NCBI RefSeq assembly: GCF_035510375.1
Contig: NZ_DATKHG010000023.1
Length of the DNA stretch: 64,000 nt
Source: Paenibacillus sp.
GTDB lineage: Bacteria > Bacillota > Bacilli > Paenibacillales > Paenibacillaceae
Strand: one strand, 5' to 3'
The position numbers were made by a program, and so were the translations under genes. Positions 1 to 64,000 of the stretch are shown piece by piece; the stretch's first letter is position 1; each line of letters opens with the position of its first letter. The notes beneath the pieces were generated by a model. That model did not search any database. It was not told the DNA's origin and saw only the letters and a program-made list of their open reading frames with translations.

Positions 1-1
1 G

Positions 2-760
2 CTGCAATGTCCGGTTTCCCGTACGGGAGAGGTGGCTGTATACGGGATCGGAAACGAACAGCCTAAGCAGACGGCATCCTATGAAAAGCAATGGGATCAG
101 CTTTGCGATTTGCTGACCCTTTTCGGCGAGAGCAGGTCCGCCCTTCATGGCGACCGCGCGTTTCAGCTCGTGGACCGGTTGTTGACGGCTGCCGGCGATG
201 TCAGCTGGCTGGATGTCAGGAACGGATTGTCCCGTATGCTGCTGATTATGGATAAATGGCTGCTCGAGGGCGGCTTTCCCGACTCCTTTTATGAACTGCT
301 GCCGCGTTTGAAGCGGGATCAGGAGGAGATGGATGTGGAGTCCGCCGCCTTGCATGCGGCAGACATGCTCAAGCTGCTCTTGGATGACCGCGCTCATGGC
401 AAAAATAAAAAAGGCAGGGACCTGATTCACTCGGTCAAAAAATATGCAGAGCAGCATTTGGCCACAGTCACGCTGGATGAGGTTTCGCAGCTTTATGCCA
501 TCAATAAAAATTACTTCTGTTCCTTGTTCAAGCAGGAGGCCGGACAGCCTTTTTCCGAATTTCTGGCGGAGCTGCGGATGAGGAAAGCGGCGGTCATGCT
601 GTCGCAAAGCGATCTCAGAATAGCGGAAATCGCTCAGCTCGTCGGTTACATGGATCAGCGGTACTTCAGTCAGGTATTCCGGAAATACCATGCTCTGCGG
701 CCCGGCGAATACAGGGAAACCAAGCGGCAGCCGGCGGCTGATGAGGCATCGCTGATCTGA
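2..760 (+). CDS. AraC/XylS-type HTH domain; C-terminal part of a YesN-like response regulator (5' end lies outside the window)
   Basis: Frame is open to the window edge. Has the C-terminal AraC dual-HTH signature (NKNYFCSLFKQEAG...YMDQRYFSQVFRKYHALRPGEYR). Sits directly upstream of a sugar ABC operon. Confidence 0.8.
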   Translation: MQCPVSRTGEVAVYGIGNEQPKQTASYEKQWDQLCDLLTLFGESRSALHGDRAFQLVDRLLTAAGDVSWLDVRNGLSRMLLIMDKWLLEGGFPDSFYELLPRLKRDQEEMDVESAALHAADMLKLLLDDRAHGKNKKGRDLIHSVKKYAEQHLATVTLDEVSQLYAINKNYFCSLFKQEAGQPFSEFLAELRMRKAAVMLSQSDLRIAEIAQLVGYMDQRYFSQVFRKYHALRPGEYRETKRQPAADEASLI

Positions 761-863
761 ATATCTTCAACATCATTCTGAACATTGTCTCAGTTACATC
801 CCGACTTGGGCCGGTGCTATGCTTTGCATGTAAGGACAAATCCAATTTAACGGGGTGTGGCGG

Positions 864-2225
864 ATGTTTCTGCAAAAAAGAAAGCGTTTTTCACTTGGAT
901 TGGTCATCGTCATGCTGGTTTCGCTTCTTGCCGCTTGCGGTCAAGGCAATAACGGCGGCGGGAAGGCCTCCGGCACCGCGGGCGGCAACGGTGCCGCGGC
1001 AAACGCCGGTAACGTCGGCGAAGGCGAAGACGGCGGAAAGAAGCAGACAACGCTTGAGTTTTGGTCGGTCGTCGCGCCTGGCAGCTCCGATTATGACGCC
1101 TATATGGCGGCCATTAAGCAGTTCGAGGAGCAGAACCCGGACATTAAGCTGAATATCCAAACCGTTTCCTTTGAAATTCTGCACGATAAGCTTGTCGCAG
1201 CCATTAATGCCGGCAATCCGCCGGATGTCAGCTGGGGCTTGGCGGAATGGATCGGGGAATTCAACAAGCTTGACGGTTTGGCCGATTTGACGGCGAACTT
1301 CGAGGCTTGGGACGAGAAGGACTCGATTTACCCGAATGTCATGGATGGAGTGACGGTTGACGGAAAAGTGATAGCGGTGCCGCATTATCTTGGTATTCGT
1401 GCCCTGCTGTACAATGAAGATTTGCTGAAGCAGGCGGGCATGAGCGAGCCGCCGAAAACCTGGGAGGAGCTGATCGCTTCAGGCGAGAAAATCAAACAGG
1501 CAACCGGCAAGTATGCGTTCGGTATCGCCGGCGCCGGCGTTCGTTCTCCACAGGAGTTAATTGCTTATTTGGCGCAGAACGACCTGCAGCTGGCCGTTCC
1601 GACCAGCGGCGGCAAATACAAAAATACGTGGAAGGACAACCCGGAGGAGCTTCAGCGTGCAACCGAGGTGTTCCAGTTCTACAAGGATTTGAAGGATAAA
1701 GGTGTGATCAGCCCGGACGCCAAGGCCTGGGGCTGGGAGGAAGAAGACACCAACTTCGCACAGGGCCAGTACGCCATGGTGGTAAACGGCAACTGGATGG
1801 GAACCCGTGTGGAGGAAAATCCCGAAACGATGAAAAACGTCAAAGTAACCGCTCCGCCTGCAGGCAAAAAAGCCGCGACCTTCATGGAAATCGCGCCGAT
1901 GTTCGTCTTTAAGAAATCGAAAAATCCGGAAGCGGCGTGGAAGTTCGCCCAATTCATCATGGGCAAAGATTACCAGGCCGGGTACAACGAATACCGTTCT
2001 CCGCGCAAGGACGTCTCACGGGACGACATGTGGGGAAAGGATTTCACGGATCTGGCTGAGATCGGCGTGTTTTTCCCGAACGTATCGCTGGGCGGCATTA
2101 CGCAGGCCATGATCGATTCCCTCCAGCGCGCACTGGTGAAAAACGACCCTGCCGATCAAACGGCCGAATGGCTGTCGGACCAAATCAACCAACAATTGAA
2201 ACAAAACGGAGAGTACGGCGAGTAA
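864..2225 (+). CDS. ABC transporter extracellular sugar-binding lipoprotein
   Basis: Lipoprotein signal (LVSLLAAC|GQ) followed by a G/N-rich linker. Overall family-1 solute-binding protein look. Followed by two MalF/MalG-type permeases. ATG at 864 preferred over GTG at 855. Confidence 0.85.
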   Translation: MFLQKRKRFSLGLVIVMLVSLLAACGQGNNGGGKASGTAGGNGAAANAGNVGEGEDGGKKQTTLEFWSVVAPGSSDYDAYMAAIKQFEEQNPDIKLNIQTVSFEILHDKLVAAINAGNPPDVSWGLAEWIGEFNKLDGLADLTANFEAWDEKDSIYPNVMDGVTVDGKVIAVPHYLGIRALLYNEDLLKQAGMSEPPKTWEELIASGEKIKQATGKYAFGIAGAGVRSPQELIAYLAQNDLQLAVPTSGGKYKNTWKDNPEELQRATEVFQFYKDLKDKGVISPDAKAWGWEEEDTNFAQGQYAMVVNGNWMGTRVEENPETMKNVKVTAPPAGKKAATFMEIAPMFVFKKSKNPEAAWKFAQFIMGKDYQAGYNEYRSPRKDVSRDDMWGKDFTDLAEIGVFFPNVSLGGITQAMIDSLQRALVKNDPADQTAEWLSDQINQQLKQNGEYGE

Positions 2226-2307
2226 GCAGTGTTTCCCGGGGGAGTGAGGAGTGTCCTCCTTCACCCCCCCTTTTTTTTCTTCAATCGCATGTCGAAGGAG
2301 GATTAGC

Positions 2308-3255
2308 TTGCAGAATATGGCGGTTGCTCAAGAAGTGAAGAAAAAGCCGGTCAGCCGTAAGCGTCGTTGGAGCCTGTCGCGCGGGGAGCGGATCACCGCC
2401 TATGTTTTTCTGTCGCCGGCTGTGTTCTTTCTTCTTCTCCTGATCGCATGGCCTTTGGTGCAGGTCATATGGAACAGTTTTCAATTCAGCAATCTCGTGA
2501 ATCCGGACGTGAGCGGTTTTGCCGGCTTGGATAATTTTCGCTATGTATTTGCCAATGAATATTTCAAGACCGCATTGATGAATACCGTGATCTGGACTGT
2601 CGTGTCCGTTGCCGGTGAATACGTGCTGGGCTTGATCTCCGCCCTTGCACTGAATCAGCCGGTGAGGGGAAGAGCGTTGTTTCGCGGCATTATCGTCATT
2701 CCGTGGGTCGTTCCCATCGTTGTCGCGGGCATGACATGGACTTGGCTGCTGACCCCGGACTACGGCATTTTCAATATATGGATGGTCAAACTCGGGCTCA
2801 TGGACCGGTCGTATTACTGGCTGGGCGAAATGAACACGGCGCTTCTCACCGTCACCTTCGTGAATATATGGCGCAGCTTTCCTTTCTATACGGTCAGTCT
2901 GCTTGCCGGCCTGCAATCCATACCGAGAGAGATGATGGAGGCAGCGGCTATAGACGGCGCCGGGATATGGAAACGGTTTCGTTTCATCGTGCTTCCGCAA
3001 TTGAAAACCGTGTCCCTTACGATCATCGTCCTGCATATTATCTGGACGAGCATCAATTTTGATTTTATCTGGATCATGACCCAGGGGGGACCGTTGCATT
3101 CCTCAGAAACACTGCCGGTCCTGATTTATCGCATGGCGATGAAGGAATACAATTACGGAGGGGCATCGGCGTTGTCCTCCATGATGATGGGGCTGATGAT
3201 CGTCTGCGCGTTCGTTTACTTCATGTATAACCGTATGCAAAGAAACGGGAGGTGA
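2308..3255 (+). CDS. Carbohydrate ABC transporter permease (MalF/UgpA-like)
   Basis: Multi-TM protein with an EAA-loop region (EAAAIDGAGIWKRFRFIVLPQL). GGAGG lies 6 nt before TTG 2308; ATG 2317 is an alternative start. Confidence 0.85.
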   Translation: MQNMAVAQEVKKKPVSRKRRWSLSRGERITAYVFLSPAVFFLLLLIAWPLVQVIWNSFQFSNLVNPDVSGFAGLDNFRYVFANEYFKTALMNTVIWTVVSVAGEYVLGLISALALNQPVRGRALFRGIIVIPWVVPIVVAGMTWTWLLTPDYGIFNIWMVKLGLMDRSYYWLGEMNTALLTVTFVNIWRSFPFYTVSLLAGLQSIPREMMEAAAIDGAGIWKRFRFIVLPQLKTVSLTIIVLHIIWTSINFDFIWIMTQGGPLHSSETLPVLIYRMAMKEYNYGGASALSSMMMGLMIVCAFVYFMYNRMQRNGR

Positions 3256-3261
3256 GGACGC

Positions 3262-4107
3262 ATGCTCATCGAGAAAAAATATCGGATTTGGATCAAGGTA
3301 CTGACCTACTCGGTTTTGGTTGTTTTCGGCCTGTATACTTTATTCCCGTTTTTGTGGATGGTTTCGACCTCCTTCAAACCGACTGATGAGGTCCGCAGCG
3401 CTTCACCGAGCTTTTTTACGTCGAATCCTACGGCCGAGCATTATTACAACATCCTCGCCTTGTCGAAGTTTTCTTTGTACTTTCTGAACAGTCTTAAGGT
3501 GGCGTCCATTACGACTATGCTTGCGATCCTGCTCTCCGTTTTCTCCGCGTATGCGCTCAGCAGGCTGAATCGGGTGCGGGGTGTGCGCTACGTGTCCACG
3601 GGCATGATGCTGACGCAGTTGATTCCAAGCGTGCTGCTGGTCTTGCCGCTGTATGTGTTTATGATGAAAACGCAGTTGCTGGACACCTTCTACTCGCTCA
3701 TTATCGCGTACACGACGTTTATGCTGCCGATGTGCGTAATGATGCTCAAAGGCTTTTTCGATTCCATTCCCTACGAGATGGAGGAGTCGGCGATGATTGA
3801 CGGCTGCAGCCGTCTCGGCATCGTGGTCCGCATGATTATTCCGCTGTCCCTACCCAGCATTATCGCTACTTCGTTATTTGCTTTTGTCGGTGCCTGGAAC
3901 GAATTTTTGTTCGCGTTTACGTTTATCAACAAGGATGAATTCCGAACGCTTACTCCCGGCCTGTCGCTGCTGCGCGGTCTGTTCACCACAGACTGGGGCA
4001 GCCTGATGGCGGCGTCTGTCCTCTCGGTTGTGCCGATCGCCCTGGCGTTCGCTTACTTGCAGCGCTTCTTGGTGGCGGGCCTCACGGCGGGATCCGTTAA
4101 AGGCTAG
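3262..4107 (+). CDS. Carbohydrate ABC transporter permease (MalG/UgpE-like)
   Basis: Six hydrophobic segments and an EAA loop (EESAMIDGCSRLGIVVRMIIPLSLP). GGGAGG RBS. Confidence 0.85.
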   Translation: MLIEKKYRIWIKVLTYSVLVVFGLYTLFPFLWMVSTSFKPTDEVRSASPSFFTSNPTAEHYYNILALSKFSLYFLNSLKVASITTMLAILLSVFSAYALSRLNRVRGVRYVSTGMMLTQLIPSVLLVLPLYVFMMKTQLLDTFYSLIIAYTTFMLPMCVMMLKGFFDSIPYEMEESAMIDGCSRLGIVVRMIIPLSLPSIIATSLFAFVGAWNEFLFAFTFINKDEFRTLTPGLSLLRGLFTTDWGSLMAASVLSVVPIALAFAYLQRFLVAGLTAGSVKG

Positions 4108-4157
4108 TGATTAACGCTCATTGGGATTTAGCCTGATTGAACGGCAGCCGCGAAAAA

Positions 4158-4943
4158 TCACGCTTTCTCGACCTCGATTTTCGCGGGATTGTTGATTTTG
4201 TAGGGCACGGGATGCTTCGTGAGCTTCTTGGCTACGATTTTTCCTTCAAACCTGATCGTATCCCCGGCTTCCAGCTCCAGCTTCTTGAGCGTGGCGCTGT
4301 GGCTGGACCAGGCTGTACCGATCTCGGTTTCCGGCTGTTCAATCGACACCGCTTCATAGATGACCACTTCATCCTCCGTATCGGAGAAATGGTTCGGCAC
4401 CATTGTAAATTCCTTGACGGTTGCGGTCATGCGGACTTTTTCTTCAGGCAGCTGCGGCTTCGGCGTTTTTTTGGCTTTCGCCTTGGCCGGCTCTTCTGCC
4501 GTAGGCTCTTCCGCTTCAAGCTTGGCTTCCTCTACCGGTGGAGCCGCTTCTTGCGGCGCCTCGAGCTTCACGCTTTGAGGCTCCGCGATCTGCGGCTCAA
4601 CCATCTCCGTTTGCGCATGCTCAGCCTCCGCGCTCTCCGGCTCCTCCAATCCTTCCGTCGCTGCCGCCAGCTTCTGGCCATAGTTCGCGGCTTGCATTTC
4701 CTTCAGGTACGAGGGGTGGATGCAGTGCCGCTGTTTGGTGTCGAATTCAATGACAGCGGTCATTTTATCGACATAACCGATAATGCTGCAGGTCAGATTC
4801 ATCCCGTTTCCTTTATAGGCGAACGTCTTTGTTTTGGATGCTTTCCCGGACAGTAAACCCCATGCTTTGCATTTGTCGATCTGTTCGGCCTCGCTGTCGA
4901 AGGCGATATACGCGGCCGGCTCGATGATGAACGAATGTACCAT
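4158..4943 (-). CDS. Hypothetical protein: two small globular ends joined by an E/A/P/K-rich low-complexity linker
   Basis: GGAGGGGAAG RBS immediately upstream of ATG 4943. The ORF-track extension to 5147 has no RBS and an R/P-rich sequence. The opposite-strand ORF 4137..4856 is R/L/F-rich junk. Confidence 0.6.
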   Translation of the reverse strand: MVHSFIIEPAAYIAFDSEAEQIDKCKAWGLLSGKASKTKTFAYKGNGMNLTCSIIGYVDKMTAVIEFDTKQRHCIHPSYLKEMQAANYGQKLAAATEGLEEPESAEAEHAQTEMVEPQIAEPQSVKLEAPQEAAPPVEEAKLEAEEPTAEEPAKAKAKKTPKPQLPEEKVRMTATVKEFTMVPNHFSDTEDEVVIYEAVSIEQPETEIGTAWSSHSATLKKLELEAGDTIRFEGKIVAKKLTKHPVPYKINNPAKIEVEKA

Positions 4944-5250
4944 AACTTCCCCTCCTTTCTTTTTGTCCACGAATATTCTACCATAACGCACGGCAAAAAA
5001 GCTGCTGGTGCGATTGGTCGGCAGCCTTGGTCGCGCATATGGCGGTGGAGTCGGATTACCGGGCTGTGCTGTCCGCATGGCGCGGTCGATTATCCGGTCC
5101 GGGACCGTAAGGCGGAATAGCCGCAAAATCCGACGCCTCTTCGGCATTCACCGGTTTCGACTCTGTTGCGTCAGGCGAAGAAGCGGGTTCCGTTCGGGAA
5201 CTTGGCTGTTATTAGAACATTTATTTACGCCTGGATGGCGGGAAGAGAAC

Positions 5251-5428
5251 GGGAAATCCTCCAGTTAAACGTTGATCGTCATGCATATCCGGGACATTTA
5301 GATGGAAAGCCTCCAGCTAATCGCCTCGCACATTCCCCGACCCGACCAACCTGCCAGAATTAGAGGGAGGTTTTCCCGATACCTGCAGCTACGACTAAAG
5401 TAAGGGCATGTTTACTGGAGGTTCTCCC
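5251..5428. repeat. Four copies of an 18-nt motif (GGGAAAnCCTCCAGtTAA), two direct then two inverted, nested
   Basis: Direct copies at 5251-5268 and 5303-5320. Inverted copies at 5360-5377 and 5411-5428. Outer and inner pairs could each base-pair. The region is non-coding. Confidence 0.8.
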
Positions 5429-5490
5429 GCTAAGTTTGCGCGTGGCCCATCTGTGCTCCCATATGCGACACAAAAGTGCCTATTCATAGA

Positions 5491-5524
5491 AACAGGTCGG
5501 GCGGAAATCTCCGGCCGACCTGTT
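5491..5524 (-). terminator. Strong hairpin downstream of dctA (15-bp stem with 1 mismatch, 4-nt loop); weak U-tract
   Basis: AACAGGTCGGGCGGA-aatc-TCCGGCCGACCTGTT, 30 nt after the dctA stop codon. Confidence 0.5.
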
Positions 5525-5579
5525 CGCTATACGGATGTCGCTATACGAATGTCGCTATACCGACTTCGCTATCCGTTTC
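5524..5579. repeat. Four tandem 14-nt repeats (TCGCTATACGGATG-like) spanning the dctA stop codon
   Basis: TCGCTATACGGATG / TCGCTATACGAATG / TCGCTATACCGACT / TCGCTATCCGTTTC. The last two units encode the DctA C-terminus. Confidence 0.75.
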
Positions 5580-6856
5580 GCTGCCGGGCGAATATCTTCC
5601 GCAGCTGTTGCAGCACTCGCCTCCGGCTGTCCGTTCGGATCGAACTCGTTCTCGGATTTCGCAACGATCACGGTCGCCACTCCGTTGCCGATCAGGTTTG
5701 TAATCGCACGTGCTTCCGACATGAAACGGTCCACGCCGAGCAGCAGCGCCATGCCGGCCAGAGGAATCGACGGAAATGCGGCCAGCGTTGCGGCCAAGGT
5801 GATAAATCCCGAGCCTGTGACGCCTGCAGCGCCTTTGGAGGTCAGCATCAATATGCCGAGAAGCGTAAGCTGCTGCCAGATCGATAAATCTACGCCGGAT
5901 GCCTGCGCGACGAACATGGCCGCCATCGACAGGTAGATCGCGGTACCGTCCAAATTGAACGAGTAGCCGGTCGGAATGACAAGACCGACCACTGGCTTGG
6001 AGCAGCCATACTTCTCAAGCTTCTCCATCATCCGGGGAAGGGCGGACTCGGAAGAGGACGTACCCAGCACGAGCATGATTTCCTCCTTAATGTAGGCGAT
6101 AAATTTGAATATGCTGAAGCCGTAAGCTTTGGCGATCAGTCCCAGTACGATGATGACAAACAACGCCATCGTAATATAGACGGAACCCATCAGCTTGCCC
6201 AAGGACGTGAGCGATTCAATGCCGAATTTGCCGATCGTGTACGACATCGCTCCGAATGCCGCAATCGGAGACACCTTCATAATCATGTTGACGATACCGA
6301 AAAAGGCCTGCCCGATCTTGTCGAACAAATCAACGACCGGCTTGGCTTTCTGGCCCATTGCAGTCAAGGACAGGCCGAACAGAATCGCAAAGAACAGGAT
6401 GGGCAGCAGTTCTCCGCCGGCCATTGCGGCAACGACATTCTCCGGAACGATTCCCACGATAAAACCGATGAATCCGTGACTGGTCTCAGCCGCCTTCTCC
6501 GTATATTGGGAGATGTCGCCCGTTGCGCGGCTGGCGTCGATGCCTGAGCCCGGTTTAATCAGATTGACAACAACAAGACCGATCGCCAGTGCGATCGTGG
6601 TAACGATTTCAAAGTAGAGAAGCGCCTTGCCGCCGATGCGGCCCACTTTTTTCATGTCGCCCATATTGGCGATGCCGTGCACGACCGTAAAGAATACGAT
6701 CGGTGCAATGACCATTTTGATCAGCTTGATGAACACATCGCCGAGCACCTTCAATTTTTCTCCCGTAGCCGGGAAAAAGTGGCCGAGCAGAATGCCGAGC
6801 ACGATGGCGATAATGACCTGAACCGTCAAATTTCTGAAATTGATCCGCAACTTCAT
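5555..6856 (-). CDS. dctA: Dicarboxylate/amino-acid:cation symporter (DAACS family, DctA/GltP-like C4-dicarboxylate carrier)
   Basis: 433 aa. The N-terminus and multi-TM pattern are typical of DctA ([16 protein letters not shown]..., [27 protein letters not shown]). Lies next to dctB/dctSR homologues. Confidence 0.9.
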
Positions 6857-6965
6857 GGAACACAGCCTCTCTTTTCATTTTTTTGAAAACGCTTTATAAT
6901 TGTCCCAAGTGTAAAAGAGAGGCCGGTTCAAAACAAGAATAAGGTCATATTGTTCTTTTTGGTCG

Positions 6966-8000
6966 TTATGGTCGACGAATTTCCTCGATTAAGCCGGCCC
7001 CTATCGTATCCGCAAACTCCTTATATATCGGACTCAATCTCTCCATCCACTGCGCTTTATCCTCCTCCGTCAACGTGATGATGTCCAACCCGGCGCGTTC
7101 CCGCAGCGAGCGAAGACCGTTTTCTTGTGTTAAGGCCGCCTGATTGTTCCAGACCGTCGTTTCCCGCAGCGCTTGCTCGATAATCAGCTGCACATCGGCG
7201 GGCAGACCGTTCCAGAACTTCTCGTTGAAGACGACGACATATCCGAGGTAGCCGTGGTTGCTGATGGTCATATACCGTTGAAACTGATAGAGGCGTTTGC
7301 TCAGAATATTCGAGATCGTATTTTCCTGCCCGTCCACGACCCCTGCTTCCAGATTGCGGTATACCTCGTTGAACGGCGTGCTGATGGTACTCGCGCCGAG
7401 CAAATTGAACTGTCGCTCCAACACTTGGCTAGGCTGAATGCGAAATTTCAAGCCTCGGAAATCTTCCGGGGTCCGGAGCGGGCGCACATCGTTCGTCATC
7501 TGTCTGAACCCGTTGGACCAGTAGGCAACGCCTTTCATACCGTAAGGCTTCAGCGTTTCGAACAGCCGTTTGCCCAGGGTCCCCTGCAGCGCTTCATTGA
7601 CATTCTGTTGATCGCGGAACGCAAAGGGGAGGTCCATGACGAACCAGGCCGGATCGATGGCGTTCATATTCGAGAAGGAAGGGGCTATCATTTGAATATC
7701 GCCCCGCTGCAGCGCGGCAACCTCGGTATTTTCCGAGTAAAGCATCCCGTTCGGAAATACCTGGATTTCAATACGATCCTGCGACTTTTCTTTGACCAGC
7801 GCGGCAAAGCGGGCCGCCGCCAGCCCTTTGGGCGTGTTCTCCGCCACGACATGGCTGAATTTGATCACGATCCGTTCCTTCAATCCGGTCTGCTCGTCGT
7901 CATAAGGAAGCTTTTCGCCGAAAATGGGCTGAAAGCCGACGACATAAGCGACGAGCAGGCCAAGCACCAGAAAAATGCCGATTCCTGCGATAGATTTCAA
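6966..8000 (-). CDS. dctB: DctP/TRAP-type solute-binding protein, membrane-anchored; DctB-like co-sensor
   Basis: N-terminal TM anchor plus a DctP-family binding-protein body. Positioned between the dctA carrier and the DctS kinase, as with B. subtilis ydbE(dctB). TTG start with GGGGGTG RBS. Confidence 0.75.
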   Translation of the reverse strand: MKSIAGIGIFLVLGLLVAYVVGFQPIFGEKLPYDDEQTGLKERIVIKFSHVVAENTPKGLAAARFAALVKEKSQDRIEIQVFPNGMLYSENTEVAALQRGDIQMIAPSFSNMNAIDPAWFVMDLPFAFRDQQNVNEALQGTLGKRLFETLKPYGMKGVAYWSNGFRQMTNDVRPLRTPEDFRGLKFRIQPSQVLERQFNLLGASTISTPFNEVYRNLEAGVVDGQENTISNILSKRLYQFQRYMTISNHGYLGYVVVFNEKFWNGLPADVQLIIEQALRETTVWNNQAALTQENGLRSLRERAGLDIITLTEEDKAQWMERLSPIYKEFADTIGAGLIEEIRRP

Positions 8001-8087
8001 AAGCGTTCACCCCCGGTTGCTATTTTAGGCTTATTATTTCACAATGATATTCAAAGGTAAACCGCATGAAGGGAGGGAGAGGAACCG

Positions 8088-9731
8088 TTGCACCGGCTTC
8101 GAATCTACTGGAAAATCGTTCTGCTCTCGTTCGGACTCGTTCTGTTCTCCCTGCTCATCGGCGGCATCGTCCTGATCGGCAGCGTAACCCGGCTGCAGGA
8201 AAAGGAGCTCAGCCAGCGTCTGACCATCACAGCGCAAACGGTCGCCAATCTGCCGAGCGTGGTTGAAAGTATAAGCAGCAGTCCGAATCCGGCCGCGCAT
8301 ATAGCGCCGCTGGCGGACAACATCCGGATACTGAACGATGTCGCTTATATCGTCGTGCTGGATATGGACCGGAAGCGTTTGTCCCATCCGTTATCCGAGC
8401 GAATCGGGACGACGTTCGACTCGGCTGACGGCGACCCCGCATTCGCCGAGCATACATATGTCTCGAAGGTGCGCGGCGAAGCGGGCATCGGGCTGCGCTC
8501 CTATGTCCCGATCATGAACGAATCCCGCGAGCAGATCGGAGTCGTCGTGGCGGGCGGCCTGCTGCCGGGCCTGGGCGAGCTGGTCCGCGCCGAGAAACGG
8601 TCGATCGCGGTAACCTCGTTGCTGTCCCTTATTTTCGGCATATTCGGCTCGGCGCTGCTCGCCCGTCACATCAAGCGCCAGATGTTCGATCTGGAGCCGC
8701 ACGAAATCGCCAGAATGTTCCGGGAACGCACAGCGGCGTTTCAGGCGATGCATGAGGGGGTCATCGCGATCGACCGGAATGAGAACGTTACGATTATGAA
8801 CGAGCGTGCCAAACGGATTTTCGGCGTCAAACACAATGTCACCGGGCTGCCGATCCGTGAAGTCATTCCGGGCACCCGTCTGCCCGAGGTCCTGAAATCG
8901 GGAGAGGCGATCCTTGGCAAAGAGCTCAACATAGGCGGCACCGTCATATGGAGCAATCGGATTCCGATCCGCGAGAACGGCGTTCCGGTAGGAGCCATCG
9001 CCATTTTCCAGGATCGTACGGATGTTACGCGGATGGCCGAGGAGCTTACCGGCGTACGCGAGTTCGTGCATGCGCTGCGGGCGCAAAATCATGAGCATAT
9101 GAACAAAATGCATACGATCGCCGGGCTGCTGCAGCTTGGGAAACAGAAGGAGGCCTTGGATTATTTGTTCGCGATTGCCGAACGGCAGGAGGAAATCACC
9201 CGCTTTTTGCAGGGGCATTTTCACGATGATGCCGTTGCCGGACTGCTTCTCGGTAAAATAAGCCGCGGCAAGGAGCTCGACGTCGAAATCACAATCGATC
9301 CCGAAAGCCGTCTCGAGCGTTTTCCCGAGCTGCTTGACCGGCACGATTTTGTGCTGCTGCTGGGTAACCTGATTGAGAACGCGTTCGACGCATTGGCCGC
9401 ATCGGACGCCGCGTTTAAAGAGATTTATCTCAGTGTCAGACAGAACGAGAAGCTGCTCAGCCTATCGATCGAGGACAACGGCTGCGGCATGACCGAGAAA
9501 ACGAAGGCTCGCATGCTGGAATGCGGATATACGACGAAGAATGGTGAAAGCCGGGGGATGGGCTTGTATTTATTGAATGAAATCGTGATGAAAGGCAACG
9601 GCGCGTTGAAATGCCATTCTTCAATCGGCTTGGGAACGTCAATTGAGATTTTGTTCCCGATGAAAGGGGGTGGAGACGGTTATGAACAAAACAGAACGAG
9701 CGGAGCTCCGGGTGCTGCTGATCGAGGATGA
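8088..9731 (+). CDS. dctS: CitA/DcuS-family sensor histidine kinase (DctS-like)
   Basis: Two TM segments flank an extracytoplasmic domain, followed by a PAS region, an SpoOB-like H-box (LRAQNHEHMNKMHTIAGLL) and an ATPase domain (IEDNGCGM...GMGLYL). Confidence 0.85.
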   Translation: MHRLRIYWKIVLLSFGLVLFSLLIGGIVLIGSVTRLQEKELSQRLTITAQTVANLPSVVESISSSPNPAAHIAPLADNIRILNDVAYIVVLDMDRKRLSHPLSERIGTTFDSADGDPAFAEHTYVSKVRGEAGIGLRSYVPIMNESREQIGVVVAGGLLPGLGELVRAEKRSIAVTSLLSLIFGIFGSALLARHIKRQMFDLEPHEIARMFRERTAAFQAMHEGVIAIDRNENVTIMNERAKRIFGVKHNVTGLPIREVIPGTRLPEVLKSGEAILGKELNIGGTVIWSNRIPIRENGVPVGAIAIFQDRTDVTRMAEELTGVREFVHALRAQNHEHMNKMHTIAGLLQLGKQKEALDYLFAIAERQEEITRFLQGHFHDDAVAGLLLGKISRGKELDVEITIDPESRLERFPELLDRHDFVLLLGNLIENAFDALAASDAAFKEIYLSVRQNEKLLSLSIEDNGCGMTEKTKARMLECGYTTKNGESRGMGLYLLNEIVMKGNGALKCHSSIGLGTSIEILFPMKGGGDGYEQNRTSGAPGAADRG

Positions 9732-10425
9732 CCCGATGGTCCAGGAGGTGAACCGGCTTTTTGTGGAGAAAGTGGACGGCTTTCGGGTAGTGGGAACCGC
9801 TTCCCACGGCATGGAAGGCCTCAAGCGGATTGACGAATTGCAGCCCGATCTGGTCGTGCTCGACATCTTCATGCCATCCCTCGACGGCATCGAGACGCTT
9901 CGGAGCATCCGGACGATGGAGCTGCCCGTCGACGTCGTCGTCGTGACCGCCGCCAAGGATACGGAAACAATCCGGGCGATGATGCGGGGCGGCGCGTTCG
10001 ATTACATCATCAAGCCGTTCAAGCTGGAAAGGATTCGGCAAACGCTGGAACGCTATCGGGTACGGCATGCCGCGCTGCGGCTGGGAGAGTCGGTGACGCA
10101 GGACGAGCTTGACCGGATTCTGCAGAGCGGTGAGGCTGGAGCGCAGGATGCGCCGAACGAGGAATGGGCGGTCTCGGCGGACAATCTTCCCAAGGGACTG
10201 AACGCCGCCACGCTTAAGCAGGTGCTTGCCGTGATCAGGCATCAAGGCGGCAGACTTTCCGCGGAGGAGACGGCGGAGGGAGTGGGGATCGCCAGGGTAA
10301 CGGCCAGAAGGTATCTGGATTATCTGGAGAAAAGCGGGATCGTGCGCCTTGCGGTTCATTACGGGGGCCTCGGGCGGCCGGTCAACCGCTATGAATTGGC
10401 GCGTGAACAAAATGACCATAAATAA
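9682..10425 (+). CDS. dctR: CitB/DcuR-family response regulator (DctR-like)
   Basis: REC domain (VLLIEDDPMV...LVVLDIFMPSLDG) plus a C-terminal HTH. Overlaps the dctS 3' end. Start is 9670 or 9682. Confidence 0.85.
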   Translation: MNKTERAELRVLLIEDDPMVQEVNRLFVEKVDGFRVVGTASHGMEGLKRIDELQPDLVVLDIFMPSLDGIETLRSIRTMELPVDVVVVTAAKDTETIRAMMRGGAFDYIIKPFKLERIRQTLERYRVRHAALRLGESVTQDELDRILQSGEAGAQDAPNEEWAVSADNLPKGLNAATLKQVLAVIRHQGGRLSAEETAEGVGIARVTARRYLDYLEKSGIVRLAVHYGGLGRPVNRYELAREQNDHK

Positions 10426-10487
10426 CAATATGAACGAAAGCTTCCCATTTCAGCCGTGTAAGCGATAACATACAGGCATCGGGGAGC

Positions 10488-11915
10488 GTGATGAAGATGG
10501 CGATGCCGAAGTCGGCGAGCAGCAATATTGTCGTGCGGGTTGAAATGGACAGGGATAAGGTGGCGTTCGGAACGATCGCTACGGCGATCGATGAAGCGGG
10601 CGGCGATATCGTCGCGGTCGATGTGAGCGGTACAGGCAGAAACGCGGACATCCGGGACATTACCGTCAACATTACCGAGACGAACAGCAAGGATCTCGTC
10701 GCCGGCGTGTTGAATAAGTTGCCGGGCGTTAAAGTGCTGCAGATATCGGACCAGACGTTTCTGATGCATCTGGGCGGCAAAATTGAAGTTGCGCCGAAAA
10801 TGACGATTAAAACACGCGATGATTTGTCCCGTGTTTACACGCCCGGGGTGGCCAATGTGTGCATGGCGATCCACGATGATCCGGGCAGCGCCCATACGCT
10901 GACGATCAAGCGCAATACGATCGCCGTCGTATCCGACGGCACCGCGGTGCTGGGGCTGGGCAATATCGGCCCGATGGCCGCGATGCCTGTGATGGAAGGC
11001 AAGGCGATGCTGTTCAAGCAGCTTGCCGGGGTAGACGCATTTCCGATTTGTCTGGATACGCAGGATACGGAGGAAATCATCGGCACGATCAAACGGATTG
11101 CTCCGGCATTCGGCGGAATCAACCTGGAGGATATCTCCTCGCCGCGCTGCTTCGAGATCGAACGGCGGCTCATTGAGGAACTGGATATTCCCGTATTTCA
11201 CGACGACCAGCACGGCACGGCGGTCGTGCTGCTCGCCGGCTTGTACAACGCGGTCAAGCTGGCCGGCAAACGCCTCGAGGATTGTAAAATCGTGCTCTGC
11301 GGAATCGGCGCGGCCGGCATCGCGTGCACGAAGATTCTGCTCTCGGCCGGCGCGACGCGGATCGTCGGGGTAGATCGCGACGGGGCGCTTGTGCGCGGCA
11401 AGGCATATGCCCATGAGGCATGGCAGTGGTATGCCGAGCATACGAATCCGCAGTTGGAGACCGGAGCATTGTCCGACGTCATAGCCGGCGCGGATATTTT
11501 CATCGGCGTATCGGGGCCGGGTGTGCTGAAGCCGTCGGATATCCGCAAAATGGCAACAGACCCGATCGTCTTTGCGATGGCCAATCCGACACCCGAGATT
11601 GCGCCCGAGGAAGCCGAAGGGCTGGTCAGGGTCATGGCAACCGGCCGTTCCGATTATCCGAATCAAATTAACAATGTGCTTTGTTTTCCGGGATTGTTCC
11701 GCGGCGTGCTCGATTGCCGGGCGTCCAGGGTCACGGAGGAAATGAAGCTGGCGGCGGCCAAAGCGATCGCTTCGGTCGTCGGCGAAGCGGAGCTTAACGA
11801 GTATTACATTATCCCGAGCGTATTCAATCCCCACGTGGCCGATCGGGTAAAGGAAGCGGTAATGCAGGCGGCTTACGCGTCAGGAGTGGCCCGCAGACGC
11901 GAACGGGGTGTCTAG
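10488..11915 (+). CDS. NAD(P)-dependent malic enzyme with an N-terminal ACT-like domain
   Basis: Malic-enzyme motifs (DLSRVYTPGVA, VVSDGTAVLGLGNIGP, FHDDQHGTAVV, GAGAAGIA), preceded by about 80 aa resembling an ACT regulatory domain. Confidence 0.9.
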   Translation: MMKMAMPKSASSNIVVRVEMDRDKVAFGTIATAIDEAGGDIVAVDVSGTGRNADIRDITVNITETNSKDLVAGVLNKLPGVKVLQISDQTFLMHLGGKIEVAPKMTIKTRDDLSRVYTPGVANVCMAIHDDPGSAHTLTIKRNTIAVVSDGTAVLGLGNIGPMAAMPVMEGKAMLFKQLAGVDAFPICLDTQDTEEIIGTIKRIAPAFGGINLEDISSPRCFEIERRLIEELDIPVFHDDQHGTAVVLLAGLYNAVKLAGKRLEDCKIVLCGIGAAGIACTKILLSAGATRIVGVDRDGALVRGKAYAHEAWQWYAEHTNPQLETGALSDVIAGADIFIGVSGPGVLKPSDIRKMATDPIVFAMANPTPEIAPEEAEGLVRVMATGRSDYPNQINNVLCFPGLFRGVLDCRASRVTEEMKLAAAKAIASVVGEAELNEYYIIPSVFNPHVADRVKEAVMQAAYASGVARRRERGV

Positions 11916-11927
11916 CCCGACTGTAAA

Positions 11928-11963
11928 AGCGCGATGTCCGAGTGCATGATGACGGATCGCGCT
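11928..11963. terminator. Hairpin between convergent genes (8-bp stem AGCGCGAT/ATCGCGCT, long loop, followed by a T-run)
   Basis: Lies 13 nt after the malic-enzyme stop codon. A CTCGCTTTTT tract follows. Confidence 0.4.
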
Positions 11964-12666
11964 ATCTCGCTTTTTCCCCGGCCGGAAACCACCTGCGCAG
12001 CTTGAAGCTTCTTCTTGACGGAGATGGCTGCTTCCCCGCCTCGATTTGGAAATGCAGGAACAGGCTTGTGATCCATTTGGACACCAGCATGATTGCAATA
12101 TACAAGAGGAAGAAATGAAAAAAATTGACTCCTTTATACATTTGAATCAAACCGAAGCTTACCAAAGCGGGCTTCACCAGGAAGGAAAAAACGAAGCACA
12201 AGCCGATTCCGAACAGATAAAAGTTTTTCTTCCGGTTGATCGTCCATTGGTACAGCAGCATGAAAACGACCGGAACGAAGGACGTATCCAAAGCCACGCT
12301 GCTCGGCAATACCGGTACGATTTTGTAGGGATAGTTCCACAGACCGCGGGTAACTCCCAGCGTGTCGATATACTGGAACCACACGTGGACATTAAAGCCG
12401 AAGAACCCGATAAGCAGCGCTCTTTTGCGGTCCAGCAAAATGAACAGCGCGGCCAAAGGCAGCAGCAGCATGGCCAGCAAAAACCAAAATTGCCACGTGC
12501 CCATATGGGAATAGGTTTGCCAATAATCAAACGTCAATTTGGACATGGTTTCGTGCGCTTTGTTGATTTGCTCCAATTGTTTGCTTTGTTCCGGTGTCAC
12601 CGTTCTCGCCACCCTTTGCAAGCGTATATTGGATTTCCGGGTTATGTTATCCATCAGCGGTGACAT
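11962..12666 (-). CDS. Multi-pass integral membrane protein, function unknown
   Basis: 234 aa with about 6 hydrophobic segments. Coding-like composition. The opposite-strand ORFs are H/Q/R-rich. Confidence 0.7.
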   Translation of the reverse strand: MSPLMDNITRKSNIRLQRVARTVTPEQSKQLEQINKAHETMSKLTFDYWQTYSHMGTWQFWFLLAMLLLPLAALFILLDRKRALLIGFFGFNVHVWFQYIDTLGVTRGLWNYPYKIVPVLPSSVALDTSFVPVVFMLLYQWTINRKKNFYLFGIGLCFVFSFLVKPALVSFGLIQMYKGVNFFHFFLLYIAIMLVSKWITSLFLHFQIEAGKQPSPSRRSFKLRRWFPAGEKAR

Positions 12667-12683
12667 TCAATCGCCGGATCAAG

Positions 12684-12724
12684 AAAAAACCTTGGGAGCA
12701 GGCGAAGATGCCTCCCAAGGTTTT
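12684..12724. terminator. Bidirectional intrinsic terminator (A6-CCTTGGGAG...CTCCCAAGG-T4)
   Basis: Perfect 9-bp stem flanked by an A-run and a T-run. Marks the border between core genes and the AT-rich islet. Confidence 0.6.
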
Positions 12725-13061
12725 GTCCGTTTCACACGCCCTTCATACCGGCTTGCGCCGCCATCAGTAACTCCGACAAGGTATTATATGGTTATTTTAT
12801 TTAAATAATCAACATTTAGCATTTAGTAACACCAATTCAAAAGCCCCGAGTAAGAAGCAACTTCTCCAAGAGGTACACGGTGTCCTGTTTATATTGCAAA
12901 AAAATAGCAGCTTTTTTAATCGATAACCCTCGATACGACAGGCTTTTTTCAGATTTTAAGCACATTTCTTTCCGAATCCATGTTCAAAAACCAGGTGAGT
13001 AAGAAATGTCTCGGTTTATGTGGAGATGCGTAACATGTTAACCGGTAATTGGATAAAGATA

Positions 13062-13100
13062 ATTACAAAAGAGAACTGCCGACAGGTACTTTGTCGACAG
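13062..13100 (-). terminator. Intrinsic terminator of the protease-lipoprotein operon
   Basis: 10-bp stem (1 mismatch) at 13076-13085/13091-13100, followed on the minus strand by TTCTCTTTTGT. Lies 43 nt after the lipoprotein stop codon. Confidence 0.6.
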
Positions 13101-13142
13101 TTAAAGGTTTCCTGTTTTTGGCGGCTTATTATTAGTGAACTA

Positions 13143-13751
13143 CTATTCTTCCTGAGAAGATTTAAATCTCTTCCGTTCCGTCTTAACCTCGTTTTCAAAG
13201 GCTTTCTTGTATTTCTTGTATTCACTAGATGATACGATCTCTTCCTTGCTCGTGGCAGAGAGGATAATGCTTGAGTTCGGTCCAGATACCAATAGGCTTC
13301 CGTCAGGTTGAGCGTAACCAGCGATGATATGGTATTTACCGACCTCAAGGAGTTGGTCACGCTCATACAGCACTACAGATTTTTGATCCTGGGTAATTCC
13401 GCCTTTTTTCAAAATTTCGAATTCGGTGTCCTTTTTAAGTTTACCTTTAATATTGTCGATTACTGTGATGGAGTACTTCGTGTAAGGGTCGCTTACTTCC
13501 TTAGAACCAGATTCTGTTTCAATGGAAACGGGGTTTTTGTAAATCGTCTCCATTTCGGAATTGATTTTAGCGACAAAGATGTAATCTGCATCTCCGACAA
13601 TTTCATTAATATTCTCCACATCAATACTGAATGAGCCAGCGAGATTCGTGATCGGTAGCTGACTCTTGTCAACGGGGCTGCCGGTGCTACTCGAACATGC
13701 ACCGAGAACCAGTGTGACCGCAAGGATAATTCCTGTCAAAATTCTTTTCAT
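13143..13751 (-). CDS. Lipoprotein, function unknown
   Basis: Lipobox (LVLGAC|SSS). AT-rich codon usage. The ATG lies 1 nt after the protease stop codon, and its GGAGG is inside the protease 3' end. Confidence 0.75.
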   Translation of the reverse strand: MKRILTGIILAVTLVLGACSSSTGSPVDKSQLPITNLAGSFSIDVENINEIVGDADYIFVAKINSEMETIYKNPVSIETESGSKEVSDPYTKYSITVIDNIKGKLKKDTEFEILKKGGITQDQKSVVLYERDQLLEVGKYHIIAGYAQPDGSLLVSGPNSSIILSATSKEEIVSSSEYKKYKKAFENEVKTERKRFKSSQEE

Positions 13752-13752
13752 A

Positions 13753-14268
13753 TTAACAATCCTCCCCTTCTCCTGTTAAGTAAGCAGCGTCGTATGAGTC
13801 TTTATCTGTTTGGGATAAGCTCGTGATGGAGAGTTTTCCTTGTTGCATGATATCCGTAGATCCAGAAGTGTGGTCTAGTCCCAGTGCGTGGCCAAATTCG
13901 TGTGTTGTCGTTTTGGTGCGTTGATCGGCAGTCATGGTGACGTAGTGGTAATCGTTAAGTTTAATAGTGCCGCACGAGCATGTTTCACCCAAAGTAGTAG
14001 ATACTTCGTAAAAATCACTGACAAATACATCTTCAACAACCCAAATGTTGTCAGGTCTAATGACACCCGATTTGTGTCCATTCCAGAGGTTTACGGCATT
14101 GGTGACGCTTGTGCCGTATTTCGTGTTGCTATCCCAATCCAGATTTTTTCCGCTATCAACGAGATCCCATCCTTGTAGTGCGGCATAAGCAGTAGGTGGT
14201 GGTGTGATTAAAGCGATAGCAAGTGCAACAACTCCTAGAAATGTACTTACCTTTTTGTTAAGGTTAAT
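13753..14268 (-). CDS. Small secreted zinc metalloprotease (matrixin/M10-like; HEFGHALGLDH followed by a candidate Met-turn IM)
   Basis: HExxHxxGxxH motif. Upstream of the ORF-track TTG the frame stays open for 92 codons that encode a Sec signal (KKVSTFLGVVALAIALITPPPTAYA|A). The only RBS-positioned start is ATT 14268, 10 nt after GGAGG. Confidence 0.65.
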   Translation of the reverse strand: MNLNKKVSTFLGVVALAIALITPPPTAYAALQGWDLVDSGKNLDWDSNTKYGTSVTNAVNLWNGHKSGVIRPDNIWVVEDVFVSDFYEVSTTLGETCSCGTIKLNDYHYVTMTADQRTKTTTHEFGHALGLDHTSGSTDIMQQGKLSITSLSQTDKDSYDAAYLTGEGEDC

Positions 14269-14561
14269 TTTAGGTATACCTCCTTAAATTTTCCTTTCTA
14301 TCAAATGAATCATACAAGTTTCGTAGATGGCCGTCAATAGATTTGGTATCAATCAACCCTATCATGTTTCGAATAAGTATCCCGATGCCGCAACCCCCTC
14401 CTTTTTTCACCGGGATGCCAAAGACGGCGATCCCTTTCCCCATATTAATCAGAAAATTCTTATTTATCTGACAATAACATGCTGATATAATAAAACTATA
14501 AAACTGCGAAAACTGAATAGTCGGTTGGTATCGTCATCATCAACAAGAAGGAGGGAACTCT

Positions 14562-16460
14562 ATGGCATTCTTGGACAAGCTGGCCGATTATCGGGAGAAG
14601 GAGCATGGACTGCATTGGGAAGGCACGTTCATGGCGTATTTGGCTCTCGTGCGAGAACGCCCGGAGATCGCGGGGCTGGCCCATGACCGCATTTACCGGA
14701 TGATCGAATTGGCGGGCATCGAGGACAAGGGCGATGGCAAGCGGGAATACAAGTTTTTCAGCTCGGCGCTGTTCGGGCTGGAGGACGATTTGCAGACGCT
14801 GGTCGAAGAATATTTCCGTCCGGCGGCCCAGCGGCTTGATGTGCGGAAAAGGCTGCTGCTGCTGATGGGACCCGTCAGCGGCGGCAAATCGACCCTCGTT
14901 TCCCTCCTGAAGGAAGGACTGGAGCAATTCTCGCGGACCGACGCGGGAGCCGTTTACGCGATCAAGGGCTGCCCGATGCAGGAGGAGCCGCTCCATCTCA
15001 TTCCGTCCGGGCTGCGGGCCGAATTCGCGCAGGAGTACGGCGTGCGCATCGAAGGCGACCTGTGCCCGGTTTGCCGCCTTCGCCTGGAAACCGAATTCGA
15101 CGGGCGCATCGAGGAGATGCCGGTAACGCGCGTCCTGTTCTCGGAGGCGAAAAGGGTCGGGATCGGCACCTTTGCCCCTTCCGACCCGAAGTCGCAGGAT
15201 ATCGCGGACCTGACGGGAAGCATCGACTTTTCCACGATCTCGCAGTACGGCTCCGAGTCGGACCCGCGGGCCTACCGTTTTGACGGAGAACTGAACAAGG
15301 CGAACCGGGGGCTTATGGAGTTCCAGGAAATGCTTAAGTGCGATGAGAAATTCCTTTGGAATCTGTTGTCGCTGACGCAGGAGGGCAATTTCAAGGCAGG
15401 GCGCTTCGCCCTGATTTCCGCCGATGAGCTGATCGTCGCGCATACGAATGAAACGGAATACCGTTCGTTCATCGCCAACAAGAAGAACGAGGCGCTGCAT
15501 TCCCGGATGATCGTCATGCGAATTCCGTACAACCTGAAGGTCAGCGAGGAGGAACGGATCTACGCCAAGCTCATCGGCCAATCCGATATCCGGGGCATGC
15601 ACATCGCGCCGGCTGCGCTCTGGACCGCTGCGGTGTTCAGCGTGCTGTCGCGGCTCAAGGAATCGAAGAAGCCGGGCGTCGACCCGCTTAAGAAAATGTA
15701 CCTGTACGACGGCGTCGAGGTGGACGGCGCGAAGAGCGGCGATGCTCAGGAGCTGCGCAAGGAATTTATGGATGAAGGGATGTCCGGCGTTGATCCCCGT
15801 TATGTGATCAACCGGATCTCCAGCGCGCTCATCAAAGGGGACAAGCCGTGCATCAATGCGCTGGACGTGCTGAAATCGCTGAAGGAAGGGCTCGACCAGC
15901 ACGCTTCTATCTCCAGAGAGGAGCGGGAGCGGCTGCTGAACTTCATTACGCTGGCCCGCCAGGAATACGACCATAAGGCGCGGACGGAAGTGCAGCGGGC
16001 GTTCGTCTATTCCTTCGAGGATTCGGCGCATACGATGATGGACAATTATCTGGACAATGTGGAGGCGTACTGCAACGGGTCCAAAATGAAGGATCCGATA
16101 ACCGAAGAGGAGCAGGAACCCGACGAGAAGCTGATGCGCGCGATTGAGGAGCAGATCGGCATTACGGAAAATCAGAAGAAGGCGTTCCGGGAAGAAATTC
16201 TGATCAAGATTTCCACGCTTGCCCGCCGCGGCCGCAAGTTCGAGTACACCTCCCACGAGATGCTGAAGGAAGCGATCGAGAAGAAGCTGTTCGGCGACCT
16301 GAAGGATGTGGTGAAAATTACGACGTCGGTGAAAAATCCCGACGAAGCGCAGCTGAAGCGGATCAACGAAGTATCGGCGCGCCTGATCGAGCATCACGGC
16401 TACTGTGCGTCATGCGCCAACGAGTTGATGAAATATGTCGGCAGCCTGTTAAACCGCTAG
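14562..16460 (+). CDS. prkA: PrkA serine protein kinase / AAA+ protein
   Basis: Close match to B. subtilis PrkA as I remember it (LHWEGTF..., RKRLLLLMGPVSGGKSTLV, AVYAIKGCPMQEEPLHLIP). Confidence 0.95.
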   Translation: MAFLDKLADYREKEHGLHWEGTFMAYLALVRERPEIAGLAHDRIYRMIELAGIEDKGDGKREYKFFSSALFGLEDDLQTLVEEYFRPAAQRLDVRKRLLLLMGPVSGGKSTLVSLLKEGLEQFSRTDAGAVYAIKGCPMQEEPLHLIPSGLRAEFAQEYGVRIEGDLCPVCRLRLETEFDGRIEEMPVTRVLFSEAKRVGIGTFAPSDPKSQDIADLTGSIDFSTISQYGSESDPRAYRFDGELNKANRGLMEFQEMLKCDEKFLWNLLSLTQEGNFKAGRFALISADELIVAHTNETEYRSFIANKKNEALHSRMIVMRIPYNLKVSEEERIYAKLIGQSDIRGMHIAPAALWTAAVFSVLSRLKESKKPGVDPLKKMYLYDGVEVDGAKSGDAQELRKEFMDEGMSGVDPRYVINRISSALIKGDKPCINALDVLKSLKEGLDQHASISREERERLLNFITLARQEYDHKARTEVQRAFVYSFEDSAHTMMDNYLDNVEAYCNGSKMKDPITEEEQEPDEKLMRAIEEQIGITENQKKAFREEILIKISTLARRGRKFEYTSHEMLKEAIEKKLFGDLKDVVKITTSVKNPDEAQLKRINEVSARLIEHHGYCASCANELMKYVGSLLNR

Positions 16461-16478
16461 AGGAAGGGGTGGAGCCGC

Positions 16479-17723
16479 ATGCTTGAACATGAACCGCTAT
16501 TCGTGTTGTCGCAGAATGATTGGTCGCTCCACCGCAAAGGCGAGCTCGACCAGCAGCGCCATACCAGAAAGGTCAAGGAAGCGATCAAACAAAACCTGTC
16601 CGACCTGGTCAGCGAGGAAGCGATCATTACGTCGCAAGGCGACCGGATCGTGAAGGTGCCGATCCGCGGCATGGACGAGCCGAAGTTTCGATACGATTAT
16701 TCGGACAAGCAGCAGGTCGGCCAGGGAAAAGGCGGCACCAGGGTCGGAGACGTCGTCGGACAGGCGCAGCCCGGGCAAGGAAGGGAGCAAACGCCGGGCC
16801 GCGGCGGGGAGCCGGGCGCGGGCGATCAGCCGGGCGTCGATTATTACGAGGCCGACATTACGGTCGACGAGCTGGCGGAGCTGATTTTCGAGGATCTGCA
16901 GCTTCCCCGCCTGAAGCCGAAAAGCGAAGTCGATCTGACGGTGGAGGATATCCGCTTTAACAACGTCCGCCGCAAGGGGATGATGGGCAACATCGACAAA
17001 CGGCGCACGTTGATCGAAGCCATGAAGCGCCGGGCGCTTGCCGGCTATGACGGCGGCGTCTCCGACCCCGCCGCCGCGCTGCCCGCACCAGGGGCGGGGG
17101 CTGCGGTTCAGCCGCCGGGCGCCGCAGGCCAAGGGCTGATCCGCAATGAGGACATGCGGTTCAAAACCTGGGAGGACATCCGCAAGCCGCAGAGCGCCGC
17201 CGTGGTCATGGCGATGATGGACACATCGGGCTCCATGGGCTCGTTCGAGAAATATATCGCGCGCAGCTTCTATTTCTGGATGGTCCGCTTCCTGCGCACG
17301 AAATACGAAGAGGTCCAGATCTGCTTTCTCTCCCACGATACGGAAGCGAAGCGGGTTGAGGAAGAAGCTTTTTTCACGAAAGGGGAAAGCGGGGGGACGA
17401 AGTGCTCCTCCGTCTACAAGCTCGCCATGGAACTGCTGGACAGCGAATTTCCGCACTCCCATTATAATGCTTATGCGTTCCATTTCTCCGACGGCGACAA
17501 TCTCGATTCGGACAACGACGTGACCGCGGCGCTTGTCCGCGGCATGCTGGAGCGGATCAACCTGCTCGGCTACGGCGAGATCCGCCGCTACGGCACGGCG
17601 GGGCGGCTGTGGGAGACGATGAGGGGCATCGAGCACGAGGCGTTCAGCCGCTCGGTATTGCGCGAGAAGGGCGACGTGTACCGCACGCTGAAAAACTTTT
17701 TCGGCGAAGCCGCGGTGGGGTGA
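16479..17723 (+). CDS. yhbH: YhbH (DUF444) sporulation/stress protein
   Basis: Conserved position between prkA and spoVR. Typical N-terminus (DWSLHRKGELDQQRH) and a VWA-like C-terminal part. Confidence 0.9.
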   Translation: MLEHEPLFVLSQNDWSLHRKGELDQQRHTRKVKEAIKQNLSDLVSEEAIITSQGDRIVKVPIRGMDEPKFRYDYSDKQQVGQGKGGTRVGDVVGQAQPGQGREQTPGRGGEPGAGDQPGVDYYEADITVDELAELIFEDLQLPRLKPKSEVDLTVEDIRFNNVRRKGMMGNIDKRRTLIEAMKRRALAGYDGGVSDPAAALPAPGAGAAVQPPGAAGQGLIRNEDMRFKTWEDIRKPQSAAVVMAMMDTSGSMGSFEKYIARSFYFWMVRFLRTKYEEVQICFLSHDTEAKRVEEEAFFTKGESGGTKCSSVYKLAMELLDSEFPHSHYNAYAFHFSDGDNLDSDNDVTAALVRGMLERINLLGYGEIRRYGTAGRLWETMRGIEHEAFSRSVLREKGDVYRTLKNFFGEAAVG

Positions 17724-17738
17724 GGAGGAGAGAGGGCC

Positions 17739-18989
17739 ATGAACCGAGCGGATTACGAACAGCTGGAGCGGGCGATCGGCCGCCTGACGGAGATGGCCGC
17801 CGCGGAAGGGCTGGACTTTTTCCCGATGCGCTACGAGGTGTGTCCCTCCGAGGTGCTGTACTCCATCGGCGCTTACGGCATGCCGACCCGCTTCGCGCAT
17901 TGGAGCTTCGGCAAAGCGTATCAGCGGATGAAGTCGGAATACGATTTCGGCTTGAGCCGCATCTACGAGCTCGTGATCAATTCGAATCCCTGCTATGCGT
18001 TTCTGCTAGACCGCAACACGCTGCTGCAGAACAAGCTGATCGTCGCCCATGTGCTGGGGCACAGCGATTTTTTCAGAAACAACGCCATGTTCGCGGCCAC
18101 CGACCGCAAGATGGTCGACCGGATGGCGGTGTTCGCGTCGCGGATGCGCGCGTTCGAGCAGGAATACGGCCCGGATGAGGTCGAGCTTGTGCTGGATGCG
18201 GGCCTGTCGATCCAGGAGCACATCGATCCGCAGGTCCGCGCCGGGCGCAAAGGCGGTTTCAACGAGGCGGAGGGCGGTGCGAAGGACGTCGTCGGCTTTA
18301 TCGCGGGCGGCAGCCGGACGCTGAAGGACTGGCAGCGTGAAATTCTGTATATGCTGCGCGAGGAGATGCTGTATTTCTGGCCGCAGCTGGAGACGAAAAT
18401 TCTGAATGAAGGCTGGGCGACGTTCTGGCATTTGAGGCTTGTGCGGCAGCTGGACCTCGACGATTCGGAAATTGTGGAATTCGCGAAAATGAATGCGGGC
18501 GTGGTACAGCCTGGCGGCGGGAGCCTGAACCCCTATTACCTGGGACTGCGCATGCTGGAATACATCGAGCGCCGGGAAGGGACGGAGGCGTTATTCGACA
18601 TCCGCGAGATGGAATCCGACGTGTCGTTCCTGCGCAATTACTTGACCAAGGGGCTTGTGGAGGAGATGGATCTGTTCCTGTACGGACGCGACCGGGACGT
18701 CTACCGGGTGACCGAAAAGGACGTGGCAGCCGTCCGCGACACGCTCATCCGCCAGCGTACGAACGGCGGCTATCCGTATATCACGGCGATGGACGATGAT
18801 TACGGCGGCAACGGCGAGCTGCTGCTTCTGCACCGGTACGAGGGGCTGGAGCTCGACCGCAAATATGTGGACCGCACGCTGCCGCTCGTCCACCGGCTGT
18901 GGGGCCGGCCGGTCCATCTGCAGACGCGGGGCAAGGACAGCGCGGAAGTCCGGTACTTTTATGACGGGAGCCGGGTGCAGGCGGTGTAA
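17739..18989 (+). CDS. spoVR: Stage V sporulation protein R
   Basis: SpoVR motifs (YELVINSNPCYAFLL, AHVLGHSDFF, NEGWATFWH). Third gene of the prkA operon. Confidence 0.9.
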   Translation: MNRADYEQLERAIGRLTEMAAAEGLDFFPMRYEVCPSEVLYSIGAYGMPTRFAHWSFGKAYQRMKSEYDFGLSRIYELVINSNPCYAFLLDRNTLLQNKLIVAHVLGHSDFFRNNAMFAATDRKMVDRMAVFASRMRAFEQEYGPDEVELVLDAGLSIQEHIDPQVRAGRKGGFNEAEGGAKDVVGFIAGGSRTLKDWQREILYMLREEMLYFWPQLETKILNEGWATFWHLRLVRQLDLDDSEIVEFAKMNAGVVQPGGGSLNPYYLGLRMLEYIERREGTEALFDIREMESDVSFLRNYLTKGLVEEMDLFLYGRDRDVYRVTEKDVAAVRDTLIRQRTNGGYPYITAMDDDYGGNGELLLLHRYEGLELDRKYVDRTLPLVHRLWGRPVHLQTRGKDSAEVRYFYDGSRVQAV

Positions 18990-19029
18990 GCCCAGGGAAA
19001 GCGAACGGAGATTTTATAGGAAAAAGGGG

Positions 19030-19061
19030 CGCCGCTGTCGAAGCGGCGTTCGTTTGTTTTT
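19030..19061 (+). terminator. Intrinsic terminator after spoVR
   Basis: CGCCGCT-gtcga-AGCGGCG followed by TTCGTTTGTTTTT. Confidence 0.7.
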
Positions 19062-19154
19062 CTCATGCCAGGAAGCATACAAATAATGTGTTTCCGTGTA
19101 TAATGAATAATTAGAAGTGTTGCCAATCCATGTGTGAGTTGTGAGGTGACAAAG

Positions 19155-19349
19155 TTGAAACAAATTCAAGATCACTCCTTGTTTATTCAGGAATTTCAAA
19201 AGTTGATTAATTCCAAGAGGTTTATAAATATGAAAATTGACGAGGACGATAACGGAATGATCATTCGGTTAGAGGAATGGCATCAGGAGGATAAGTCAAA
19301 GAAAAAGGAGCATGCCTTAAGGACGCTGGAGGATCGGCAGGAATTTTAA
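19155..19349 (+). CDS. Small hypothetical protein (64 aa), AT-rich
   Basis: GAGGTGA RBS 5 nt before TTG 19155. Its stop codon abuts the next ATG. Confidence 0.4.
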   Translation: MKQIQDHSLFIQEFQKLINSKRFINMKIDEDDNGMIIRLEEWHQEDKSKKKEHALRTLEDRQEF

Positions 19350-19595
19350 ATGCGTACCCCGATACAGTTAAAAAGGAATTTCAAGCGATTGCCGAGCGTG
19401 AAGGGGAAGAGGATCGGGAGGATAGTTGTCTTTGAACAGATATTTACTGGATACGAGCGTCTAGTGAAGATCAGTAAGTTTATTGATGTTGCAGATGAAG
19501 TAATTACTATAGATCGCGATATCGCTCGTTTAGCAGGGGAGATACGATCCTTTTTTCAGCTTGAGCGGAGAAAACCGAAAGGACCGTCAGGGTGA
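19350..19595 (+). CDS. Small hypothetical protein (81 aa); faint resemblance to the C-terminal part of a PIN-type toxin
   Basis: Directly abuts the upstream ORF. Has an ...ITIDRDIARLAGEIR... segment. The terminator hairpin overlaps its stop codon. Confidence 0.35.
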   Translation: MRTPIQLKRNFKRLPSVKGKRIGRIVVFEQIFTGYERLVKISKFIDVADEVITIDRDIARLAGEIRSFFQLERRKPKGPSG

Positions 19596-19620
19596 ATCTC
19601 TCTCCCTGACGGTTTTTCTT
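19584..19620 (+). terminator. Intrinsic terminator
   Basis: CCGTCAGGG-11 nt-CCCTGACGG followed by TTTTTCTT. Confidence 0.8.
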
Positions 19621-19766
19621 ACCTGACGATTTTCCATAAACAAAATTACAACATACAAATACGCGAGTGGAATCATGATAGCGATTATATCGATTACAGT
19701 GGGTGGTGCGCCGCTGGAAGTATTGAAAACATACATCGAAAATCAAGGGAAGGAGGTGAAAACAAC

Positions 19767-20096
19767 ATGATCCGATGTGTCAAAACGGCGTTTCAAACAT
19801 CGAAAGCCAATCTGGAGCGGCTGTTTGCGTGCAACCGTATTTCCGCACAAATTTGGAACGAGTGCCTAACCATCGCGAAAGACTATTCCTTGCAGCAAAA
19901 CGGCAAATGGATTGGCAAAACGGAGCTTCAAGCCGCATTAAAACATCGGTTTCCATTGCATTCACAGTCGGTGCAGGCAGTCTGCCATAAATATTTGTTT
20001 GCCAGAGACAGTGCCAGACAAGCGAATAACCAAGGTCTGGCTACCAAAAACCCGTACAAGAATAAGAAACGCTTCCTCGCTATAGCTCGTGCCTGA
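19767..20096 (+). pseudogene. tnpB: 3'-truncated IS200/IS605-family TnpB (OrfB, RNA-guided nuclease family); N-terminal ~100 aa only
   Basis: The N-terminal pattern (...[24 protein letters not shown]...NPYKNKKRF) is as I recall for TnpB/IS1341-type proteins. The reading frame breaks off where ISL3-element sequence begins. No RuvC domain or omega-RNA region is present. Confidence 0.55.
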
Positions 20097-21567
20097 AGTC
20101 TGCCTGATAGAGGTCTTGTCCATACTGCCAAGTAAGAATACTTACAAGGTGGTAATGATAATGTGGACCTCATTAAGCAGCAACGACAATTTGATTTCAG
20201 AAATGTTTAAGGTCGCGTTACAGCTTGAAGAACCGTGGAAGCTGACGCATATTGAGTTTGACGAAGCGGGCCAGGCATGGCATCTGTTCATTGATTTTGA
20301 GCGAGGTGCAACGTTCCCCTGCCCGTTGTGCGGCAGAGCTTGCAAAGCCTACGATGCAGAAGTGAAGAAATGGCGGCATCTGGACTTCTGGGACTGGAAA
20401 ACCTACATGCATGCTCGTGTGCCGCGAACCCGGTGCGAGTCCTGTAAGAAAGTAACACAAGTGCCGGTCAAATGGTCACGGCCGTTATCTCATTTCACGT
20501 GTCATTTTGAAGCGTGGGCCATGCGTCTGATGGCCGAGATGCCGGTAAACGCCGCAGCCCGTGAACTGCGTGAGCACGATACGCGGATGTGGCGGATCTT
20601 TCACTACTACGTCGATAAAGCAATGGCGGAGCTTGATCTGACAGGCGTGAAGCGAGTTGCGATCGATGAAACCTCGTCACGACGCGGGCATCGCTACATT
20701 ACGCTATTTGTTGATGTCGATACCAAGACGGTTTTGTTCGCCACAGAGGGCAAAGGAAAGGATACCCTCGAGCGCTTTCGCGCCTACTTAACGGCTAAGG
20801 GAGCGACGGCGGAGCAAGTCGAAGAAGTCTGCTGTGACATGTCCCCTGCCTTCATTCGGGGTGTCGAAGACTACTTTCCTCAAGCGGAGATCACCTTCGA
20901 TAAATTCCATGTCATGAAGATGGTCAACGAAGCCGTCGATGAGGTGCGCATCCAGGAGCAGAAAAAAGCGCCGGAGCTCAAGCATACCAAGTATATCTGG
21001 CTCAAGAACAAAACGAATCTCAAGGACGAGCAGAAAGCAACGCTCGAGAAGCTGAGTGAGAGTAACCTCCAGACCGGAAGAGCCTACCGGCTAAAGCTGG
21101 CGATGCAGGATCTGTGGACGACGAAACACATCTTCGCAGACCTCTACCTGCGTGAGTGGATCGGTTGGGCGACGCGATCACAACTGGATCCCATGGTTCG
21201 CTTGGGGAAGACGATTAAACAGCATGAGGAAGGCATTCTGAGATGGTTTCACAGCAAAATGACCAACGGTTTGCTTGAAGGCATAAATGGACTTGTCCAA
21301 GCGGCTAAACGCCGAGCACGGGGTTACCGCAACGTGGAAAACTTAATCGCCATGGTCTATATGACCGCTAACAAGTTAAGACTGCCTACGCTCGGGGCAC
21401 GCCGAGCACAATAACCCCTTGCCGCCTTGTGACCCCGCCTCATGGGCAAAAGGAGCGGTCAAGCGCTTTCCTTGAGGGCTTCTTTTGCCTATGAGATTCT
21501 GCAAGCAAGCGGAAGGGGTTAGCATTCTATGGAAGTGGCAGTTACCCACCCAGTAGCGCGAAGAGCC
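20075..21567 (+). mobile_element. ISL3-family insertion sequence (right end defined, left end approximate or degenerate)
   Basis: Single DDE transposase. The right terminus reads ...CGCGAAGAGCC (reverse complement GGCTCTTCGCG, an ISL3-like end). No convincing matching left inverted repeat or 8-bp direct repeat found. Confidence 0.6.
20155..21414 (+). CDS. ISL3-family transposase
   Basis: N-terminal zinc-finger (CPLCGRAC...CESC), a DDE_Tnp_ISL3-like body (VAIDETSSRRGHRYITLFVD...CCDMSPAFI...FDKFHV) and C-terminal GLLEGINGLVQAAKRRARGYRN. Confidence 0.9.
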   Translation: MIMWTSLSSNDNLISEMFKVALQLEEPWKLTHIEFDEAGQAWHLFIDFERGATFPCPLCGRACKAYDAEVKKWRHLDFWDWKTYMHARVPRTRCESCKKVTQVPVKWSRPLSHFTCHFEAWAMRLMAEMPVNAAARELREHDTRMWRIFHYYVDKAMAELDLTGVKRVAIDETSSRRGHRYITLFVDVDTKTVLFATEGKGKDTLERFRAYLTAKGATAEQVEEVCCDMSPAFIRGVEDYFPQAEITFDKFHVMKMVNEAVDEVRIQEQKKAPELKHTKYIWLKNKTNLKDEQKATLEKLSESNLQTGRAYRLKLAMQDLWTTKHIFADLYLREWIGWATRSQLDPMVRLGKTIKQHEEGILRWFHSKMTNGLLEGINGLVQAAKRRARGYRNVENLIAMVYMTANKLRLPTLGARRAQ

Positions 21568-21578
21568 AAGAAAAGGAC

Positions 21579-23252
21579 TTGGATGTTGACTTGCTGATGG
21601 TCGTCGCTGCAATCGGTGCGGCGAGTATCGGTTTTTGGATGGACGGGGCCATTCTTATCTTTATTTTTTCATTAAGCGGTGCGCTCGAAGGATACACGAT
21701 GGAGAAAACCAACAAGGACATTCAGTCCATTATGAAGCTTCGTCCGGAAGAAGCTGTCGTGATCCGCGGGAATGAAGAACAAAAGGTGAAGGTCGATCAT
21801 CTTCAAAAAGGGGATTTGGTGCTTGTCAGACCCGGTGAACGTATTCCGGCTGACGGCGTTGTGCACGAAGGGCAATCCGCCGTTGACCAGGCGTCGATTA
21901 CAGGCGAGTCGATTCCTGTAGACAAAGTAAAAGGTGACGATGTTTTTGCAGGAACGATCAACGGGCAGGGGGCCCTGAAAATAGAAGTGACCAAACCGGC
22001 AGAGGAAATGCTGCTGTCCCGAATCATTCACCTGGTTCAGGAAGCGAAAAACGAAATGCCTCCGAGTCAATTATTTGTCGAGCGATTTGAACGTATTTAC
22101 GCCAAAATCGTGGTGGTCGCAGCCGTCCTGCTCATGGTCCTTCCGCCGTATATATTGAATTGGACCTGGAGCGAAACCATTTATCGGGCCATGATTTTTC
22201 TCGTTGTAGCTTCGCCTTGCGCACTTGTCTCTTCCATCATGCCTGCGATTTTGTCCGGTATCTCCAATGCGGCGCGAAAAGGACTTTTATTTAAAGGCGG
22301 GGTGCATCTCGAAAATATTGGGTATATCAAAGCAGTTGCTTTTGATAAAACGGGAACATTGACTGAAGGCAAGCCCAAAGTGACGGATATGATTCCTTTC
22401 CAGGATTACACGGAAGATAAATTGCTCCGGCTGGCCGCTTCACTGGAGTCGTTATCCGAACACCCGATCGCGAAGGCGATTGTGCAAACGGCGAAAGAGA
22501 AGCAGATTCCATTAGATCAAGCGAGCCAATTGCAAGCAGTTCCGGGGTTAGGCGTTCACGGGTTGGTAAACGGACTTGAATGCCGTGTTGGCAAGATGGA
22601 GCTGCTTCGCAGTCTGCATGTATCTTCAGAGCAAAAAGGCTTGGTCAAGGAATTGGAGCTGCAAGGGAAAACGGTCATATTTATAGAAGCGAGTCATCAG
22701 CTCGTCGGAATGCTTGCCATCCAGGATACGATTCGCCCGAACGCCAAGCAAGCCGTGGATGCTTTGAAACGAATGGGGATCAAGGTGGCCATGTTGACCG
22801 GTGACAGTGAATCAACGGCAAAAGCGATTGGACAGCAAGCCGGTGTGGATGAAGTATATGCCGAACTTTTGCCGGAACATAAGGTAGAGATCGTTAAGAA
22901 ACTGGCGGCAAAATACGGTAAAGTGGCGATGGTCGGAGACGGAGTCAACGATGCGCCGGCATTGGCGACAGCCTCCGTTGGGATTGCCATGGGGGCAGCC
23001 GGTACGGATGTTGCTCTGGAAACCGCAAATGTTTTGCTGATGGCGGATGATATCTCCAAGATCCCGTACGCCATCTCGCTCGGTCGTCGAACCAGTCGAG
23101 TCATAAAGCAAAACGTGTCGTTTGCTATTGCGGTCGTCGTGATCCTTGTAGCACTGAATTTTGTTGGAGATATTAATTTGCCGTCGGGTGTCATCGGTCA
23201 TGAAGGAAGCACCTTGGCGGTGATATTGAGCGGTTTGCGACTGTTGCGATAA
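21579..23252 (+). CDS. P1B-type heavy-metal ATPase with SPC / HEGST transmembrane motifs (P1B-4-like, Co/Zn class); N-terminus possibly truncated by the IS
   Basis: Motifs: TGES, SPC in the TM helix (VVASPCALV), DKTGTLT, GDGVNDAPAL, HEGSTLAV. The ORF begins (TTG) 11 nt after the IS end with no good RBS. No metal-binding domain. Confidence 0.8.
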   Translation: MDVDLLMVVAAIGAASIGFWMDGAILIFIFSLSGALEGYTMEKTNKDIQSIMKLRPEEAVVIRGNEEQKVKVDHLQKGDLVLVRPGERIPADGVVHEGQSAVDQASITGESIPVDKVKGDDVFAGTINGQGALKIEVTKPAEEMLLSRIIHLVQEAKNEMPPSQLFVERFERIYAKIVVVAAVLLMVLPPYILNWTWSETIYRAMIFLVVASPCALVSSIMPAILSGISNAARKGLLFKGGVHLENIGYIKAVAFDKTGTLTEGKPKVTDMIPFQDYTEDKLLRLAASLESLSEHPIAKAIVQTAKEKQIPLDQASQLQAVPGLGVHGLVNGLECRVGKMELLRSLHVSSEQKGLVKELELQGKTVIFIEASHQLVGMLAIQDTIRPNAKQAVDALKRMGIKVAMLTGDSESTAKAIGQQAGVDEVYAELLPEHKVEIVKKLAAKYGKVAMVGDGVNDAPALATASVGIAMGAAGTDVALETANVLLMADDISKIPYAISLGRRTSRVIKQNVSFAIAVVVILVALNFVGDINLPSGVIGHEGSTLAVILSGLRLLR

Positions 23253-23272
23253 CGTTTGGGAGTGAAATCAGT

Positions 23273-25027
23273 TTGTCTAATCTGAAGGTATATTTCAAAT
23301 TTGTAAAACCATATTGGTTTCTCGTACTCATTACTGTTATGATCGGCATCGTGAAATTTAGTATTCCCTTAACGTTGCCGATGGTAATGAAGTATGTCGT
23401 GGACGACTTGCTGTTAAGCCCGCTTTCGCCAGGACAAAAGATTGTCAGGCTCCTTTATGTAATTGGTGCAATGTTTGGGTTATTTGTAGTGATCCGGTAC
23501 CCGATCGAATACTACCGTCAATATTTTGCTCAATTGATAACCAACCGAATTTTATTTGATATTCGAAACCGGTTATATGATCATATTCAGAAGCTCTCCT
23601 TGCGGTATTATCAGAATCATAAAGTGGGAGAAGTTATTTCCCGCATGATGAACGACGTGGAACAGACGAAAAGTTTAGTGGAAACGGGTATGATGAATAT
23701 TTGGCTGGATATCATTACCCTCACTCTTGCTTTAGGAATTATGTACTACATGGATTTCTCATTAACGCTTGTTTCCATCGCCATCCTTCCGTTTTACGCA
23801 ATTGCCGTTAAGAAGTTGTATAAGAAACTAAAATCATTGACTAAACAGCGTTCCCAATCCCTTGCTGACATGCAGGCATATTTGTACGAACGGGTTAATG
23901 GCATCCCGGTGATCAAAAGTTTTGCATTAGAGAATCATGAAAAAGGGCAATTCGGCAGAAAAAACCAGCATTTTCTGGACCGGGCATTAGCTCATACTAA
24001 ATGGAACGCTCTAACGAACGGCACTATCAATACGTTAACGGATATTGCTCCGCTCATGGTTATTGCTTATGGCGGATACGAGGTTATCAATGGAAATTTG
24101 ACCGTAGGTTCCTTTGTTGCGTTTTTCGGGTTCCTGGACCGGCTATACAGTCCTCTCCGCCGACTGGTTAATTCATCGACAGAATTGACTCAAGCAACTG
24201 CATCGTTGGAACGTGTACTCGAATTTTTGCGAGAGCCTTATGATATTGTAGATTCTTCTGATGCCCGCTCCGTAAGTAAAGTAAGCGGCAGGATTCAATT
24301 TCATGATGTGTGGTTTCGGTATGGAGAGGATTCGGAATGGGTGTTGAAAAATATTCACTTCACGATCCAACCCGGAGAAACCGTGGCCCTTGTCGGAATG
24401 AGCGGCGGAGGGAAATCCTCCATGATCAGTCTGATCCCTCGTTTTTACGATATCCAAAGAGGAGTCATTTCCATTGATGATTATGACATTCGGGACATGA
24501 CGTTAAAGAGTTTAAGAAATCAAATTGGGATTGTTTTGCAAGATAATATTTTATTTAGCGGGACGATTCGTGAAAATATTTTATTTGGAAGACCTGATGC
24601 GACAGAGGAAGAAGTGGTCGAGGCAGCGAAAGCGGCTAATGCGCACACATTTATCACAAATTTGCCTTTCGGCTATGATACGGAGATTGGGGAGCGCGGA
24701 GTCAAGCTTTCCGGAGGACAAAAACAGAGAATTGCTATCGCCCGTGTCTTCCTTAAAAACCCCGATATCATTATTTTGGATGAGGCGACCTCAGCCCTTG
24801 ACCTGGAATCTGAGCATTTAATTCAGGAATCGCTTGAAAGATTGGCCAAATATCGAACAACAATAGTCATTGCGCATCGTCTCTCCACCATTACTCATGC
24901 GGATAGAATTATTTTGATTGCTCATGGTGAAATAATGGAACAAGGCACCCATGTGGAACTCATGCAAAATGGCGGAGCCTATACACGGTTATTTAATATA
25001 CAGAATATTAAAGAGCCAGCAATATAG
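23273..25027 (+). CDS. ABC exporter, fused permease-ATPase half-transporter (MsbA/multidrug-type)
   Basis: Six-TM domain followed by Walker A (GMSGGGKSS), the signature LSGGQKQR and Walker B (IILDEATSALD). TTG start with GGGAG RBS. Confidence 0.9.
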   Translation: MSNLKVYFKFVKPYWFLVLITVMIGIVKFSIPLTLPMVMKYVVDDLLLSPLSPGQKIVRLLYVIGAMFGLFVVIRYPIEYYRQYFAQLITNRILFDIRNRLYDHIQKLSLRYYQNHKVGEVISRMMNDVEQTKSLVETGMMNIWLDIITLTLALGIMYYMDFSLTLVSIAILPFYAIAVKKLYKKLKSLTKQRSQSLADMQAYLYERVNGIPVIKSFALENHEKGQFGRKNQHFLDRALAHTKWNALTNGTINTLTDIAPLMVIAYGGYEVINGNLTVGSFVAFFGFLDRLYSPLRRLVNSSTELTQATASLERVLEFLREPYDIVDSSDARSVSKVSGRIQFHDVWFRYGEDSEWVLKNIHFTIQPGETVALVGMSGGGKSSMISLIPRFYDIQRGVISIDDYDIRDMTLKSLRNQIGIVLQDNILFSGTIRENILFGRPDATEEEVVEAAKAANAHTFITNLPFGYDTEIGERGVKLSGGQKQRIAIARVFLKNPDIIILDEATSALDLESEHLIQESLERLAKYRTTIVIAHRLSTITHADRIILIAHGEIMEQGTHVELMQNGGAYTRLFNIQNIKEPAI

Positions 25028-25276
25028 TGTAGTATTTAACCGGATTGTTAAAAGTAGCACTGTTCACCTTTCGGATGGAGCTGAAAGGCAAGTACGAGAC
25101 GGGTGTTCCGTTTTGGAGGGTGAGTGTCGGAAATTGATTGATAATGAAAATGCCAATTATTGGAGGCTGGCACCGGGGGGACAGTAAAAGGTCACAAATG
25201 AGGTGAAAAAGTTATCAGTCAGAGGCAGACGACAATGTCACCAAATCAGTGGTAATATTGTAGTGTGAAAGAATGC

Positions 25277-25320
25277 AGACAGGCCGACCGGCATCCCCGG
25301 AACCGCCTGTCTTTTTTATT
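25277..25320 (+). terminator. Intrinsic terminator in the 345-nt non-coding gap before the conjugation genes
   Basis: AGACAGGC-20 nt-GCCTGTCT followed by TTTTTTATTT. Lies inside the ORF-track extension of the next gene, so that gene is trimmed to ATG 25373. Confidence 0.8.
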
Positions 25321-25372
25321 TCCGGGAGTATCGGTCGATCAAAGCGTCCCGGTGCTCCGATGGAAAGGGGAG

Positions 25373-27727
25373 ATGTGGAACGAAAACGTGGCACAACAAC
25401 CGAATCCAGGTACGGAGGGAGGGAGCGGCGTGCGCTCTTTTTGGTTTCCGCGCTGGTGTGAACCGGGTTGCGGCAAGCACAAGCAGACCCTTTGGTTCGA
25501 AGTGATGCCCTCCCTCGACGCTTCGCAGATGGACTTCGCCAAATCGGCTCGTTTTGCCAAGCATATCAGCCAGCTCGGCCATCCCAGGTTCAAGCGTCTT
25601 CGGTACGGACAGATCTATTTTCGTTTCCTGATCCAGTGTGCAGGACCTGCTGGTCACGTACGATTATACTTCTCTGTCCCCGACATTCGCTGGATGGGAT
25701 TTCGCACGGGCTTTCAGACACAGGTGTTCGGGATCTACTTGCTTCCTGCTGAAGCGCCTGTGTTCGCCGCTGGTTCGGTCAAAAACGTGATCGTTGCCGA
25801 AGGACGTCCTGCGTATAAGGGCGCGCTGTCTATCGCTGCGTTTCATCCGGCGGGCAAAGACCCGGTAAACGAAATGATTGCGGCGATGGGAGCAGGCGAG
25901 CTCAAGGCGGGCGAGGAGGTATGGCTGGAGCTGGCGTTTGCGCCGGCGGGCAAGCGCCTCTTGCAGCGCCGCATCCGTAAAGCGGAAGCATGGCTGCGCT
26001 CCCCGGCAACCGAGCCGGTATCGCTTCAAGCCATCTGGCGCGAGATGCAAATGAATCAAAGGGAGAAACCCCGGCCTCGAGAGTTAACTACCTACCAGCA
26101 AAACGTCATGCGTTCCTTGCAGGGAAAGCATGACGAAGATGAAATCGGGCTGTGGACGGGCTTTCGCGTGCTCATTCGTTCCCATGCGGCCAAAGCAAGG
26201 CTGCACACGATGAACGACATGCTGCAATCAATGCGCAGCGGCAACGGCATTGTGCTGCGCCCTGTTCGGGGAAAAAAAGCTGATCTCGCGCCTGGCACGC
26301 CGTCGAAGAAACTGCTGTTTACTTCGGAGGAACTCGGCTACTGGCTGCGCATTCCCGCTTTTGGCGATTCGGCCGCCGCGCATATGGAGAGAATGCATGC
26401 GAAAATCATCCCGGCTCCGGAAGGGCTGAATAACGGAATATATATCGGGAAAAGCAACGTGCCGGGCGTGGACAAGGTAATCCGCATGCAGGTGAATCAG
26501 ATGCTCAAGCATGCGTTTCTCGCCGGAACGACCGGATCGGGCAAAACGTCGACGCTGCTTTCCATCATGACGAAAATGGTGGACGATTTGGAGCGTTTGC
26601 CGGGCGCAGCGCCTGGCTTTACGTTTCTGGATCCGCACGGCGGAGCGATTGAAACGTTGCTCAGCTATATCCCCAAAAGTCTGTACCCTAAGCTTCATAT
26701 CATCCCGCTCGGGCATACCGAACGGCCGCGGGGCTTCAACTTGTTTCAAGACGCTCATGCGGATATGCGGGAAAGCCTGACGGGGGAATTCGTTACGACG
26801 CTGCAGCAGCTGTTTCCGGGTTCGCGGCCAAGGGCAGAGCACTATTTGCGAAATGCCGTGCTCAGCTTATTATCCGTGCCGCCGCAAACGGTGCTCGGCA
26901 TCGTCGATATCTTCTTTAATGAGACGTACCGCAGGAAACTGCTGCCGAGACTGGATGTGCATTTACGGCACTTTTGGACGGATGAGTTTGCGCAAATCAA
27001 AAATGTCGGCGAGCATCTCGGCCCGATTTTGAACAAACTCGGCGCTCTGACTACGTATCCTACATCTCGGCGGATGCTTGGCCAGCTCCACAGTAGCATC
27101 AACACGAGGCAAGTGATGGACGACGGTCATATCGTGCTAATCGACGGCTCCGGCTGTGTGCCGGATTTGCTGAAGATTTTAGCAAGCTTGTTTTTCATCG
27201 ATTACCATTTCACCTGCCGCAAACGGCCGCAGCATAAGTCCAGGGCGCACTTCTTTTTTGCCGATGAGTGCCATTTATTCGCGACAGACATTTTGACGAA
27301 AATACTGGCCGAGGATCGCAAGTTTGGCTTGTCGCTGTTTTTGGCCACGCAGTATTTGTCACAATTGTCCGACCGCATTTTGGAGGCGATTCTCGGCAAC
27401 GTCGGCACGCTCATGCTGTTGCAGCTTGGCGGGCCGGATGCGGATAAGCTGTCGCGCTGGCTCAAACCGCTCGTCACGAACGCCGACTTGATGAATCTGG
27501 CCGAGCTTCATGCCATCGTACGCACGAAAGGTCAAGAGGGAAGGTTGGAGCTGTTTACGGTCAAAAACGACATCGTCCCGATCCGGCATGAACCTTGGAT
27601 CGAAGAAGCGTGGGCCTATTCCGACGCTCAAGACGGACGATCGATAGAATCGGTCGAAAAAGAGATGACGGTGGGGGAAGGCCCAGGTTCGCCCTTGAAC
27701 GGATGGCGGCGTCAGGATCCGGATTAG
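25373..27727 (+). CDS. VirD4/TraD-like type IV coupling ATPase (no obvious N-terminal TM segment)
   Basis: Walker A (FLAGTTGSGKTS), FLDPHGG, Walker B (FFFADECHLF) and RKFGLSLFLATQYLSQL, as in T4CP/TraD proteins. Confidence 0.75.
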   Translation: MWNENVAQQPNPGTEGGSGVRSFWFPRWCEPGCGKHKQTLWFEVMPSLDASQMDFAKSARFAKHISQLGHPRFKRLRYGQIYFRFLIQCAGPAGHVRLYFSVPDIRWMGFRTGFQTQVFGIYLLPAEAPVFAAGSVKNVIVAEGRPAYKGALSIAAFHPAGKDPVNEMIAAMGAGELKAGEEVWLELAFAPAGKRLLQRRIRKAEAWLRSPATEPVSLQAIWREMQMNQREKPRPRELTTYQQNVMRSLQGKHDEDEIGLWTGFRVLIRSHAAKARLHTMNDMLQSMRSGNGIVLRPVRGKKADLAPGTPSKKLLFTSEELGYWLRIPAFGDSAAAHMERMHAKIIPAPEGLNNGIYIGKSNVPGVDKVIRMQVNQMLKHAFLAGTTGSGKTSTLLSIMTKMVDDLERLPGAAPGFTFLDPHGGAIETLLSYIPKSLYPKLHIIPLGHTERPRGFNLFQDAHADMRESLTGEFVTTLQQLFPGSRPRAEHYLRNAVLSLLSVPPQTVLGIVDIFFNETYRRKLLPRLDVHLRHFWTDEFAQIKNVGEHLGPILNKLGALTTYPTSRRMLGQLHSSINTRQVMDDGHIVLIDGSGCVPDLLKILASLFFIDYHFTCRKRPQHKSRAHFFFADECHLFATDILTKILAEDRKFGLSLFLATQYLSQLSDRILEAILGNVGTLMLLQLGGPDADKLSRWLKPLVTNADLMNLAELHAIVRTKGQEGRLELFTVKNDIVPIRHEPWIEEAWAYSDAQDGRSIESVEKEMTVGEGPGSPLNGWRRQDPD

Positions 27728-27743
27728 CCGGTGGAGGCCGCAC

Positions 27744-27791
27744 AAAGACTGAGACAAAGACAGAGATGAAGTCTGAGATAAAGACTGAGAT
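27744..27791 (+). repeat. Four tandem 12-bp repeats (AAAGACTGAGAC / AAAGACAGAGAT / GAAGTCTGAGAT / AAAGACTGAGAT)
   Basis: Read directly from the sequence. Located in the intergenic region between the coupling ATPase and the Replic_Relax gene. Followed by hairpin AAAGCGG-6 nt-CCGCTTT at 27809-27828. Confidence 0.9.
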
Positions 27792-27920
27792 AATCGACGC
27801 GGTCGTAAAAAGCGGCACAAACCGCTTTCTGACGCATTCAGCGCTCCTGCGCAAATCCGGACTTACTCACATCTGCGCGAGTCGCCGCAAATAACGAATG
27901 AAGGGAGGAAACAAAACCGC

Positions 27921-28799
27921 ATGTATGAGGCAGCAAAAAAAGAAATGCTGGCAACGGTATACCGGTACGGACCGATGACGGCAAGCCAATTGGCAACCGT
28001 ATTGAATTATCGCTTGCCCACTTTGTACGCCATGGCCAGCCAGTTGAGCAGACAGGGGCTGGTGCGGAGCATCCCTCTCCCCTTCCTTCGCCTGAACCAT
28101 GTAGGGTACGGGTTGACTGCCGAAGGGGCAAAAGCATCGGCGATGCTGACTGGCGAAGAGGAAGGCTTCCGGATGAAAGCGTGGGAGAAACATCCGGTAC
28201 AGCTAGAGCATGTATACGGCACGAATGCTTTTTTCGTGTCGCTCATCCGGCACAGCCTGACGCAAGAAGGCGAAGGACTGACAGAATGGCAATCGACCCG
28301 GGAAGCAGCCGAGCAGTATGCCAACTTCAAGGAGTCGGGCAAAAAAACGATGCTGCTGCGTCCGGATGGCCTATGCACATATGTGTTGCCGGGACGCGGA
28401 CGTCTCGTATTGCATGTGGAGTACGACACCGGCAGCGAGAACCAGTGGAAATTGCAGGATAAGCTGTGGCTGTACGGTCGGGTGCTGTCTGCAGCATGGC
28501 GCGCGGTGACCGCCGTTCATGTGCTGTTCGTGACGAAAATCGAGGCGCGGCCGAAACGGCTGCTTCGGCTATGGGCTTCGCTTGGCGAAGGGCCGCTGCT
28601 TGGACGGCCGTTGCCGAACGTTTGGGCGATCAGCGAAAGCGAATGGAACCGTCGGGGCGCAGAAGAAGCGCTTTGGTGGGGACTGGAAGAGAAGCGCCTG
28701 CGGCTGAAAGACATGCCGCTTTTGCCCATGCCCTTGGAGACGGATTTCCCGATACTCGGCAAACAGCCAAGGGAGCCGTCCCCGATGCTGGGGAGGTGA
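27921..28799 (+). CDS. Replication-relaxation (Replic_Relax) family protein; candidate relaxase/DNA-processing protein
   Basis: N-terminal wHTH (MTASQLATVL...LSRQGLV), EHVYGTNAFFVSL and LLRPDG...LHVEYDTGSEN, as in the Replic_Relax family. Confidence 0.7.
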   Translation: MYEAAKKEMLATVYRYGPMTASQLATVLNYRLPTLYAMASQLSRQGLVRSIPLPFLRLNHVGYGLTAEGAKASAMLTGEEEGFRMKAWEKHPVQLEHVYGTNAFFVSLIRHSLTQEGEGLTEWQSTREAAEQYANFKESGKKTMLLRPDGLCTYVLPGRGRLVLHVEYDTGSENQWKLQDKLWLYGRVLSAAWRAVTAVHVLFVTKIEARPKRLLRLWASLGEGPLLGRPLPNVWAISESEWNRRGAEEALWWGLEEKRLRLKDMPLLPMPLETDFPILGKQPREPSPMLGR

Positions 28800-28804
28800 A
28801 TCGG

Positions 28805-29623
28805 ATGGATCTACGCTGGTTTCCGAAGCTGCTGCTTTGGTGCATGCTGATGCTTTCGTCTCTGGGTGCGGTGTCCATGCTGCTTCGAACAGAAACAGAC
28901 CCGACGCCCGCCCTGCTCAAACGGACAACGGAGCAGCAAATGGCGATCCATTCGGCGCTGAACTTTGCCCGCGAATGGATGCGCTGGTACGGCGAGGAAC
29001 TGCCCGAGGCGCGCATGCAGCGGCTGAAGCCGTACGTCAACCCGGAGACCCTCGTCCGCATTGCTAGCCTCCAGCCGGAACAAAAAACGAAACGGCAGGA
29101 GGTGATTGCGTCGGAATTCGTGTCCGTTTCCTCCGGCAGCGGATCGCGCTTTACGGTTCGCGTCCGGGTGATCGCTTTGAATCCCGACCGTGTCGTGTGG
29201 GAGCTCGATGTTCCTGTATGGGCACAGACTGGAAAGGGCGCTGCAGTGACTGCACCGCCGCTCATCCGCTTGTCGCAGGAGCCGCCAACCGTTCCAGAAA
29301 CGGGAAGCGGGGAAACGGCGGTATCCAGTGATGTGAAGCAGCGGATGCGTCCGGCGCTCGAAAGCTTTCTGAAAACGATGTACGAAGGCAATGATGCGGA
29401 AAGCCTGTTCAACTACGTCACGACTGGCGCAAATTTAAAGCCGCTCGGAGGCCGGCTTCGCTTCCTCTCGCTGGAACGACTGGAGGTTACCGGAACGGGA
29501 CCATATAAAGTCGCCGTTACGTTTTCAGTTCAGGATGCAGCGACGGGATTTCGAATGACGCAGGAATGGAGGCTGACGGTAACGGAGGAGAACCAGAAGT
29601 TTTTTGTAGCTGCCGTGGAGTAA
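28805..29623 (+). CDS. TcpC-like conjugal transfer protein (N-terminal TM plus NTF2-like domains)
   Basis: GGGGAGGTGA RBS. TM anchor followed by QQMAIHSALNFAREWMRWYGEE...RLKPYV, typical of TcpC/Tn916-ORF13-type proteins. The ORF-track start at 28466 overlaps the previous gene and was discarded. Confidence 0.65.
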   Translation: MDLRWFPKLLLWCMLMLSSLGAVSMLLRTETDPTPALLKRTTEQQMAIHSALNFAREWMRWYGEELPEARMQRLKPYVNPETLVRIASLQPEQKTKRQEVIASEFVSVSSGSGSRFTVRVRVIALNPDRVVWELDVPVWAQTGKGAAVTAPPLIRLSQEPPTVPETGSGETAVSSDVKQRMRPALESFLKTMYEGNDAESLFNYVTTGANLKPLGGRLRFLSLERLEVTGTGPYKVAVTFSVQDAATGFRMTQEWRLTVTEENQKFFVAAVE

Positions 29624-29665
29624 GCGGAAGCATGGATCGATGAAGAAAGGAGGGCTGCCTTTACA

Positions 29666-29839
29666 ATGTCCAAACAACAACGGGAAGAAGAACGACAAGC
29701 GCTCCTTGCTCAGCTTCAACAATTGGATCGGCACGGCGTTTGGACCGACGAAAAAAGCAAAAACGAAGGATACCCGCGGCTGACCTTGCGTGAAGCAAGA
29801 GCAAAATGGGCAGAAATGTCGGACCCGAAAAACCAATGA
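29666..29839 (+). CDS. Small hypothetical protein (57 aa), below the ORF-track cutoff
   Basis: AAAGGAGGG RBS 11 nt upstream of the ATG. Hydrophilic helical sequence MSKQQREEERQALLAQLQQLDRHGVW... Confidence 0.45.
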   Translation: MSKQQREEERQALLAQLQQLDRHGVWTDEKSKNEGYPRLTLREARAKWAEMSDPKNQ

Positions 29840-29896
29840 CGGTCAGCGGGAATCAATGAGCCGGGATTCATCTTGCTACACGAGGAGGTGGGAAAT

Positions 29897-30154
29897 GTGG
29901 AAGGGGATTTTGTCAATACCGGACTTCTCGTCATCAAACGGCTGTTGCAAGCCATTTTCCTCACGATTGCAATTTACCGAGGAGTGAAGATGTATGCTAA
30001 CGGCGAGACGAATCGGCTCTGGTCGCATATTATGCTCTCCGTCATTTTGGGCATTTTCGTCTTTGCTCCCGGCATTGCCAAGTACCTCGCACTCTATGTC
30101 CTGAAGACGCTCGGCATTTCCGTGGACGGGTTGACCGATACGACGGGAGGGTGA
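29897..30154 (+). CDS. Small two-TM membrane protein (TcpD/VirB2-position protein)
   Basis: GAGGAGGTG RBS 8 nt before GTG 29897. Two hydrophobic helices. Immediately precedes the TcpE-like gene. Confidence 0.55.
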   Translation: MEGDFVNTGLLVIKRLLQAIFLTIAIYRGVKMYANGETNRLWSHIMLSVILGIFVFAPGIAKYLALYVLKTLGISVDGLTDTTGG

Positions 30155-30160
30155 GGACGG

Positions 30161-30880
30161 GTGGACGAGGACAAAACGGAGTCATATCGCGTGTTGTACC
30201 GGGTTCGGCCGCTTATCTACCATATCGGGGACATTCGCTTATGGATGCCGATCCGGCAGGACGGCGTGGTGCTCTGGTTTATGTATATCGGCGTGTTTTT
30301 CATTTTTAGCTACGTATTTCCGGTGCTGTCATGGGCGCTTCCGTTTGATCGCGCGATCACGATGGTCGTCGGGCCGATTGCTGCCGCATACTACACGGTC
30401 AAACTGGATCCGGCGGGGAAAACGGCGCCGCGCTATCTGCGGGACATCCTGCATTTTCTGGTGCGGCCGAAATGGTTTGTCCGCTGGAAGGCCATCCGTC
30501 AACCCGGAGGAAAACGGAAGATCCGGTTTGTTGGCCGGTGCCGGCCGTACGAACGGATATCGCTGCCAGTCGGGGGCGGTGAGGAATGGCGCGGCAGCAA
30601 CGGGCGGTTGTACGGGACGGTCGAAGGATTGCAGAAGCTTTGCCTTCCCGCAAACGTGCGCATCCGCTGGCGCGGGCGAAGTGGAAAACTACTCGTTATT
30701 CCGCTGAAACGACAGGCCAAACGAGCTGTCGTTCCGCCTGTAGTATTGGAAGTGACATCGCGGCGATCGATGTCATTTATGACGTCCGCTCCGGTGCAAG
30801 TTGATCGAGAAATTAGAGATGACGCTATGGAGATGTGGAAGGTAAATATACGCAGAGATACTCGAAGCGGCTCGTTATAG
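30161..30880 (+). CDS. TcpE-family conjugal transfer membrane protein
   Basis: Pattern YRV..PLIY.IGD..L..P, two TM helices, then KLDPAGKTAPRYLRDILHFLVRPKWF, as in TcpE/Tn916-ORF17-type proteins. Located immediately upstream region of VirB4. Confidence 0.65.
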   Translation: MDEDKTESYRVLYRVRPLIYHIGDIRLWMPIRQDGVVLWFMYIGVFFIFSYVFPVLSWALPFDRAITMVVGPIAAAYYTVKLDPAGKTAPRYLRDILHFLVRPKWFVRWKAIRQPGGKRKIRFVGRCRPYERISLPVGGGEEWRGSNGRLYGTVEGLQKLCLPANVRIRWRGRSGKLLVIPLKRQAKRAVVPPVVLEVTSRRSMSFMTSAPVQVDREIRDDAMEMWKVNIRRDTRSGSL

Positions 30881-30908
30881 GCACATTCCACCAAAGCGAG
30901 GCGATAGG

Positions 30909-31142
30909 ATGGGAAAATGGAATCACACCGTGACGATCGGTCTTGCCGACATTTTAGAAGACGAATCGACCAGTGTGGAGCAAAGGGGCCGGACGATCGC
31001 CGAGCGGTTAAGCCGTGAAGCGTGTTTTCGGTCCTTTCCGCATTTGGCGGAGTTCCGTTCGGTTCAGGACGAAGAGGATCTTGATGAATGGCTGGAACGC
31101 ATGTACGACTACGCCGATCGGCATCGTATCTGGATCACGTAA
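30909..31142 (+). CDS. Hypothetical protein (77 aa)
   Basis: Coding-like acidic sequence in an operonic position. Confidence 0.5.
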   Translation: MGKWNHTVTIGLADILEDESTSVEQRGRTIAERLSREACFRSFPHLAEFRSVQDEEDLDEWLERMYDYADRHRIWIT

Positions 31143-31173
31143 GAGACGGTTCGGTGAAGGGAGGTGAGACGAG

Positions 31174-33666
31174 TTGAAATTTCCGGTTCTGTATTGGGAA
31201 CAAAACCTCCTGTTTGACACGCTGCTGAAGCCTTGGGCGGTGTACCGCATTCCGCTGAAGCCATATGCGTATCAATCGCCGGAAAAAAAGCGCGGTACTG
31301 TGATTCAAATGCAGCAGTTTTTGCACAGCTACCACGGAAGCGGCCAACTGTTGTCGGTCACCCGGATGATAGACGCCGGAGTATGGCAACAGCGGCGTAC
31401 GGGGCAGGGTGCGGAATACGAGCGGTATGTGAAAGCGGTCATGCAGCGGTTTGCCGAGCGGCGGCCGTGGCAGCGATCGCTTTATTTGATTCTGCAGCTG
31501 TCTGCTGTGCACAAGCAGTTTCCGGAAGTGGATTTGTCGGGTCTACGCAAGACAGGCGAAACGCTGCGAGAGTGGGCCGGCGCGCTCGGACGCAACATCC
31601 AGGAGCAGTTCTGGTACCGCCAGCGCGGCGAATTGGAGATGGAGCGGTTGCATATTGCCCGATCAGCCGAAAGCTTGCAGTTCAATCAAGTCAATCATCA
31701 CCTGAGCGGCGAACGGTGCGGACCGCAGGAAATCGAGTGGCTGCTCAGGCGCGGCTTTTTCCGTGGGTTGGCCATGGAACCGGAACTGATACTAAGTCTG
31801 GAGACGATGCGCGAGGTTCGGGTGAACGGCGAGAAGGTGCTGCTGCGCCCGAAAAAAACATTGCCGATATTGCTTGCAGGCGATCTTGCCTGCGAGGAGA
31901 AGATGAAGACGTGGGTCGTGCATCATGACGATCTGGAAGAAGACAGCAGAAAAAGCTTTCAGGCGTTTTTCTCGGTCGTGGATGTACCGGAGGAGATTTC
32001 GACGATCGGTGACGAGTGGCTGTACGCGCTCGAAGACCTGCCATTTCCCGCCGAGGTCAGCATCCATTTTCAGGTGCAAACGCCGCATGAAGCCGCGGGC
32101 GGATTGCAGCGGAACCGTAAGGTGTTAAAAGACCAGCGCCGCGAATACAAGGAAGCGTCCGAGGAAACGCCGATTACCCTGGAATGGGCTGGCAAGCGCG
32201 GACGGGTGCTCGAAAACAAATTGCAGAAAGGAATGCCGCTCGTTTGGGCGTCGACGTGGCTGAACGTTTCCGCCTCTTCCCGCAAGGAACTGGAGGAACG
32301 CGCGGCGCAGCTTTTGCAATTGTATGCGACCAAGCAAATCCGCGTCGTTCGCTCGCCGGCCGATCAGGCGCACGCGTTCCAGCTTTTCTTGCCGGGTTCC
32401 CCGATGGACAAACAAAACCGGATCCCAATGGATCCGAAGTTTCTGGCGGCGGGGATGCTGCACGGATCGCGGGAAATTGGCGATCCGGACGGAGATTACA
32501 TCGGGCGCACGCTGCACCGCATCCCGGTGCTGCTCGATTTGAAGCGCCCGATGTCCAAGGAATTGAACCGATCCGGGGCGATTGTCATCGTCGGCACATT
32601 GGGTTCGGGGAAGTCGGTGCTAAAGAAGACGCTGTTCTACCACGGGTATAATCAGGGCGGCATTGTGTTCTCGATCGATCCCAAGGACGAGGATAGCTGC
32701 TTTGCCCTCATCCCGGATATTCGTCAAAACATGACGCGGCTTAATTTTTCAGCGGATTCGACAACGAAGTTCAATCCGTTTCGGATGTCGAAAAGCGAGG
32801 AACGCGCGCATGGCATTGTGCTGGATTTCCTCAGCTTGCTGCTCGAGGGTACACGCAATGACGAGCGAGCGGATGCCATTATGGAAGCCGTGGAGCGGAC
32901 GTTTGAGCAGAAAACGCGCGATCTCCACATGTTTATGCAGGAGTTGGAGCGGGTTTCTGCGGATTCGCCGGTGGAAGCGATCCGAGTAGAGGCCCGGCGT
33001 TGTGTGAATCGGCTGTTGTCCTACTCGCGCAGCCCATTCGGAAAGTTTATCTTTGCCCGCGATGGGGAAGAAAACGCCCGGCTTAGCGGTGCGCGTTTTA
33101 TCGTCATTACGCTGGCCGGACTGCCTTTGCCCAAGAAGCGGAGCGAACGGATCCACACGGCGCTGACGCCGAACGAGCGGTTTGCCCTTGGCATCATGTA
33201 TCTGGTCGCCGCACTCGGGCGGGAGTATATGTTTTACAGCCCGCACGATCAGCTCAAAATATTCGGCATCGATGAAAGCTGGATGTTGCGCGCCTTTCCG
33301 GAAGGTGCGCTGCTCATTGACGAAATTATCCGCATGGGCCGCTCGTTTGCGGTCGTGCCGCTTTTAGCGACGCAAAACCCGGGAGATGTGGCCGACGAGG
33401 AGACGAGAAATAATCTCGGCTCCATTTTTTGTTTCCGCACCGAAGACCCTCGGGCAATTGCGGACAACCTGACGCTGCTCGGACTCGATCCCGATGATGA
33501 AGATATGATCCAGGCATTCCGTGAGCTGAAAGCCGGGGACTGCTACATGAAAGACATTACCGGCCGGATCGGGCGGGTGCATATCGAACCGACGCCGGAC
33601 GATCTGCTCACTATCTTCAACACGACACCGGATCGTCTGGCGGTGGAAAGGAGGGAATCCGATTGA
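31174..33666 (+). CDS. VirB4-like conjugation ATPase (TcpF / Tn916-ORF16 type)
   Basis: 830 aa. Walker A (GTLGSGKSV), Walker B (IFGIDESWML), and an N-terminus (NLLFDTLLKPWAVYRIPLKPYAY) typical of the Firmicute VirB4 class. TTG start with GGGAGGTGA RBS. Confidence 0.85.
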   Translation: MKFPVLYWEQNLLFDTLLKPWAVYRIPLKPYAYQSPEKKRGTVIQMQQFLHSYHGSGQLLSVTRMIDAGVWQQRRTGQGAEYERYVKAVMQRFAERRPWQRSLYLILQLSAVHKQFPEVDLSGLRKTGETLREWAGALGRNIQEQFWYRQRGELEMERLHIARSAESLQFNQVNHHLSGERCGPQEIEWLLRRGFFRGLAMEPELILSLETMREVRVNGEKVLLRPKKTLPILLAGDLACEEKMKTWVVHHDDLEEDSRKSFQAFFSVVDVPEEISTIGDEWLYALEDLPFPAEVSIHFQVQTPHEAAGGLQRNRKVLKDQRREYKEASEETPITLEWAGKRGRVLENKLQKGMPLVWASTWLNVSASSRKELEERAAQLLQLYATKQIRVVRSPADQAHAFQLFLPGSPMDKQNRIPMDPKFLAAGMLHGSREIGDPDGDYIGRTLHRIPVLLDLKRPMSKELNRSGAIVIVGTLGSGKSVLKKTLFYHGYNQGGIVFSIDPKDEDSCFALIPDIRQNMTRLNFSADSTTKFNPFRMSKSEERAHGIVLDFLSLLLEGTRNDERADAIMEAVERTFEQKTRDLHMFMQELERVSADSPVEAIRVEARRCVNRLLSYSRSPFGKFIFARDGEENARLSGARFIVITLAGLPLPKKRSERIHTALTPNERFALGIMYLVAALGREYMFYSPHDQLKIFGIDESWMLRAFPEGALLIDEIIRMGRSFAVVPLLATQNPGDVADEETRNNLGSIFCFRTEDPRAIADNLTLLGLDPDDEDMIQAFRELKAGDCYMKDITGRIGRVHIEPTPDDLLTIFNTTPDRLAVERRESD

Positions 33667-35201
33667 AACGACGATGCCGCTGCGGAATTTTGGCCATGGT
33701 GTTTATCGTTTGCTTTATGGGCTTGGCAAGTCCGCTCACCGTATTTGCCGAGACGCCCAAGGACATGCTCGATCAACTCTTGCCGGGCGAAAGCGAAATG
33801 GGCATCGAACCCGGCGACCGGACATTGGATTATCGTCAGTATCCGACTGACAACTATACATGGGATTTGGGTTATGACCTTGTGGAGTGGTCCGGATGGA
33901 AGCCGCGCCTGAATAACCCGTTTCCTGTCATTTTGAATTGGGCCGCCAACGTCCTGTTTATGATCAGTGCATTTATCACACGTCTGAGCATTTTTCTGAT
34001 GCAGCTTGGCTTTAATACCGATCTCGTCAACGAACAACTGACGCTCATCTTGCCGATTATGGACGGGATGCGAACGAGCATCTTTTCGAAGTTTCTGCCT
34101 TGGGCGCTGGTGCTCTTGGCTGCGTGGATGGTGAAGGTCGGGTACTGGAACAACCAGACGACGCGGCTCATGTCCGGCGTGATCGGCTCGATCGTCGTGC
34201 TGATCGGCAGCTACTGGTTCTTTACACATTCCGGGCAGAGCATCCGCGCGGTGTCGCAGACGATGGACAAGCTGACGCAAATCACAATGGGCTCCTTAGC
34301 CGCTCCATATCAACGCGTAACGGGTGAACCATTCGATGCGGGGCTGGCGAATGCGGCGGATCAGCAACTGTTGGCGACGTCCAACCGGCTATGGAAGCTG
34401 TTTGTCGACCGTCCGTGGCTCATCGGGCAGTTAAACCGTCAGGACGCAGGCGAGGTGCGCATGACAGCGGAGGAAGTCGAAGCGATACTGGACCAGGCGG
34501 AGGAAGAGGATGTAACCATCGGCGTGAAAGTCGGGGATGCTTGGTCGCATTGGATGCGGCAGTATGCGCCCGGCATGCCGCAGCGGGATATTTTGCGCAA
34601 GGTGTTGGGCGATTCGAAAATCGACCACGGTGGTCACGCGGACGTTACGTACGTGTTTGCCGGCGGCTCGGCGGGAATCCGCTTACTGGTGGCGTTGCTT
34701 TCGGTGATTGCCACACTGACGCTATTGCTGTTTGTCGGAACGATCGCCTTCATTTTAATTTTGGCGCAGGAGATGGCGCTCGCGATACTTATTCTTGCGC
34801 CAGTCGTCCTGTTGCTCGGCTTGTTTCCGGAACGGGGCTTTGCATTTGTGCGTCGCTGGGTCGGCTGGCTGATCGGCGTACTTGGCACGAAGGTCATTTA
34901 TGGCTTTTATTTAGGCTTTACGCTGCTTGTCGCCGACATCGTGGCGCGCGGCTCCGGCCTTCTGATTCTGCAGCAAATCTTTGTGGCGCTGTTGTTTTTC
35001 TGCGCGTTTTTGTTCCGCAAAAAGATTTTGAAGCAGCTGCTCAGCATCTTTCAAGCGCCGACGCCGCATGAGATGTACGATACGTCCAAGCGGGAAGTCG
35101 TTTATCACATCGAGGAGGCGAAGCAATCGTGGCAGAACGCGAAGGAGCGGACGAAAAAAGCGAAAGATGCCGCGAAGAAGATCATATCCAAATTGAAGTG
35201 A
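33663..35201 (+). CDS. Polytopic membrane protein, VirB6/TcpH-like channel component
   Basis: Signal/TM segment plus about 7 further TM segments. Its start overlaps the VirB4 stop codon (TTGA). Position matches TcpH/ORF15. Confidence 0.6.
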   Translation: MKRRCRCGILAMVFIVCFMGLASPLTVFAETPKDMLDQLLPGESEMGIEPGDRTLDYRQYPTDNYTWDLGYDLVEWSGWKPRLNNPFPVILNWAANVLFMISAFITRLSIFLMQLGFNTDLVNEQLTLILPIMDGMRTSIFSKFLPWALVLLAAWMVKVGYWNNQTTRLMSGVIGSIVVLIGSYWFFTHSGQSIRAVSQTMDKLTQITMGSLAAPYQRVTGEPFDAGLANAADQQLLATSNRLWKLFVDRPWLIGQLNRQDAGEVRMTAEEVEAILDQAEEEDVTIGVKVGDAWSHWMRQYAPGMPQRDILRKVLGDSKIDHGGHADVTYVFAGGSAGIRLLVALLSVIATLTLLLFVGTIAFILILAQEMALAILILAPVVLLLGLFPERGFAFVRRWVGWLIGVLGTKVIYGFYLGFTLLVADIVARGSGLLILQQIFVALLFFCAFLFRKKILKQLLSIFQAPTPHEMYDTSKREVVYHIEEAKQSWQNAKERTKKAKDAAKKIISKLK

Positions 35202-35226
35202 AAAGAGATAAACGGGAGGAGAGACC

Positions 35227-35466
35227 ATGGTTCGGATGGAGGAGTGGCTGCAACATGAATTTCTCGCACAGACCGTTTTCTTTGTGGAGAACCGGGAGCG
35301 CGGTCTGTTTTTTCGGGGAAGAAGTCGATTCAAGGATGTCGAGGTTCTGGTATCCGCGTCGCGCCATGTATGGGTAAGGGAAGCGGGCATCCGGGAGTGG
35401 AAACCGACAGGCGTTTATGTGCCGGCAGATGTGATATCAATTACGGCAAACCATTCAGCAAGGTAG
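35227..35466 (+). CDS. Hypothetical protein (79 aa)
   Basis: GGGAGGAG RBS in an operonic position. Confidence 0.45.
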   Translation: MVRMEEWLQHEFLAQTVFFVENRERGLFFRGRSRFKDVEVLVSASRHVWVREAGIREWKPTGVYVPADVISITANHSAR

Positions 35467-35478
35467 GGAGGAAGAGAT

Positions 35479-35661
35479 ATGCGTTCGATTGCATTTGATC
35501 CGAAAAAGATGGAACGTCTCGTTCGATCCGATGCGTTCCTTCGGTTTGTGGTCGACGATCTGGTTTCCAGATCCCATCCGAGAGAGAAGGCACTGGAAAT
35601 CGTTTTTAACGGCTATGTACTGGAGGACTCGGTGATGGAAGACAAATACAAAGAAGCATAA
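35479..35661 (+). CDS. Hypothetical protein (60 aa)
   Basis: GGAGG RBS with coding-like sequence. Confidence 0.45.
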   Translation: MRSIAFDPKKMERLVRSDAFLRFVVDDLVSRSHPREKALEIVFNGYVLEDSVMEDKYKEA

Positions 35662-35694
35662 TCAGGCGGCGAGCCTGCTGATGAGGGGATGACG

Positions 35695-35856
35695 ATGGAG
35701 GTTGTAAAGGATTGGGAGGCGTTGGTTTCCGACCTGAGGCAGCGCATACAAAACGGCGACGAGTCGTGCCGGCCGCTTCTAGGCAAAGCGGAAGCCGCTT
35801 TGAAAGAGGCGCGGGAAAAGAAATCGACGCAGGCGCGGGATTGTCATGGAAGTTAG
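35695..35856 (+). CDS. Small hypothetical protein (53 aa), below the ORF-track cutoff
   Basis: GAGGGG RBS. The 3' end overlaps the start of the hydrolase gene by 11 nt. Confidence 0.35.
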   Translation: MEVVKDWEALVSDLRQRIQNGDESCRPLLGKAEAALKEAREKKSTQARDCHGS

Positions 35857-36805
35857 CGGCCTGATCAAGAAAAGAGCGCTCTGGTGGGTGATCGGCAGTT
35901 TAGGGGCTGTCGGCATTGCGATCGCGCTGCTGTCGATGCTGCTGGTTTTTGCGTTACTTGGCGTTCTGATCAGCTCGTCGGATTCCTCTTCTATGGAAGA
36001 GATTCCTGTGCCGGACAATCAAGCCTTCGATATCCCTGCGCCGCTATTGCCGATCTATATCCAGGCCGAAAACGGGAACGCTTCTTGGGCGCGACTGGCG
36101 GCGATTCACAAGGTCGCGACAAACTTCGGAGCCGAACAGGCCAAACGAATCGATACGATTGGCGGGTTGGGCTTTCCCCGGATGTTGTGGGAAGCGTACA
36201 AGTTGGATGGCGACGTAGACGGCAAGATCGATCCGGACAATCCGGTTGACGCGATTTTTTCGCTTGCCAACTATTTTCGCTTGAACACCCTTGATACAGA
36301 TGCAGCACTGGAAGCGTGGTTTTTAAACCCGAACGATGCGTCGCTCGTTCGGGTAAAGGAAGCAGAGTATGCCGCCATGCTGATCATGCCGCGAAATTGG
36401 CTGTGGCCGGTCATTGGCTATACGAGCCTGTCCAGTCCGTATGGCACGCGGATTGACCCGGTAACCGGGGAGACCGGCGTGTTTCATGATGGGATCGACA
36501 TCCCCGCCCCGCGCGGCACCCCGGTCGTCGCGGCCCAAAACGGGACGGTTGTTCAGGTCAGCAAAAGCAGCAACGGGTACGGCAATCTCATCCGCTTGCA
36601 GCATAACGGCGGCATTCAAAGCTTTTACGCTCATTTGTCGGGCATTGGCGTCCGCCTCAGTCAGCGGGTGTTGCGAGGCGAGGTGATCGGCTGGGTGGGC
36701 AGTACGGGAAAGTCGACAGGACCGCATCTGCATTTTGGCATGTCGCAAAACGGACAATCCGTGAATCCGCAAAGCTATTGGAACGATCAAACAGAAGGAG
36801 AGTGA
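35846..36805 (+). CDS. Cell-wall hydrolase: TM anchor, transglycosylase-like region and C-terminal M23 peptidase (TcpG/ORF14 equivalent)
   Basis: M23 motifs (HDGIDIPAPRGTPVVAA...YAHLS...GSTGKSTGPHLHFG). Confidence 0.85.
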   Translation: MEVSGLIKKRALWWVIGSLGAVGIAIALLSMLLVFALLGVLISSSDSSSMEEIPVPDNQAFDIPAPLLPIYIQAENGNASWARLAAIHKVATNFGAEQAKRIDTIGGLGFPRMLWEAYKLDGDVDGKIDPDNPVDAIFSLANYFRLNTLDTDAALEAWFLNPNDASLVRVKEAEYAAMLIMPRNWLWPVIGYTSLSSPYGTRIDPVTGETGVFHDGIDIPAPRGTPVVAAQNGTVVQVSKSSNGYGNLIRLQHNGGIQSFYAHLSGIGVRLSQRVLRGEVIGWVGSTGKSTGPHLHFGMSQNGQSVNPQSYWNDQTEGE

Positions 36806-36811
36806 AGGAAG

Positions 36812-37030
36812 ATGCTGGAACAACTGCTTCGGTTTCGTGAATGTGAGCATCGGGGCGATCTGGACGCCTATGCCCGCGACGTCGCCCGCTGCGGCGGAAA
36901 TATCATCGGAAGGGAACTGGATGCCGCCGCCGAAAAGGGGTATCTGACCGTAATGTTTTCAAGCCCGGCGGATCGTGAGGCTTTTTGGGAAAAGTTTAAA
37001 CAAACTGATTCGGCGCCCTTCTGCTCCTAA
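36812..37030 (+). CDS. Hypothetical protein (72 aa); has a second, TGA-interrupted copy at 61713
   Basis: Coding-like sequence. Colinear similarity to 61713..61928 (ECEH.GDL..Y...V...GG..IG...D...F...FK...PFC). Confidence 0.55.
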   Translation: MLEQLLRFRECEHRGDLDAYARDVARCGGNIIGRELDAAAEKGYLTVMFSSPADREAFWEKFKQTDSAPFCS

Positions 37031-37169
37031 GCAGGCAGAGGACAGCCGGACCGCATCCATGGCTCTCGAAATAGAGGGCTATTTTTTGTGTCAAAAAAAC
37101 AATAAAGGAGCTGCAGCGCATGGGAAAACCAACTGAAAAAGTAATCACGCGCGGGGTGCAAACCTGAAT

Positions 37170-37394
37170 TTGCCGCCGGTCGTCATGAATCTGTTCTTTC
37201 GGAAAGCGGAGTCGTTTTTGCCCAAACATGATTTTCTCGTTTTTGAACCGCAGGGAAACCGCGTTGTTGTCAGCGATGGGAATGGCAAGAAGCTTAACGA
37301 GATGCAAATGACGCTGCCGGAGAAGGTATGGGTGAAGTCGGATGATTACGGCGACAAATGGGTCATTACGGCGTTGTTGTCTCGAGAGTATTGA
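37170..37394 (+). CDS. Hypothetical protein (69-74 aa)
   Basis: Followed by a clean terminator. Start is either 37170 or ATG 37186. Confidence 0.45.
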   Translation: MPPVVMNLFFRKAESFLPKHDFLVFEPQGNRVVVSDGNGKKLNEMQMTLPEKVWVKSDDYGDKWVITALLSREY

Positions 37395-37410
37395 AATACA
37401 AAAACAAAAA

Positions 37411-37446
37411 AACGGCTGACCCGCTAATGGCGCAGCCGTTTTTTTG
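37411..37446 (+). terminator. Intrinsic terminator closing the T4SS operon
   Basis: AACGGCTG-14 nt-CAGCCGTT followed by TTTTTTG. Confidence 0.8.
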
Positions 37447-37478
37447 CGCCCATTTTTGCGCTCAGGGAGGTGATTGGA

Positions 37479-38819
37479 ATGCAGCTATGGGGACCGTGTA
37501 TCGATTTGTTTTGCGGCGCGGGCGGGTTATCCTGCGGCTTCATGCAAGCGGGCTTTGATATCCGGGTCGGCATCGATGTGGATGCGTCGGCGCTGCTGAC
37601 GTTTGAGCGCAATCATTCGCAGGCTATGGCGATCAAGGAAGACGTCGCCCGGTTGACGGGAGACAAACTCCGGGAGCTTGCGCGAAGCGAGACAGTGCTT
37701 GGCATGATCGGCGGGCCTCCCTGCCAGGGATTTTCGCTCGCCGGAAACCACGATCCGGATGATGTCCGAAACCTGCTGCCTTATGAATACGCCCGGCTGC
37801 TGAAGGAAGTAAGACCCGCCTTTTTTCTGATGGAAAACGTAAAGGGGCTGCTCAGCAAAAAGCAGCGTATTCATTTTGACGCCATACGCGAGCTGTTTTC
37901 GGCGGCAGGCTACAGGCTGGAGTGGAAACTTCTTAACGCCTGGGATTACGGCGTAGCGCAGACGCGGGAGCGGGTGTTTATCGTCGGGTTCCGAACGGAT
38001 TTGGAGGCCTCCTTTGACTGGCCCCCGCCCGATCCCACGCGCCCAGTGCTGCGCGATGCGATCGGGGATCTGCCGGAGCCGGTGGAGAACGAAACGACGA
38101 TGGTGAACCATACGCTGTCCGATCCCCGACCGGTCTCGATGGTGAACCGGCTGAAGAATGCCGGGAAGGGCATTGCGATGTTCGACTGCAAGGTGCAGGA
38201 CTGGGAGCAGCCTTGCAAAACAGTTACCGCGCATTTGTCGAAGGATGTCGATCTTGCCCATCCGGGCTTGCCGCCGAACCATGCCGGTCATCTTTTTCCC
38301 AATGTGTGTAAAGAGAGCCGTTACGATCAGACGAACCGAAGGGCAGGATGGGAGGATCCTTCCTTTACGATAACCGCGCACAGCCGTTCAGCGGGGCTGC
38401 ATCCGAATCACGGGCCGGTGCCTACGGATCCGGCTCGGATTCTTCATCTGGTTTCACAAGCGGATGCGGACGGGGTTATTCCGCTGGAGGCACTCGAGAT
38501 GGAAATGCCAACGCGGGTTCGGGGACTCAAAGGACGTCAAAAAGTCGGTTCGTGGAAAAAGCCGAATCCAACGATTACGGCGAATGCCGGTTTTTATGCC
38601 GGCGCGCATTATCATCCGGAGTTGGCCCGTCCCCGGCGTTTTACGGTGCGCGAGTGCGCCCGGATTCAGTCATTTCCGGACACCTTTGTGTTTTACGGAA
38701 GCTTAAGCGCGCAGTATCGGCAAGTCGGAAACGCAGTGCCGCCCAAGCTAGCCTATGCGTTGGCGCGGCAAATCGCGAGGGCGTTGGGGTATCCGGCAGA
38801 GAGGGGAGGCGAAGTCTAA
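37479..38819 (+). CDS. DNA (cytosine-5)-methyltransferase
   Basis: Motif I (DLFCGAGG), IV (GGPPCQGFS), VI (ENVKGL), VIII (QTRERVFIVG), IX (RRFTVRECARIQSFPD) and X (GNAVPP). Confidence 0.95.
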   Translation: MQLWGPCIDLFCGAGGLSCGFMQAGFDIRVGIDVDASALLTFERNHSQAMAIKEDVARLTGDKLRELARSETVLGMIGGPPCQGFSLAGNHDPDDVRNLLPYEYARLLKEVRPAFFLMENVKGLLSKKQRIHFDAIRELFSAAGYRLEWKLLNAWDYGVAQTRERVFIVGFRTDLEASFDWPPPDPTRPVLRDAIGDLPEPVENETTMVNHTLSDPRPVSMVNRLKNAGKGIAMFDCKVQDWEQPCKTVTAHLSKDVDLAHPGLPPNHAGHLFPNVCKESRYDQTNRRAGWEDPSFTITAHSRSAGLHPNHGPVPTDPARILHLVSQADADGVIPLEALEMEMPTRVRGLKGRQKVGSWKKPNPTITANAGFYAGAHYHPELARPRRFTVRECARIQSFPDTFVFYGSLSAQYRQVGNAVPPKLAYALARQIARALGYPAERGGEV

Positions 38820-39043
38820 TGAGCCAGTGTTTGCTTTTTATCGAAACGATGCCGGTCAGTCTTCATATCGTCCAGGTTCATACGAAGGACAAGCGGGACG
38901 GCATTCCGGTGACCGTTCATGTCCGCCGGGACAAGCCGAACCAATGGCAGTGGCAATTTGAGACCGCGCAGGGAAAAAGCAAGTGGCATAACGGCGACCT
39001 GGATGAGCTCAAAAACTACTGGCGGGCGCTGTCGCTTTTGTAA
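38819..39043 (+). CDS. Hypothetical protein (74 aa), translationally coupled to the C5-MTase (TAATG)
   Basis: The start overlaps the MTase stop codon. Coding-like sequence. Confidence 0.45.
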   Translation: MSQCLLFIETMPVSLHIVQVHTKDKRDGIPVTVHVRRDKPNQWQWQFETAQGKSKWHNGDLDELKNYWRALSLL

Positions 39044-39062
39044 AGAAGAGAGGAGCGTGAAT

Positions 39063-39326
39063 GTGCGGCATTTGCAATTATACGTCAAAGAAATCTATGG
39101 CGTTTATCAGGTTATCGGCGTTGAGCCGGGGAAAGACGTATATGCTCTGGGCAGCCGGGAGAACGCGCAAGATGCGATTCGCCATGCTTTGGAATACGCC
39201 CGTTTGCTTGGCGTGTCCGAGCAGGAAGTTTATTTTTGCGGGCATTCGATTCCGCAGTTGGCGGTGCTCGGAGCCGGATTTTTAGAATTCCTTACAAAAA
39301 ATGAAGGAGAGGATCGCCATTGCTGA
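39063..39326 (+). CDS. Hypothetical protein (87 aa); weakly similar to 40169..40369
   Basis: GGAG 7 nt before GTG 39063. Preferred over the alternative-frame ORF 39061..39285, which is C/R/W-rich. Confidence 0.4.
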   Translation: MRHLQLYVKEIYGVYQVIGVEPGKDVYALGSRENAQDAIRHALEYARLLGVSEQEVYFCGHSIPQLAVLGAGFLEFLTKNEGEDRHC

Positions 39327-40120
39327 AAAGTCCGATTCGCTGGCAAGGCGGCAAGTCGCGGCTTCGCGAGGACATTATCCGCCGGTTTCCGCCTCATGTG
39401 GTCTATGCGGAAGTGTTCGGCGGCGGGGGCTGGGTGCTGTTTGGGAAAGAACGGTCTAAAGTGGAAGTGTACTCGGACATCAACGCGGAGCTTGTTAATT
39501 TTTTCAGGGTCATTCAAGAGGATTGGGAGTCGCTGGCCAAAAGGTTCGAATGGGCGCTTTATGCCCGCGACGAGTTTCAGCGCATTCTGAACCGGCGAAA
39601 CGAAGAGCGCGATCCCGTCACCCGCGCTTACGATTTTTATTACCGTGTGTATTCCCATTTCGGTGGCAAATACAACGACTGCGACGATTGGGGGTATACT
39701 CGCAGCAAACCGGCCTACGACCTGAGTAAAGTAAAGGAAAAGTTCAAACTGGCGCATGAACGGCTGATCGGGGTGTACATCGAGAACCGTTCATTCGAAG
39801 AAGTTATCCCGCGATACGATTCGCCGGATAGCTTTTTTTATTGCGATCCGCCCTATCTCGGGCTTTCCGGTTATCTGTACAAGTTTGATGAAACGCATCA
39901 CCGGAGGCTGCGCGAATTGCTCGGCGGGATCAAGGGCAAGTTCCTGCTCAGCATCAACGATCACCCGCTCATTCGGGAATGGTATGCGCCGTACGTAATC
40001 GAGAGCGTGGAAACCCGCTATACGATCGCCAAGCAGCAGAAAGGGCGGCAGCCGGCAAAAGAACTGCTCATTAGCAATTATGCGCTTCATGGCGGGCAAG
40101 AAAGCGGGACTACTTCATGA
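39320..40120 (+). CDS. DNA N6-adenine methyltransferase (D12 class, Dam-like)
   Basis: N-terminal SPIRWQGGKSRL, FGGGG and the catalytic DPPY (FYCDPPYL). Confidence 0.9.
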   Translation: MLKSPIRWQGGKSRLREDIIRRFPPHVVYAEVFGGGGWVLFGKERSKVEVYSDINAELVNFFRVIQEDWESLAKRFEWALYARDEFQRILNRRNEERDPVTRAYDFYYRVYSHFGGKYNDCDDWGYTRSKPAYDLSKVKEKFKLAHERLIGVYIENRSFEEVIPRYDSPDSFFYCDPPYLGLSGYLYKFDETHHRRLRELLGGIKGKFLLSINDHPLIREWYAPYVIESVETRYTIAKQQKGRQPAKELLISNYALHGGQESGTTS

Positions 40121-40168
40121 AGATGGAAGCTGTTTTAGATCGGTTTCTAACGAAAGGATGAAAAACGA

Positions 40169-40369
40169 ATGACTGATCAGGTTCGTATCGAGCCGAGGGG
40201 TGAAAAGTTTGCCGTAGTGCTGCATCACGGCGGATCGACGCAGGAAATGGATGTGCGCGACACGTATCGAGATGCGGAAAATTTTGCTTTTTATGTGGCG
40301 CGCCGCGTCAAGCTGGATGTTTATTTCCTGGGGCAAATCATCGACGGAAGGAAGGGTCAGACATGGTGA
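40169..40369 (+). CDS. Hypothetical protein (66 aa)
   Basis: Operonic. Shares DA....A..VAR and (D/E)VYF.G with the product of 39063..39326. Confidence 0.45.
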   Translation: MTDQVRIEPRGEKFAVVLHHGGSTQEMDVRDTYRDAENFAFYVARRVKLDVYFLGQIIDGRKGQTW

Positions 40370-40560
40370 GAGTGCCTAAAAACGTATTGGAAGGACTGGA
40401 GGCGGTACGCCGGTTAGGGCCGGTCAACATGCTGGATCGTCCGGGTGTAGTTTATTGGGCGGATAAACTTGGGTTTTCAGAAACGTCACAATGGATTCGG
40501 GACAATCCGAAAAAGTATGCGGAAGGCGTATTTACCGGATTTGAGGCCGAATCGTCATAA
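40363..40560 (+). CDS. Small protein resembling DUF5049 (phage/plasmid family)
   Basis: Pattern VPKNVLEGLEAVRRLGPVNMLDRPGV..WADKLGF as I recall for DUF5049. Overlaps the upstream gene. Confidence 0.4.
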   Translation: MVRVPKNVLEGLEAVRRLGPVNMLDRPGVVYWADKLGFSETSQWIRDNPKKYAEGVFTGFEAESS

Positions 40561-40601
40561 ATATCCGACGCCATCGGCCGATTGGAAGGGAGGCGGTTGT
40601 C

Positions 40602-42170
40602 TTGCAAGTGGTTTTGTTTCGTCCCCATCAACGCCAGCGGCAAGCTTGGGTCGATCGGCTGCGACAATCGGGTTACGACATCAAATTTGTTCATGACCCG
40701 GAGCGGATGACCGAGGAGACGGATTTTATCGTCATTGATACGGCGGTCGGGAAATGGAAGGACTATGTCCGGCTGCTTAAGGGACGGGGAGCGCCCATTG
40801 TATTGCTGGTGGACAGCGATGCGCAGTTATCGGAGATTGAGATCGCTTCGCTTGGAGCAGTCGGAGCGGTGATGCAGGAGGAGGAGACGGACCGCGTCTT
40901 TGCCAAATTCAAGCGCCCGAAAGAAAGCGGTCTGACGAATCGGCCAGAAGCCGAAACGCTGGCTGCGTTTCCACAGTACGGGAGATCGCTGGTGTTGGCG
41001 GCGGAAGAGTCTTTTTCGATGGAACCGCAACAGGCAGATTTGATTCGTAAACGGGAGAAAGAGTCAGAATCAACGGCCGCCGACCTGGAAAGCGAACAGG
41101 GGATTCAGCGTGAAAAGACAATGGGCAGTACGCTTTCACAGCGAAAAGAAGCAAGGCAGAGATCAGCGGAACGTTTTTCCACAAAGAACATTTCTGAAAT
41201 TCATGAAGATTCCGCCCTTGCTCCAAATGAGGATCCCATGCAGGATGGCGGAATTTCAAAACCGGATCAGCCAGAAGACAGGGAGCAAGGGCTGTGGGAC
41301 AACCTGGTGAAGGGACAACAAATTACAACGGACGAGGAAACAGCGGTGACGCAAGGTGTTCCGCAGTCAACGCCGCGCTTTTTGCCTCCGAAAAGCCGGG
41401 ATCTCCCATCGGTCGCGGCTGTTTATGCGGCCAAAGGCGGTGTGGGCAAAACGACGTTTCTTTTGCACTTGGCTGCGGTATTGGCAAAGGAAGAACGCCG
41501 GGTTTGCGTTCTTGATCTGGATCTGATGCACGGAACGGTAGCTTCTATGCTGCAAATCCAACCGAACAAAACGATCGTCGATCTGGTTCGCCGGATCGAT
41601 GATCCGAAAGCGAGCCGAGCCTGTCTTCTCCAAACGAAGATGGGCTTTTCCATTGTCGCCGCGCCTTTGCAACCTGGAGCGTACCGGATACAGCGGGAAC
41701 AGCTCTTGGCAATCCTGCGATTCTTGAAAGAGGAAACGGACATCGTGCTGATCGATACGCCTGTCCATTTCGACGGCCTAATCAAGTTAGCCTTGGAGCA
41801 GACAGAGCAGTTACTCCTGATGACAACCGATGAACCGGCCAGCATGGAGAGCCTTGTGCGCATGAAGCCGCTGCTCAGCAGCCTTCGGCCGACGCCAGAG
41901 ACTTACACGGTTTGGACCCGACTTACGGAACAGCCGCCAAAGGAGCAGTGTCGTGAGAACATACCGTGGCCGGTGATTTTGGAATTGCCGGAAGATCCAA
42001 CGATCGGCAAGGCGGCTCGGAGCGGACAATTGATCGCAAGTTCGCCTTGCAGTCCGTATCGCCTGCGGGTGAAACAGTTTGCGGATCGATGGCTGGGTAT
42101 GGAGCCGGAACGGTCCGGCTACAAACGGAACCTGTTGATGCGGTTGCTGTCCAACCGGAAGTCCATATGA
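40602..42170 (+). CDS. TadZ/CpaE-like protein: atypical receiver domain, long acidic linker, MinD/ParA ATPase
   Basis: REC-like N-terminus lacking the acidic pair (VVLFRPHQ...FIVIDTAV). C-terminal deviant Walker A (YAAKGGVGKTT) and IVLIDTP. TTG start with GGGAGG RBS. Confidence 0.75.
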   Translation: MQVVLFRPHQRQRQAWVDRLRQSGYDIKFVHDPERMTEETDFIVIDTAVGKWKDYVRLLKGRGAPIVLLVDSDAQLSEIEIASLGAVGAVMQEEETDRVFAKFKRPKESGLTNRPEAETLAAFPQYGRSLVLAAEESFSMEPQQADLIRKREKESESTAADLESEQGIQREKTMGSTLSQRKEARQRSAERFSTKNISEIHEDSALAPNEDPMQDGGISKPDQPEDREQGLWDNLVKGQQITTDEETAVTQGVPQSTPRFLPPKSRDLPSVAAVYAAKGGVGKTTFLLHLAAVLAKEERRVCVLDLDLMHGTVASMLQIQPNKTIVDLVRRIDDPKASRACLLQTKMGFSIVAAPLQPGAYRIQREQLLAILRFLKEETDIVLIDTPVHFDGLIKLALEQTEQLLLMTTDEPASMESLVRMKPLLSSLRPTPETYTVWTRLTEQPPKEQCRENIPWPVILELPEDPTIGKAARSGQLIASSPCSPYRLRVKQFADRWLGMEPERSGYKRNLLMRLLSNRKSI

Positions 42171-42187
42171 AAACAATATGAGAGGCG

Positions 42188-42427
42188 GTGAAAGACATGA
42201 AAGTGCTCGAAGCGGAAGCAGCCCGCCCCATGAACGCAAGAGGCGGCTTGTATGTTCTGATCGAAGGGACGCAAGAGGAGATTTATAAGGGGACGTCGGA
42301 TCGTCTGGCGGTTGAGACCGCCAACCGTCTCGGTTGGAAGGGCGACGGTCAAGCGACCATCGGCATCCCGACACGGGAAGGCGTCGACCTGTACACGCGC
42401 GCGTACTGGTTTCACGAAAAGCGATAA
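42188..42427 (+). CDS. Hypothetical protein (79 aa)
   Basis: Operonic, with coding-like sequence. Confidence 0.45.
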   Translation: MKDMKVLEAEAARPMNARGGLYVLIEGTQEEIYKGTSDRLAVETANRLGWKGDGQATIGIPTREGVDLYTRAYWFHEKR

Positions 42428-42454
42428 GTCGCTTTTTGATAAACAGAAGGGAGA

Positions 42455-43591
42455 ATGATTGAGGCCATGATCAGCCGAAAACAGAAACGAATCATTTTTG
42501 CAGCCATTGTTGGAGGACTGCTGTTGCTCCTGTTTGCGCTGGCTCTTGTTTTGTATTTTCAAGCGAAGCAAGCCAGCTTTCAACAACAGCTCCAGTCCGA
42601 ATACGAAGCGAAGATCAAGAAATCGGAGACGATGGAACAGGCCGCAAAAACAAGGATTTTGGCGGCCGCTCGGAGCATTCCATCCGGAACGACCCTTCAG
42701 GCGGAGGATGTGAAGGCGGTGGAGGTGCCCGCCGATCAGGCGTCTTCCGGGAGTCTCAAGGAATCAAGCGCGGCGGTCGGCAAAATCACCAAGATCGATT
42801 TGCAGCCGAACACCCCGCTCGTTGCTTCGATGCTGTTTGAAGACATGCCGATTGCGAGAGATATACGGATGCAAGAATTTAATGTCATACAGTTGCCTTC
42901 GAATCTGCAAAAAGGACAATTTGTCGATGTTCGGATCAACTTCCCGACCGGAGAGGATTTTATCGTCCTTAGTAAAAAGAAAGTCCGGGAACTGTCCGGC
43001 ACGATCGTTTGGTACGAAATGAACGAAACCGAAATCATGAGGGCTTCCAGCGCCATTATCGACGCCTATTTGCAAGGAGCCAAGCTGTATGCGCTGACCT
43101 ATGTCGATCCGGGATTGCAGGAAGCGGCGGTTGCCAACTATCCGTCCAACCCGAAGGTACTGGATTTAATGCAACGAGATCCGAACATTTTGGAAGAAGC
43201 GAAAACCGCACTCGCCCGAGGGCTCCGTACAACGCTCGACAACAACCTGAAAGCGATGAGCGACACGGACAAAATGCGGGTAACAAGTGGAAGTGTCACC
43301 GTTCAGCAGCAACTGCAAAACGAACGCATTACGACGAAGCAGAATAATGAGTTCCGGTTGAGCGCGCAGCAGCAGGTCCAGCGAACCGCCGTGGAACAAC
43401 AAAGTTCAACGAACCAAACGAAACCGAATCAAAATGAGTCCGCTACTCAGCCGAGTGCGCCGGCCTTGCCCGATCCGGCAATAGAAACGCCGACACCGGC
43501 TCCGGCCCAGAAACCGGGCGATGTCAAAGAGCCGCCCAAAACGGACCGGCTTAAAGATGTGTTCAATCAACCGAAGACCGGCGGTTCATAA
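42455..43591 (+). CDS. CpaB/RcpC-like pilus-assembly protein (TM anchor, SAF domain, Q/P-rich tail)
   Basis: N-terminal TM, then a SAF-type segment (ARSIPSGTTLQAEDVKAVEVP) and a CpaB-like body. Confidence 0.65.
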   Translation: MIEAMISRKQKRIIFAAIVGGLLLLLFALALVLYFQAKQASFQQQLQSEYEAKIKKSETMEQAAKTRILAAARSIPSGTTLQAEDVKAVEVPADQASSGSLKESSAAVGKITKIDLQPNTPLVASMLFEDMPIARDIRMQEFNVIQLPSNLQKGQFVDVRINFPTGEDFIVLSKKKVRELSGTIVWYEMNETEIMRASSAIIDAYLQGAKLYALTYVDPGLQEAAVANYPSNPKVLDLMQRDPNILEEAKTALARGLRTTLDNNLKAMSDTDKMRVTSGSVTVQQQLQNERITTKQNNEFRLSAQQQVQRTAVEQQSSTNQTKPNQNESATQPSAPALPDPAIETPTPAPAQKPGDVKEPPKTDRLKDVFNQPKTGGS

Positions 43592-43605
43592 GGAAGGAGG
43601 CCGAC

Positions 43606-44331
43606 ATGAAACAAATCGTTTTTTTCGGTGCGCCGGACAAAAGCCACCTTCTGCTTGTGTTGGGCAAGCTGCTGACTGCTGCGGGTCTGCGGGTGCTGCA
43701 TGTCGATTCGACGATCGCACAGTCGGCGCAGGGATATCTCCCGCAGTCGGATGAACGGACGGGTGCTTTCGTGACCGAATTTGAGGGATTGGACGTCGCT
43801 GGCGGCTTTATTACGTACAACCAGTTGGATCGCTATATGAAGCAAATGGAAGGCAAGTGGCCGCATTACGATGTCATGCTGCTCGATACGGATCATGCCG
43901 AGTTTGTCAAAGGCCGGGAGTTGGAGGCGTTCGCTCATCGCGTTTGGTGCAGCAGCTTCGAAAAATTGGCGCTGCAGAAAAACGCTGAATTGATAAAGCG
44001 GCTGTGTCTGGCGGAATCCGCCGCGCAGCCGCTGCCGTTTTTCAAGCTGCTGTATCCGTTCGTGCAGACCACAATCACCGAGGCGTATATTCATTCGCAC
44101 TACGAGGATGATCCTGTCCAGTGGCTGGAACCGGTATTCCGCATTCCGCTCGATGATCGGGATGTATCGGCAACAATTGATAACCAACATCACGCCCGGA
44201 TCGATGTGCGAAAGCTGTCCGGGGCCTATATCCAAACGGTATTTTCCATGTCAAGGACGCTGTTCGATATGGACGGGCGAACCGTCAAAACGGCGTTGAA
44301 ACAGGTCAGGAGGAATCGCCGTGGGAGTTAA
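43606..44331 (+). CDS. MinD/ParA-fold protein with a degenerate P-loop
   Basis: IVFFGAPDKSHLL in place of KGGxGK[ST]. The Walker-B-like segment YDVMLLDTD is retained. Confidence 0.5.
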   Translation: MKQIVFFGAPDKSHLLLVLGKLLTAAGLRVLHVDSTIAQSAQGYLPQSDERTGAFVTEFEGLDVAGGFITYNQLDRYMKQMEGKWPHYDVMLLDTDHAEFVKGRELEAFAHRVWCSSFEKLALQKNAELIKRLCLAESAAQPLPFFKLLYPFVQTTITEAYIHSHYEDDPVQWLEPVFRIPLDDRDVSATIDNQHHARIDVRKLSGAYIQTVFSMSRTLFDMDGRTVKTALKQVRRNRRGS

Positions 44332-45154
44332 CGTTGTTTTCTGGAGTCCGGTGCCGGGACAAACGGGCAACACGACGAACTTGGCGGCCGCCGCCGCGCT
44401 GCTTGGTCTTGAATGTTCCTCGCGTTTGCTGCTGTTCGGCCATTTGCAAAGCCGTCGCGCCGTTATGGAACAGGCGTTTATGAAGCGCAGAACAGAGTCG
44501 CGCGAGCCAGGTTTTGCCGCCGATTCAGGCATTGACGCATTAGCGCGACTTGCTCAAAACGGCAAGCTGTCGCCGGAGATGATTCGGGATTACACGTTGC
44601 CGCTGCTTAAGGACCGGCTCGACCTGCTGCCGGGTTCGAATAAGCCGGACAAAACCTTTATCCCCGGCATGAAAGAAGTGCTTCTGCCGTTGTTGGAATC
44701 AGCCAAGCGGTACTACGACCTGATTTTAATCGACGGCGGCAGCGGTACGGGATCCGGATGGACCCAGGAGCTGCTGAAAAGCGCTGATCTGGTCGTCGTC
44801 AGTTTGAATCAAAGCCGCTACGTATGGGAGCGTTTTTTTCAACAACAAGAATTACTGCTGAATGGAAAAATGCGTCTTCTCGTTGTCGGGCAGTACGATC
44901 GGCATTCCCAACATACAGCTAAAAATATCGCCCGACAGCATAGGATGAGCGTCCCGCTCTATCCGGTTCCGCATCTTGCGGCCTTTATGGATGCTTCGCA
45001 GGAAGGCCGTGCGATTGATTTCTTGTTTCGCAACCGCAGCGCATCGCGCGATCATGAAAATCATTTTTTCATGCAATGTGTCCGGGGACTGACCGAAGCC
45101 ATCATCGAACGGGCCGGAATAAACAAGCCGTTTTTCGGCGGAAAGGGGGAGTAG
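44321..45154 (+). CDS. MinD/ParA-fold protein with a degenerate P-loop (Lys replaced by Asn)
   Basis: VVFWSPVPGQTGNTTNLAAAAALL versus the canonical S.KGGVGKTT. YDLILIDGGSG and ADLVVVS are retained. Overlaps the previous gene by 11 nt. Confidence 0.55.
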   Translation: MGVNVVFWSPVPGQTGNTTNLAAAAALLGLECSSRLLLFGHLQSRRAVMEQAFMKRRTESREPGFAADSGIDALARLAQNGKLSPEMIRDYTLPLLKDRLDLLPGSNKPDKTFIPGMKEVLLPLLESAKRYYDLILIDGGSGTGSGWTQELLKSADLVVVSLNQSRYVWERFFQQQELLLNGKMRLLVVGQYDRHSQHTAKNIARQHRMSVPLYPVPHLAAFMDASQEGRAIDFLFRNRSASRDHENHFFMQCVRGLTEAIIERAGINKPFFGGKGE

Positions 45155-45157
45155 CGG

Positions 45158-47029
45158 ATGCTTGGTCTATTGAACGGACTGCTCATCCTTGCGCTTCTTC
45201 TGCTATCGGCCTCGCTGTTTTACTTCCGTATGAGCGGGCGCAAGTTGGAGAAGCCGCCGGAAGAGCGGATCTATTCGATCGACGCAATGACCGATTATGT
45301 CAAACAAACGCTGCATGATCTGACGAGCAGCAACCTGTATGATCTCGGTCTATCCGAAGAGGAGTTCCGGCGTCGGAAAAACAAGCGTGCGGAACTGAAG
45401 AAGGCGCTGCGCGGATGCACGTCCGGGGATATGCGGGACAAGGCGTATGTGAAGCAGTTTTTGGCCGACTTGCTGGTTCAAAACTGCAAATTGGATGAAA
45501 CGAACATCAATCGGATTATCCCGTTCGATGATCCATACGAGCTTTCGCCGCAGGATCAATTTGAAATTTTAATGCATCAGTACAAGAAACGCTATCGTCA
45601 CGATGCGCTCAGCGAACTGATTCACAAGTACAAGTTGGACCGGCCAAAGCTCGGGATAGAGGATGGTCGCACCGAATCGTACCGGATTACGGCCGAGGAA
45701 ATCCATGACATTTATAAAAAGGAAGCAAAGAGGCTGCATTTCGAGGACAAGCTGCATATCGTGGCGCAGCGTATTTACCAGCAATACAAGGGATTTAGCG
45801 TCGTCGATGAAATACGGGATATGAAAATCGACGGCGTCTCCGGCGGCGTATCCGGTTTGCCGCCTTCCGTATGGGAGGGGGAATGGGAGTTGCAGGCCGA
45901 TGCGCTGCTGCGCGAAGTTCCGAAGTCCCACGACAGCGTCTGGATTTTCTACAAAGGAAAATCCATTCATCTTAACTTCCTCTCCTTCGGTTCGGAGAAC
46001 GAACTGAAGCGGGTCTGTCAGAACATCTACAAGCACAATTATCCCGGCCAATTATCGGAAGCGAACGGCTTCAAAGTAAATGAGATGGCAGACGGCTCTC
46101 GTGTGGTTGTGCTGCGCCCCCGGTTTTCAGAATCGTGGGCGTTTTTTGTGCGAAAATTCGATGTGCAAAGCGCCACGCTGGAGCAACTCATACGGGATGA
46201 TAACGCTCAGCTCCCCATTGGGTTGATTGCTTCTCTTGTCAAGGGGGCGCGGATTACCGCTGTCACCGGCGCGCAGGGGAGCGGGAAAACGACTCTGCTG
46301 ATGGCGATGGTCAAATTCATTTCCGCCACGTTTACGATTCGGGTGCAGGAGATGAGCTTCGAGCTTCACTTGCGGAAAATTTACAAGGACCGCAATATCC
46401 TCAGTTTCCGCGAGACGGAAACCATCTCAGGGCAGGACGGGCTGGACATCCAGAAAAAGACGGACGGCACCGTGAATATTCTCGGCGAAGTGGCGACTGA
46501 TCCGGTTGCGGCGTGGATGATCCAGATGGCGCAGGTCGCTTCGCTCTTTACGCTCTTTACCCACCATGCCAAAACGTTTCGCGATCTGGTGTACTCGCTC
46601 AGGAACTCGCTGTTGAAGACCGGCGTGTTCACAAACGAAAATGTCGCCGAACAGCAGGTAATCAGCGTCATTAATTTCGACATTCATCTCAAACGCGATG
46701 GGAACGGACATCGCTATATCGAGCGGATTACCGAATGTGTCCCGGTCGATCAGGAAATGGAGTATCCCGCTCCATACCGAGAGTGCGATAAGCTGGAAGA
46801 AAAGATGGCCGCGTTTATGAATACAGCTGTCGAATATTTCCGGCGTTCCACTGACCGAAAGTTGTACGAAGCCCGAAATGTGGTCGAGTGCCGTGACGGC
46901 CGCTATGTGGCCGTGCATCCAATATCGGAACGAAACGTGCGAGAGATGCAGGAGCATATGTCGGAAGCGGATCGTGCAGCATTTCAAGCGTTTCTGGCGG
47001 CGAATTGGGGTGAGCGGGATGGAACTTAA
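45158..47029 (+). CDS. CpaF/TadA-VirB11-family secretion ATPase (divergent), with an N-terminal TM segment
   Basis: Walker A (VTGAQGSGKTTLL). GEVATDPVAAWMIQMAQV...THHAKT corresponds to the GEvR..Ea..m.qA..TGH region of T2SSE ATPases. Confidence 0.7.
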   Translation: MLGLLNGLLILALLLLSASLFYFRMSGRKLEKPPEERIYSIDAMTDYVKQTLHDLTSSNLYDLGLSEEEFRRRKNKRAELKKALRGCTSGDMRDKAYVKQFLADLLVQNCKLDETNINRIIPFDDPYELSPQDQFEILMHQYKKRYRHDALSELIHKYKLDRPKLGIEDGRTESYRITAEEIHDIYKKEAKRLHFEDKLHIVAQRIYQQYKGFSVVDEIRDMKIDGVSGGVSGLPPSVWEGEWELQADALLREVPKSHDSVWIFYKGKSIHLNFLSFGSENELKRVCQNIYKHNYPGQLSEANGFKVNEMADGSRVVVLRPRFSESWAFFVRKFDVQSATLEQLIRDDNAQLPIGLIASLVKGARITAVTGAQGSGKTTLLMAMVKFISATFTIRVQEMSFELHLRKIYKDRNILSFRETETISGQDGLDIQKKTDGTVNILGEVATDPVAAWMIQMAQVASLFTLFTHHAKTFRDLVYSLRNSLLKTGVFTNENVAEQQVISVINFDIHLKRDGNGHRYIERITECVPVDQEMEYPAPYRECDKLEEKMAAFMNTAVEYFRRSTDRKLYEARNVVECRDGRYVAVHPISERNVREMQEHMSEADRAAFQAFLAANWGERDGT

Positions 47030-49088
47030 ATTGCTGTTCTCCCTCGTGCTTGGCGGGGCGGTCGTGTTTTTCCTTGCCTCCGTCCTCCTATTCAAATGGC
47101 TGTCCCGAAAAAATACGGGCGCCGGTTCAATCCGGGAATACGAGGAACTTCGACTTCCCGGAAAAGCCACGAACAAGCGCGCCGTGCACAGTTTGTTGCA
47201 ACGTATTTACGCGGCAAACGAACGGGTTCCTTTGCTTCGCCGATATCTTACGACCATCCGCAAGCGGCTGTCGGCGCTGCAACCGTACGACGAATGGAAG
47301 CTGCGGCTGGAGACGATCAAGATTGCGCTTGCGGCATGGGGCGTCCTGTTTGCTGCCGCCGTTCCAGTTATCCTGTTCATCCGCGACCCGATGACGCTTC
47401 TTATGATCGCAACCGGTCTCAGGGCGCTTCACGGGATGATCGCAGACGTATTCGTTCACCGATTGGAAAACCGGCTGCTCCGCCAGCTTCGCCACTTTAT
47501 GGCCGATGTGCGGCACCACTATCACCGGCACGGCATGGTGGAGGAAGCGATCTACGACGCATCAGATGCCGCGCCGTATGAAATGTCTTTGCACGGGCAG
47601 GAAGTGTACGCGGCGCTGACCGCCAGCCATCCGGAAGAAAAACTGGAGCAATATTATGAGGCTGCGCCGAATCGGTTTCTCAAAGGACTGGCCGGCATAT
47701 CGCATCTGGTCAAAGAATACGGCGACAAGACGCTCCAGAACGGGTCGCTCTACTTAAAAGCGCTCGGACGGCTGACGACCGAACTGAATCTGGACATTTT
47801 GCGACGGGAGAAGCTGAGCTTCTTGCTGCAGGGACTGACGGCGATTGCGCTCATCCCGGTTATGTTCACGAAGCCGATTGAAAGCTGGGCGCGAAACTAC
47901 TTCCCGGCGATGGACGATTTTTACGCAGGCAAGCTTGGCTGGATCACGAAAATGGTCATCTTGCTGATCATTCTCGGCTCGTATGTGCTGCTTCGCAAAA
48001 TGCGGGAATTGGACGGTATATACAAAGCAAGTCGCAAGCCGTGGGAACAGAGGGCTTACGATGTTCCAGGGGTGCGGCGGGTCATCGACCGGATCGTTCC
48101 CGAACCCGGCGCGCGCGAAGCCTCCCGCAGTATCATGCTGCTCAAGGAAACGAACTCGCCGCTCCGATTGGAGTGGTTTTTTGTGCAGCGCGCGGCAATA
48201 AGCGCTCTGGCTTTTTTGATGACGCTCGGATTGTTTGTGACGCTGCACATCGTCTCCAAACACCAACTTCTTTACGCGCCGGTTAAGCCGGACACGATGT
48301 TTGGCCGCCTATCGCCGCAGGAAGAAGCCAAAGGCAGGGAAGCGGCGGCGCTCGACCGCCGGATCATGGCGGATGTGAAAGGGGTGAAAACCAAACTCTC
48401 GGAATCGATTTTGACCGAACTGCGAAAAGACCCGCGGCTTGTACGGAACGAGGCGCAGCTTCGCGCCGCAGCAAAGCGCATCCTGAACAAAATGGATGCG
48501 GTGAGCGGCGAGTACCTGAAGTGGTGGGAGGTGATGCTCGCTTTGTTGATCGGCTGGGGCGGCTACTATGCGCCGGTCGGCGTCTTGTTGTTCCAGCGGC
48601 AGATGCGGCATATGGAGATGAAGCACGAGGTCGATCAGTTCCATTCGGTGATCGCCATGCTGTCCGAAATGGACCGGATGTCGGTGGAGCATGTACTGGA
48701 GTGGATGGAGCGGTTCGCGCTTATTTTCAAGGCGCCGATTCAGCATTGTTTGCTTCATTATGAGCATGGCGCCGAGCAGGCGCTTGAAGATCTGAAGGAA
48801 GAAGCGCCGTTTCTTCCGTTTGTCCGCACCGTGGAGAAGCTGCAGCTGGCGGTTGAAAAAATTCCGATCCGGCAGGCATTCGATGATTTGGAATCCGAAC
48901 AAGCTTTTGCCCAGGAGCAGCGCAAGCAGGATTATGAACGGCTGATCGAAACGAAAGCGGGATGGGGGAAAATGATCGGCTTCGCGCCGATGATGTCCCT
49001 TATTTTTGGTTATCTCGTCTTTCCGCTCGTCTATGTCAGCTTGGATCAAATGTCCGTGTATTACGAGCAAATTCAGCGGATCCAGTAG
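47019..49088 (+). CDS. Large polytopic platform protein, apparent TadB-TadC (T2SSF x2) fusion
   Basis: 689 aa. Two halves each pair cytoplasmic helical segments with TM pairs, as in GspF/TadB/TadC. The start overlaps the ATPase 3' end by 11 nt. Confidence 0.55.
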   Translation: MELKLLFSLVLGGAVVFFLASVLLFKWLSRKNTGAGSIREYEELRLPGKATNKRAVHSLLQRIYAANERVPLLRRYLTTIRKRLSALQPYDEWKLRLETIKIALAAWGVLFAAAVPVILFIRDPMTLLMIATGLRALHGMIADVFVHRLENRLLRQLRHFMADVRHHYHRHGMVEEAIYDASDAAPYEMSLHGQEVYAALTASHPEEKLEQYYEAAPNRFLKGLAGISHLVKEYGDKTLQNGSLYLKALGRLTTELNLDILRREKLSFLLQGLTAIALIPVMFTKPIESWARNYFPAMDDFYAGKLGWITKMVILLIILGSYVLLRKMRELDGIYKASRKPWEQRAYDVPGVRRVIDRIVPEPGAREASRSIMLLKETNSPLRLEWFFVQRAAISALAFLMTLGLFVTLHIVSKHQLLYAPVKPDTMFGRLSPQEEAKGREAAALDRRIMADVKGVKTKLSESILTELRKDPRLVRNEAQLRAAAKRILNKMDAVSGEYLKWWEVMLALLIGWGGYYAPVGVLLFQRQMRHMEMKHEVDQFHSVIAMLSEMDRMSVEHVLEWMERFALIFKAPIQHCLLHYEHGAEQALEDLKEEAPFLPFVRTVEKLQLAVEKIPIRQAFDDLESEQAFAQEQRKQDYERLIETKAGWGKMIGFAPMMSLIFGYLVFPLVYVSLDQMSVYYEQIQRIQ

Positions 49089-49107
49089 CAACACAATGTT
49101 TAGAATC

Positions 49108-49137
49108 AGCCTTTCCTGTTGGAAGGCTATTTTTTTA
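49108..49137 (+). terminator. Intrinsic terminator/attenuator between the platform gene and the first small anchored protein
   Basis: AGCCTTTCC-tgtt-GGAAGGCT followed by ATTTTTTTATT. Confidence 0.7.
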
Positions 49138-49173
49138 TTCCCCAAAATTATTGTAAAAGGAGAGAAACGATCC

Positions 49174-49653
49174 ATGTCCAACGCACAAAAAGCACTGGTA
49201 ATGGCCGCAGGCATTTTCCTCGCTATTGCCCTTATTACACTGGCGGTTGTATTGTTCATATCCGCCCAGGATTCGACCAAAGCGGCGCAAAGCAACTTCA
49301 GCAACATTCAAACCGAGCTGTCGCAAACAGCCTTCACCGTCTATGACAATACGCTCGTTTCCGGAAGCCAGGTCGTCAACGCGCTGCGCAAGTTCAGCGA
49401 TCAGGATCAATTCGGCATTCAAATCGTGACGGGGAAAAATCCGGCGGGACAATGGTACGGCAAGGTAATCAATACGGGCGTTCCGATGGACAGCGTTACG
49501 TACGGTTCCGTTGTCGGTCCGGCCCCCGGACGGCTCGATCAGACGATGGATGAAGCGGACATCAACTATGTCAATCCGAGCGGCAAGTTCCGGGCTCAGC
49601 TTGTGAAGGACAGCAGCAACGTGATTCGCGGCATTGTGTTCCGTCAGCAATAA
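49174..49653 (+). CDS. N-terminally anchored small protein (159 aa), pilin-position protein without a class III signal motif
   Basis: AAAGGAGAG RBS. MSNAQKALVMAAGIFLAIALITLAVVLF followed by a soluble beta-rich-looking domain. A GC-rich hairpin follows the stop codon (49667-49697). Confidence 0.6.
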   Translation: MSNAQKALVMAAGIFLAIALITLAVVLFISAQDSTKAAQSNFSNIQTELSQTAFTVYDNTLVSGSQVVNALRKFSDQDQFGIQIVTGKNPAGQWYGKVINTGVPMDSVTYGSVVGPAPGRLDQTMDEADINYVNPSGKFRAQLVKDSSNVIRGIVFRQQ

Positions 49654-49725
49654 GAAACAGGGTGAATCTGCCCCCGCGCTTATGCGCGGCGGGCAGGTTC
49701 GCTGTAAAGAGAGGAGGACGAGCGC

Positions 49726-50127
49726 ATGAGCCATTCCGTGCGAACGATGATCGACATGAGCTTTGCTTGTCTCGTTTTTGTGATGGCGGCCACGGTCGGG
49801 TTGCTGCTGTTTCAAAGCGGCGCGGCTGTGCTGGAGACGACTTATGTGTCGGGAAAAGCGCAGGATCGCAGCGTAAAACCGACGCTTTCCCCGATAGCCG
49901 GAGACGGCAGCGTGTCCGGTGCGGAAGTTTTGCAGACGATCGCCCATATCGCGGATATCGGAACGGAGATCGCAGTAGATGGGGTCAACTATGCCCCGAC
50001 AATGGAACGGGAAGAAATCGCTGCTTCAGCTGTTCGAGTGAATGGCCGCTTTACTCCTGTGTATGAACGCGGTCGGGATGGGCAGTTGCAGCGAATCGTC
50101 TTTGTATCGCGCGGAGGTGTGCGATGA
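49726..50127 (+). CDS. N-terminally anchored small protein (133 aa)
   Basis: Single N-terminal hydrophobic helix (FACLVFVMAATVGLLLF). Overlaps the next gene. Confidence 0.55.
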   Translation: MSHSVRTMIDMSFACLVFVMAATVGLLLFQSGAAVLETTYVSGKAQDRSVKPTLSPIAGDGSVSGAEVLQTIAHIADIGTEIAVDGVNYAPTMEREEIAASAVRVNGRFTPVYERGRDGQLQRIVFVSRGGVR

Positions 50128-50672
50128 ATAGTTTTTCCAAGGTATTTGCCATTCTTATTTCCATTTTGCTTTTGTACGTCTTCCCGATTTCTGCCACGTT
50201 CAACCAGCAGGATGACGTATCGGAGCTGGTTGCGCTGCGGGCAACGACTTCGTTTGTCGATGCGGTCAGGGACAAGGGATTCATTACCCCGACCATGTAT
50301 AACGACTTCTTGCAAGCGATACATGCGACGGGCAATACGTTTGATGTGCAGATGGAACACGGGCAAAAGCGTTACATTCCGGTGTATGACGATCCGGCGC
50401 GTCCGGATACGTTTCGGAACGATTACACTGTTCAATATGATAAGTTTTACAACGCACAAATTTTGCCGGTGCTGTTCCCGGACAGCGCTGCGGGCAAGGA
50501 CGATCCGAAACGCCGCTACAAGTTGCAGGCGGGCGATACGTTTTATGTGGTTGTAAAGAATACGAACCGGACTAACGGTACAATCCTTCATGATTTTCTG
50601 AATAACGCCAGCAGCCCTCAAGAAAAAATCTTCATTCCCTACGGAGGCGTTGTCCGAAATGAAGATGATTAA
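50124..50672 (+). CDS. N-terminally anchored small protein (182 aa)
   Basis: N-terminal helix (VFAILISILLLYVFPI). ATGA overlap with the upstream gene. Confidence 0.55.
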   Translation: MNSFSKVFAILISILLLYVFPISATFNQQDDVSELVALRATTSFVDAVRDKGFITPTMYNDFLQAIHATGNTFDVQMEHGQKRYIPVYDDPARPDTFRNDYTVQYDKFYNAQILPVLFPDSAAGKDDPKRRYKLQAGDTFYVVVKNTNRTNGTILHDFLNNASSPQEKIFIPYGGVVRNEDD

Positions 50673-51639
50673 CTGGGCGATTGTAGGGGTATTGATTCTG
50701 CTTCCTTTTTATGTGATCAATCGGACGGATACCGAGACGCAGCGGCGGATGATGATTTCGGAGCTGCGCTATGATGCAGCGCTGGATACGGCGGTGGACG
50801 ATGCGGCGCAAGCGCTGCTTATCAATGTCGACCAGCGGCAGGAAGCCAGGTATGAATCGGCCAAACGGGTGCGGGTGAACAAGGAGGAAGCCATCGATTC
50901 GTTTTACCGGACGCTGTACATGAACTTCGGCATCGCGGAAGATACGATTGCCCAAGGCGTGTTGAACCGCTATATTCCGGCGGTAATCGTCATAGGCTAT
51001 GACGGGTTTTGGGTGTACGCCGAAGAAGAGTTTGCCAACGCGGCCGGCGAAACGGAAATACGCCCGGTGTGGGGGCCGAAGAAGCCATACGCTTATGCCG
51101 ATACACTGGGGAACAGCGTGTCTTTTACGCTGGATGATTATGTGACTGCGTACGAAGCCGGAAGCCGGACATGGCGAGAGGGGTTCCGGTCGGAAATCCA
51201 AATAACGACCGCAATTCCGCTTTTGCGCGATGCGGAAGTATTCGAACAGGTGCGGCGCAGCACGATTGTAAACGCCATCCAGAATGAGCTCGCGTTCCGA
51301 ATTAACCGGCACAACCAATACGCATCGCGGTATGGGATCTCATACACATTTACGCTGCCGACAATCAGCGACGAAGAATGGAACAATACGGTGAACGATG
51401 TCGGCGTCATGGCGTTTGTCCAGGGCATTCCAATGGGACGCAAAACGTATAACAACTATGCGCTGGGCGGCAGCCGGGTATTGAAAAAGCCGGTGATTAT
51501 CGGGGCGGTTAAAGAAGGCAAAAAGGTGTATTACCGCAGTGCCTGTGCTTTCCCATACCCGGTAGAAGAAACGTTTGCCAGTGAAAAAGAAGCTTCACAA
51601 AAAGGGTATATGCCGCTGCCATGCAGCAACGATCCCTGA
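50659..51639 (+). CDS. N-terminally anchored protein (about 326 aa)
   Basis: GGAGG 11 nt before ATG 50659. N-terminal helix (INWAIVGVLILLPFYVI). Confidence 0.55.
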   Translation: MKMINWAIVGVLILLPFYVINRTDTETQRRMMISELRYDAALDTAVDDAAQALLINVDQRQEARYESAKRVRVNKEEAIDSFYRTLYMNFGIAEDTIAQGVLNRYIPAVIVIGYDGFWVYAEEEFANAAGETEIRPVWGPKKPYAYADTLGNSVSFTLDDYVTAYEAGSRTWREGFRSEIQITTAIPLLRDAEVFEQVRRSTIVNAIQNELAFRINRHNQYASRYGISYTFTLPTISDEEWNNTVNDVGVMAFVQGIPMGRKTYNNYALGGSRVLKKPVIIGAVKEGKKVYYRSACAFPYPVEETFASEKEASQKGYMPLPCSNDP

Positions 51640-51770
51640 TTCATCCCTGATAAATCGAAATTCATTTTCGCAGGGGTGGACAGGTGGGCACAGGGATTAT
51701 ATCATGGAGGCACAACGTCGATAATTTCCTGATATTCTCAATAATTCTCGAATAAAGGAGTGAACCGAGC

Positions 51771-52877
51771 GTGAAAAAATGGGTATGCGCAAGCTTGGCG
51801 TTGATGATGTTATTTGGACTTATGACCGGGATTTCCAAAGCGGCGGCAAACGCGCCAACGTTTGTCAGCGTCGTCATGGACGGACAAAAGATCTGGTTTC
51901 CCGATGCGCAGGCATTTGTTGATGAAAACAACCGGACACTCGTTCCGGTCCGCTTTGTCGCTGAAAAGATGAATGCCAAAGTGGGTTGGCAATCGGAGAC
52001 GATGACGGTGCCGATCGAGCGAGGCGACCAGCAAATCCAGCTGACGATCGGTGAAAACAAAGTGATTGTCAATGGCAAAGAGGCGGCTTTTGACACGCAG
52101 GCGATTATGAGCGGAGGCAGAACATTCGTCCCGCTGCGGTTTGTAAGCGAGGTGCTGGGTGCGGAAGTCAAGTGGGACGGTTCGACATCGACCGTATTTA
52201 TCTCAACAAAAGAAGATGCCGAGGCGAAGTATGACCAATGGGGCCGCCTGATGCGTACAACGGACCTCCCGAAAAACGCGAAGGATTATCCGTATATTTT
52301 AGATGATATGCCGAATGAGATGTATGAGTTGGGCTATCCGTATTCCAATCCTGAGCGAAGCAAAGTTTCTGCTGTTCTGTACGAAACCATTCCAGAATAT
52401 AACAAGCGAAATGTAGATATTTGGATGAACCGTCTTAAAGATTTCGGTGCGCTGTGGCTGAATGTGGACTACAAGACCATCGACGATAACTGGGCACAGG
52501 CTCTTTTCGCTACGAAAATGCAAAATTCCAATGCGGAGTTGAAGTATATCCAACGCTATGTAGATTGGGTAAAGGAAAATAAAATTCAAATAGAAGGATA
52601 CCTTGATCCAGAGCCTTCCATGATATTTAACGATGGCTTCGGAGCAGACTATGTACGGTCAAAGTTTCGCATTAAATTTAATTCTTTTAAGGAAAGCAAG
52701 GATTTACTTTATGATACATGGTTTCCGAGTGACGAGACCTTTGATAAAAATGAGTGGTATGAAGGGGTTGCGGACATAAAAATGGGAACGAACGTAGGGG
52801 GAGACTGGGGAAGTACGTTAAAGGTTGCTCCCAGCGCCAGCTTATTCTATAACCACTTGATTAAGAAGGTGGAATAG
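51771..52877 (+). CDS. Secreted protein with a copper-amine-oxidase N-terminal (stalk) domain plus an unknown C-terminal domain
   Basis: Signal peptide, then NNRTLVPVRFVAEKMNAKVGW...GGRTFVPLRFVSEVLGAEVKWD, the repeated motif typical of Cu_amine_oxidN1. GTG start. Confidence 0.75.
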   Translation: MKKWVCASLALMMLFGLMTGISKAAANAPTFVSVVMDGQKIWFPDAQAFVDENNRTLVPVRFVAEKMNAKVGWQSETMTVPIERGDQQIQLTIGENKVIVNGKEAAFDTQAIMSGGRTFVPLRFVSEVLGAEVKWDGSTSTVFISTKEDAEAKYDQWGRLMRTTDLPKNAKDYPYILDDMPNEMYELGYPYSNPERSKVSAVLYETIPEYNKRNVDIWMNRLKDFGALWLNVDYKTIDDNWAQALFATKMQNSNAELKYIQRYVDWVKENKIQIEGYLDPEPSMIFNDGFGADYVRSKFRIKFNSFKESKDLLYDTWFPSDETFDKNEWYEGVADIKMGTNVGGDWGSTLKVAPSASLFYNHLIKKVE

Positions 52878-52879
52878 GA

Positions 52880-55800
52880 ATGTCTGAGAAAAAAGCATAT
52901 AAACGATTATTGTGCATGCTGCTGGCATGCATTTTTTTATTCCCATTCATTTTATCAAGTCAAGTTCATGCAGCTCCACCGGAGATTTGGACAAGAGATG
53001 GAATGATCAATTTCTCAATAACAAGCACAGCTGCAACTTCGTCCATCAAATACAGAACAGTAGGCTGGACGGTGCGAAGGGATCAATTATGTTCGAATAC
53101 AACGCCAAAGCAGTGCGGTGATCCGAGAAGCGGCAAATACGTTTCTTTTTTAAATCAACAAGTGCGTCAAGTAGGTCAAGATCCCAATCCGCCTATTCCT
53201 GGGGCGCCATTAACCACAATTTATGAAGTAAGTGAAGAACTTGTAACAAAAGGAATGTGGCAGGCGGGGATGGGCGATATCCAGGACAATGATGATTTGT
53301 ATCTTTATGCCATCATGGTCTCAATTAATGGCGACGGCTCGGTGCGTAAAGGGCCTTTCTATACGTTGGAAGAGATCAAGCGTGCCGAAGGATGGCGTTA
53401 TCCGGACGATCTGGACGATTATTTCGGTCTCCATGTTCCGTATCGAAGCGCAGACTTTCCGGTGGACGTTATTGCTAAAACCGAGGACGGCAAAGTGATT
53501 AATAAGCCGGATGTCACGTTTCTCAAGGGCAAATACAAGGTAGGAGAAACGATCAACCACGAGTTTCCAACCGCCATCGAGGACGGCGGGAAGACATACA
53601 CGATCGTCCGCTCGTATTTATCGCCCAAACAAGACCCGTCGCAGAAGGATTGGGAGCAGGAGAACCCGGAAACGAACCCGAAGGTGCGCACTCGCAGCTT
53701 TACCGTTCATCTTGGCGGTACGGACGCTATCGCCGAATACAGGGAAAGCAATCCGGTGAAGGCGATGTTCCTCACGGATAAAGGAGAGAAGCTCCAAGGG
53801 GATGAAGAACTGGAGCCGAAGAAAACGGAGGAAGAGGCCAATTACACCTTCCCTGCATCGCTTACTTACAAAGGGGATACGTACGAAATTAACCGCTCCT
53901 ATATCACGAACAACACCGACCCGAACAAGGAACTCTTTGTTCAGGAAAAGAACGATCCGAAGCTGCGGGAACGGTCCATCACCGTTGCATCCGGCGGCTC
54001 TAACTTTATCGGCATTTATAAAATCCCCTCGCCGGTGACGGTCGCGTCCCGTATCCTAGCCCCGGATACAGTTGAACAGTCCGTCAATAATGTCGAAGGG
54101 GATTTTATTTTTGAGGCGGAAGCATCAGCCAACCTGAAATCGTACGAAATCACCGACATTCAAAATGCCGCGCTAGTTAACCCAAGCGACCGAACCGGAA
54201 CGCTTAGCGGAACAAAGGATGGGAAAACAATTCCCATCAAAATCCCGTTTTCTTCCGGCGACAGTCTGACGGTGCAAATCACGGTTATCGTCAAAGATGC
54301 GCTGGATCAAAGCGGCGATTCCACAGCGAAGCATACAGTGAAAAAATCGGATGGGGGTCAGCCGCCAACCGCAGGAACGACGCAAGAGGCCGAAGCGATG
54401 GACCCGAGCGCAACGGGCGTCATTCGCGCGGATCAGCGCGGAGCGGAGAAGTTCGATGTGATGAAGGGAATTCCGACCTCGGAGAGCCTGTACGTGGACG
54501 CTTTGTCGAAAGCGTATTTGTACCGGAACGAGTTCGCCCAAATGACCGGCGCGAAGCAATATCCGATTCAAGTGAGTAAAACGTATACGCTGACGTGGAC
54601 GGAATCCTATACCGTTTCGGGCGCGGATGGCAAGTCGACAACGGTTTACGTGCCGCGCTCGGCCACGCAGACGGTGACCAAAAGCTACACGGTGGAACGC
54701 AAGTACAGCTACTGGGTCATCAACAATCTTGAAGTGTATGGCATTCAAAAAGCCGACTTTGCCAATTACGCGCTGCCTTCAGGAAAAGTAACGTTGCAAC
54801 CGAACGGTTATACGCCGCCAAACGTGTCCGCCACTCACGATACTTCGTTGGATGCGCATATTACCGATCCGTTCTTTTCGAATGTGACGCTTCCCGGACA
54901 GACGATTTCCGGCGGATCCAGCCGGCCGTCCGTTCCGAACGAGGATTGGAAGAGCGTAGCGGAGAAGGCGATCGGAAAAATCAAGGTGAAAAACGACTCG
55001 CTCGTCTTCAACGGAACAACGGTGATGGACAACCAGACGGTGGAGGAACAGGCTCCGGCGCCAGGTACGATTCCGGCTCCCCCGACGATCGGGCAGGATG
55101 TGCTATACGGGAAAGGCTACATGATCGATTCCGGCAAAGTGAACAAAGCCAACCAGCCAAGCTCGGGTACGATATCTTATTCGCTCGTCAAAGGCATTAA
55201 CGGCGGGTCGAATCAAACGTTTCCGATTAACGGCATCAACACCGTAACCGTGCATACGCCGATCGTCAACTATGCGTCCGTTTCGGATGACAAGGCGCAT
55301 AACCAGAAGACACAACCGACCTCAGGGCGATCGGCGCTCATTTTGGACCGACCGTTTACCGTAACCGTCCCGACCAGCGGACAGCACCGGGACATTCCAG
55401 GCTACGGCAATCGGGATTATGCGAAGTACACGAAAGAGAAGCAAGTCTGGTTCCCTTTTGACGTGTACAGCGCCGACAAATCGACGTTCATTCCGAAAGA
55501 AACGTGGATATCCATCCCGGTCGGGCAGTCTCAGACGACATTTTTTCTGCCGGTGTGGGTCGATGAAGGCAACTATGACGCGCTGTTTCGCACCTTTGCA
55601 GAAAACAGCCCGCAGGCCTCCTTCGGTACCCAGATGAACGCCAATCTGGAGGTAAACAATCACGTTGCCACGCAGGTCGTTCCGGTGGAAGTCATTGGCC
55701 GCCTATATGATTTCCGCATCACCGACATCGCCGACTATAACTGGGAGACAGTATTCCGGACGCAGAAAGGGAGCGCTGCATCAACCGGAAATGCTTATTG

Positions 55801-56710
55801 GGTCGGAACTAAGGGGATCGACGGCGCGGCGCGAGGAAATCAACATCCGTTCGTACTTCCGGTTCGGCAAGGCAGCTATCCGGAGGACGGGAAGAAAAAC
55901 GTGGCTGTGAAGACGGGATATCACATTAAATTTGATGTGAAAACGAAGGGCAACATGTTCGGATCCGGCGACGGCATCCGAATCACGCCGACCTTCTATT
56001 TTGTCGACAGCATTGGCCGAAACCGCCAAGAGGTAGATCTCTATTACCACTCAGGAAATAAGAAGTTTATCCGAATTGGATCGAGCGACGATGTGGAGCG
56101 GCGCAATATTACGCTGGATACACGGCTGAGGAACGTGCCGCAGCAGGAACTGAACAGCACGGCAAGCTCGCTTTGGGGTTTGTTCGGCGGTTCCGGCACG
56201 AAGCAGGCGTTTACCGACCAGTATATGAACGACGTCAAAAAACCGATCTACGTCGGCGGGTATGACATGATGCTGCTGCCGCCCCAGCTTCGGACGTTTA
56301 TCGGCAGCATGAACGCGCCGTCCGGCGTTAACGCCGCACGCGCCAACGCTTCGGTTCAGCGCTGGTTCGGCGAGTACAGTTTGCCCGCCGCGCCCTATGT
56401 CGTGCCGAAAGGATTCAATCTGGCCGAATACGGGCGCACGAATCGGCTGGATGACAAGTCGCCGATCTTCCTGAAGGACGGGTATATCATCGTCAACTTC
56501 AACATTGAGACGATCCGCAACCGGGATCTAAACAACCCGCATTTGCAGTACATCTACGCGCCCTTAAACAACCAGTGGCAAATGGAAGGATTTCAGCGCA
56601 ACTTTACAGATCCGTACGGCGCGACGTTCCAATTGAAGGACGGCGACATCGTATTTTATCATGCAAACGTTTCATCCTACGATGATTTTGGCACAGGCGG
56701 AACGCATTAG
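52880..56710 (+). CDS. Giant secreted surface protein (1276 aa) with internal ~95-aa tandem repeats; candidate adhesin
   Basis: Signal peptide (LLACIFLFPFILSSQVHA|A). Repeats ...G(K/D)TY(T/E)I.RSY......DP......(E/Q)...(N/D)PK.R.RS.TV..GG...I..Y... occur twice in tandem at about aa 190-390. Confidence 0.7.
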   Translation: MSEKKAYKRLLCMLLACIFLFPFILSSQVHAAPPEIWTRDGMINFSITSTAATSSIKYRTVGWTVRRDQLCSNTTPKQCGDPRSGKYVSFLNQQVRQVGQDPNPPIPGAPLTTIYEVSEELVTKGMWQAGMGDIQDNDDLYLYAIMVSINGDGSVRKGPFYTLEEIKRAEGWRYPDDLDDYFGLHVPYRSADFPVDVIAKTEDGKVINKPDVTFLKGKYKVGETINHEFPTAIEDGGKTYTIVRSYLSPKQDPSQKDWEQENPETNPKVRTRSFTVHLGGTDAIAEYRESNPVKAMFLTDKGEKLQGDEELEPKKTEEEANYTFPASLTYKGDTYEINRSYITNNTDPNKELFVQEKNDPKLRERSITVASGGSNFIGIYKIPSPVTVASRILAPDTVEQSVNNVEGDFIFEAEASANLKSYEITDIQNAALVNPSDRTGTLSGTKDGKTIPIKIPFSSGDSLTVQITVIVKDALDQSGDSTAKHTVKKSDGGQPPTAGTTQEAEAMDPSATGVIRADQRGAEKFDVMKGIPTSESLYVDALSKAYLYRNEFAQMTGAKQYPIQVSKTYTLTWTESYTVSGADGKSTTVYVPRSATQTVTKSYTVERKYSYWVINNLEVYGIQKADFANYALPSGKVTLQPNGYTPPNVSATHDTSLDAHITDPFFSNVTLPGQTISGGSSRPSVPNEDWKSVAEKAIGKIKVKNDSLVFNGTTVMDNQTVEEQAPAPGTIPAPPTIGQDVLYGKGYMIDSGKVNKANQPSSGTISYSLVKGINGGSNQTFPINGINTVTVHTPIVNYASVSDDKAHNQKTQPTSGRSALILDRPFTVTVPTSGQHRDIPGYGNRDYAKYTKEKQVWFPFDVYSADKSTFIPKETWISIPVGQSQTTFFLPVWVDEGNYDALFRTFAENSPQASFGTQMNANLEVNNHVATQVVPVEVIGRLYDFRITDIADYNWETVFRTQKGSAASTGNAYWVGTKGIDGAARGNQHPFVLPVRQGSYPEDGKKNVAVKTGYHIKFDVKTKGNMFGSGDGIRITPTFYFVDSIGRNRQEVDLYYHSGNKKFIRIGSSDDVERRNITLDTRLRNVPQQELNSTASSLWGLFGGSGTKQAFTDQYMNDVKKPIYVGGYDMMLLPPQLRTFIGSMNAPSGVNAARANASVQRWFGEYSLPAAPYVVPKGFNLAEYGRTNRLDDKSPIFLKDGYIIVNFNIETIRNRDLNNPHLQYIYAPLNNQWQMEGFQRNFTDPYGATFQLKDGDIVFYHANVSSYDDFGTGGTH

Positions 56711-56745
56711 TATTTGGTTACTTCATCGTTTTATCGCGAGGCGCG

Positions 56746-56773
56746 AAAAGGACCTGAACGGGGGTCCTTTTCG
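56746..56773 (+). terminator. Intrinsic terminator after the giant gene
   Basis: AAAAGGACC-7 nt-GGTCCTTTT. Confidence 0.75.
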
Positions 56774-56792
56774 CATTCATGGAGGAGTGCGC

Positions 56793-57068
56793 ATGTATGC
56801 CATCCCATCTGGTTGCGGATGTTTTTGCCCGGTCCAGCCGCCTGTTTATTACGGGACGGGATTGACGGAGGAGGGGGAATGGATGCCGTCGCTGGAGGTC
56901 ATATCCAAAGAGAAGAACGGTTTCGGGGATACGTATTACTACATCCGGGATCAAAACGGCGTAACGATCCAGGTCTACGAAGGGGAGTTGGGGACGTTTA
57001 TGAAAAAGAACGGCGTTTCGGAACTGAAAGAAGGGAAGTCGTTCATCTATCCTCAGAAGAACCGATAG
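56793..57068 (+). CDS. Hypothetical protein (91 aa)
   Basis: GGAGG RBS before ATG 56793. The ORF-track extension upstream spans the terminator. Confidence 0.5.
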   Translation: MYAIPSGCGCFCPVQPPVYYGTGLTEEGEWMPSLEVISKEKNGFGDTYYYIRDQNGVTIQVYEGELGTFMKKNGVSELKEGKSFIYPQKNR

Positions 57069-57089
57069 ACTCCGGAAAGGAGCAGTCGC

Positions 57090-57284
57090 ATGAGCTATGA
57101 CGATTTCAAACGAAAAGTACAAAAAGCGTACCCGGACGCCAAGGTTTCTTATTCCTCAAATGGCGCCCAGCATACTGCGAATGTCGAAGGGCGCTTGGTC
57201 CTTTACACGAACGCCGATAGCGACGCCATTTACGGCATGATGAACGGCGGCGTACCCATAGGACGGGCGATCGGTATCGAATAG
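57090..57284 (+). CDS. Hypothetical protein (64 aa)
   Basis: AAAGGAG RBS with coding-like sequence. Confidence 0.5.
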   Translation: MSYDDFKRKVQKAYPDAKVSYSSNGAQHTANVEGRLVLYTNADSDAIYGMMNGGVPIGRAIGIE

Positions 57285-57312
57285 CGAATCATGTGGGAGG
57301 AGGGTGATTGAC

Positions 57313-57633
57313 GTGGGCGCTTGGGGATATGGCATTTTCGACAATGACGACGCACTGGATATCCGGTATCGTTTCCGGAGGCATATCCGGAAAGGACTGT
57401 CGATAGACAAAGTGACGAAGCGGTGTATCGCGGACTTTCCCGATCCAATGAATGATGTTTCCGTCGTTTTGGCTCTTGCCGATTTGCAGATGGATCACAA
57501 CATGTTGCAACCGGAAATTAAACGCCGCGCGCTGGCCATGATTGAGGAGCGAAAAGACATCGAATCATGGGTTGATCCGAATAAAAGGATTAACGAGCTG
57601 GAAGCGTTTAAGCAAAAATTGCTTCGAAATTAG
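57313..57633 (+). CDS. DUF4259-like protein
   Basis: N-terminal (M)GAWGYGIFDNDDALD, characteristic of DUF4259 as I recall it. GGGAGGAGGG RBS 8-9 nt before GTG 57313. Confidence 0.55.
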   Translation: MGAWGYGIFDNDDALDIRYRFRRHIRKGLSIDKVTKRCIADFPDPMNDVSVVLALADLQMDHNMLQPEIKRRALAMIEERKDIESWVDPNKRINELEAFKQKLLRN

Positions 57634-57673
57634 CGGTTGCGTTTCACAATCTGCGCGCCAGGAGGTGAAGGAC

Positions 57674-57829
57674 GTGTTCAAATGCGCCTGTGGCGGGATT
57701 TTTCTCGTCATTAAAATGGAAGAATATCCGAAGCATTTGAGCGGAATAGAAAAGCTGAACTATCCCCGCTCTTGTACGGTAAAATGCGATAAATGCGGCA
57801 AAGTGAAAGAAAACCAACCTTACGATTAA
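57674..57829 (+). CDS. Small zinc-ribbon protein (51 aa)
   Basis: AGGAGGTGA RBS. CxC...CxxC cysteines. Confidence 0.4.
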   Translation: MFKCACGGIFLVIKMEEYPKHLSGIEKLNYPRSCTVKCDKCGKVKENQPYD

Positions 57830-57875
57830 GAGGAGCATGCAGTCGGTCGTAACATTTTAATTGGGAGGATTGTAC

Positions 57876-58178
57876 ATGTCTTTTAAAGATAAGGGTCCAA
57901 TGTTTATGGGAAGATTGTTTGAAGGCGATGTTGACGGTTATTTTGTTCAAGCTCAGGTATTTTCCGAACCATCCAAATACGGGATCGCCGAAGGACGAAT
58001 CAGCCGATTGACGGTGTATCCGGATCGGTCTGCCGGATTCAACCGCAATCTGGCCAATTACGACCGGGGATGGGATGGCGGGCCGCCGAATGACAGCCGT
58101 ATCCGCTCAGTGGTGGAGAAAGCGGTGCGGCATTTTGACGGAAAGAGCGTTGACTGGTCGTTTGAGGCCCGGCGATAA
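57876..58178 (+). CDS. Hypothetical protein (100 aa), paralogue A
   Basis: GGGAGG RBS. Shares GY...AQV..EPS..GIAEGRI...Y(D/N)RGWD..PP...IRSVVE.A.R..DGK with 58694..59014. Confidence 0.6.
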   Translation: MSFKDKGPMFMGRLFEGDVDGYFVQAQVFSEPSKYGIAEGRISRLTVYPDRSAGFNRNLANYDRGWDGGPPNDSRIRSVVEKAVRHFDGKSVDWSFEARR

Positions 58179-58263
58179 AAAAGAAGCCGTGACCGATGGG
58201 ATACGACTTGCCACACCGGGCGCAGCAGAGGTAAGATCGACACACCTGTTGAGGAAAGGAGTT

Positions 58264-58599
58264 ATGGGTGTGGATGGTCTACCACCGTGGTTGATCGCAG
58301 CTATCCGTCATCGAATCGATGTGCTTGGCCAGCGCATGCATAGGCATCCAAGGCACAAGGCGGCATGGAAACAGGCATCCGAGTTATTTGAACAGCTCCA
58401 GAAGACATTCTCCGAAGAACAGCGCCGGAAGTTCGGTGAATGGGAAGACCATTTGGCGCTGCAGGAGTCTATTGAAAAAGAGGAGATGTACGTACGAGGA
58501 TTTCTGGATGGGTTTCACATGTATGTCTATCTGGATGAATTGATCGGCCAGATTCCTGCCGGCGAACGGTTCGAAAACGCTGAAAAACCTCATAATTGA
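58264..58599 (+). CDS. Hypothetical helical protein (111 aa)
   Basis: AAAGGAG RBS before ATG 58264. Confidence 0.5.
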   Translation: MGVDGLPPWLIAAIRHRIDVLGQRMHRHPRHKAAWKQASELFEQLQKTFSEEQRRKFGEWEDHLALQESIEKEEMYVRGFLDGFHMYVYLDELIGQIPAGERFENAEKPHN

Positions 58600-58693
58600 C
58601 GATTGCTGCGCTGCCCGCCGGATTCGGCGGGTATTTTTCTGCCCGGAACCACGCGGCAATCGGATGGATGGAGATGAAGGGGGAAATTCAGAA

Positions 58694-59014
58694 ATGGCGA
58701 TTCAAGCAACGTGCTCATGGGGCATGGGAATGTGTTATGAAGGAGAGATCAACGGTTATCGCATTCATGCGCAGGTGATGGACGAACCGTCTGCACAGGG
58801 AATTGCGGAGGGACGGATTGTTCAGTTTTATGTAAGCAAAACCGGCCTGTTCGGTTTACGGGATTGCGAGCTCTCCTACAACCGGGGATGGGACAGCCCG
58901 CCGCCAACCGGAGCTATTCGTTCCGTTGTGGAAGAAGCTATCCGGCAAATCGACGGAAAATGCGTCGGCCGGGATGAGGAAAGACGACGATACGAAGCAA
59001 GCTGGCGCGGATAA
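58694..59014 (+). CDS. Hypothetical protein (106 aa), paralogue B
   Basis: See 57876..58178. GGGGGA RBS. Confidence 0.6.
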   Translation: MAIQATCSWGMGMCYEGEINGYRIHAQVMDEPSAQGIAEGRIVQFYVSKTGLFGLRDCELSYNRGWDSPPPTGAIRSVVEEAIRQIDGKCVGRDEERRRYEASWRG

Positions 59015-59099
59015 AAACGAGACGGGCACGATCACTCTACTGATCCGGTCAGCGTATTGGAATGCTTATCTTCCAAAACATTTGAAAGTGGGGAACGCG

Positions 59100-59315
59100 A
59101 TGGACTTTTTCAACAAATCGCATTGCGACCGGTGCGGAAAGAAATTGACCGTCCGGATCATGAGCATGTTCAACAGGGATACGATCTGTCTGGATTGCAA
59201 GAAAAAAGAGGAAACCCACCCGGCTTACGAACAGGCGCGTAAAGCCGAGCAGGATGCCGTCAGGCGCGGCGACATGAACTTTCCCGGCATCGGTCTGCCG
59301 CCGGATATAAAGTAA
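59100..59315 (+). CDS. Small zinc-ribbon protein (71 aa)
   Basis: CDRC...CLDC pairs. A terminator follows. Confidence 0.55.
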   Translation: MDFFNKSHCDRCGKKLTVRIMSMFNRDTICLDCKKKEETHPAYEQARKAEQDAVRRGDMNFPGIGLPPDIK

Positions 59316-59338
59316 AGACAGTCCAATCGTAAGATCGC

Positions 59339-59367
59339 GAAGGTACAGAAATGTGCCTTCTTTTTTT
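59339..59367 (+). terminator. Intrinsic terminator
   Basis: GAAGGTACA-gaaa-TGTGCCTTC followed by TTTTTTTG. Confidence 0.7.
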
Positions 59368-59401
59368 GTCTTTCATGCTGTGCTGAAAGGAGGCGATTCA
59401 T

Positions 59402-59560
59402 TTGCGGCATGTTGTCATGTATTCGGGCGGGCACTTCGAAGCAGAAAAATTCGATTTGGTCGAAAACAACGGTCTTAGCCGGGAATGGTTGGAGTTGTTT
59501 GCCTATTTGGCCTCTGTTGACCGTAAAAAAGCGACTTCATCCACAAGTACGGAAACATAA
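59402..59560 (+). CDS. Small hypothetical protein (52 aa), below the ORF-track cutoff
   Basis: GGAGG 7 nt before TTG 59402. A terminator lies 9 nt after the stop codon. Confidence 0.35.
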   Translation: MRHVVMYSGGHFEAEKFDLVENNGLSREWLELFAYLASVDRKKATSSTSTET

Positions 59561-59568
59561 CTCGCTCA

Positions 59569-59596
59569 AAAAGCCCGCCGATTGGCGGGCTTTTTG
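59569..59596. terminator. Bidirectional intrinsic terminator
   Basis: AAAAGCCCGCC-gatt-GGCGGGCTTTTT. Confidence 0.8.
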
Positions 59597-59727
59597 CATA
59601 GGGCGTTCCTCTCTAGCGACTTTTGGTCCCGCGCGGCACACGGGGCAACATCGTTCGCGACATGCATGGGCACGAACGCCGCTTCAGAAAAAGATGCAGT
59701 CCGGATATAATGAAAGGAGAGATTCGA

Positions 59728-60240
59728 TTGTTGCGCAGGGCGGAGATCATGAAGTATTTGGAACAAATCAACGAACAATTGAAAGAACGAAACCAGCGCG
59801 GGGAGATTTGCTTGTTCGGCGGAGCGGTGATGTGCCTGGTATTTGAAAGCCGGGACAGCACCAAAGACGTGGACGCCATCTTTGCGCCGACCAGCGAGTT
59901 GTATACAATCATTAAAAACATCGCCGATGAGCATCGTCTGCCTTCGGACTGGCTGAACAATGCGGTGAAAGGCTTCGTCTCGCACCGCCATGACGTGCGG
60001 CTGTTTCGGAAAATGAGCCACCTCGACATTTTCGCGGCATCGCCGGAATATATGCTGGCGATGAAATGCTTGGCCGCGCGCACGTATGACAGCAAGGATG
60101 TGGACGATATCCGGTTTTTGCTGCGCCATTTGACGATTCAATCGGTGGAGCAGGCTCTGGCTATTATTGAGAGATATTATCCCCAAAACCGGATTCTGCC
60201 GAAAACGGCGTATTTGCTGGAGGAACTGCTTTCGCATTAA
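59728..60240 (+). CDS. DUF6036/nucleotidyltransferase-fold protein (MNT/AbiEii-like)
   Basis: ICLFGGAVMCLVFESRDSTKDVDAIF (a GG...D.D NTase-like core) and MLAMKCLAAR..D..D., as I recall for DUF6036. Confidence 0.5.
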   Translation: MLRRAEIMKYLEQINEQLKERNQRGEICLFGGAVMCLVFESRDSTKDVDAIFAPTSELYTIIKNIADEHRLPSDWLNNAVKGFVSHRHDVRLFRKMSHLDIFAASPEYMLAMKCLAARTYDSKDVDDIRFLLRHLTIQSVEQALAIIERYYPQNRILPKTAYLLEELLSH

Positions 60241-60260
60241 CAAGGAAAGAAGGGAAGAAC

Positions 60261-60638
60261 ATGACGGTATGGGATATTGCCCGCGACACAGGAAGCAATA
60301 TGGAACAGTTCGCCATTCACTGCGGCAATTTTTTGGATGAGTTTTATCGCGCATCGAACGAACAGCGGCGGTTGATGGTGGGGCGGGAACCGGAAGGCTA
60401 CCCCGGTTTTCCCGATTATGTGCTCCCGTTTCTGGCGGCGATGGTTCATAAGCTGTGCAACGACTATAATGATATGGAGTGCCCGGCGTGGGTGCATAAA
60501 GAACGGTATGTGCTGAAAGAACCGCATTTCTGGCTCGATGCCAAAGGAAATCTTCGGCTGGTCCTGCTTGCGGAAAGTCCGGTTGAGTTTAAGATCCGGA
60601 ATTTGTATGTTACGGCGAATACACTGTCCAGAGCATAG
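60261..60638 (+). CDS. Hypothetical protein (125 aa) paired with the NTase-fold gene
   Basis: 20-nt gap after the NTase gene. Contains RYVLKEPH (an Rx6H spacing). Confidence 0.5.
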   Translation: MTVWDIARDTGSNMEQFAIHCGNFLDEFYRASNEQRRLMVGREPEGYPGFPDYVLPFLAAMVHKLCNDYNDMECPAWVHKERYVLKEPHFWLDAKGNLRLVLLAESPVEFKIRNLYVTANTLSRA

Positions 60639-60997
60639 GGGTTTGGAAACGGAAGGGAGGAAGCAGACGTGGCGGAGATTGATAAAAAAGACGTTCTGGA
60701 GCATATGCTTTATTGCATTCTTGAGGGACATGATTCTATTCCGAAAGCCAAGGCGGATGCGGAAAGCTGACTCGGCGCCCAAATTATGCTCGGACAAGGC
60801 GATTGGCGTATATTTGATCAAGAGTCATGGAATTTGTTCGGAAAACGAGCAGCGGTACGACGATCATGACAAGCTGGTAACGTCCGAGCAAGGACAAACC
60901 TTGCTTTCGTTGGTTCAATAAGGAGCATTATCTGCACGGAATAACGGGGCCGTCCCATAGGGGCGGCTTTGCTGTTTTCAGAATCGAGGTGTGAGGG

Positions 60998-61114
60998 ATG
61001 GCCAGAATTTCGTTTACTTGCTTAAAATGCGGGAAAACGCTTCAAATCGATCCTGAAATCTATGACCGCATTTATAAAGGGCATGATCAATGTCTTTCTT
61101 GCCGCAACAAGTAA
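60998..61114 (+). CDS. Very small zinc-ribbon protein (38 aa)
   Basis: GAGGTGTGAGGG RBS. CLKC...CLSC pairs. Confidence 0.35.
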   Translation: MARISFTCLKCGKTLQIDPEIYDRIYKGHDQCLSCRNK

Positions 61115-61486
61115 GAAAGAACGAAAAATGGAACGAGTTAACGGAACCAGCATGGGCGGATGTCGACTGAAAAATCAGGATCATTCACCCGAATGCCGTT
61201 CGTTTTGATGTGGGACCGGCTCTTTCGTATGGCCCGAGACATAACCTCAATCGGGATATGCTGTGCGAAAATAGCAAACCGTATCGACTTCAAATTCGGA
61301 TGTTCATCCGATGTTCCGAACGATTCCGTATCCCAGGAAGGTTCCTTGACGGGCCTTCTTTTTTTGTTTTTCGTCAACCCGAGTCTAATGCGAAGATGAC
61401 GAACCAGGCTGCGAAGGATGTCCGCCTTTGTGTTCGGTGGCATTGGGCGAGCGGAATGTAAATCTGCGATCAAACGGAGGATGGGA

Positions 61487-61672
61487 ATGCGAAAACGTTA
61501 CGAATGCAAGCTGGAAACGGAAGGATATCGTCTTAACGTCACGGTATTCGCGGAGAACGAATCGACGGTTGAACGATTGGCGCTGCGACGAGCGGCAGAG
61601 CTGTTCCGGCAAACGTTTGGCAAGGAAAAGAAAACAAGCGATTTCGTCGTTGTTTCGGTAAAGGAAAAGTAG
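61487..61672 (+). CDS. Hypothetical protein (61 aa)
   Basis: GGAGG 6 nt before ATG 61487. Confidence 0.45.
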   Translation: MRKRYECKLETEGYRLNVTVFAENESTVERLALRRAAELFRQTFGKEKKTSDFVVVSVKEK

Positions 61673-61712
61673 AAGATGGATTTACCCTATGTTAGGAAAG
61701 GAGTAGAACCCG

Positions 61713-61928
61713 ATGATTAAAATGCTTGTGTTCAGTGAGTGCGAACATGAAGGCGACCTGGAAACGTATGTTTGGGAAGTTGTCAATAGCGGCGGACAAG
61801 TAATTGGAAAAAGTCGGGATACGTGACGCCGAACGGGAACGATTGAAATCGCCGTCAACAATGAGCGTGATTATGATTGTTTTTTGGACAATTTTAAAAG
61901 CAAGAGTTCCGTTCCTATTCCTTTTTGC
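61713..61928 (+). pseudogene. Second copy of the 36812..37030 gene, interrupted by an in-frame TGA (61824-61826) and lacking its own terminal stop codon
   Basis: AAAGGAG RBS. The alignment to copy 1 is colinear across the TGA. The frame then continues open into the integrase ORF. Confidence 0.6.
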
Positions 61929-62006
61929 GAAACAAAGGATAGCGACCTAATAATGAAGGGCAATAGCCTTATGTTAAGACAGAAGGAAAGCGAGGGAGGG
62001 GGAAAA

Positions 62007-63026
62007 ATGAGCAGCAACGTCGTTCCTATTTTCAATGAGAAAAATCCCTTCAAAAAGCAGAAGCGTCGAAAAAACGCAATTGCAGACATGCAATCGTACA
62101 GAGGGCCCGAGAGCACGTTGTCTTGGGAGGAAGCGGTCGGGCTTTTTATCCAGGCCAAACGTACGGAGACCGCTTCCGCTCGGACGGTAGAGTATGAGCA
62201 GGAGAACTTGGATAGCTATCGCAAAATGATGAAAGAGCAAGGGATTGAGCCGCAGGTGGAGGGCTTGTCGGTTGACTTTCTGCGCAAGCATTTTGTCGCC
62301 TATATGGTGGATGAGAAGGAGTACGCGCTGAATACGATTAACAATCGGATTAAAACAATCAAGCGCTTCTTTGCTTTCTTGCATCGGGAAGGCTGGATTC
62401 TGCAAAATCCGTCGGAGCATTTAAAAATCCGTAGCGGTCAGCGGCCTGTCATTTATTCGTTTACCGAGGAACAGGTCATTGCGTTGCTGGACCAGCCTGA
62501 TCAGACTACGTTTACCGGATACCGGGATTACTGCATGCTGTATCTGATGCTGGATACCGGCCTTCGCTTGGGCGAAGTGTTGAATCTCAAAATCAATCAG
62601 GCGGATCTCAAACAGTGTTATTTGCTCGGAGTCTTGGGGAAAAGCAAACGGCCGCGCGATGTTCCGTTTTGCGACGATGTCCGAAAGGTGCTTCTAAAAT
62701 ATTTGAAAGTCCGTGGAGAAATGCCGGAATCCGCCTTATTCGTAACGGTGGATGGGGTTCCTTTGAGCGGGCGAACGTTCCAGGAAACGTTGAAAGCGTA
62801 TGGTGAGAAGGCGGGCATTGAAGGCGTTCGGGTCAGCCCGCATACGCTGCGCCACACCTTTGCGAAGATGTATATCCTCAATGGCGGCGATCCGTACAGC
62901 TTGCAGGAAATATTGGGCCATACGACGCAGGATATGGTGAAGGTATACGTAAACCTGTGGAAGCCGGAGAAGAAGCTGCAGCATACGAAGGCTTCGCCGA
63001 TGCGGAATTTGAGGCGGAAGAAATGA
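62007..63026 (+). CDS. Tyrosine recombinase/integrase (phage-integrase family)
   Basis: C-terminal catalytic region (R...HTLRHTFA...LGH...Y: SPHTLRHTFAKMYILNGGDPYSLQEILGHTTQDMVKVY). GAGGGAGGGGG RBS before ATG 62007. The ORF-track start at 61884 is a read-in from the upstream pseudogene frame. Confidence 0.9.
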   Translation: MSSNVVPIFNEKNPFKKQKRRKNAIADMQSYRGPESTLSWEEAVGLFIQAKRTETASARTVEYEQENLDSYRKMMKEQGIEPQVEGLSVDFLRKHFVAYMVDEKEYALNTINNRIKTIKRFFAFLHREGWILQNPSEHLKIRSGQRPVIYSFTEEQVIALLDQPDQTTFTGYRDYCMLYLMLDTGLRLGEVLNLKINQADLKQCYLLGVLGKSKRPRDVPFCDDVRKVLLKYLKVRGEMPESALFVTVDGVPLSGRTFQETLKAYGEKAGIEGVRVSPHTLRHTFAKMYILNGGDPYSLQEILGHTTQDMVKVYVNLWKPEKKLQHTKASPMRNLRRKK

Positions 63027-63193
63027 AAGGTCGATTAATTTTGCATCAATCATTACTTTTCATCTTGCTGTGTAAGGATAAAAACCAGCGCAGCAAGCTG
63101 AAATAGTTGGTCCACAGTAATAAGCGGCATATCGTTATTGTCAAGTGGAAAACGCTTGATGACTAGACTGTTCGAGATCACATTCCTCTGTAC

Positions 63194-63222
63194 TTGACAA
63201 ATCTAATGAAAAGGTAAATAAT
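63194..63222 (+). promoter_or_regulatory. Candidate sigma-A promoter (TTGACA-17 nt-AATAAT)
   Basis: Read directly from the sequence, about 35 nt upstream of the RBS-supported start at 63256. Confidence 0.4.
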
Positions 63223-63255
63223 ACGATTATGGAAAATGGAGGTGGACACGGATAC

Positions 63256-63954
63256 ATGAACCAACGCGCAGCCGCTATTATTGAGGATTGTCGGCTTACG
63301 GACAGTCAACGAACAACAATTCTTTCCGGCATTGCAGAAGGCAAGCGAGTATTTTCTGAAACGATGGAGGGCATGCCAAAAACTTTGACGAAAACTTACA
63401 CATCCAGATTTTTGTATGAGTTAGTCAATACTCATGTTGAAGAAGCGGTTTTGAAAAATCCGCATTTAAATTTGAGCGCCGAACATCGGAAAGCTGGCTT
63501 CTATCCATATGTCGTAGTTCGGGATACGGTGAGAAATATTGCCGCGCTTGTATTGCCGATTCCCAGCAACAAAGAGTTCGAGCCTTGTTTATTCAGGGGC
63601 GACTTTGCTATAACCAACATTGATCGACTGATGGCAATGGGGGTAACGGAAGAAGAATTGGACATAGATATCGATTATCAGCCGTCTTTGCCTTTCGGAA
63701 TAGAGCATCTTCCATTTGGCCTCATTGTAAGTTACGATCGGGAAAAGGATCTGGTTTACGAAGGAGCGCTTCAACCCAGTCAAGAGGAGTGGCTCTTTAA
63801 CGAGGATGTGACAGACAAGGCGGCTGTCAGCGGAGGAAATGTTGTTTCGTTTCCACGACAGGTCTACGATGATACAGACATCTCCATCGGGCTTTCGCAA
63901 ACGGCGTTGCAAGAAAGCGAGAGGGGTTTAGATACAAAGAATAATCTTGTTTAA
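63256..63954 (+). CDS. Hypothetical protein (232 aa), AT-richer than the ICE genes
   Basis: GGAGGTGG RBS 10 nt before ATG 63256. Coding-like sequence with no recognisable motif. Confidence 0.55.
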   Translation: MNQRAAAIIEDCRLTDSQRTTILSGIAEGKRVFSETMEGMPKTLTKTYTSRFLYELVNTHVEEAVLKNPHLNLSAEHRKAGFYPYVVVRDTVRNIAALVLPIPSNKEFEPCLFRGDFAITNIDRLMAMGVTEEELDIDIDYQPSLPFGIEHLPFGLIVSYDREKDLVYEGALQPSQEEWLFNEDVTDKAAVSGGNVVSFPRQVYDDTDISIGLSQTALQESERGLDTKNNLV

Positions 63955-64000
63955 GGAGCCTATGGCATGCTATGGATGAACGCGGCTTTAATCCAAAACG

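Follow-up and report, generated by a model that had tools for sequence, protein, structure and literature searches.

Gene content of the operon and its host element

The window, a 64,000-nucleotide stretch of Paenibacillus sp. DNA, carries eleven plus-strand genes at positions 40602–51639, separated by gaps of −23 to +85 nt. All are present at the spacing first described, and their coordinates, the GGAGG-type Shine–Dalgarno ribosome-binding sites ahead of all 11 starts and the conserved orthologues of all 11 genes agree that this tightly spaced, co-directional block is real. The gene content given in the initial annotation stands, but its 3′ boundary does not: the operon comprises 13 genes and runs two genes further, to 56710, and both additional genes (51771–52877 and 52880–56710) co-travel with the block in most related loci. 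A terminator-like hairpin at 49108–49128 (plus strand; an 8-bp stem followed by a T-run, found by consensus scan) separates the genes for the 689-aa membrane protein and the small protein sm1 and is possibly an attenuator or processing site.

The conjugation genes of the element lie upstream on the same strand (25265–36805; assigned by Pfam and TM count). They encode a T4CP-like protein (25265–27727), Replic_Relax (27921–28799), TcpC (28466–29623), TcpE (30161–30880), VirB4/AAA_10 (31174–33666), a TcpH/VirB6-like polytopic protein (33663–35201) and an M23 hydrolase (35846–36805), and the gene train ends distally with a plus-strand tyrosine integrase gene (61884–63026; Phage_integrase, 2e-34). 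Pfam thus bears out the mating channel, coupling ATPase, Replic_Relax protein and integrase that had been proposed, except that the protein named TcpH is polytopic by TM count and has no Pfam match. The element ends (att) were not found within the window. The conjugation genes are co-conserved with the module in loci L004, L009–L012 and L057, and the order VirB4–TcpH-like–M23–methylase–TadZ-like–module is shared by at least six further genomes from Cohnella/Paenibacillus. We therefore conclude that this is one element and not two chance neighbors, in agreement with the earlier view that the module is embedded in a Tcp-type conjugative train.

The operon is headed by two plus-strand genes that are restricted to close relatives. 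The first (40602–42170) encodes a TadZ-like ATPase of the MinD/FleN class, in which a 270-aa N-terminal extension precedes a MinD/FleN-type domain (residues 270–495) with an intact deviant Walker A motif (KGGVGKTT, within the P-loop AAKGGVGKTT). Its label is confirmed by matches to the Pfam families AAA_31, CbiA, ParA and MipZ (1e-10 to 6e-14, AAA_31 being 6e-14) and, over residues 270–495, to MinD in the PDB (1.7e-11). The gene is confined to the ICE-borne clade A (loci L004–L012 and L057 only), and clade B has ParA and ParB at the equivalent position; as an ATPase, the protein could serve either to position the machine or to partition the element. Its companion, the previously noted 79-aa ORF (42188–42427), is kept in the nearest relatives (60–88% identity, clade A loci only) and had no family match in Pfam and NCBIfam profile searches.

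The conserved core begins with a bitopic SAF-domain protein (42455–43591, plus strand) that is CpaB/RcpC/FlgA-like in its N-terminal part and has a Q/P/T-rich C-terminal tail. A SAF match (2.3e-11) and one TM helix (residues 10–41) support the CpaB-like label, with a score against TIGR03177 (cpaB) of 44 bits, under the cut-off of 71. The gene is present in 81 of the 83 related loci that, together with plasmid records, form our comparison sample. Two plus-strand genes for putative pseudo-ATPases follow. The first (43606–44331) lacks the Walker lysine, its N-terminus reading GAPDKSHLLL rather than GKT, and its family profile retrieves MinD (4v02, 0.011) as well as Etk, BceF and ParA. The second (44321–45154) has a degenerate P-loop (PGQTGNTT), and its family profile retrieves ParA (3ea0, 0.011) and MinD (1ion); it also matches TIGR01968 at 0.0016. 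The degraded P-loops noticed earlier are evident, and the assignment to the MinD/ParA fold, made via family profiles that reach 3ea0 and 4v02 only at E ~0.01, is best regarded as tentative.

The motor gene (45158–47029, plus strand) encodes a secretion ATPase of the CpaF/TadA family with an N-terminal TM segment (residues 1–27), a ~260-aa extension and the P-loop GAQGSGKTT. Its score against Pfam T2SSE (24.4 bits) falls just under the cut-off of 24.9, and CpaF is its sole significant solved relative (3e-11); the two proteins align at all four motifs (Walker A, Asp box, Walker B and His box). These comparisons identify it as a genuine but distant CpaF relative, as the divergent ATPase was originally described, belonging to a family of at least 486 species-level loci.

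The adjacent plus-strand gene in platform position (47019–49088), which always abuts the ATPase gene, encodes a 689-aa polytopic membrane protein with 7–8 TM segments and two ~130-aa helical domains; its family comprises 1228 clusters at 50% identity. The initial annotation read it as a TadB–TadC fusion. We did not recover this identity: none of 43 family members matches Pfam T2SSF, PDB sequences gave no match, the best Foldseek E value for its model (pLDDT 83) was only 0.36, hhalign against E. coli GspF and HofC gave a probability of 0.3% and no internal duplication was detectable. A platform that misses the T2SSF profile was one of the outcomes that the initial annotation had named as speaking against its reading.

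Four plus-strand genes for small proteins follow, each product having a single N-terminal hydrophobic helix, as previously noted. The first, sm1 (159 aa, 49174–49653), is the most conserved module protein, with 82–96% identity across clades A and B compared with 68–91% for the ATPase. Its AF2 model (pLDDT 82) has a 53-residue N-terminal helix (residues 3–55) and a small alpha/beta domain; conservation is 79% in the N-terminal 60 residues and 59% in the remainder. High conservation of this kind is also seen in wall-embedded, non-exposed pseudopilins such as GspG. The paralogue sm2 (133 aa, 49726–50127) aligns with sm1 over 131 columns (hhalign probability 97%, E 3.6e-11). The N-terminally anchored or secreted sm3 (182 aa, 50124–50672; TM residues 1–28) is conserved in 71 loci and had no family match in Pfam and NCBIfam profile searches, and sm4 (329 aa, 50650–51639), anchored at its N-terminus and bearing two conserved C-terminal cysteines, is conserved in 77 loci and matches neither PDB nor Pfam entries. 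We consider sm1 a candidate major fibre or pseudopilus subunit, although its model matched no solved pilin. Since sm1 members weakly match the PilN and T2SSM (GspM) domains, sm1 and sm2 could instead be PilN/O-like proteins of an alignment complex. Neither G/FxxxE nor Flp G/xxxxEY motifs occur in sm1–sm4, no Flp-type or type IV prepilin motif was found in the window and no prepilin peptidase gene was found among its scanned ORFs. For these reasons, the Tad/Cpa-like pilus of the initial annotation is treated here as putative.

The two distal plus-strand genes encode proteins with classical Sec signal peptides: a wall-associated Cu_amine_oxidN1 protein (51771–52877; Pfam 2e-36), replaced by an SLH-domain protein at that position in other lineages, and a 1276-aa DUF5704 protein (52880–56710; Pfam 3e-76), which has no solved relative and which may be an adhesin or a cargo of the machine. 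Downstream of the core, Paenibacillus, Cohnella, Thermobacillus, Lysinibacillus and Alkalihalophilus have DUF5704 together with one or other of the wall proteins. The DUF5704 gene is in this position in most loci, including those of P. larvae and P. macerans, and on the Cohnella herbarum plasmid, pBsph, pTHECO01 and pBpOF4-01; no such gene is annotated on pFI1111E1 of C. botulinum or pCY186 of Butyrivibrio, and some chromosomal loci have no recognizable DUF5704 gene within 10 kb.

Genomic settings of the conserved core

Across the 83 loci and the plasmid records, one conserved core is found in three settings. The first is the Tcp-type ICE family of the present element, where the core is accompanied by the TadZ-like gene. 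The second is a family of ParA/ParB elements whose T4SS is of another kind (CD1110/CD1115 type). The third, in many Paenibacillus, is a syntenic chromosomal locus that lies behind a Ser/Thr kinase gene, has housekeeping genes on its flanks and lacks the TadZ-like gene. An independent chromosomal locus, which the initial annotation would have counted against its reading, thus exists for the core, and the ICE linkage itself holds.

More distant copies occur in Lysinibacillus, Thermobacillus, Butyrivibrio and Clostridium botulinum, on plasmids that bear a T4SS, so that the core recurs beside DNA-transfer genes of ICEs and plasmids across the Firmicutes; all six module-bearing plasmids inspected carry T4SS components. 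A Cohnella plasmid and P. validus L016 have the module beside MobC–relaxase–PcfB–VirD4(CD1115)–PrgI–VirB4(CD1110), and it is linked to DUF87 on pFI1111E1, to T4CP plus Replic_Relax on pTHECO01 and to a VirD4-like gene on pCY186; on pBsph, the full T4SS is elsewhere, ~50 kb from the module. Because the same core occurs in three genomic settings and on plasmids, the module is not ICE-specific, and conjugative elements have recruited it repeatedly.

GGDEF/HD genes adjoin the module on three plasmids, which fits c-di-GMP control of surface organelles, and some element-borne copies have extra WxL/DUF916/RCC1 surface-complex genes within the operon.

A putative filament machine and alternative readings

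We propose, with moderate confidence, that 42455–56710 encodes a very divergent type IV filament (Tad-like) machine, which would build a wall-spanning fibre or pseudopilus to display the putative DUF5704 adhesin. The machine would be adapted to a single-membrane, thick-walled cell, with the gene pair 40602–42427 at its head. A membrane-anchored, hexameric CpaF-type ATPase would power the adjacent 689-aa polytopic protein, which would draw the bitopic small proteins out of the membrane and, by stacking them, assemble a short fibre or pseudopilus, with sm1 as the main subunit and sm2, sm3 and sm4 as minor or tip subunits. The CpaB-like protein would form a conduit across the wall, the two MinD-fold pseudo-ATPases would scaffold or position the motor, and the fibre would present or release two Sec-exported products, the wall-binding protein and the giant DUF5704 protein, as adhesin. 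On ICEs and plasmids, the machine would promote donor–recipient or cell-surface contact, that is, mating-pair formation or stabilization, a role comparable to that of the accessory type IV pili encoded by R64, TP114 and PAPI-1; the Paenibacillus chromosomal copies would serve the host.

We infer a fibre because a CpaF motor is combined with SAF/CpaB-like and MinD-fold partners and an abutting polytopic protein, because four bitopic proteins follow the platform gene, as in pilin and pseudopilin sets, and because sm1 is conserved, has a paralogue and joins a long N-terminal helix to a beta domain. The linkage of the module to conjugation genes of different lineages suggests the mating role. Against a fibre stand the missing T2SSF signature of the platform, the lack of pilin motifs and prepilin peptidase and the weak PilN/GspM matches of sm1; against a mating role, the chromosomal clade shows that the machine needs no conjugative element.

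The same mechanism might alternatively serve a cargo organelle for adhesion or biofilm formation, a hitch-hiker that benefits the host through surface or plant-material attachment and aggregation and has no part in DNA transfer. The native, housekeeping-flanked chromosomal locus, the surface-complex genes inside some element-borne operons, the GGDEF/HD neighbors and the remote T4SS of pBsph all agree with this possibility. We nevertheless consider it rather unlikely, as the module recurs within same-strand transfer-gene trains next to T4SS/relaxase backbones of at least three unrelated kinds and every inspected plasmid bears T4SS components.

A T2SS-like device, in which a short pseudopilus piston moves the Sec-exported DUF5704 and wall-binding proteins through peptidoglycan and no long pilus forms, would account for the GspG-like conservation of sm1, for one major and three larger minor proteins in roughly the size order of GspG–K, for the Sec signals of both downstream proteins and for the co-occurrence of DUF5704 with the core across genera. 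It is improbable in our view, because sm1–sm4 lack the pseudopilin N-terminal motif, the platform has no T2SSF match, the ATPase is nearest to CpaF and not to GspE, and DUF5704 is unrecognizable near some chromosomal loci.

Finally, a DNA-transfer or uptake route, with the ATPase acting as a VirB11-like component of the T4SS or the fibre taking up or guiding DNA like the Tad pili of Micrococcus luteus, would fit the best NCBIfam match of the ATPase (TIGR03819, 'TadA family conjugal transfer-associated ATPase'; 38 bits, far below cut-off), the physical linkage of the module with genes for T4CP and relaxase and the Flp-pilus-dependent transformation described for a Gram-positive (PMC4322843), but is very improbable given that chromosomal loci hold the whole operon without any T4SS, that each inspected module plasmid brings VirB4-like or T4CP genes of its own, leaving the module no role as channel substitute, and that no ComEA/ComEC-like genes were detected in the block.

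Relationship to known pilus and conjugation systems

The proposed filament machine most closely resembles Tad/Flp (type IVc) pili (CpaF/TadA, TadB/C, TadZ/CpaE, CpaB/RcpC, Flp, TadE/F/G, TadV), with which it shares a CpaF-family motor, a bitopic SAF/CpaB-like protein, MinD-class partners, a similar operon organization and small N-terminally anchored proteins encoded after a polytopic membrane protein. It differs from them in the TM anchor and 260-aa extension of its ATPase, a platform without T2SSF signature, two MinD-fold proteins without P-loop, the lack of a Flp-like pilin, TadE_N motif and prepilin peptidase, and the inclusion of giant DUF5704 and wall-binding proteins in the operon. By their description, the incomplete loci that were put down as Flp/Tad in Paenibacillus sp. 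NAIST15-1 behave like the chromosomal clade and may be different loci (PMC5072692). Deletion of putative Flp/Tad genes in that strain gave no motility phenotype, motility alone having been assayed; we count this result against the filament reading, and it may concern another locus (PMC5072692).

In the relevant passages of PMC1196294, single VirB11 homologues are described in the tra regions of pXO2, pAW63 and pBT9727. Like the present element, these plasmids have a secretion-superfamily ATPase within a conjugation region of Gram-positive type, and the homologues are not described there as part of an operon with CpaB-, platform- and pilin-like genes; in the plasmid collection, none matched the module ATPase at E<=1e-20.

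The conjugation backbone of Sulfobacillus thermotolerans pL15/pY0017 and the Kr1 integrated element is reported to combine MinD-like, CpaF-like (TadA) and TadB/TadC-like genes with a relaxase, a TraG-like T4CP, a VirB4-like protein and a lytic transglycosylase (PMC6803676), a partial precedent for such a module in a Gram-positive conjugation backbone. The combination, in which the initial annotation saw the novelty, is not one of a kind: besides this precedent, the core of the present module lies next to unrelated T4SS lineages of Gram-positive bacteria on other ICEs and plasmids. The Sulfobacillus platform is recognizable as TadB/TadC and no DUF5704 partner is reported (PMC6803676); we assign that system to a different family because the plasmid collection contained no Sulfobacillus plasmid with a match to the ATPase (at E<=1e-20) or to the platform (at E<=1e-3).

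Our data suggest that the Tad-like machine may be a mating or adhesion organelle overlooked by standard annotation. The R64/IncI thin pilus and those of TP114 and PAPI-1 are canonical, experimentally proven type IVb pili of diderm hosts, with PilQ, PilR, PilS, PilV and a prepilin peptidase, whereas the present module belongs to a monoderm, has components that standard profiles do not recognize and is predicted from its genes. What they have in common is a second filament-type machine, here a putative one, beside a VirB4-type T4SS, with a proposed role in mating-pair stabilization.

Organisation of the module and of its conjugative element

The eleven genes at 40602-51639 (+ strand) are all present, co-directional and separated by the overlaps or short gaps originally described, and each carries a Shine-Dalgarno sequence. 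Comparison with related loci nevertheless delineates a different conserved unit (hereafter the module), which comprises the CpaB-like protein (42455-43591), two MinD-fold proteins (43606-45154), the CpaF-like ATPase (45158-47029), a 689-aa protein in the platform position (47019-49088) and four small proteins, sm1 to sm4 (49174-49653, 49726-50127, 50124-50672 and 50650-51639). It is usually extended by a wall-binding protein of the Cu_amine_oxidN1 or SLH type and by a DUF5704 protein of 700-1300 aa. In the window, these correspond to a Cu_amine_oxidN1 gene (51771-52877, + strand) and to the DUF5704 gene that ends the unit (52880-56710, + strand), both encoding Sec signal peptides. The TadZ-like gene (40602-42170) and the 79-aa ORF (42188-42427) are confined to the closest clade of related loci (clade A). 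BLASTP detected no homology between the two types of wall protein outside their anchor domains, and the DUF5704 protein has no sequence match in the PDB. A terminator-like hairpin followed by a T-run (49108-49128) lies exactly between the platform-position gene and sm1, and a promoter-like site (51677-51705) precedes the Cu_amine_oxidN1 gene; these sequence signals hint that sm1 and the surface proteins may be differentially expressed.

Bases 1-19000 are unremarkable chromosome that encodes transporters, a two-component system, malic enzyme and PrkA-DUF444-SpoVR, and a single + strand gene train runs from ~25 kb onward. It starts with a T4CP-like coupling protein (25265-27727; TrwB_AAD_bind, 4e-9), Replic_Relax (27921-28799; 2e-16), TcpC (28466-29623; TpcC, 1.5e-19), TcpE (30161-30880; 2.4e-12), VirB4/AAA_10 (31174-33666; AAA_10, 3.5e-51), a polytopic, TcpH-like 512-aa protein without a Pfam match (33663-35201) and an M23 hydrolase (35846-36805; Peptidase_M23, 3.6e-33). 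It continues with two orphan DNA methyltransferases (37470-38819, C5-cytosine; 39320-40120, D12 N6-adenine), the eleven-gene block, the two large surface-protein genes (51771-56710), small DUF genes (56.7-61.8 kb) and a tyrosine integrase (61884-63026; Phage_integrase, 2e-34), all on the + strand. The Pfam matches to VirB4, TcpC, TcpE, M23, T4CP, Replic_Relax and integrase confirm that the block lies in a Tcp-type conjugation gene train, with the VirB4-family ATPase, TcpC, TcpE, wall hydrolase and coupling protein that characterise a Tcp/Tn916-type Firmicute mating-pair-formation system.

The window contains no tRNA gene, and a search of it for att repeats returned a sole direct repeat, of 15 bp at 19177/63583, which is probably a chance occurrence; the right end of the element may lie beyond base 64000. 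The two methyltransferase genes separate the T4SS genes from the module; no accompanying restriction enzyme was seen, and they are probably anti-restriction cargo of the integrative conjugative element (ICE); the D12 methylase gene is kept in clade A loci. Upstream of the coupling-protein gene, towards SpoVR, 20089-25027 encodes an ISL3 transposase, then a P-type ATPase of only 557 aa and an ABC exporter; this segment may belong to the ICE, as its left portion, or may have inserted separately. The stretch from the DUF5704 gene to the integrase includes two paralogous DUF7678 genes (57861-58178 and 58664-59014) as well as DUF4259, DUF6809 and DUF6036 (nucleotidyltransferase) genes.

Motor, platform-position and small anchored proteins

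The identification of the ATPase as a divergent CpaF/VirB11-family member holds, as CpaF is its only significant solved relative (PDB, 3e-11) and the Walker A, Asp box, Walker B and His box motifs are all in register with those of CpaF, as in a Tad-type motor. Its score against Pfam T2SSE falls marginally below the cut-off (24.4 versus 24.9 bits), and several orthologues carry a precomputed PF00437 match. The N-terminus is unusual in combining a TM helix with a ~260-residue extension.

The labels given to the accessory proteins were sustained in part. The CpaB-like protein combines a single TM helix with a SAF domain. Its alignment with the CpaB model TIGR03177 is confined to the first third (model positions 5-99 out of 262) and scores 44 bits for a cut-off of 71, and no RcpC C-terminal domain was detected in it. 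The two MinD-fold proteins indeed lack the Walker lysine, and their family profiles match ParA/MinD structures weakly (E ~0.01). The TadZ-like protein has an intact KGGVGKTT loop within a clear MinD/FleN-type domain (residues 270-495), but its N-terminal receiver-like fold is a by-eye assignment, and it scores 33 bits against TIGR03815, for which the cut-off is 154. Neither the chromosomal nor the ParA/ParB-headed clade has its gene, which may equally encode a partition-type ATPase of the element, judging from gene position, since ParA and ParB occupy the same place in clade B.

The 689-aa protein is real and conserved, with 7-8 TM segments and a confident all-helical model (pLDDT 83), and its family amounts to ~1,200 clusters at 50% identity. 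The proposal that it is a TadB-TadC fusion, and hence a T2SSF platform, failed every homology test: none of 43 family members matched PF00482 at E<=5 (Pfam), the family profile had no match among PDB sequences, the best Foldseek match of the AF2 model was at E 0.36, hhalign of the family with E. coli GspF and HofC yielded a probability of 0.3%, and a test for internal repeats was negative. It resembles a T2SSF platform by position and topology only, together with the words 'GspF domain' in some UniRef names. A short motif resemblance noticed by eye (G..AL..L..E.P..F) was not counted as evidence.

The four small proteins possess one N-terminal hydrophobic helix each, as initially annotated. sm1 is the best-conserved protein of the module (82-96% identity at loci where the ATPase shares 68-91%), its N-terminal 60 residues being more conserved than the remainder (79% vs 59%), and its model places a small alpha/beta domain behind an N-terminal helix of 53 residues; sm1 and sm2 are paralogues (probability 97%). 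This conservation, the modelled architecture and the paralogy fit a fibre or pseudopilus subunit. The class III prepilin signal (G at -1 and E at +5; Flp G/xxxxEY) is absent from sm1-sm4: sm1 has an invariant G13 preceding a hydrophobic stretch without E at +5, and sm2-sm4 have no motif in common. No Pfam pilin family was matched, Foldseek found no solved pilin for the sm1 model (best match NTF2-like, E 0.35), and the sm4 profile has no match among PDB sequences. No prepilin peptidase (TadV/CpaA, Peptidase_A24) was found in the scanned ORFs of the window or in related loci, a host-encoded copy elsewhere being possible. The architecture and paralogy of sm1 and sm2 fit PilN/PilO/GspM-type alignment-complex proteins as well, a reading left open by weak matches of the sm1 family to PilN_bio_d (6/41 members) and T2SSM (3/41), all at E 0.016-0.04, although PilN, PilO and GspM are missing from the top Foldseek matches of the sm1 model. 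The name 'ABC transporter permease', borne at NCBI and UniRef by 159-aa single-TM sm1 orthologues (P0212, P0217, P0223 and others), is almost certainly erroneous, an annotation passed on from one Paenibacillus genome to the next.

Chromosomal, integrated and plasmid-borne copies

Scanning one genome per species for ATPase relatives yielded at least 486 loci, in Paenibacillus, Cohnella, Tumebacillus, Effusibacillus, Marinicrinis and others, and 83 loci were classed by their flanking genes. Upstream of the core lie the TadZ-like and 79-aa genes in clade A (10 loci; ATPase identity 79-91%), ParA, ParB and two small genes in clade B (37 loci; 68-77%) and a Hanks-type Ser/Thr kinase gene in clade C (23 loci; 57-64%). 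The other 13 loci have lower ATPase identity (~57-70%) and no upstream gene in common; several have housekeeping flanks (L050/L079, L058/L063/L064), and one (L023, 73%) is a truncated clade-B contig. Clade C is flanked by genes for a HAD phosphatase, Fpg, endonuclease IV, thioredoxin, an ABC ATPase, ThiF and a response regulator, which are syntenic across many species, and is a native chromosomal locus. In a neighbour-joining tree of the ATPase, clades A and B are adjoining sister groups next to the chromosomal versions, and several genomes hold two copies.

The six clade A loci whose 10-kb flank extends that far (L004, L009-L012 and L057) have VirB4, TcpH-like, M23 and D12 methylase genes ordered as in the window. 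The clade B module often sits directly after an rlmCD/rumA-type methyltransferase gene. At seven clade B loci (L017, L025, L028, L032, L035, L040 and L044), it is preceded by a string of TrpR-like, cobaltochelatase, diacylglycerol kinase and rlmCD/rumA-type methyltransferase genes; the recurrence of this chromosomal string before the element suggests that the ParA/ParB-headed element integrates site-specifically where the methyltransferase gene has its 3' end. Downstream of clade B modules, followed through sm1 homologues, the 10-kb flank ends within the DUF5704 gene; in P. validus (L016), MobC, relaxase and PcfB genes are immediately 3' of sm4.

Gene content varies around the core. Chromosomal loci may carry extra MinD-fold genes upstream of the CpaB-like gene (MinD1 and MinD2 in L067/L071, MinD2 only in L060), and L052 has a second ATPase-family ORF downstream. 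In element-borne copies L010, L027-L030, L034, L036 and L091-L093, a surface-complex cluster of an RCC1+WxL protein, a DUF916/WxLIP_PGBD protein and a WxL protein is inserted between sm4 and the Cu_amine_oxidN1 gene.

Homologues of the ATPase and of the 689-aa protein, always adjacent, occur on 34-35 large plasmids (PLSDB matches H1-H65), and T4SS components were found on all six plasmids inspected. The Cohnella herbarum plasmid, whose module belongs to clade B, encodes a relaxase and VirD4-like and VirB4-like proteins, the order 3' of the module being DUF3991-TOPRIM, MobC, relaxase, PcfB, VirD4-like (CD1115), PrgI and VirB4-like (CD1110). Thermobacillus pTHECO01 has a T4CP and two Replic_Relax genes, C. 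botulinum pFI1111E1 a DUF87/VirB4-like gene just upstream of the module, Butyrivibrio pCY186 a VirD4-like gene within the same gene train, and Lysinibacillus pBsph Replic_Relax and T4CP genes across the origin with PrgI/DUF87/T4SS/M23 at 49-60 kb; for Alkalihalophilus pBpOF4-01, the assignment comes from MPF typing only. We considered whether the module substitutes for a VirB4-type channel where only a T4CP and a relaxase are nearby, but pBsph has PrgI/DUF87/T4SS/M23 elsewhere, and the VirB4 channel is not replaced by the module. MOB-suite types all 34-35 plasmids as 'non-mobilizable', a label that we rejected as uninformative, as PGAP annotates relaxase, VirB4-like and VirD4-like proteins on several; these Firmicute transfer systems appear to escape MOB-suite typing. 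GGDEF diguanylate cyclase and/or HD phosphohydrolase genes adjoin the module on three unrelated plasmids, pFI1111E1 (L087), pTHECO01 (L088) and pBpOF4-01 (L095), and the pFI1111E1 module region also holds genes for signal peptidase I and a cell-wall hydrolase.

Function and relation to known systems

The initial annotation was largely right in its observations and partly right in reading the block as a Tad pilus within an ICE. Our preferred interpretation of the module is a divergent monoderm machine, derived from type IV filaments, by which the DUF5704 and wall-binding proteins would be displayed or exported. It would be native to Paenibacillaceae, with conjugative elements having taken it up repeatedly, plausibly to bring cells into contact. 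The existence of a chromosomal clade shows that conjugation is not its intrinsic function, and recurrent synteny alone suggests a link with conjugation. The putative filament-type machine is found among the transfer genes of elements whose T4SS backbones are of at least three unrelated kinds, in hosts that include Paenibacillaceae, Lysinibacillus, Butyrivibrio and, on neurotoxin-type plasmids, Clostridium botulinum.

A bolder proposal, to which we give roughly one-in-five credence and which we consider rather unlikely, is that the module represents a branch of the type IV filament superfamily (TFF) that has so far escaped recognition, with its own platform family and non-canonical subunits needing no dedicated prepilin peptidase. 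In this view, conjugative plasmids and ICEs in Gram-positive hosts, both Bacilli and Clostridia, would have recruited it repeatedly as a mating-pair-formation organelle. Monoderm conjugation would then in effect have its missing 'conjugative pilus', with DUF5704 as the adhesin that it presents. Gram-positive conjugation is taught as being pilus-free and reliant on surface adhesins, a textbook picture that would need qualifying if the module acts in mating, in which case it would also give a way to approach host range and transfer in liquid. Regardless of conjugation, the platform-position protein, sm1-sm4 and DUF5704 constitute a large, coherent and wholly uncharacterised gene set.

We found no mention of DUF5704 in the literature searched, and a review of B. 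cereus conjugation mentions VirB11 once and pili not at all. TFF-wide surveys are expected to miss the module because, judging from their method (PMC6668835), they need a recognisable platform and pilin. Kobayashi et al. described incomplete Flp/Tad-like loci in a Paenibacillus, in which pilin and platform were not identifiable and which had no motility phenotype (PMC5072692). The module is a widespread, new and so far uncharacterised form within a known machine class. A precedent in concept is the conjugation backbone of Sulfobacillus pL15, pY0017 and an integrated element, in which MinD-like, CpaF-like and TadB/C-like genes are reported to stand beside T4SS genes (PMC6803676), but which belongs to a different family.

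Follow-up and report, generated by a model that had tools for sequence, protein, structure and literature searches.

The 64-kb window of Paenibacillus sp. DNA analysed here, i.e. the whole stretch, contains a series of genes on the + strand whose products resemble the core components of Tad pilus machines, followed by four genes for proteins with one hydrophobic helix each near the N-terminus. The series begins with a TadZ/CpaE-like ATPase of the ParA family (522 aa; 40602..42170), which has an N-terminal receiver-like region and matches the Pfam profiles AAA_31, CbiA, ParA and MipZ over residues 271-477; homologs keep the position of this gene in the related ICE-type loci L069, L070 and L077. 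In about 80 loci, the conserved part of the operon opens with the gene of a SAF-domain protein that is CpaB/RcpC-like and has a TM helix at its N-terminus (378 aa; 42455..43591; Pfam SAF, E = 2e-11), for which the NCBIfam profile TIGR03177 (pilus_cpaB) gives E = 1.5e-11, below the cutoff. X1, a cytoplasmic protein of 241 aa (43606..44331), is conserved in nearly all loci and has no match in Pfam; it is possibly a degenerate ParA/TadZ-like protein. By position and size, it is the counterpart of TANB77 protein 928, to which structural homology to TadZ was assigned (PMC11680825). As for X2 (277 aa; 44321..45154), it is ParA/MinD-like, with weak matches to AAA_31, MinD and ParA, is conserved in related loci and corresponds to TANB77 protein 929, labelled CpaE-like (PMC11680825).

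The next gene codes for a secretion ATPase of the CpaF/TadA-like type, the N-terminus of which includes a hydrophobic helix (623 aa; 45158..47029). Its best match among solved structures is CpaF (8rkd, 9e24; E = 7e-11), compared with 0.03 or worse for PilT, GspE and DotB. TIGR03819 is matched at E = 8e-10, Pfam T2SSE at 24.4 bits, just under the cutoff of 24.9, and Clostridia orthologs are found by phmmer at E ~1e-225. The inner-membrane platform that follows (~690 aa, ~8 TM helices; 47019..49088) was identified by hhalign as a fused TadB/TadC-like (T2SSF) protein. In this comparison of a platform alignment against 10 annotated canonical TadB/TadC sequences, residues 2-330 are matched with a probability of 95.6% (E = 1e-8), and residues 509-618 of the C half with a probability of 50% (E = 1.6e-4). 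HMMER gave no match of the platform to Pfam, NCBIfam or PDB, and hhalign was negative with a single E. coli GspF sequence, being positive only with the 10-sequence TadB/TadC profile. By homology, then, the core machine is Tad-like, with its CpaF-clade ATPase, TadB/TadC platform, CpaB/SAF protein and TadZ/CpaE ParA-like proteins. The original prediction had kept in play a different kind of machine altogether, and we reject that option because of this Tad-like core.

The gap between the platform gene and p1, the first of the four small genes, harbours a terminator- or attenuator-like hairpin with a T-run (49108..49137, + strand). The hairpin itself, which had been predicted there, was recovered at 49108-49128 with 8 base pairs and is followed by ATTTTTTTAT. 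In 12 of 13 Paenibacillaceae relatives, this position is likewise occupied by a hairpin and T-run, although the stem sequence differs in several of them. The runs flagged 'RNA?' yielded contigs of 13-60 kb with flat depth across the region, which indicates that the sequence is present in those samples and says nothing about transcript ends or levels. The 5' flank of p1 reads AAAGGAGAG.

p1 (159 aa; 49174..49653; N-terminus MSNAQKALVMAAGIFLAIALITLAVVLFISAQ...) is a candidate major pilin-like subunit, and p2 (133 aa; 49726..50127) is a divergent p1 paralog and candidate minor subunit. p3 (182 aa; 50124..50672), whose gene overlaps that of p2 by an ATGA, and the larger p4 (326 aa, MKMINW...; 50659..51639) are candidate minor or tip subunits. 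All four are real ORFs of the + strand with a single hydrophobic helix, as originally predicted, and in each case this helix is preceded by 2-7 residues. The sizes first given for p1, p2 and p3 stand, while the start of p4 needed correction: its longest ORF, of 329 aa, starts at TTG 50650, and both the database orthologs and a 100%-identical entry of 326 aa start at ATG 50659. Two genes for Sec-exported proteins come downstream, S, with a cell-wall-binding domain (368 aa; 51771..52877; Pfam Cu_amine_oxidN1, E = 2e-36), and D, a large DUF5704 surface protein (1276 aa; 52880..56710; Pfam DUF5704, E = 3e-76). The gene at the position of S codes for an SLH domain in Lysinibacillus pBsph and for cell-wall-binding repeats in C. 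argentinense. D follows the operon in Bacillus, P. larvae, Lysinibacillus and Paenibacillaceae loci and is a candidate adhesin or machine partner; our literature search found no paper mentioning DUF5704.

The p1 family comprises 905 clusters at E <= 1e-3, and no filament has been reported to be seen for any of its members. A third homolog search with a diverse profile mostly returned the same Paenibacillus proteins. Conservation in the family is higher in the N-terminal 55 residues (0.83) than in the head (0.64), and tandem p1 paralogs within a locus share ~97% identity over their first 35 residues versus ~50% beyond. In the AF2 monomer model of p1 (pLDDT 80), residues 3 to 55 form a helix, the distal part of which is modelled with a pLDDT of only ~60 (residues 41-60), and an alpha/beta head follows; in that of p4 (pLDDT 80, also as a monomer), a helix from 2 to 53 precedes a helical and beta-rich body. 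In both models, an N-terminal helix of ~52 residues is thus joined to a globular domain. p2, with its single N-terminal TM helix, is a paralog of p1 according to profile comparison (hhalign probability 86%, E = 5e-6, 130 columns). The N-terminal helix of p3 resembles that of p1 (hhalign probability 46%), and a motif FxxxDDxS just past the TM helix is conserved in the p3 alignment. Clostridial p3 homologs range from 250 to 1500 aa and carry C-terminal LamG/ConA lectin, Ig-like, Gly-rich and Flg_new modules. p4 is conserved in Paenibacillaceae and Clostridia loci. The long helix and head of p1 and p4, the pattern of the p1 paralogs and the lectin or Ig-like modules of p3 are hallmarks of pilins.

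Searches with p1-p4 gave no match in Pfam (E <= 0.1) or NCBIfam. Sequence-profile searches of PDB with p1, p3 and p4 returned nothing meaningful, p4 has no match in PDB either by sequence or by fold, and neither Foldseek nor profile comparison linked p1-p4 to solved or canonical pilins. When p1-p4 were aligned with TadE/F, TadG and Flp, hhalign probabilities reached at most 12.5%, against 91% and 69% for the controls TadEF-TadG and TadEF-Flp, so that by profile they are not of the Flp/TadE type. The comparison with Gsp pseudopilins was negative as well, a test of low power because bona fide TadE/F proteins also score below 5% against them. Strong homology to unrelated membrane-anchored families had been considered at the outset, and none was found to sortase substrates or spore proteins. 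Judging from the sequences, the four genes probably encode pilin-like subunits of a divergent Tad-type pilus machine widespread in Firmicutes.

With the Tad/Flp systems (type IVc; Aggregatibacter tad, Caulobacter cpa), the locus shares a CpaF/TadA-clade ATPase, a TadB/TadC-type platform, a CpaB SAF protein and TadZ/CpaE ParA-like proteins, as well as subunit genes placed directly 3' of the platform gene. It differs from them in having no Flp (50-80 aa, G↓xTAIEY), no TadE/F/G signature and no TadV/CpaA, in the fusion of TadB and TadC, in an ATPase that is membrane-anchored and ~200 residues longer, and in a major subunit with a globular head, which Flp lacks. Imam et al. 2011 (PMC3244431) described Gram-positive tad-like loci, from C. 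kluyveri, C. cellulolyticum, C. bolteae and D. hafniense, whose biosynthetic genes have only a distant relationship to those of other tad loci and whose products all lack a prepilin motif. Compared by description, those loci were reported with tadV, unlike the present operon family (PMC3244431). The series of one major and graded minor subunits ending at ~326 aa is reminiscent of the T2SS pseudopilus, in which GspG, H, I, J and K have 145, 169, 125, 195 and 327 aa; however, the sequences show no detectable similarity, the G↓FTLxE motif is absent, and the envelope has no outer membrane that would need crossing. The IncI R64/TP114 thin pili (type IVb) likewise represent a type IV filament operon on a conjugative element, and they offer a functional analogy to ICE- or plasmid-borne copies with an adhesin-fused p3. 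Adhesin-bearing minor pilins of IncI thin pili are reported to stabilise mating pairs (PMC9045228). Nevertheless, these pili belong to the T4bP branch of the TFF superfamily, are made by Gram-negative bacteria and rely on canonical prepilins and a dedicated peptidase, PilU.

Cleavage of the leader by an A24 peptidase is treated as a defining and universal step of type IV filaments, including pili, T2SS, Com pili and archaella. The absence of Flp, TadE or type IV prepilin motifs from p1-p4, proposed on first reading, was confirmed, and no such motif emerged on alignment. A PilFind-type scan of all six frames of the window for (A/G)x4(D/E) followed by a TM segment returned nothing real; genuine Flp and TadE proteins, taken for comparison, do carry G↓xxxxE[FY], as they should. 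Within the helix, the p1 family has no conserved acidic position. The window likewise proved to be devoid of an A24 peptidase gene (TadV/CpaA/PilD), as predicted. Its ORFs with at least three predicted TM helices are all identified otherwise or without Pfam match, and searches that used E. coli GspO and two TadV proteins as queries (phmmer, hmmsearch) gave no credible hit, either there or in the ±10 kb around 82 related loci. Among the readings originally offered, that of uncleaved pseudopilin-like subunits fits best. We favour the use of the subunits in an uncleaved, 'leaderless' form, with moderate confidence and on sequence grounds, because the leaders have only 2-7 residues, only 56% of 130 p1-family representatives have Ala or Gly at the presumed -1 position, no signal peptidase I site is conserved and no A24 gene is linked. 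We know of no precedent for an uncleaved pilin in the type IV filament superfamily.

The machine and its subunits might be as described and p1-p4 nevertheless be true prepilins, cut by a host A24 enzyme (ComC, PilD or TadV) encoded elsewhere on the chromosome that would accept a relaxed archaeal-like site, [K/R]-[A/G]↓[L/I]. ComC or PilD is encoded elsewhere in most Firmicutes. The N-terminus of p1 in the window, MSNAQK-A↓LVMAAG, would suit such an enzyme, with a cut after Ala7, as K6-A7↓L8 is similar to the class III sites of archaea. Archaeal type IV pili (Epd, Aap, Ups; PibD/EppA) are built of globular-head pilins without Glu5 whose short leaders end in [K/R]-[G/A]. To our knowledge, a class III signal peptidase is never missing from archaeal loci or genomes, and their -1 residue is Gly or Ala practically without exception, in contrast with the proportion given above for position 7 here. 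Among the 130 representatives, 62% carry K or R at position 6 and 24% have F, I, M or V at the presumed -1; moreover, many Paenibacillus orthologs of p1 have Ser rather than Lys at -2 (MNNASSALKV). In p3 and p4, the residue after R/K is V, I, F or M, and neither Ala nor Gly is present. An archaeal-type leader, [K/R]-[G/A] and a hydrophobic helix, fits p1 of the window but neither p3 nor p4, and the family does not consistently conform to it. Several TFF systems, such as MSH, borrow a peptidase while having none of their own, and the Tad systems are thought to descend from the archaeal lineage of Epd-like pili, with pilins lacking Glu5 (PMC6668835). In contrast, the present operon moves on plasmids and ICEs among very different hosts with a peptidase never aboard, and we consider processing by a host enzyme rather unlikely.

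It is also conceivable, if improbable in our view, that p1-p4 are not filament subunits at all. They would then be bitopic anchored proteins of a fixed envelope-spanning complex or of a short piston-like pseudopilus, aiding the export or positioning of S and the DUF5704 protein, or else serving the conjugation channel of the element. The lack of a structural pilin match, the atypical, membrane-anchored ATPase, the wall-binding and large surface proteins always encoded downstream and the T4SS genes beside the operon, both here and on a C. argentinense plasmid, are in line with such a role. However, the signal peptides of S and D are of the ordinary Sec kind, and no outer membrane stands in the way of these proteins. 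In addition, the operon is chromosomal in P. larvae and in gut Clostridia loci, with no T4SS or element genes within ±10 kb, and tandem p1 genes with identical N-termini and variable heads fit better with a polymerising, surface-exposed major subunit. As for a model in which the N-terminal helices are Sec signal peptides cut by signal peptidase I, leaving soluble secreted or wall-associated proteins, it appears very unlikely indeed. The I-S-A of p1 at 29-31 fits the -3/-1 rule, with a cut after residue 31 (ISA↓QD), and 86% of the representatives have G, A or S at position 31. Yet 45% of them carry N, R or K at position 29 (-3), the hydrophobic stretch of ~22 residues is TM-like, the AF2 helix of p1 is continuous from 3 to 55, the N-terminal region is the best conserved part, the opposite of what is seen in signal peptides, and an S26 signal peptidase gene is found nearby in only 1 of 82 loci.

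If the subunits are indeed uncleaved, the following scenario can be proposed. p1-p4 would make up the filament of a Firmicutes machine that is Tad-like (related to type IVc) and divergent, composed of the membrane-tethered CpaF-like ATPase, the fused TadB/TadC platform, the CpaB-like SAF protein and three ParA/TadZ-like proteins. p1, with its conserved upstream hairpin and strong ribosome-binding site, would be the major subunit, its paralog p2 a putative minor one, and p3 and p4 minor or tip subunits; lectin or Ig-like adhesin modules fused to p3 in other lineages would then be carried by such a subunit. The subunits may insert with an N-in/C-out topology through their N-terminal helices and then be extracted and polymerised by the platform and the ATPase, with no removal of the leader by an A24 prepilin peptidase. 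The conserved N-terminus M-[E/D]-N-x-x-K may replace Glu5 in charge pairing. S and D might act as wall-anchored partners or adhesins. For its host, the operon probably provides adhesion, and possibly donor-recipient contact.

The copy of the operon in the window lies inside an integrative conjugative element; neither att repeats nor a tRNA marking the ends of the ICE were found within the window. The operon keeps its entire gene order in 79 genome loci and on many plasmids, and complete homologs of it were found in Paenibacillus, Cohnella, Lysinibacillus, Bacillus and Clostridium. Our literature search found no paper tying Tad-like loci of Paenibacillus to conjugation. More tentatively, the operon could represent a peptidase-independent branch of type IV filaments, in which pilins are made 'mature' and the prepilin peptidase step has been lost. 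Such self-sufficiency would allow it to pass between Bacilli and Clostridia aboard Gram-positive plasmids and ICEs, and the product could be an adhesion or mating pilus; in that role, it would be the first pilus-type contact device of Gram-positive conjugative elements. Uncleaved subunits in a conserved and widespread Tad-derived machine, if confirmed, would mean that the cleavage step is dispensable and would provide a minimal system in which the purpose of the leader could be studied.

A putative pilus cluster of the uncultured gut order TANB77 was described by Kim et al. 2024, Nat Commun, as exclusive to that order (PMC11680825), and it is proposed to make this gut clade a predictor of the response to checkpoint immunotherapy (PMC11680825). 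Its order and sizes, taken from Table 1 of that work, match those of the window: a CpaB-like protein of ~358 aa, ParA-like proteins of 231 and 280 aa, a TadA-like ATPase of 640 aa with 1 TMH, a 693-aa TadC+TadB fusion with 8 TMH and then a run of 1-TMH 'pilin-like' proteins (PMC11680825). Homology was measured against loci of uncultured Clostridia with the TANB77-type architecture (L004-L068), to which the core proteins of the window as well as p1, p3 and p4 are homologous (ATPase, E ~1e-225; platform, E ~1e-130). The TANB77 orthologs were called pilin-like from cluster context, size and membrane topology; partial structural homology to TadE/PilV was reported solely for the N-terminal quarter of protein 938, and leader peptides and prepilin peptidase are not mentioned (PMC11680825). 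By gene order and homology, the operon is not exclusive to TANB77, because it is also found in Paenibacillaceae and on plasmids of Lysinibacillus, Clostridium and others. This changes the picture of its distribution and mobility, as the carriers are often plasmids or ICEs, and the machine becomes experimentally accessible because carriers have cultured representatives. Compared with the TANB77 cluster, the window copy sits in an ICE of a Paenibacillaceae host and has single genes for p1, p2 and p3, the last of them short and devoid of adhesin modules, as well as one for a DUF5704 protein.

The 16-kb block between the two methylase genes and a tyrosine integrase gene of an integrative conjugative element (ICE) holds a set of Tad-like genes. 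It begins with genes for a TadZ-like ParA protein and a CpaB-like SAF protein, followed by those for two more ParA-like proteins (X1 and X2), a 623-residue ATPase, a polytopic protein of approximately 690 residues (47019-49088, + strand) and four candidate pilin-like subunits, p1 to p4, and it ends with genes for a Cu_amine_oxidN1 wall-binding protein and a 1276-residue DUF5704 protein. The best solved relative of the ATPase is CpaF (E = 7e-11, compared with 0.03 for PilT/GspE). No family was detectable by HMMER for the polytopic protein. When ten annotated TadB/TadC proteins of plasmid-borne canonical tad loci were combined into a profile, this aligned over its whole length with the N-terminal half of that protein (probability 95.6%, E = 1e-8), and it also aligned with the C-terminal half (probability 50%, E = 1.6e-4). 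As both halves align with TadB/TadC, the protein is a fused TadB/TadC platform. The original prediction had left room for a different kind of machine. With a CpaF-like ATPase, this platform and CpaB- and TadZ-like components, the machine instead belongs to the Tad branch, as a divergent member.

The ATPase is approximately 200 residues longer than CpaF, and its N-terminus (45158-45230) forms a hydrophobic helix, MLGLLNGLLILALLLLSASLFYF. One transmembrane helix (TMH) was also predicted in its ortholog from the uncultured gut order TANB77 (PMC11680825); it is unusual for a TadA to be tethered to the membrane. A 79-residue ORF of no known family (42188-42427) separates the TadZ-like gene from the CpaB-like one. 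It is conserved in the three relatives of the ICE type, one of which, locus L070, has two copies.

The four subunit genes are closely packed, co-directional ORFs on the + strand: p1 (49174-49653, 159 residues), p2 (49726-50127, 133 residues), p3 (50124-50672, 182 residues, overlapping p2 by 4 nt) and p4 (50659-51639, 326 residues). Their predicted sizes and order stand, but the start of p4 is not that of its longest ORF, TTG 50650, since the orthologs and a 100%-identical database entry begin with MKMINW, at ATG 50659. The single N-terminal hydrophobic helix claimed for each protein is indeed present, after 2-7 residues. A good Shine-Dalgarno sequence precedes p1, and the terminator-like hairpin noted upstream of it was found at 49108-49128, followed by a T-run. 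An equivalent hairpin and T-run are present at this position in 12 of 13 Paenibacillaceae relatives, several of which have a stem of different sequence.

As originally reported, p1-p4 carry no Flp or type IV prepilin motif. A PilFind-style scan for (A/G)x4(D/E)+TM in the six frames of the window returned false positives only, and p1-p4 had no Pfam or NCBIfam match; the G|xxxxE[FY] motif was present, as expected, in genuine Flp and TadE proteins retrieved as a comparison. The claim that the window has no A24-type (TadV/CpaA/PilD) prepilin peptidase gene was borne out as well. Its ORFs with at least three TM helices encode ABC permeases, an SDF symporter, a P-type ATPase, an ABC exporter, the platform, a 512-residue protein without Pfam match among the type IV secretion (T4SS) genes, and, outside the element, a 234-residue protein with at least four TM helices and no Pfam match (11962-12666, - strand), which does not match the A24 peptidases GspO and TadV. 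GspO and two TadV sequences used as queries found nothing credible in the window, and the approximately 80 related loci contain neither an A24 homolog nor a recurrent polytopic ORF. The 234-residue ORF and a neighbouring 202-residue ORF, also outside the element and without Pfam match (13143-13751, - strand), fall in a low-GC stretch (0.44 at 12-14 kb, compared with approximately 0.54 elsewhere).

Several features nevertheless make these proteins pilin-like. In AlphaFold2 models (pLDDT of approximately 80), p1 has an unbroken helix over residues 3-55 that leads into a small alpha/beta domain, and p4 a helix over residues 2-53 that leads into a larger body, a predicted layout that is the lollipop of type IV pilins. 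p1 has a full-length paralog in p2 (hhalign probability 86%) and shares its N-terminal helix with p3 (46%). The size series of p1-p4 parallels that of GspG, I, J and K in type II secretion systems. The Clostridia homologs of p3 reach 250-1500 residues, with ConA/LamG lectin, Ig-like, glycine-rich and Flg_new modules, in agreement with the modular minor pilins that Gram-positive type IV pili are known to have, and these modules fix the topology of the homologs as C-out. Loci of Clostridia have two to four tandem p1 genes with divergent heads and a near-identical N-terminus, MDNAQKAIMIGVGLFITIII (median identity of 97% over residues 1-35 and of 50% beyond). Likewise, the first 55 residues are the best conserved part of Paenibacillaceae p1 orthologs (0.83 versus 0.64). 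This trend is the reverse of that of signal peptides, and reading the N-termini as Sec signal peptides is highly implausible. No PDB structure matched the p1 and p4 models, and no similarity to TadE/F/G, Flp or Gsp pseudopilins emerged from profile comparison, a weak test because TadE/F and Gsp also fail to find each other. That p1-p4 belong to an envelope complex rather than to a filament is an unlikely reading.

Whether the subunits are cleaved was addressed by aligning to the p1 of the window 130 p1-family representatives, each standing for one 50%-identity cluster. Position 2 is E or D in 57% of them, position 3 is N in 61%, position 6 is K or R in 62%, position 7 is A or G in 56% and F, I, M or V in 24%, and position 13 is G, S or A in 88%; inside the helix, no acidic residue is conserved. 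A24 peptidases require a near-invariant Gly or Ala at -1, as established for PilD and FlaK, and position 7 falls short of it. In p3 and p4, R/K is directly followed by V, I, F or M. The helix left by cleavage after position 13 would be too short, and at the sole signal peptidase I-like site of the window p1, ISA|Q, the -3 residue is N, R or K in 45% of the representatives. A host A24 enzyme could possibly act on the K-A|L site of the window p1, as the peptidase search covered the 64-kb window, and some type IV filament systems such as MSH use the peptidase of another system (Denise et al. 2019, PMC6668835). Processing by a host peptidase is nevertheless an unlikely reading. As no consistent site emerged among the representatives and no linked peptidase was found at approximately 80 loci in very different hosts, the subunits are, on the simplest interpretation, unprocessed; we consider the chances about even that p1-p4 are leaderless pilins. 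In canonical pilins, charge pairing is performed by Glu5 and the free N-terminus. It is tempting to speculate that the conserved M-[E/D]-N-x-x-K N-terminus might take over this role. Filament formation, the unprocessed state of the subunits and function are what we infer. Altogether, pilin-like subunits without class III signal or peptidase point to a genuine oddity of a conserved, widespread and mobile Tad-derived machine.

The p1 profile retrieved 905 clusters at E <= 1e-3, and a genome scan yielded 79 loci with a common gene order: CpaB, X1, X2, ATPase, platform, one or several p1, p3, sometimes a p1-like gene, p3, p4 and a wall-binding protein. Fourteen loci belong to Paenibacillus, Cohnella and Marinicrinis, and the other 65 to metagenome-assembled genomes of uncultured gut Clostridia. 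The ATPase is well conserved between the two groups (phmmer E of approximately 1e-225), whereas the subunits diverge far more. The closest p1 and p4 homologs are in Paenibacillus and Cohnella, which, with the PrkA/DUF444/SpoVR operon of the window, points to a Firmicute source, most likely one of the Paenibacillaceae. By tblastn, the operon was also found on large plasmids of Cohnella, Thermobacillus, Paenibacillus, Alkalihalophilus, Sporosarcina, Cytobacillus, Lysinibacillus sphaericus (pBsph), C. argentinense, C. botulinum and Butyrivibrio, and conjugation of pBsph-type plasmids has been shown experimentally (PMC13239906). In P. larvae and one Bacillus isolate it has no element genes around it, and only 3 of the 14 Paenibacillaceae loci share the ICE flanks of the window. 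This makes the operon an autonomous module that mobile elements often carry.

Exactly this architecture was described by Kim et al. (2024, PMC11680825), who present the putative pilus cluster as one that only TANB77 has. Their Table 1 lists a CpaB-like protein of 358 residues, two ParA-like proteins, a 640-residue TadA with one TMH, a 693-residue TadC+TadB fusion and seven 'pilin-like' proteins with one TMH, and in their experiments protein 938 activates dendritic cells via TLR4. The TANB77 version of the machine is already described, and our uncultured-Clostridia loci match that description gene by gene. Yet full-operon homologs of the supposedly exclusive cluster, corresponding to 42455-51639, occur in Paenibacillaceae and Bacillus, and on plasmids of Lysinibacillus, Clostridium argentinense/botulinum, Butyrivibrio and Alkalihalophilus. 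Kim et al. are silent on leader peptides and on any prepilin peptidase, and we found no paper on the operon in Paenibacillus or on plasmids, nor on DUF5704. Imam et al. (2011, PMC3244431) described tad-like loci of C. kluyveri, C. cellulolyticum, C. bolteae and D. hafniense whose biosynthetic genes have only a distant relationship to those of other tad loci and whose proteins all lack a prepilin motif; unlike the present family, these loci are reported to include tadV. What appears to be new is the leaderless or peptidase-less character, the homology to culturable Firmicutes and the carriage by ICEs and plasmids.

The ICE of the window extends from approximately 25 kb to at least 63 kb and has a T4SS of the Firmicute Tcp/ICEBs1 type. 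It encodes a coupling protein (25265-27727), a Replic_Relax protein (27921-28799), TcpC (28466-29623), TcpE (30161-30880), a VirB4-like AAA_10 protein (31174-33666), the 512-residue polytopic protein (33663-35201), an M23+SLT hydrolase (35846-36805), the C5 and D12 DNA methylases (37470-40120) and the tyrosine integrase (61884-63026). A search of the window for att repeats or a tRNA that would mark its ends found none. Between a sporulation-related PrkA/DUF444/SpoVR operon (14562-18989) and the T4SS genes lie those for an ISL3 transposase (20089-21414), a truncated-looking P-type ATPase (21579-23252) and an ABC exporter (23273-25027). Four public runs labelled 'RNA?' (X5, X6, X8 and X12), from several organisms, gave contigs of 13-60 kb, approximately 96-97% identical to positions 40000-58000, with flat depth. 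They show that a close relative of the element is present in those samples, a matter of presence with no bearing on expression.

As for the accompanying genes, the one downstream of p4 always encodes a wall-binding domain, whose type varies with the host: Cu_amine_oxidN1 in the window (51771-52877), SLH in the Lysinibacillus locus L084 (15566-16810) and cell-wall-binding repeats in the Clostridium locus L085 (21983-23185). This protein is a possible wall anchor of the machine. In the Clostridia locus L054, two p1 genes lie in opposite orientations (10001-10558, + strand, and 11286-11828, - strand) with identical first 45 or so residues, a layout in which the pilin head might be switched by recombination or inversion. 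Downstream of the platform gene, at distances of 0.5-7.6 kb, the uncultured-Clostridia loci L004-L068 also harbour an additional family of approximately 154 residues with one TMH (MGDSAYQAIYTGVYVFVFII), with 140 copies across 62 loci. It is not detected with the proteins of the window as queries, and it is probably another class of minor subunit, perhaps the counterpart of p2. Lastly, 41 of the Clostridia loci L004-L068 conserve a 412-residue D-Ala-D-Ala carboxypeptidase-like protein, with an SxxK-type motif identified by eye. Its gene lies upstream of that for the CpaB-like protein, approximately 8 kb upstream of the end of the platform gene; its conservation could reflect synteny, or the protein could be a peptidoglycan-remodelling partner.
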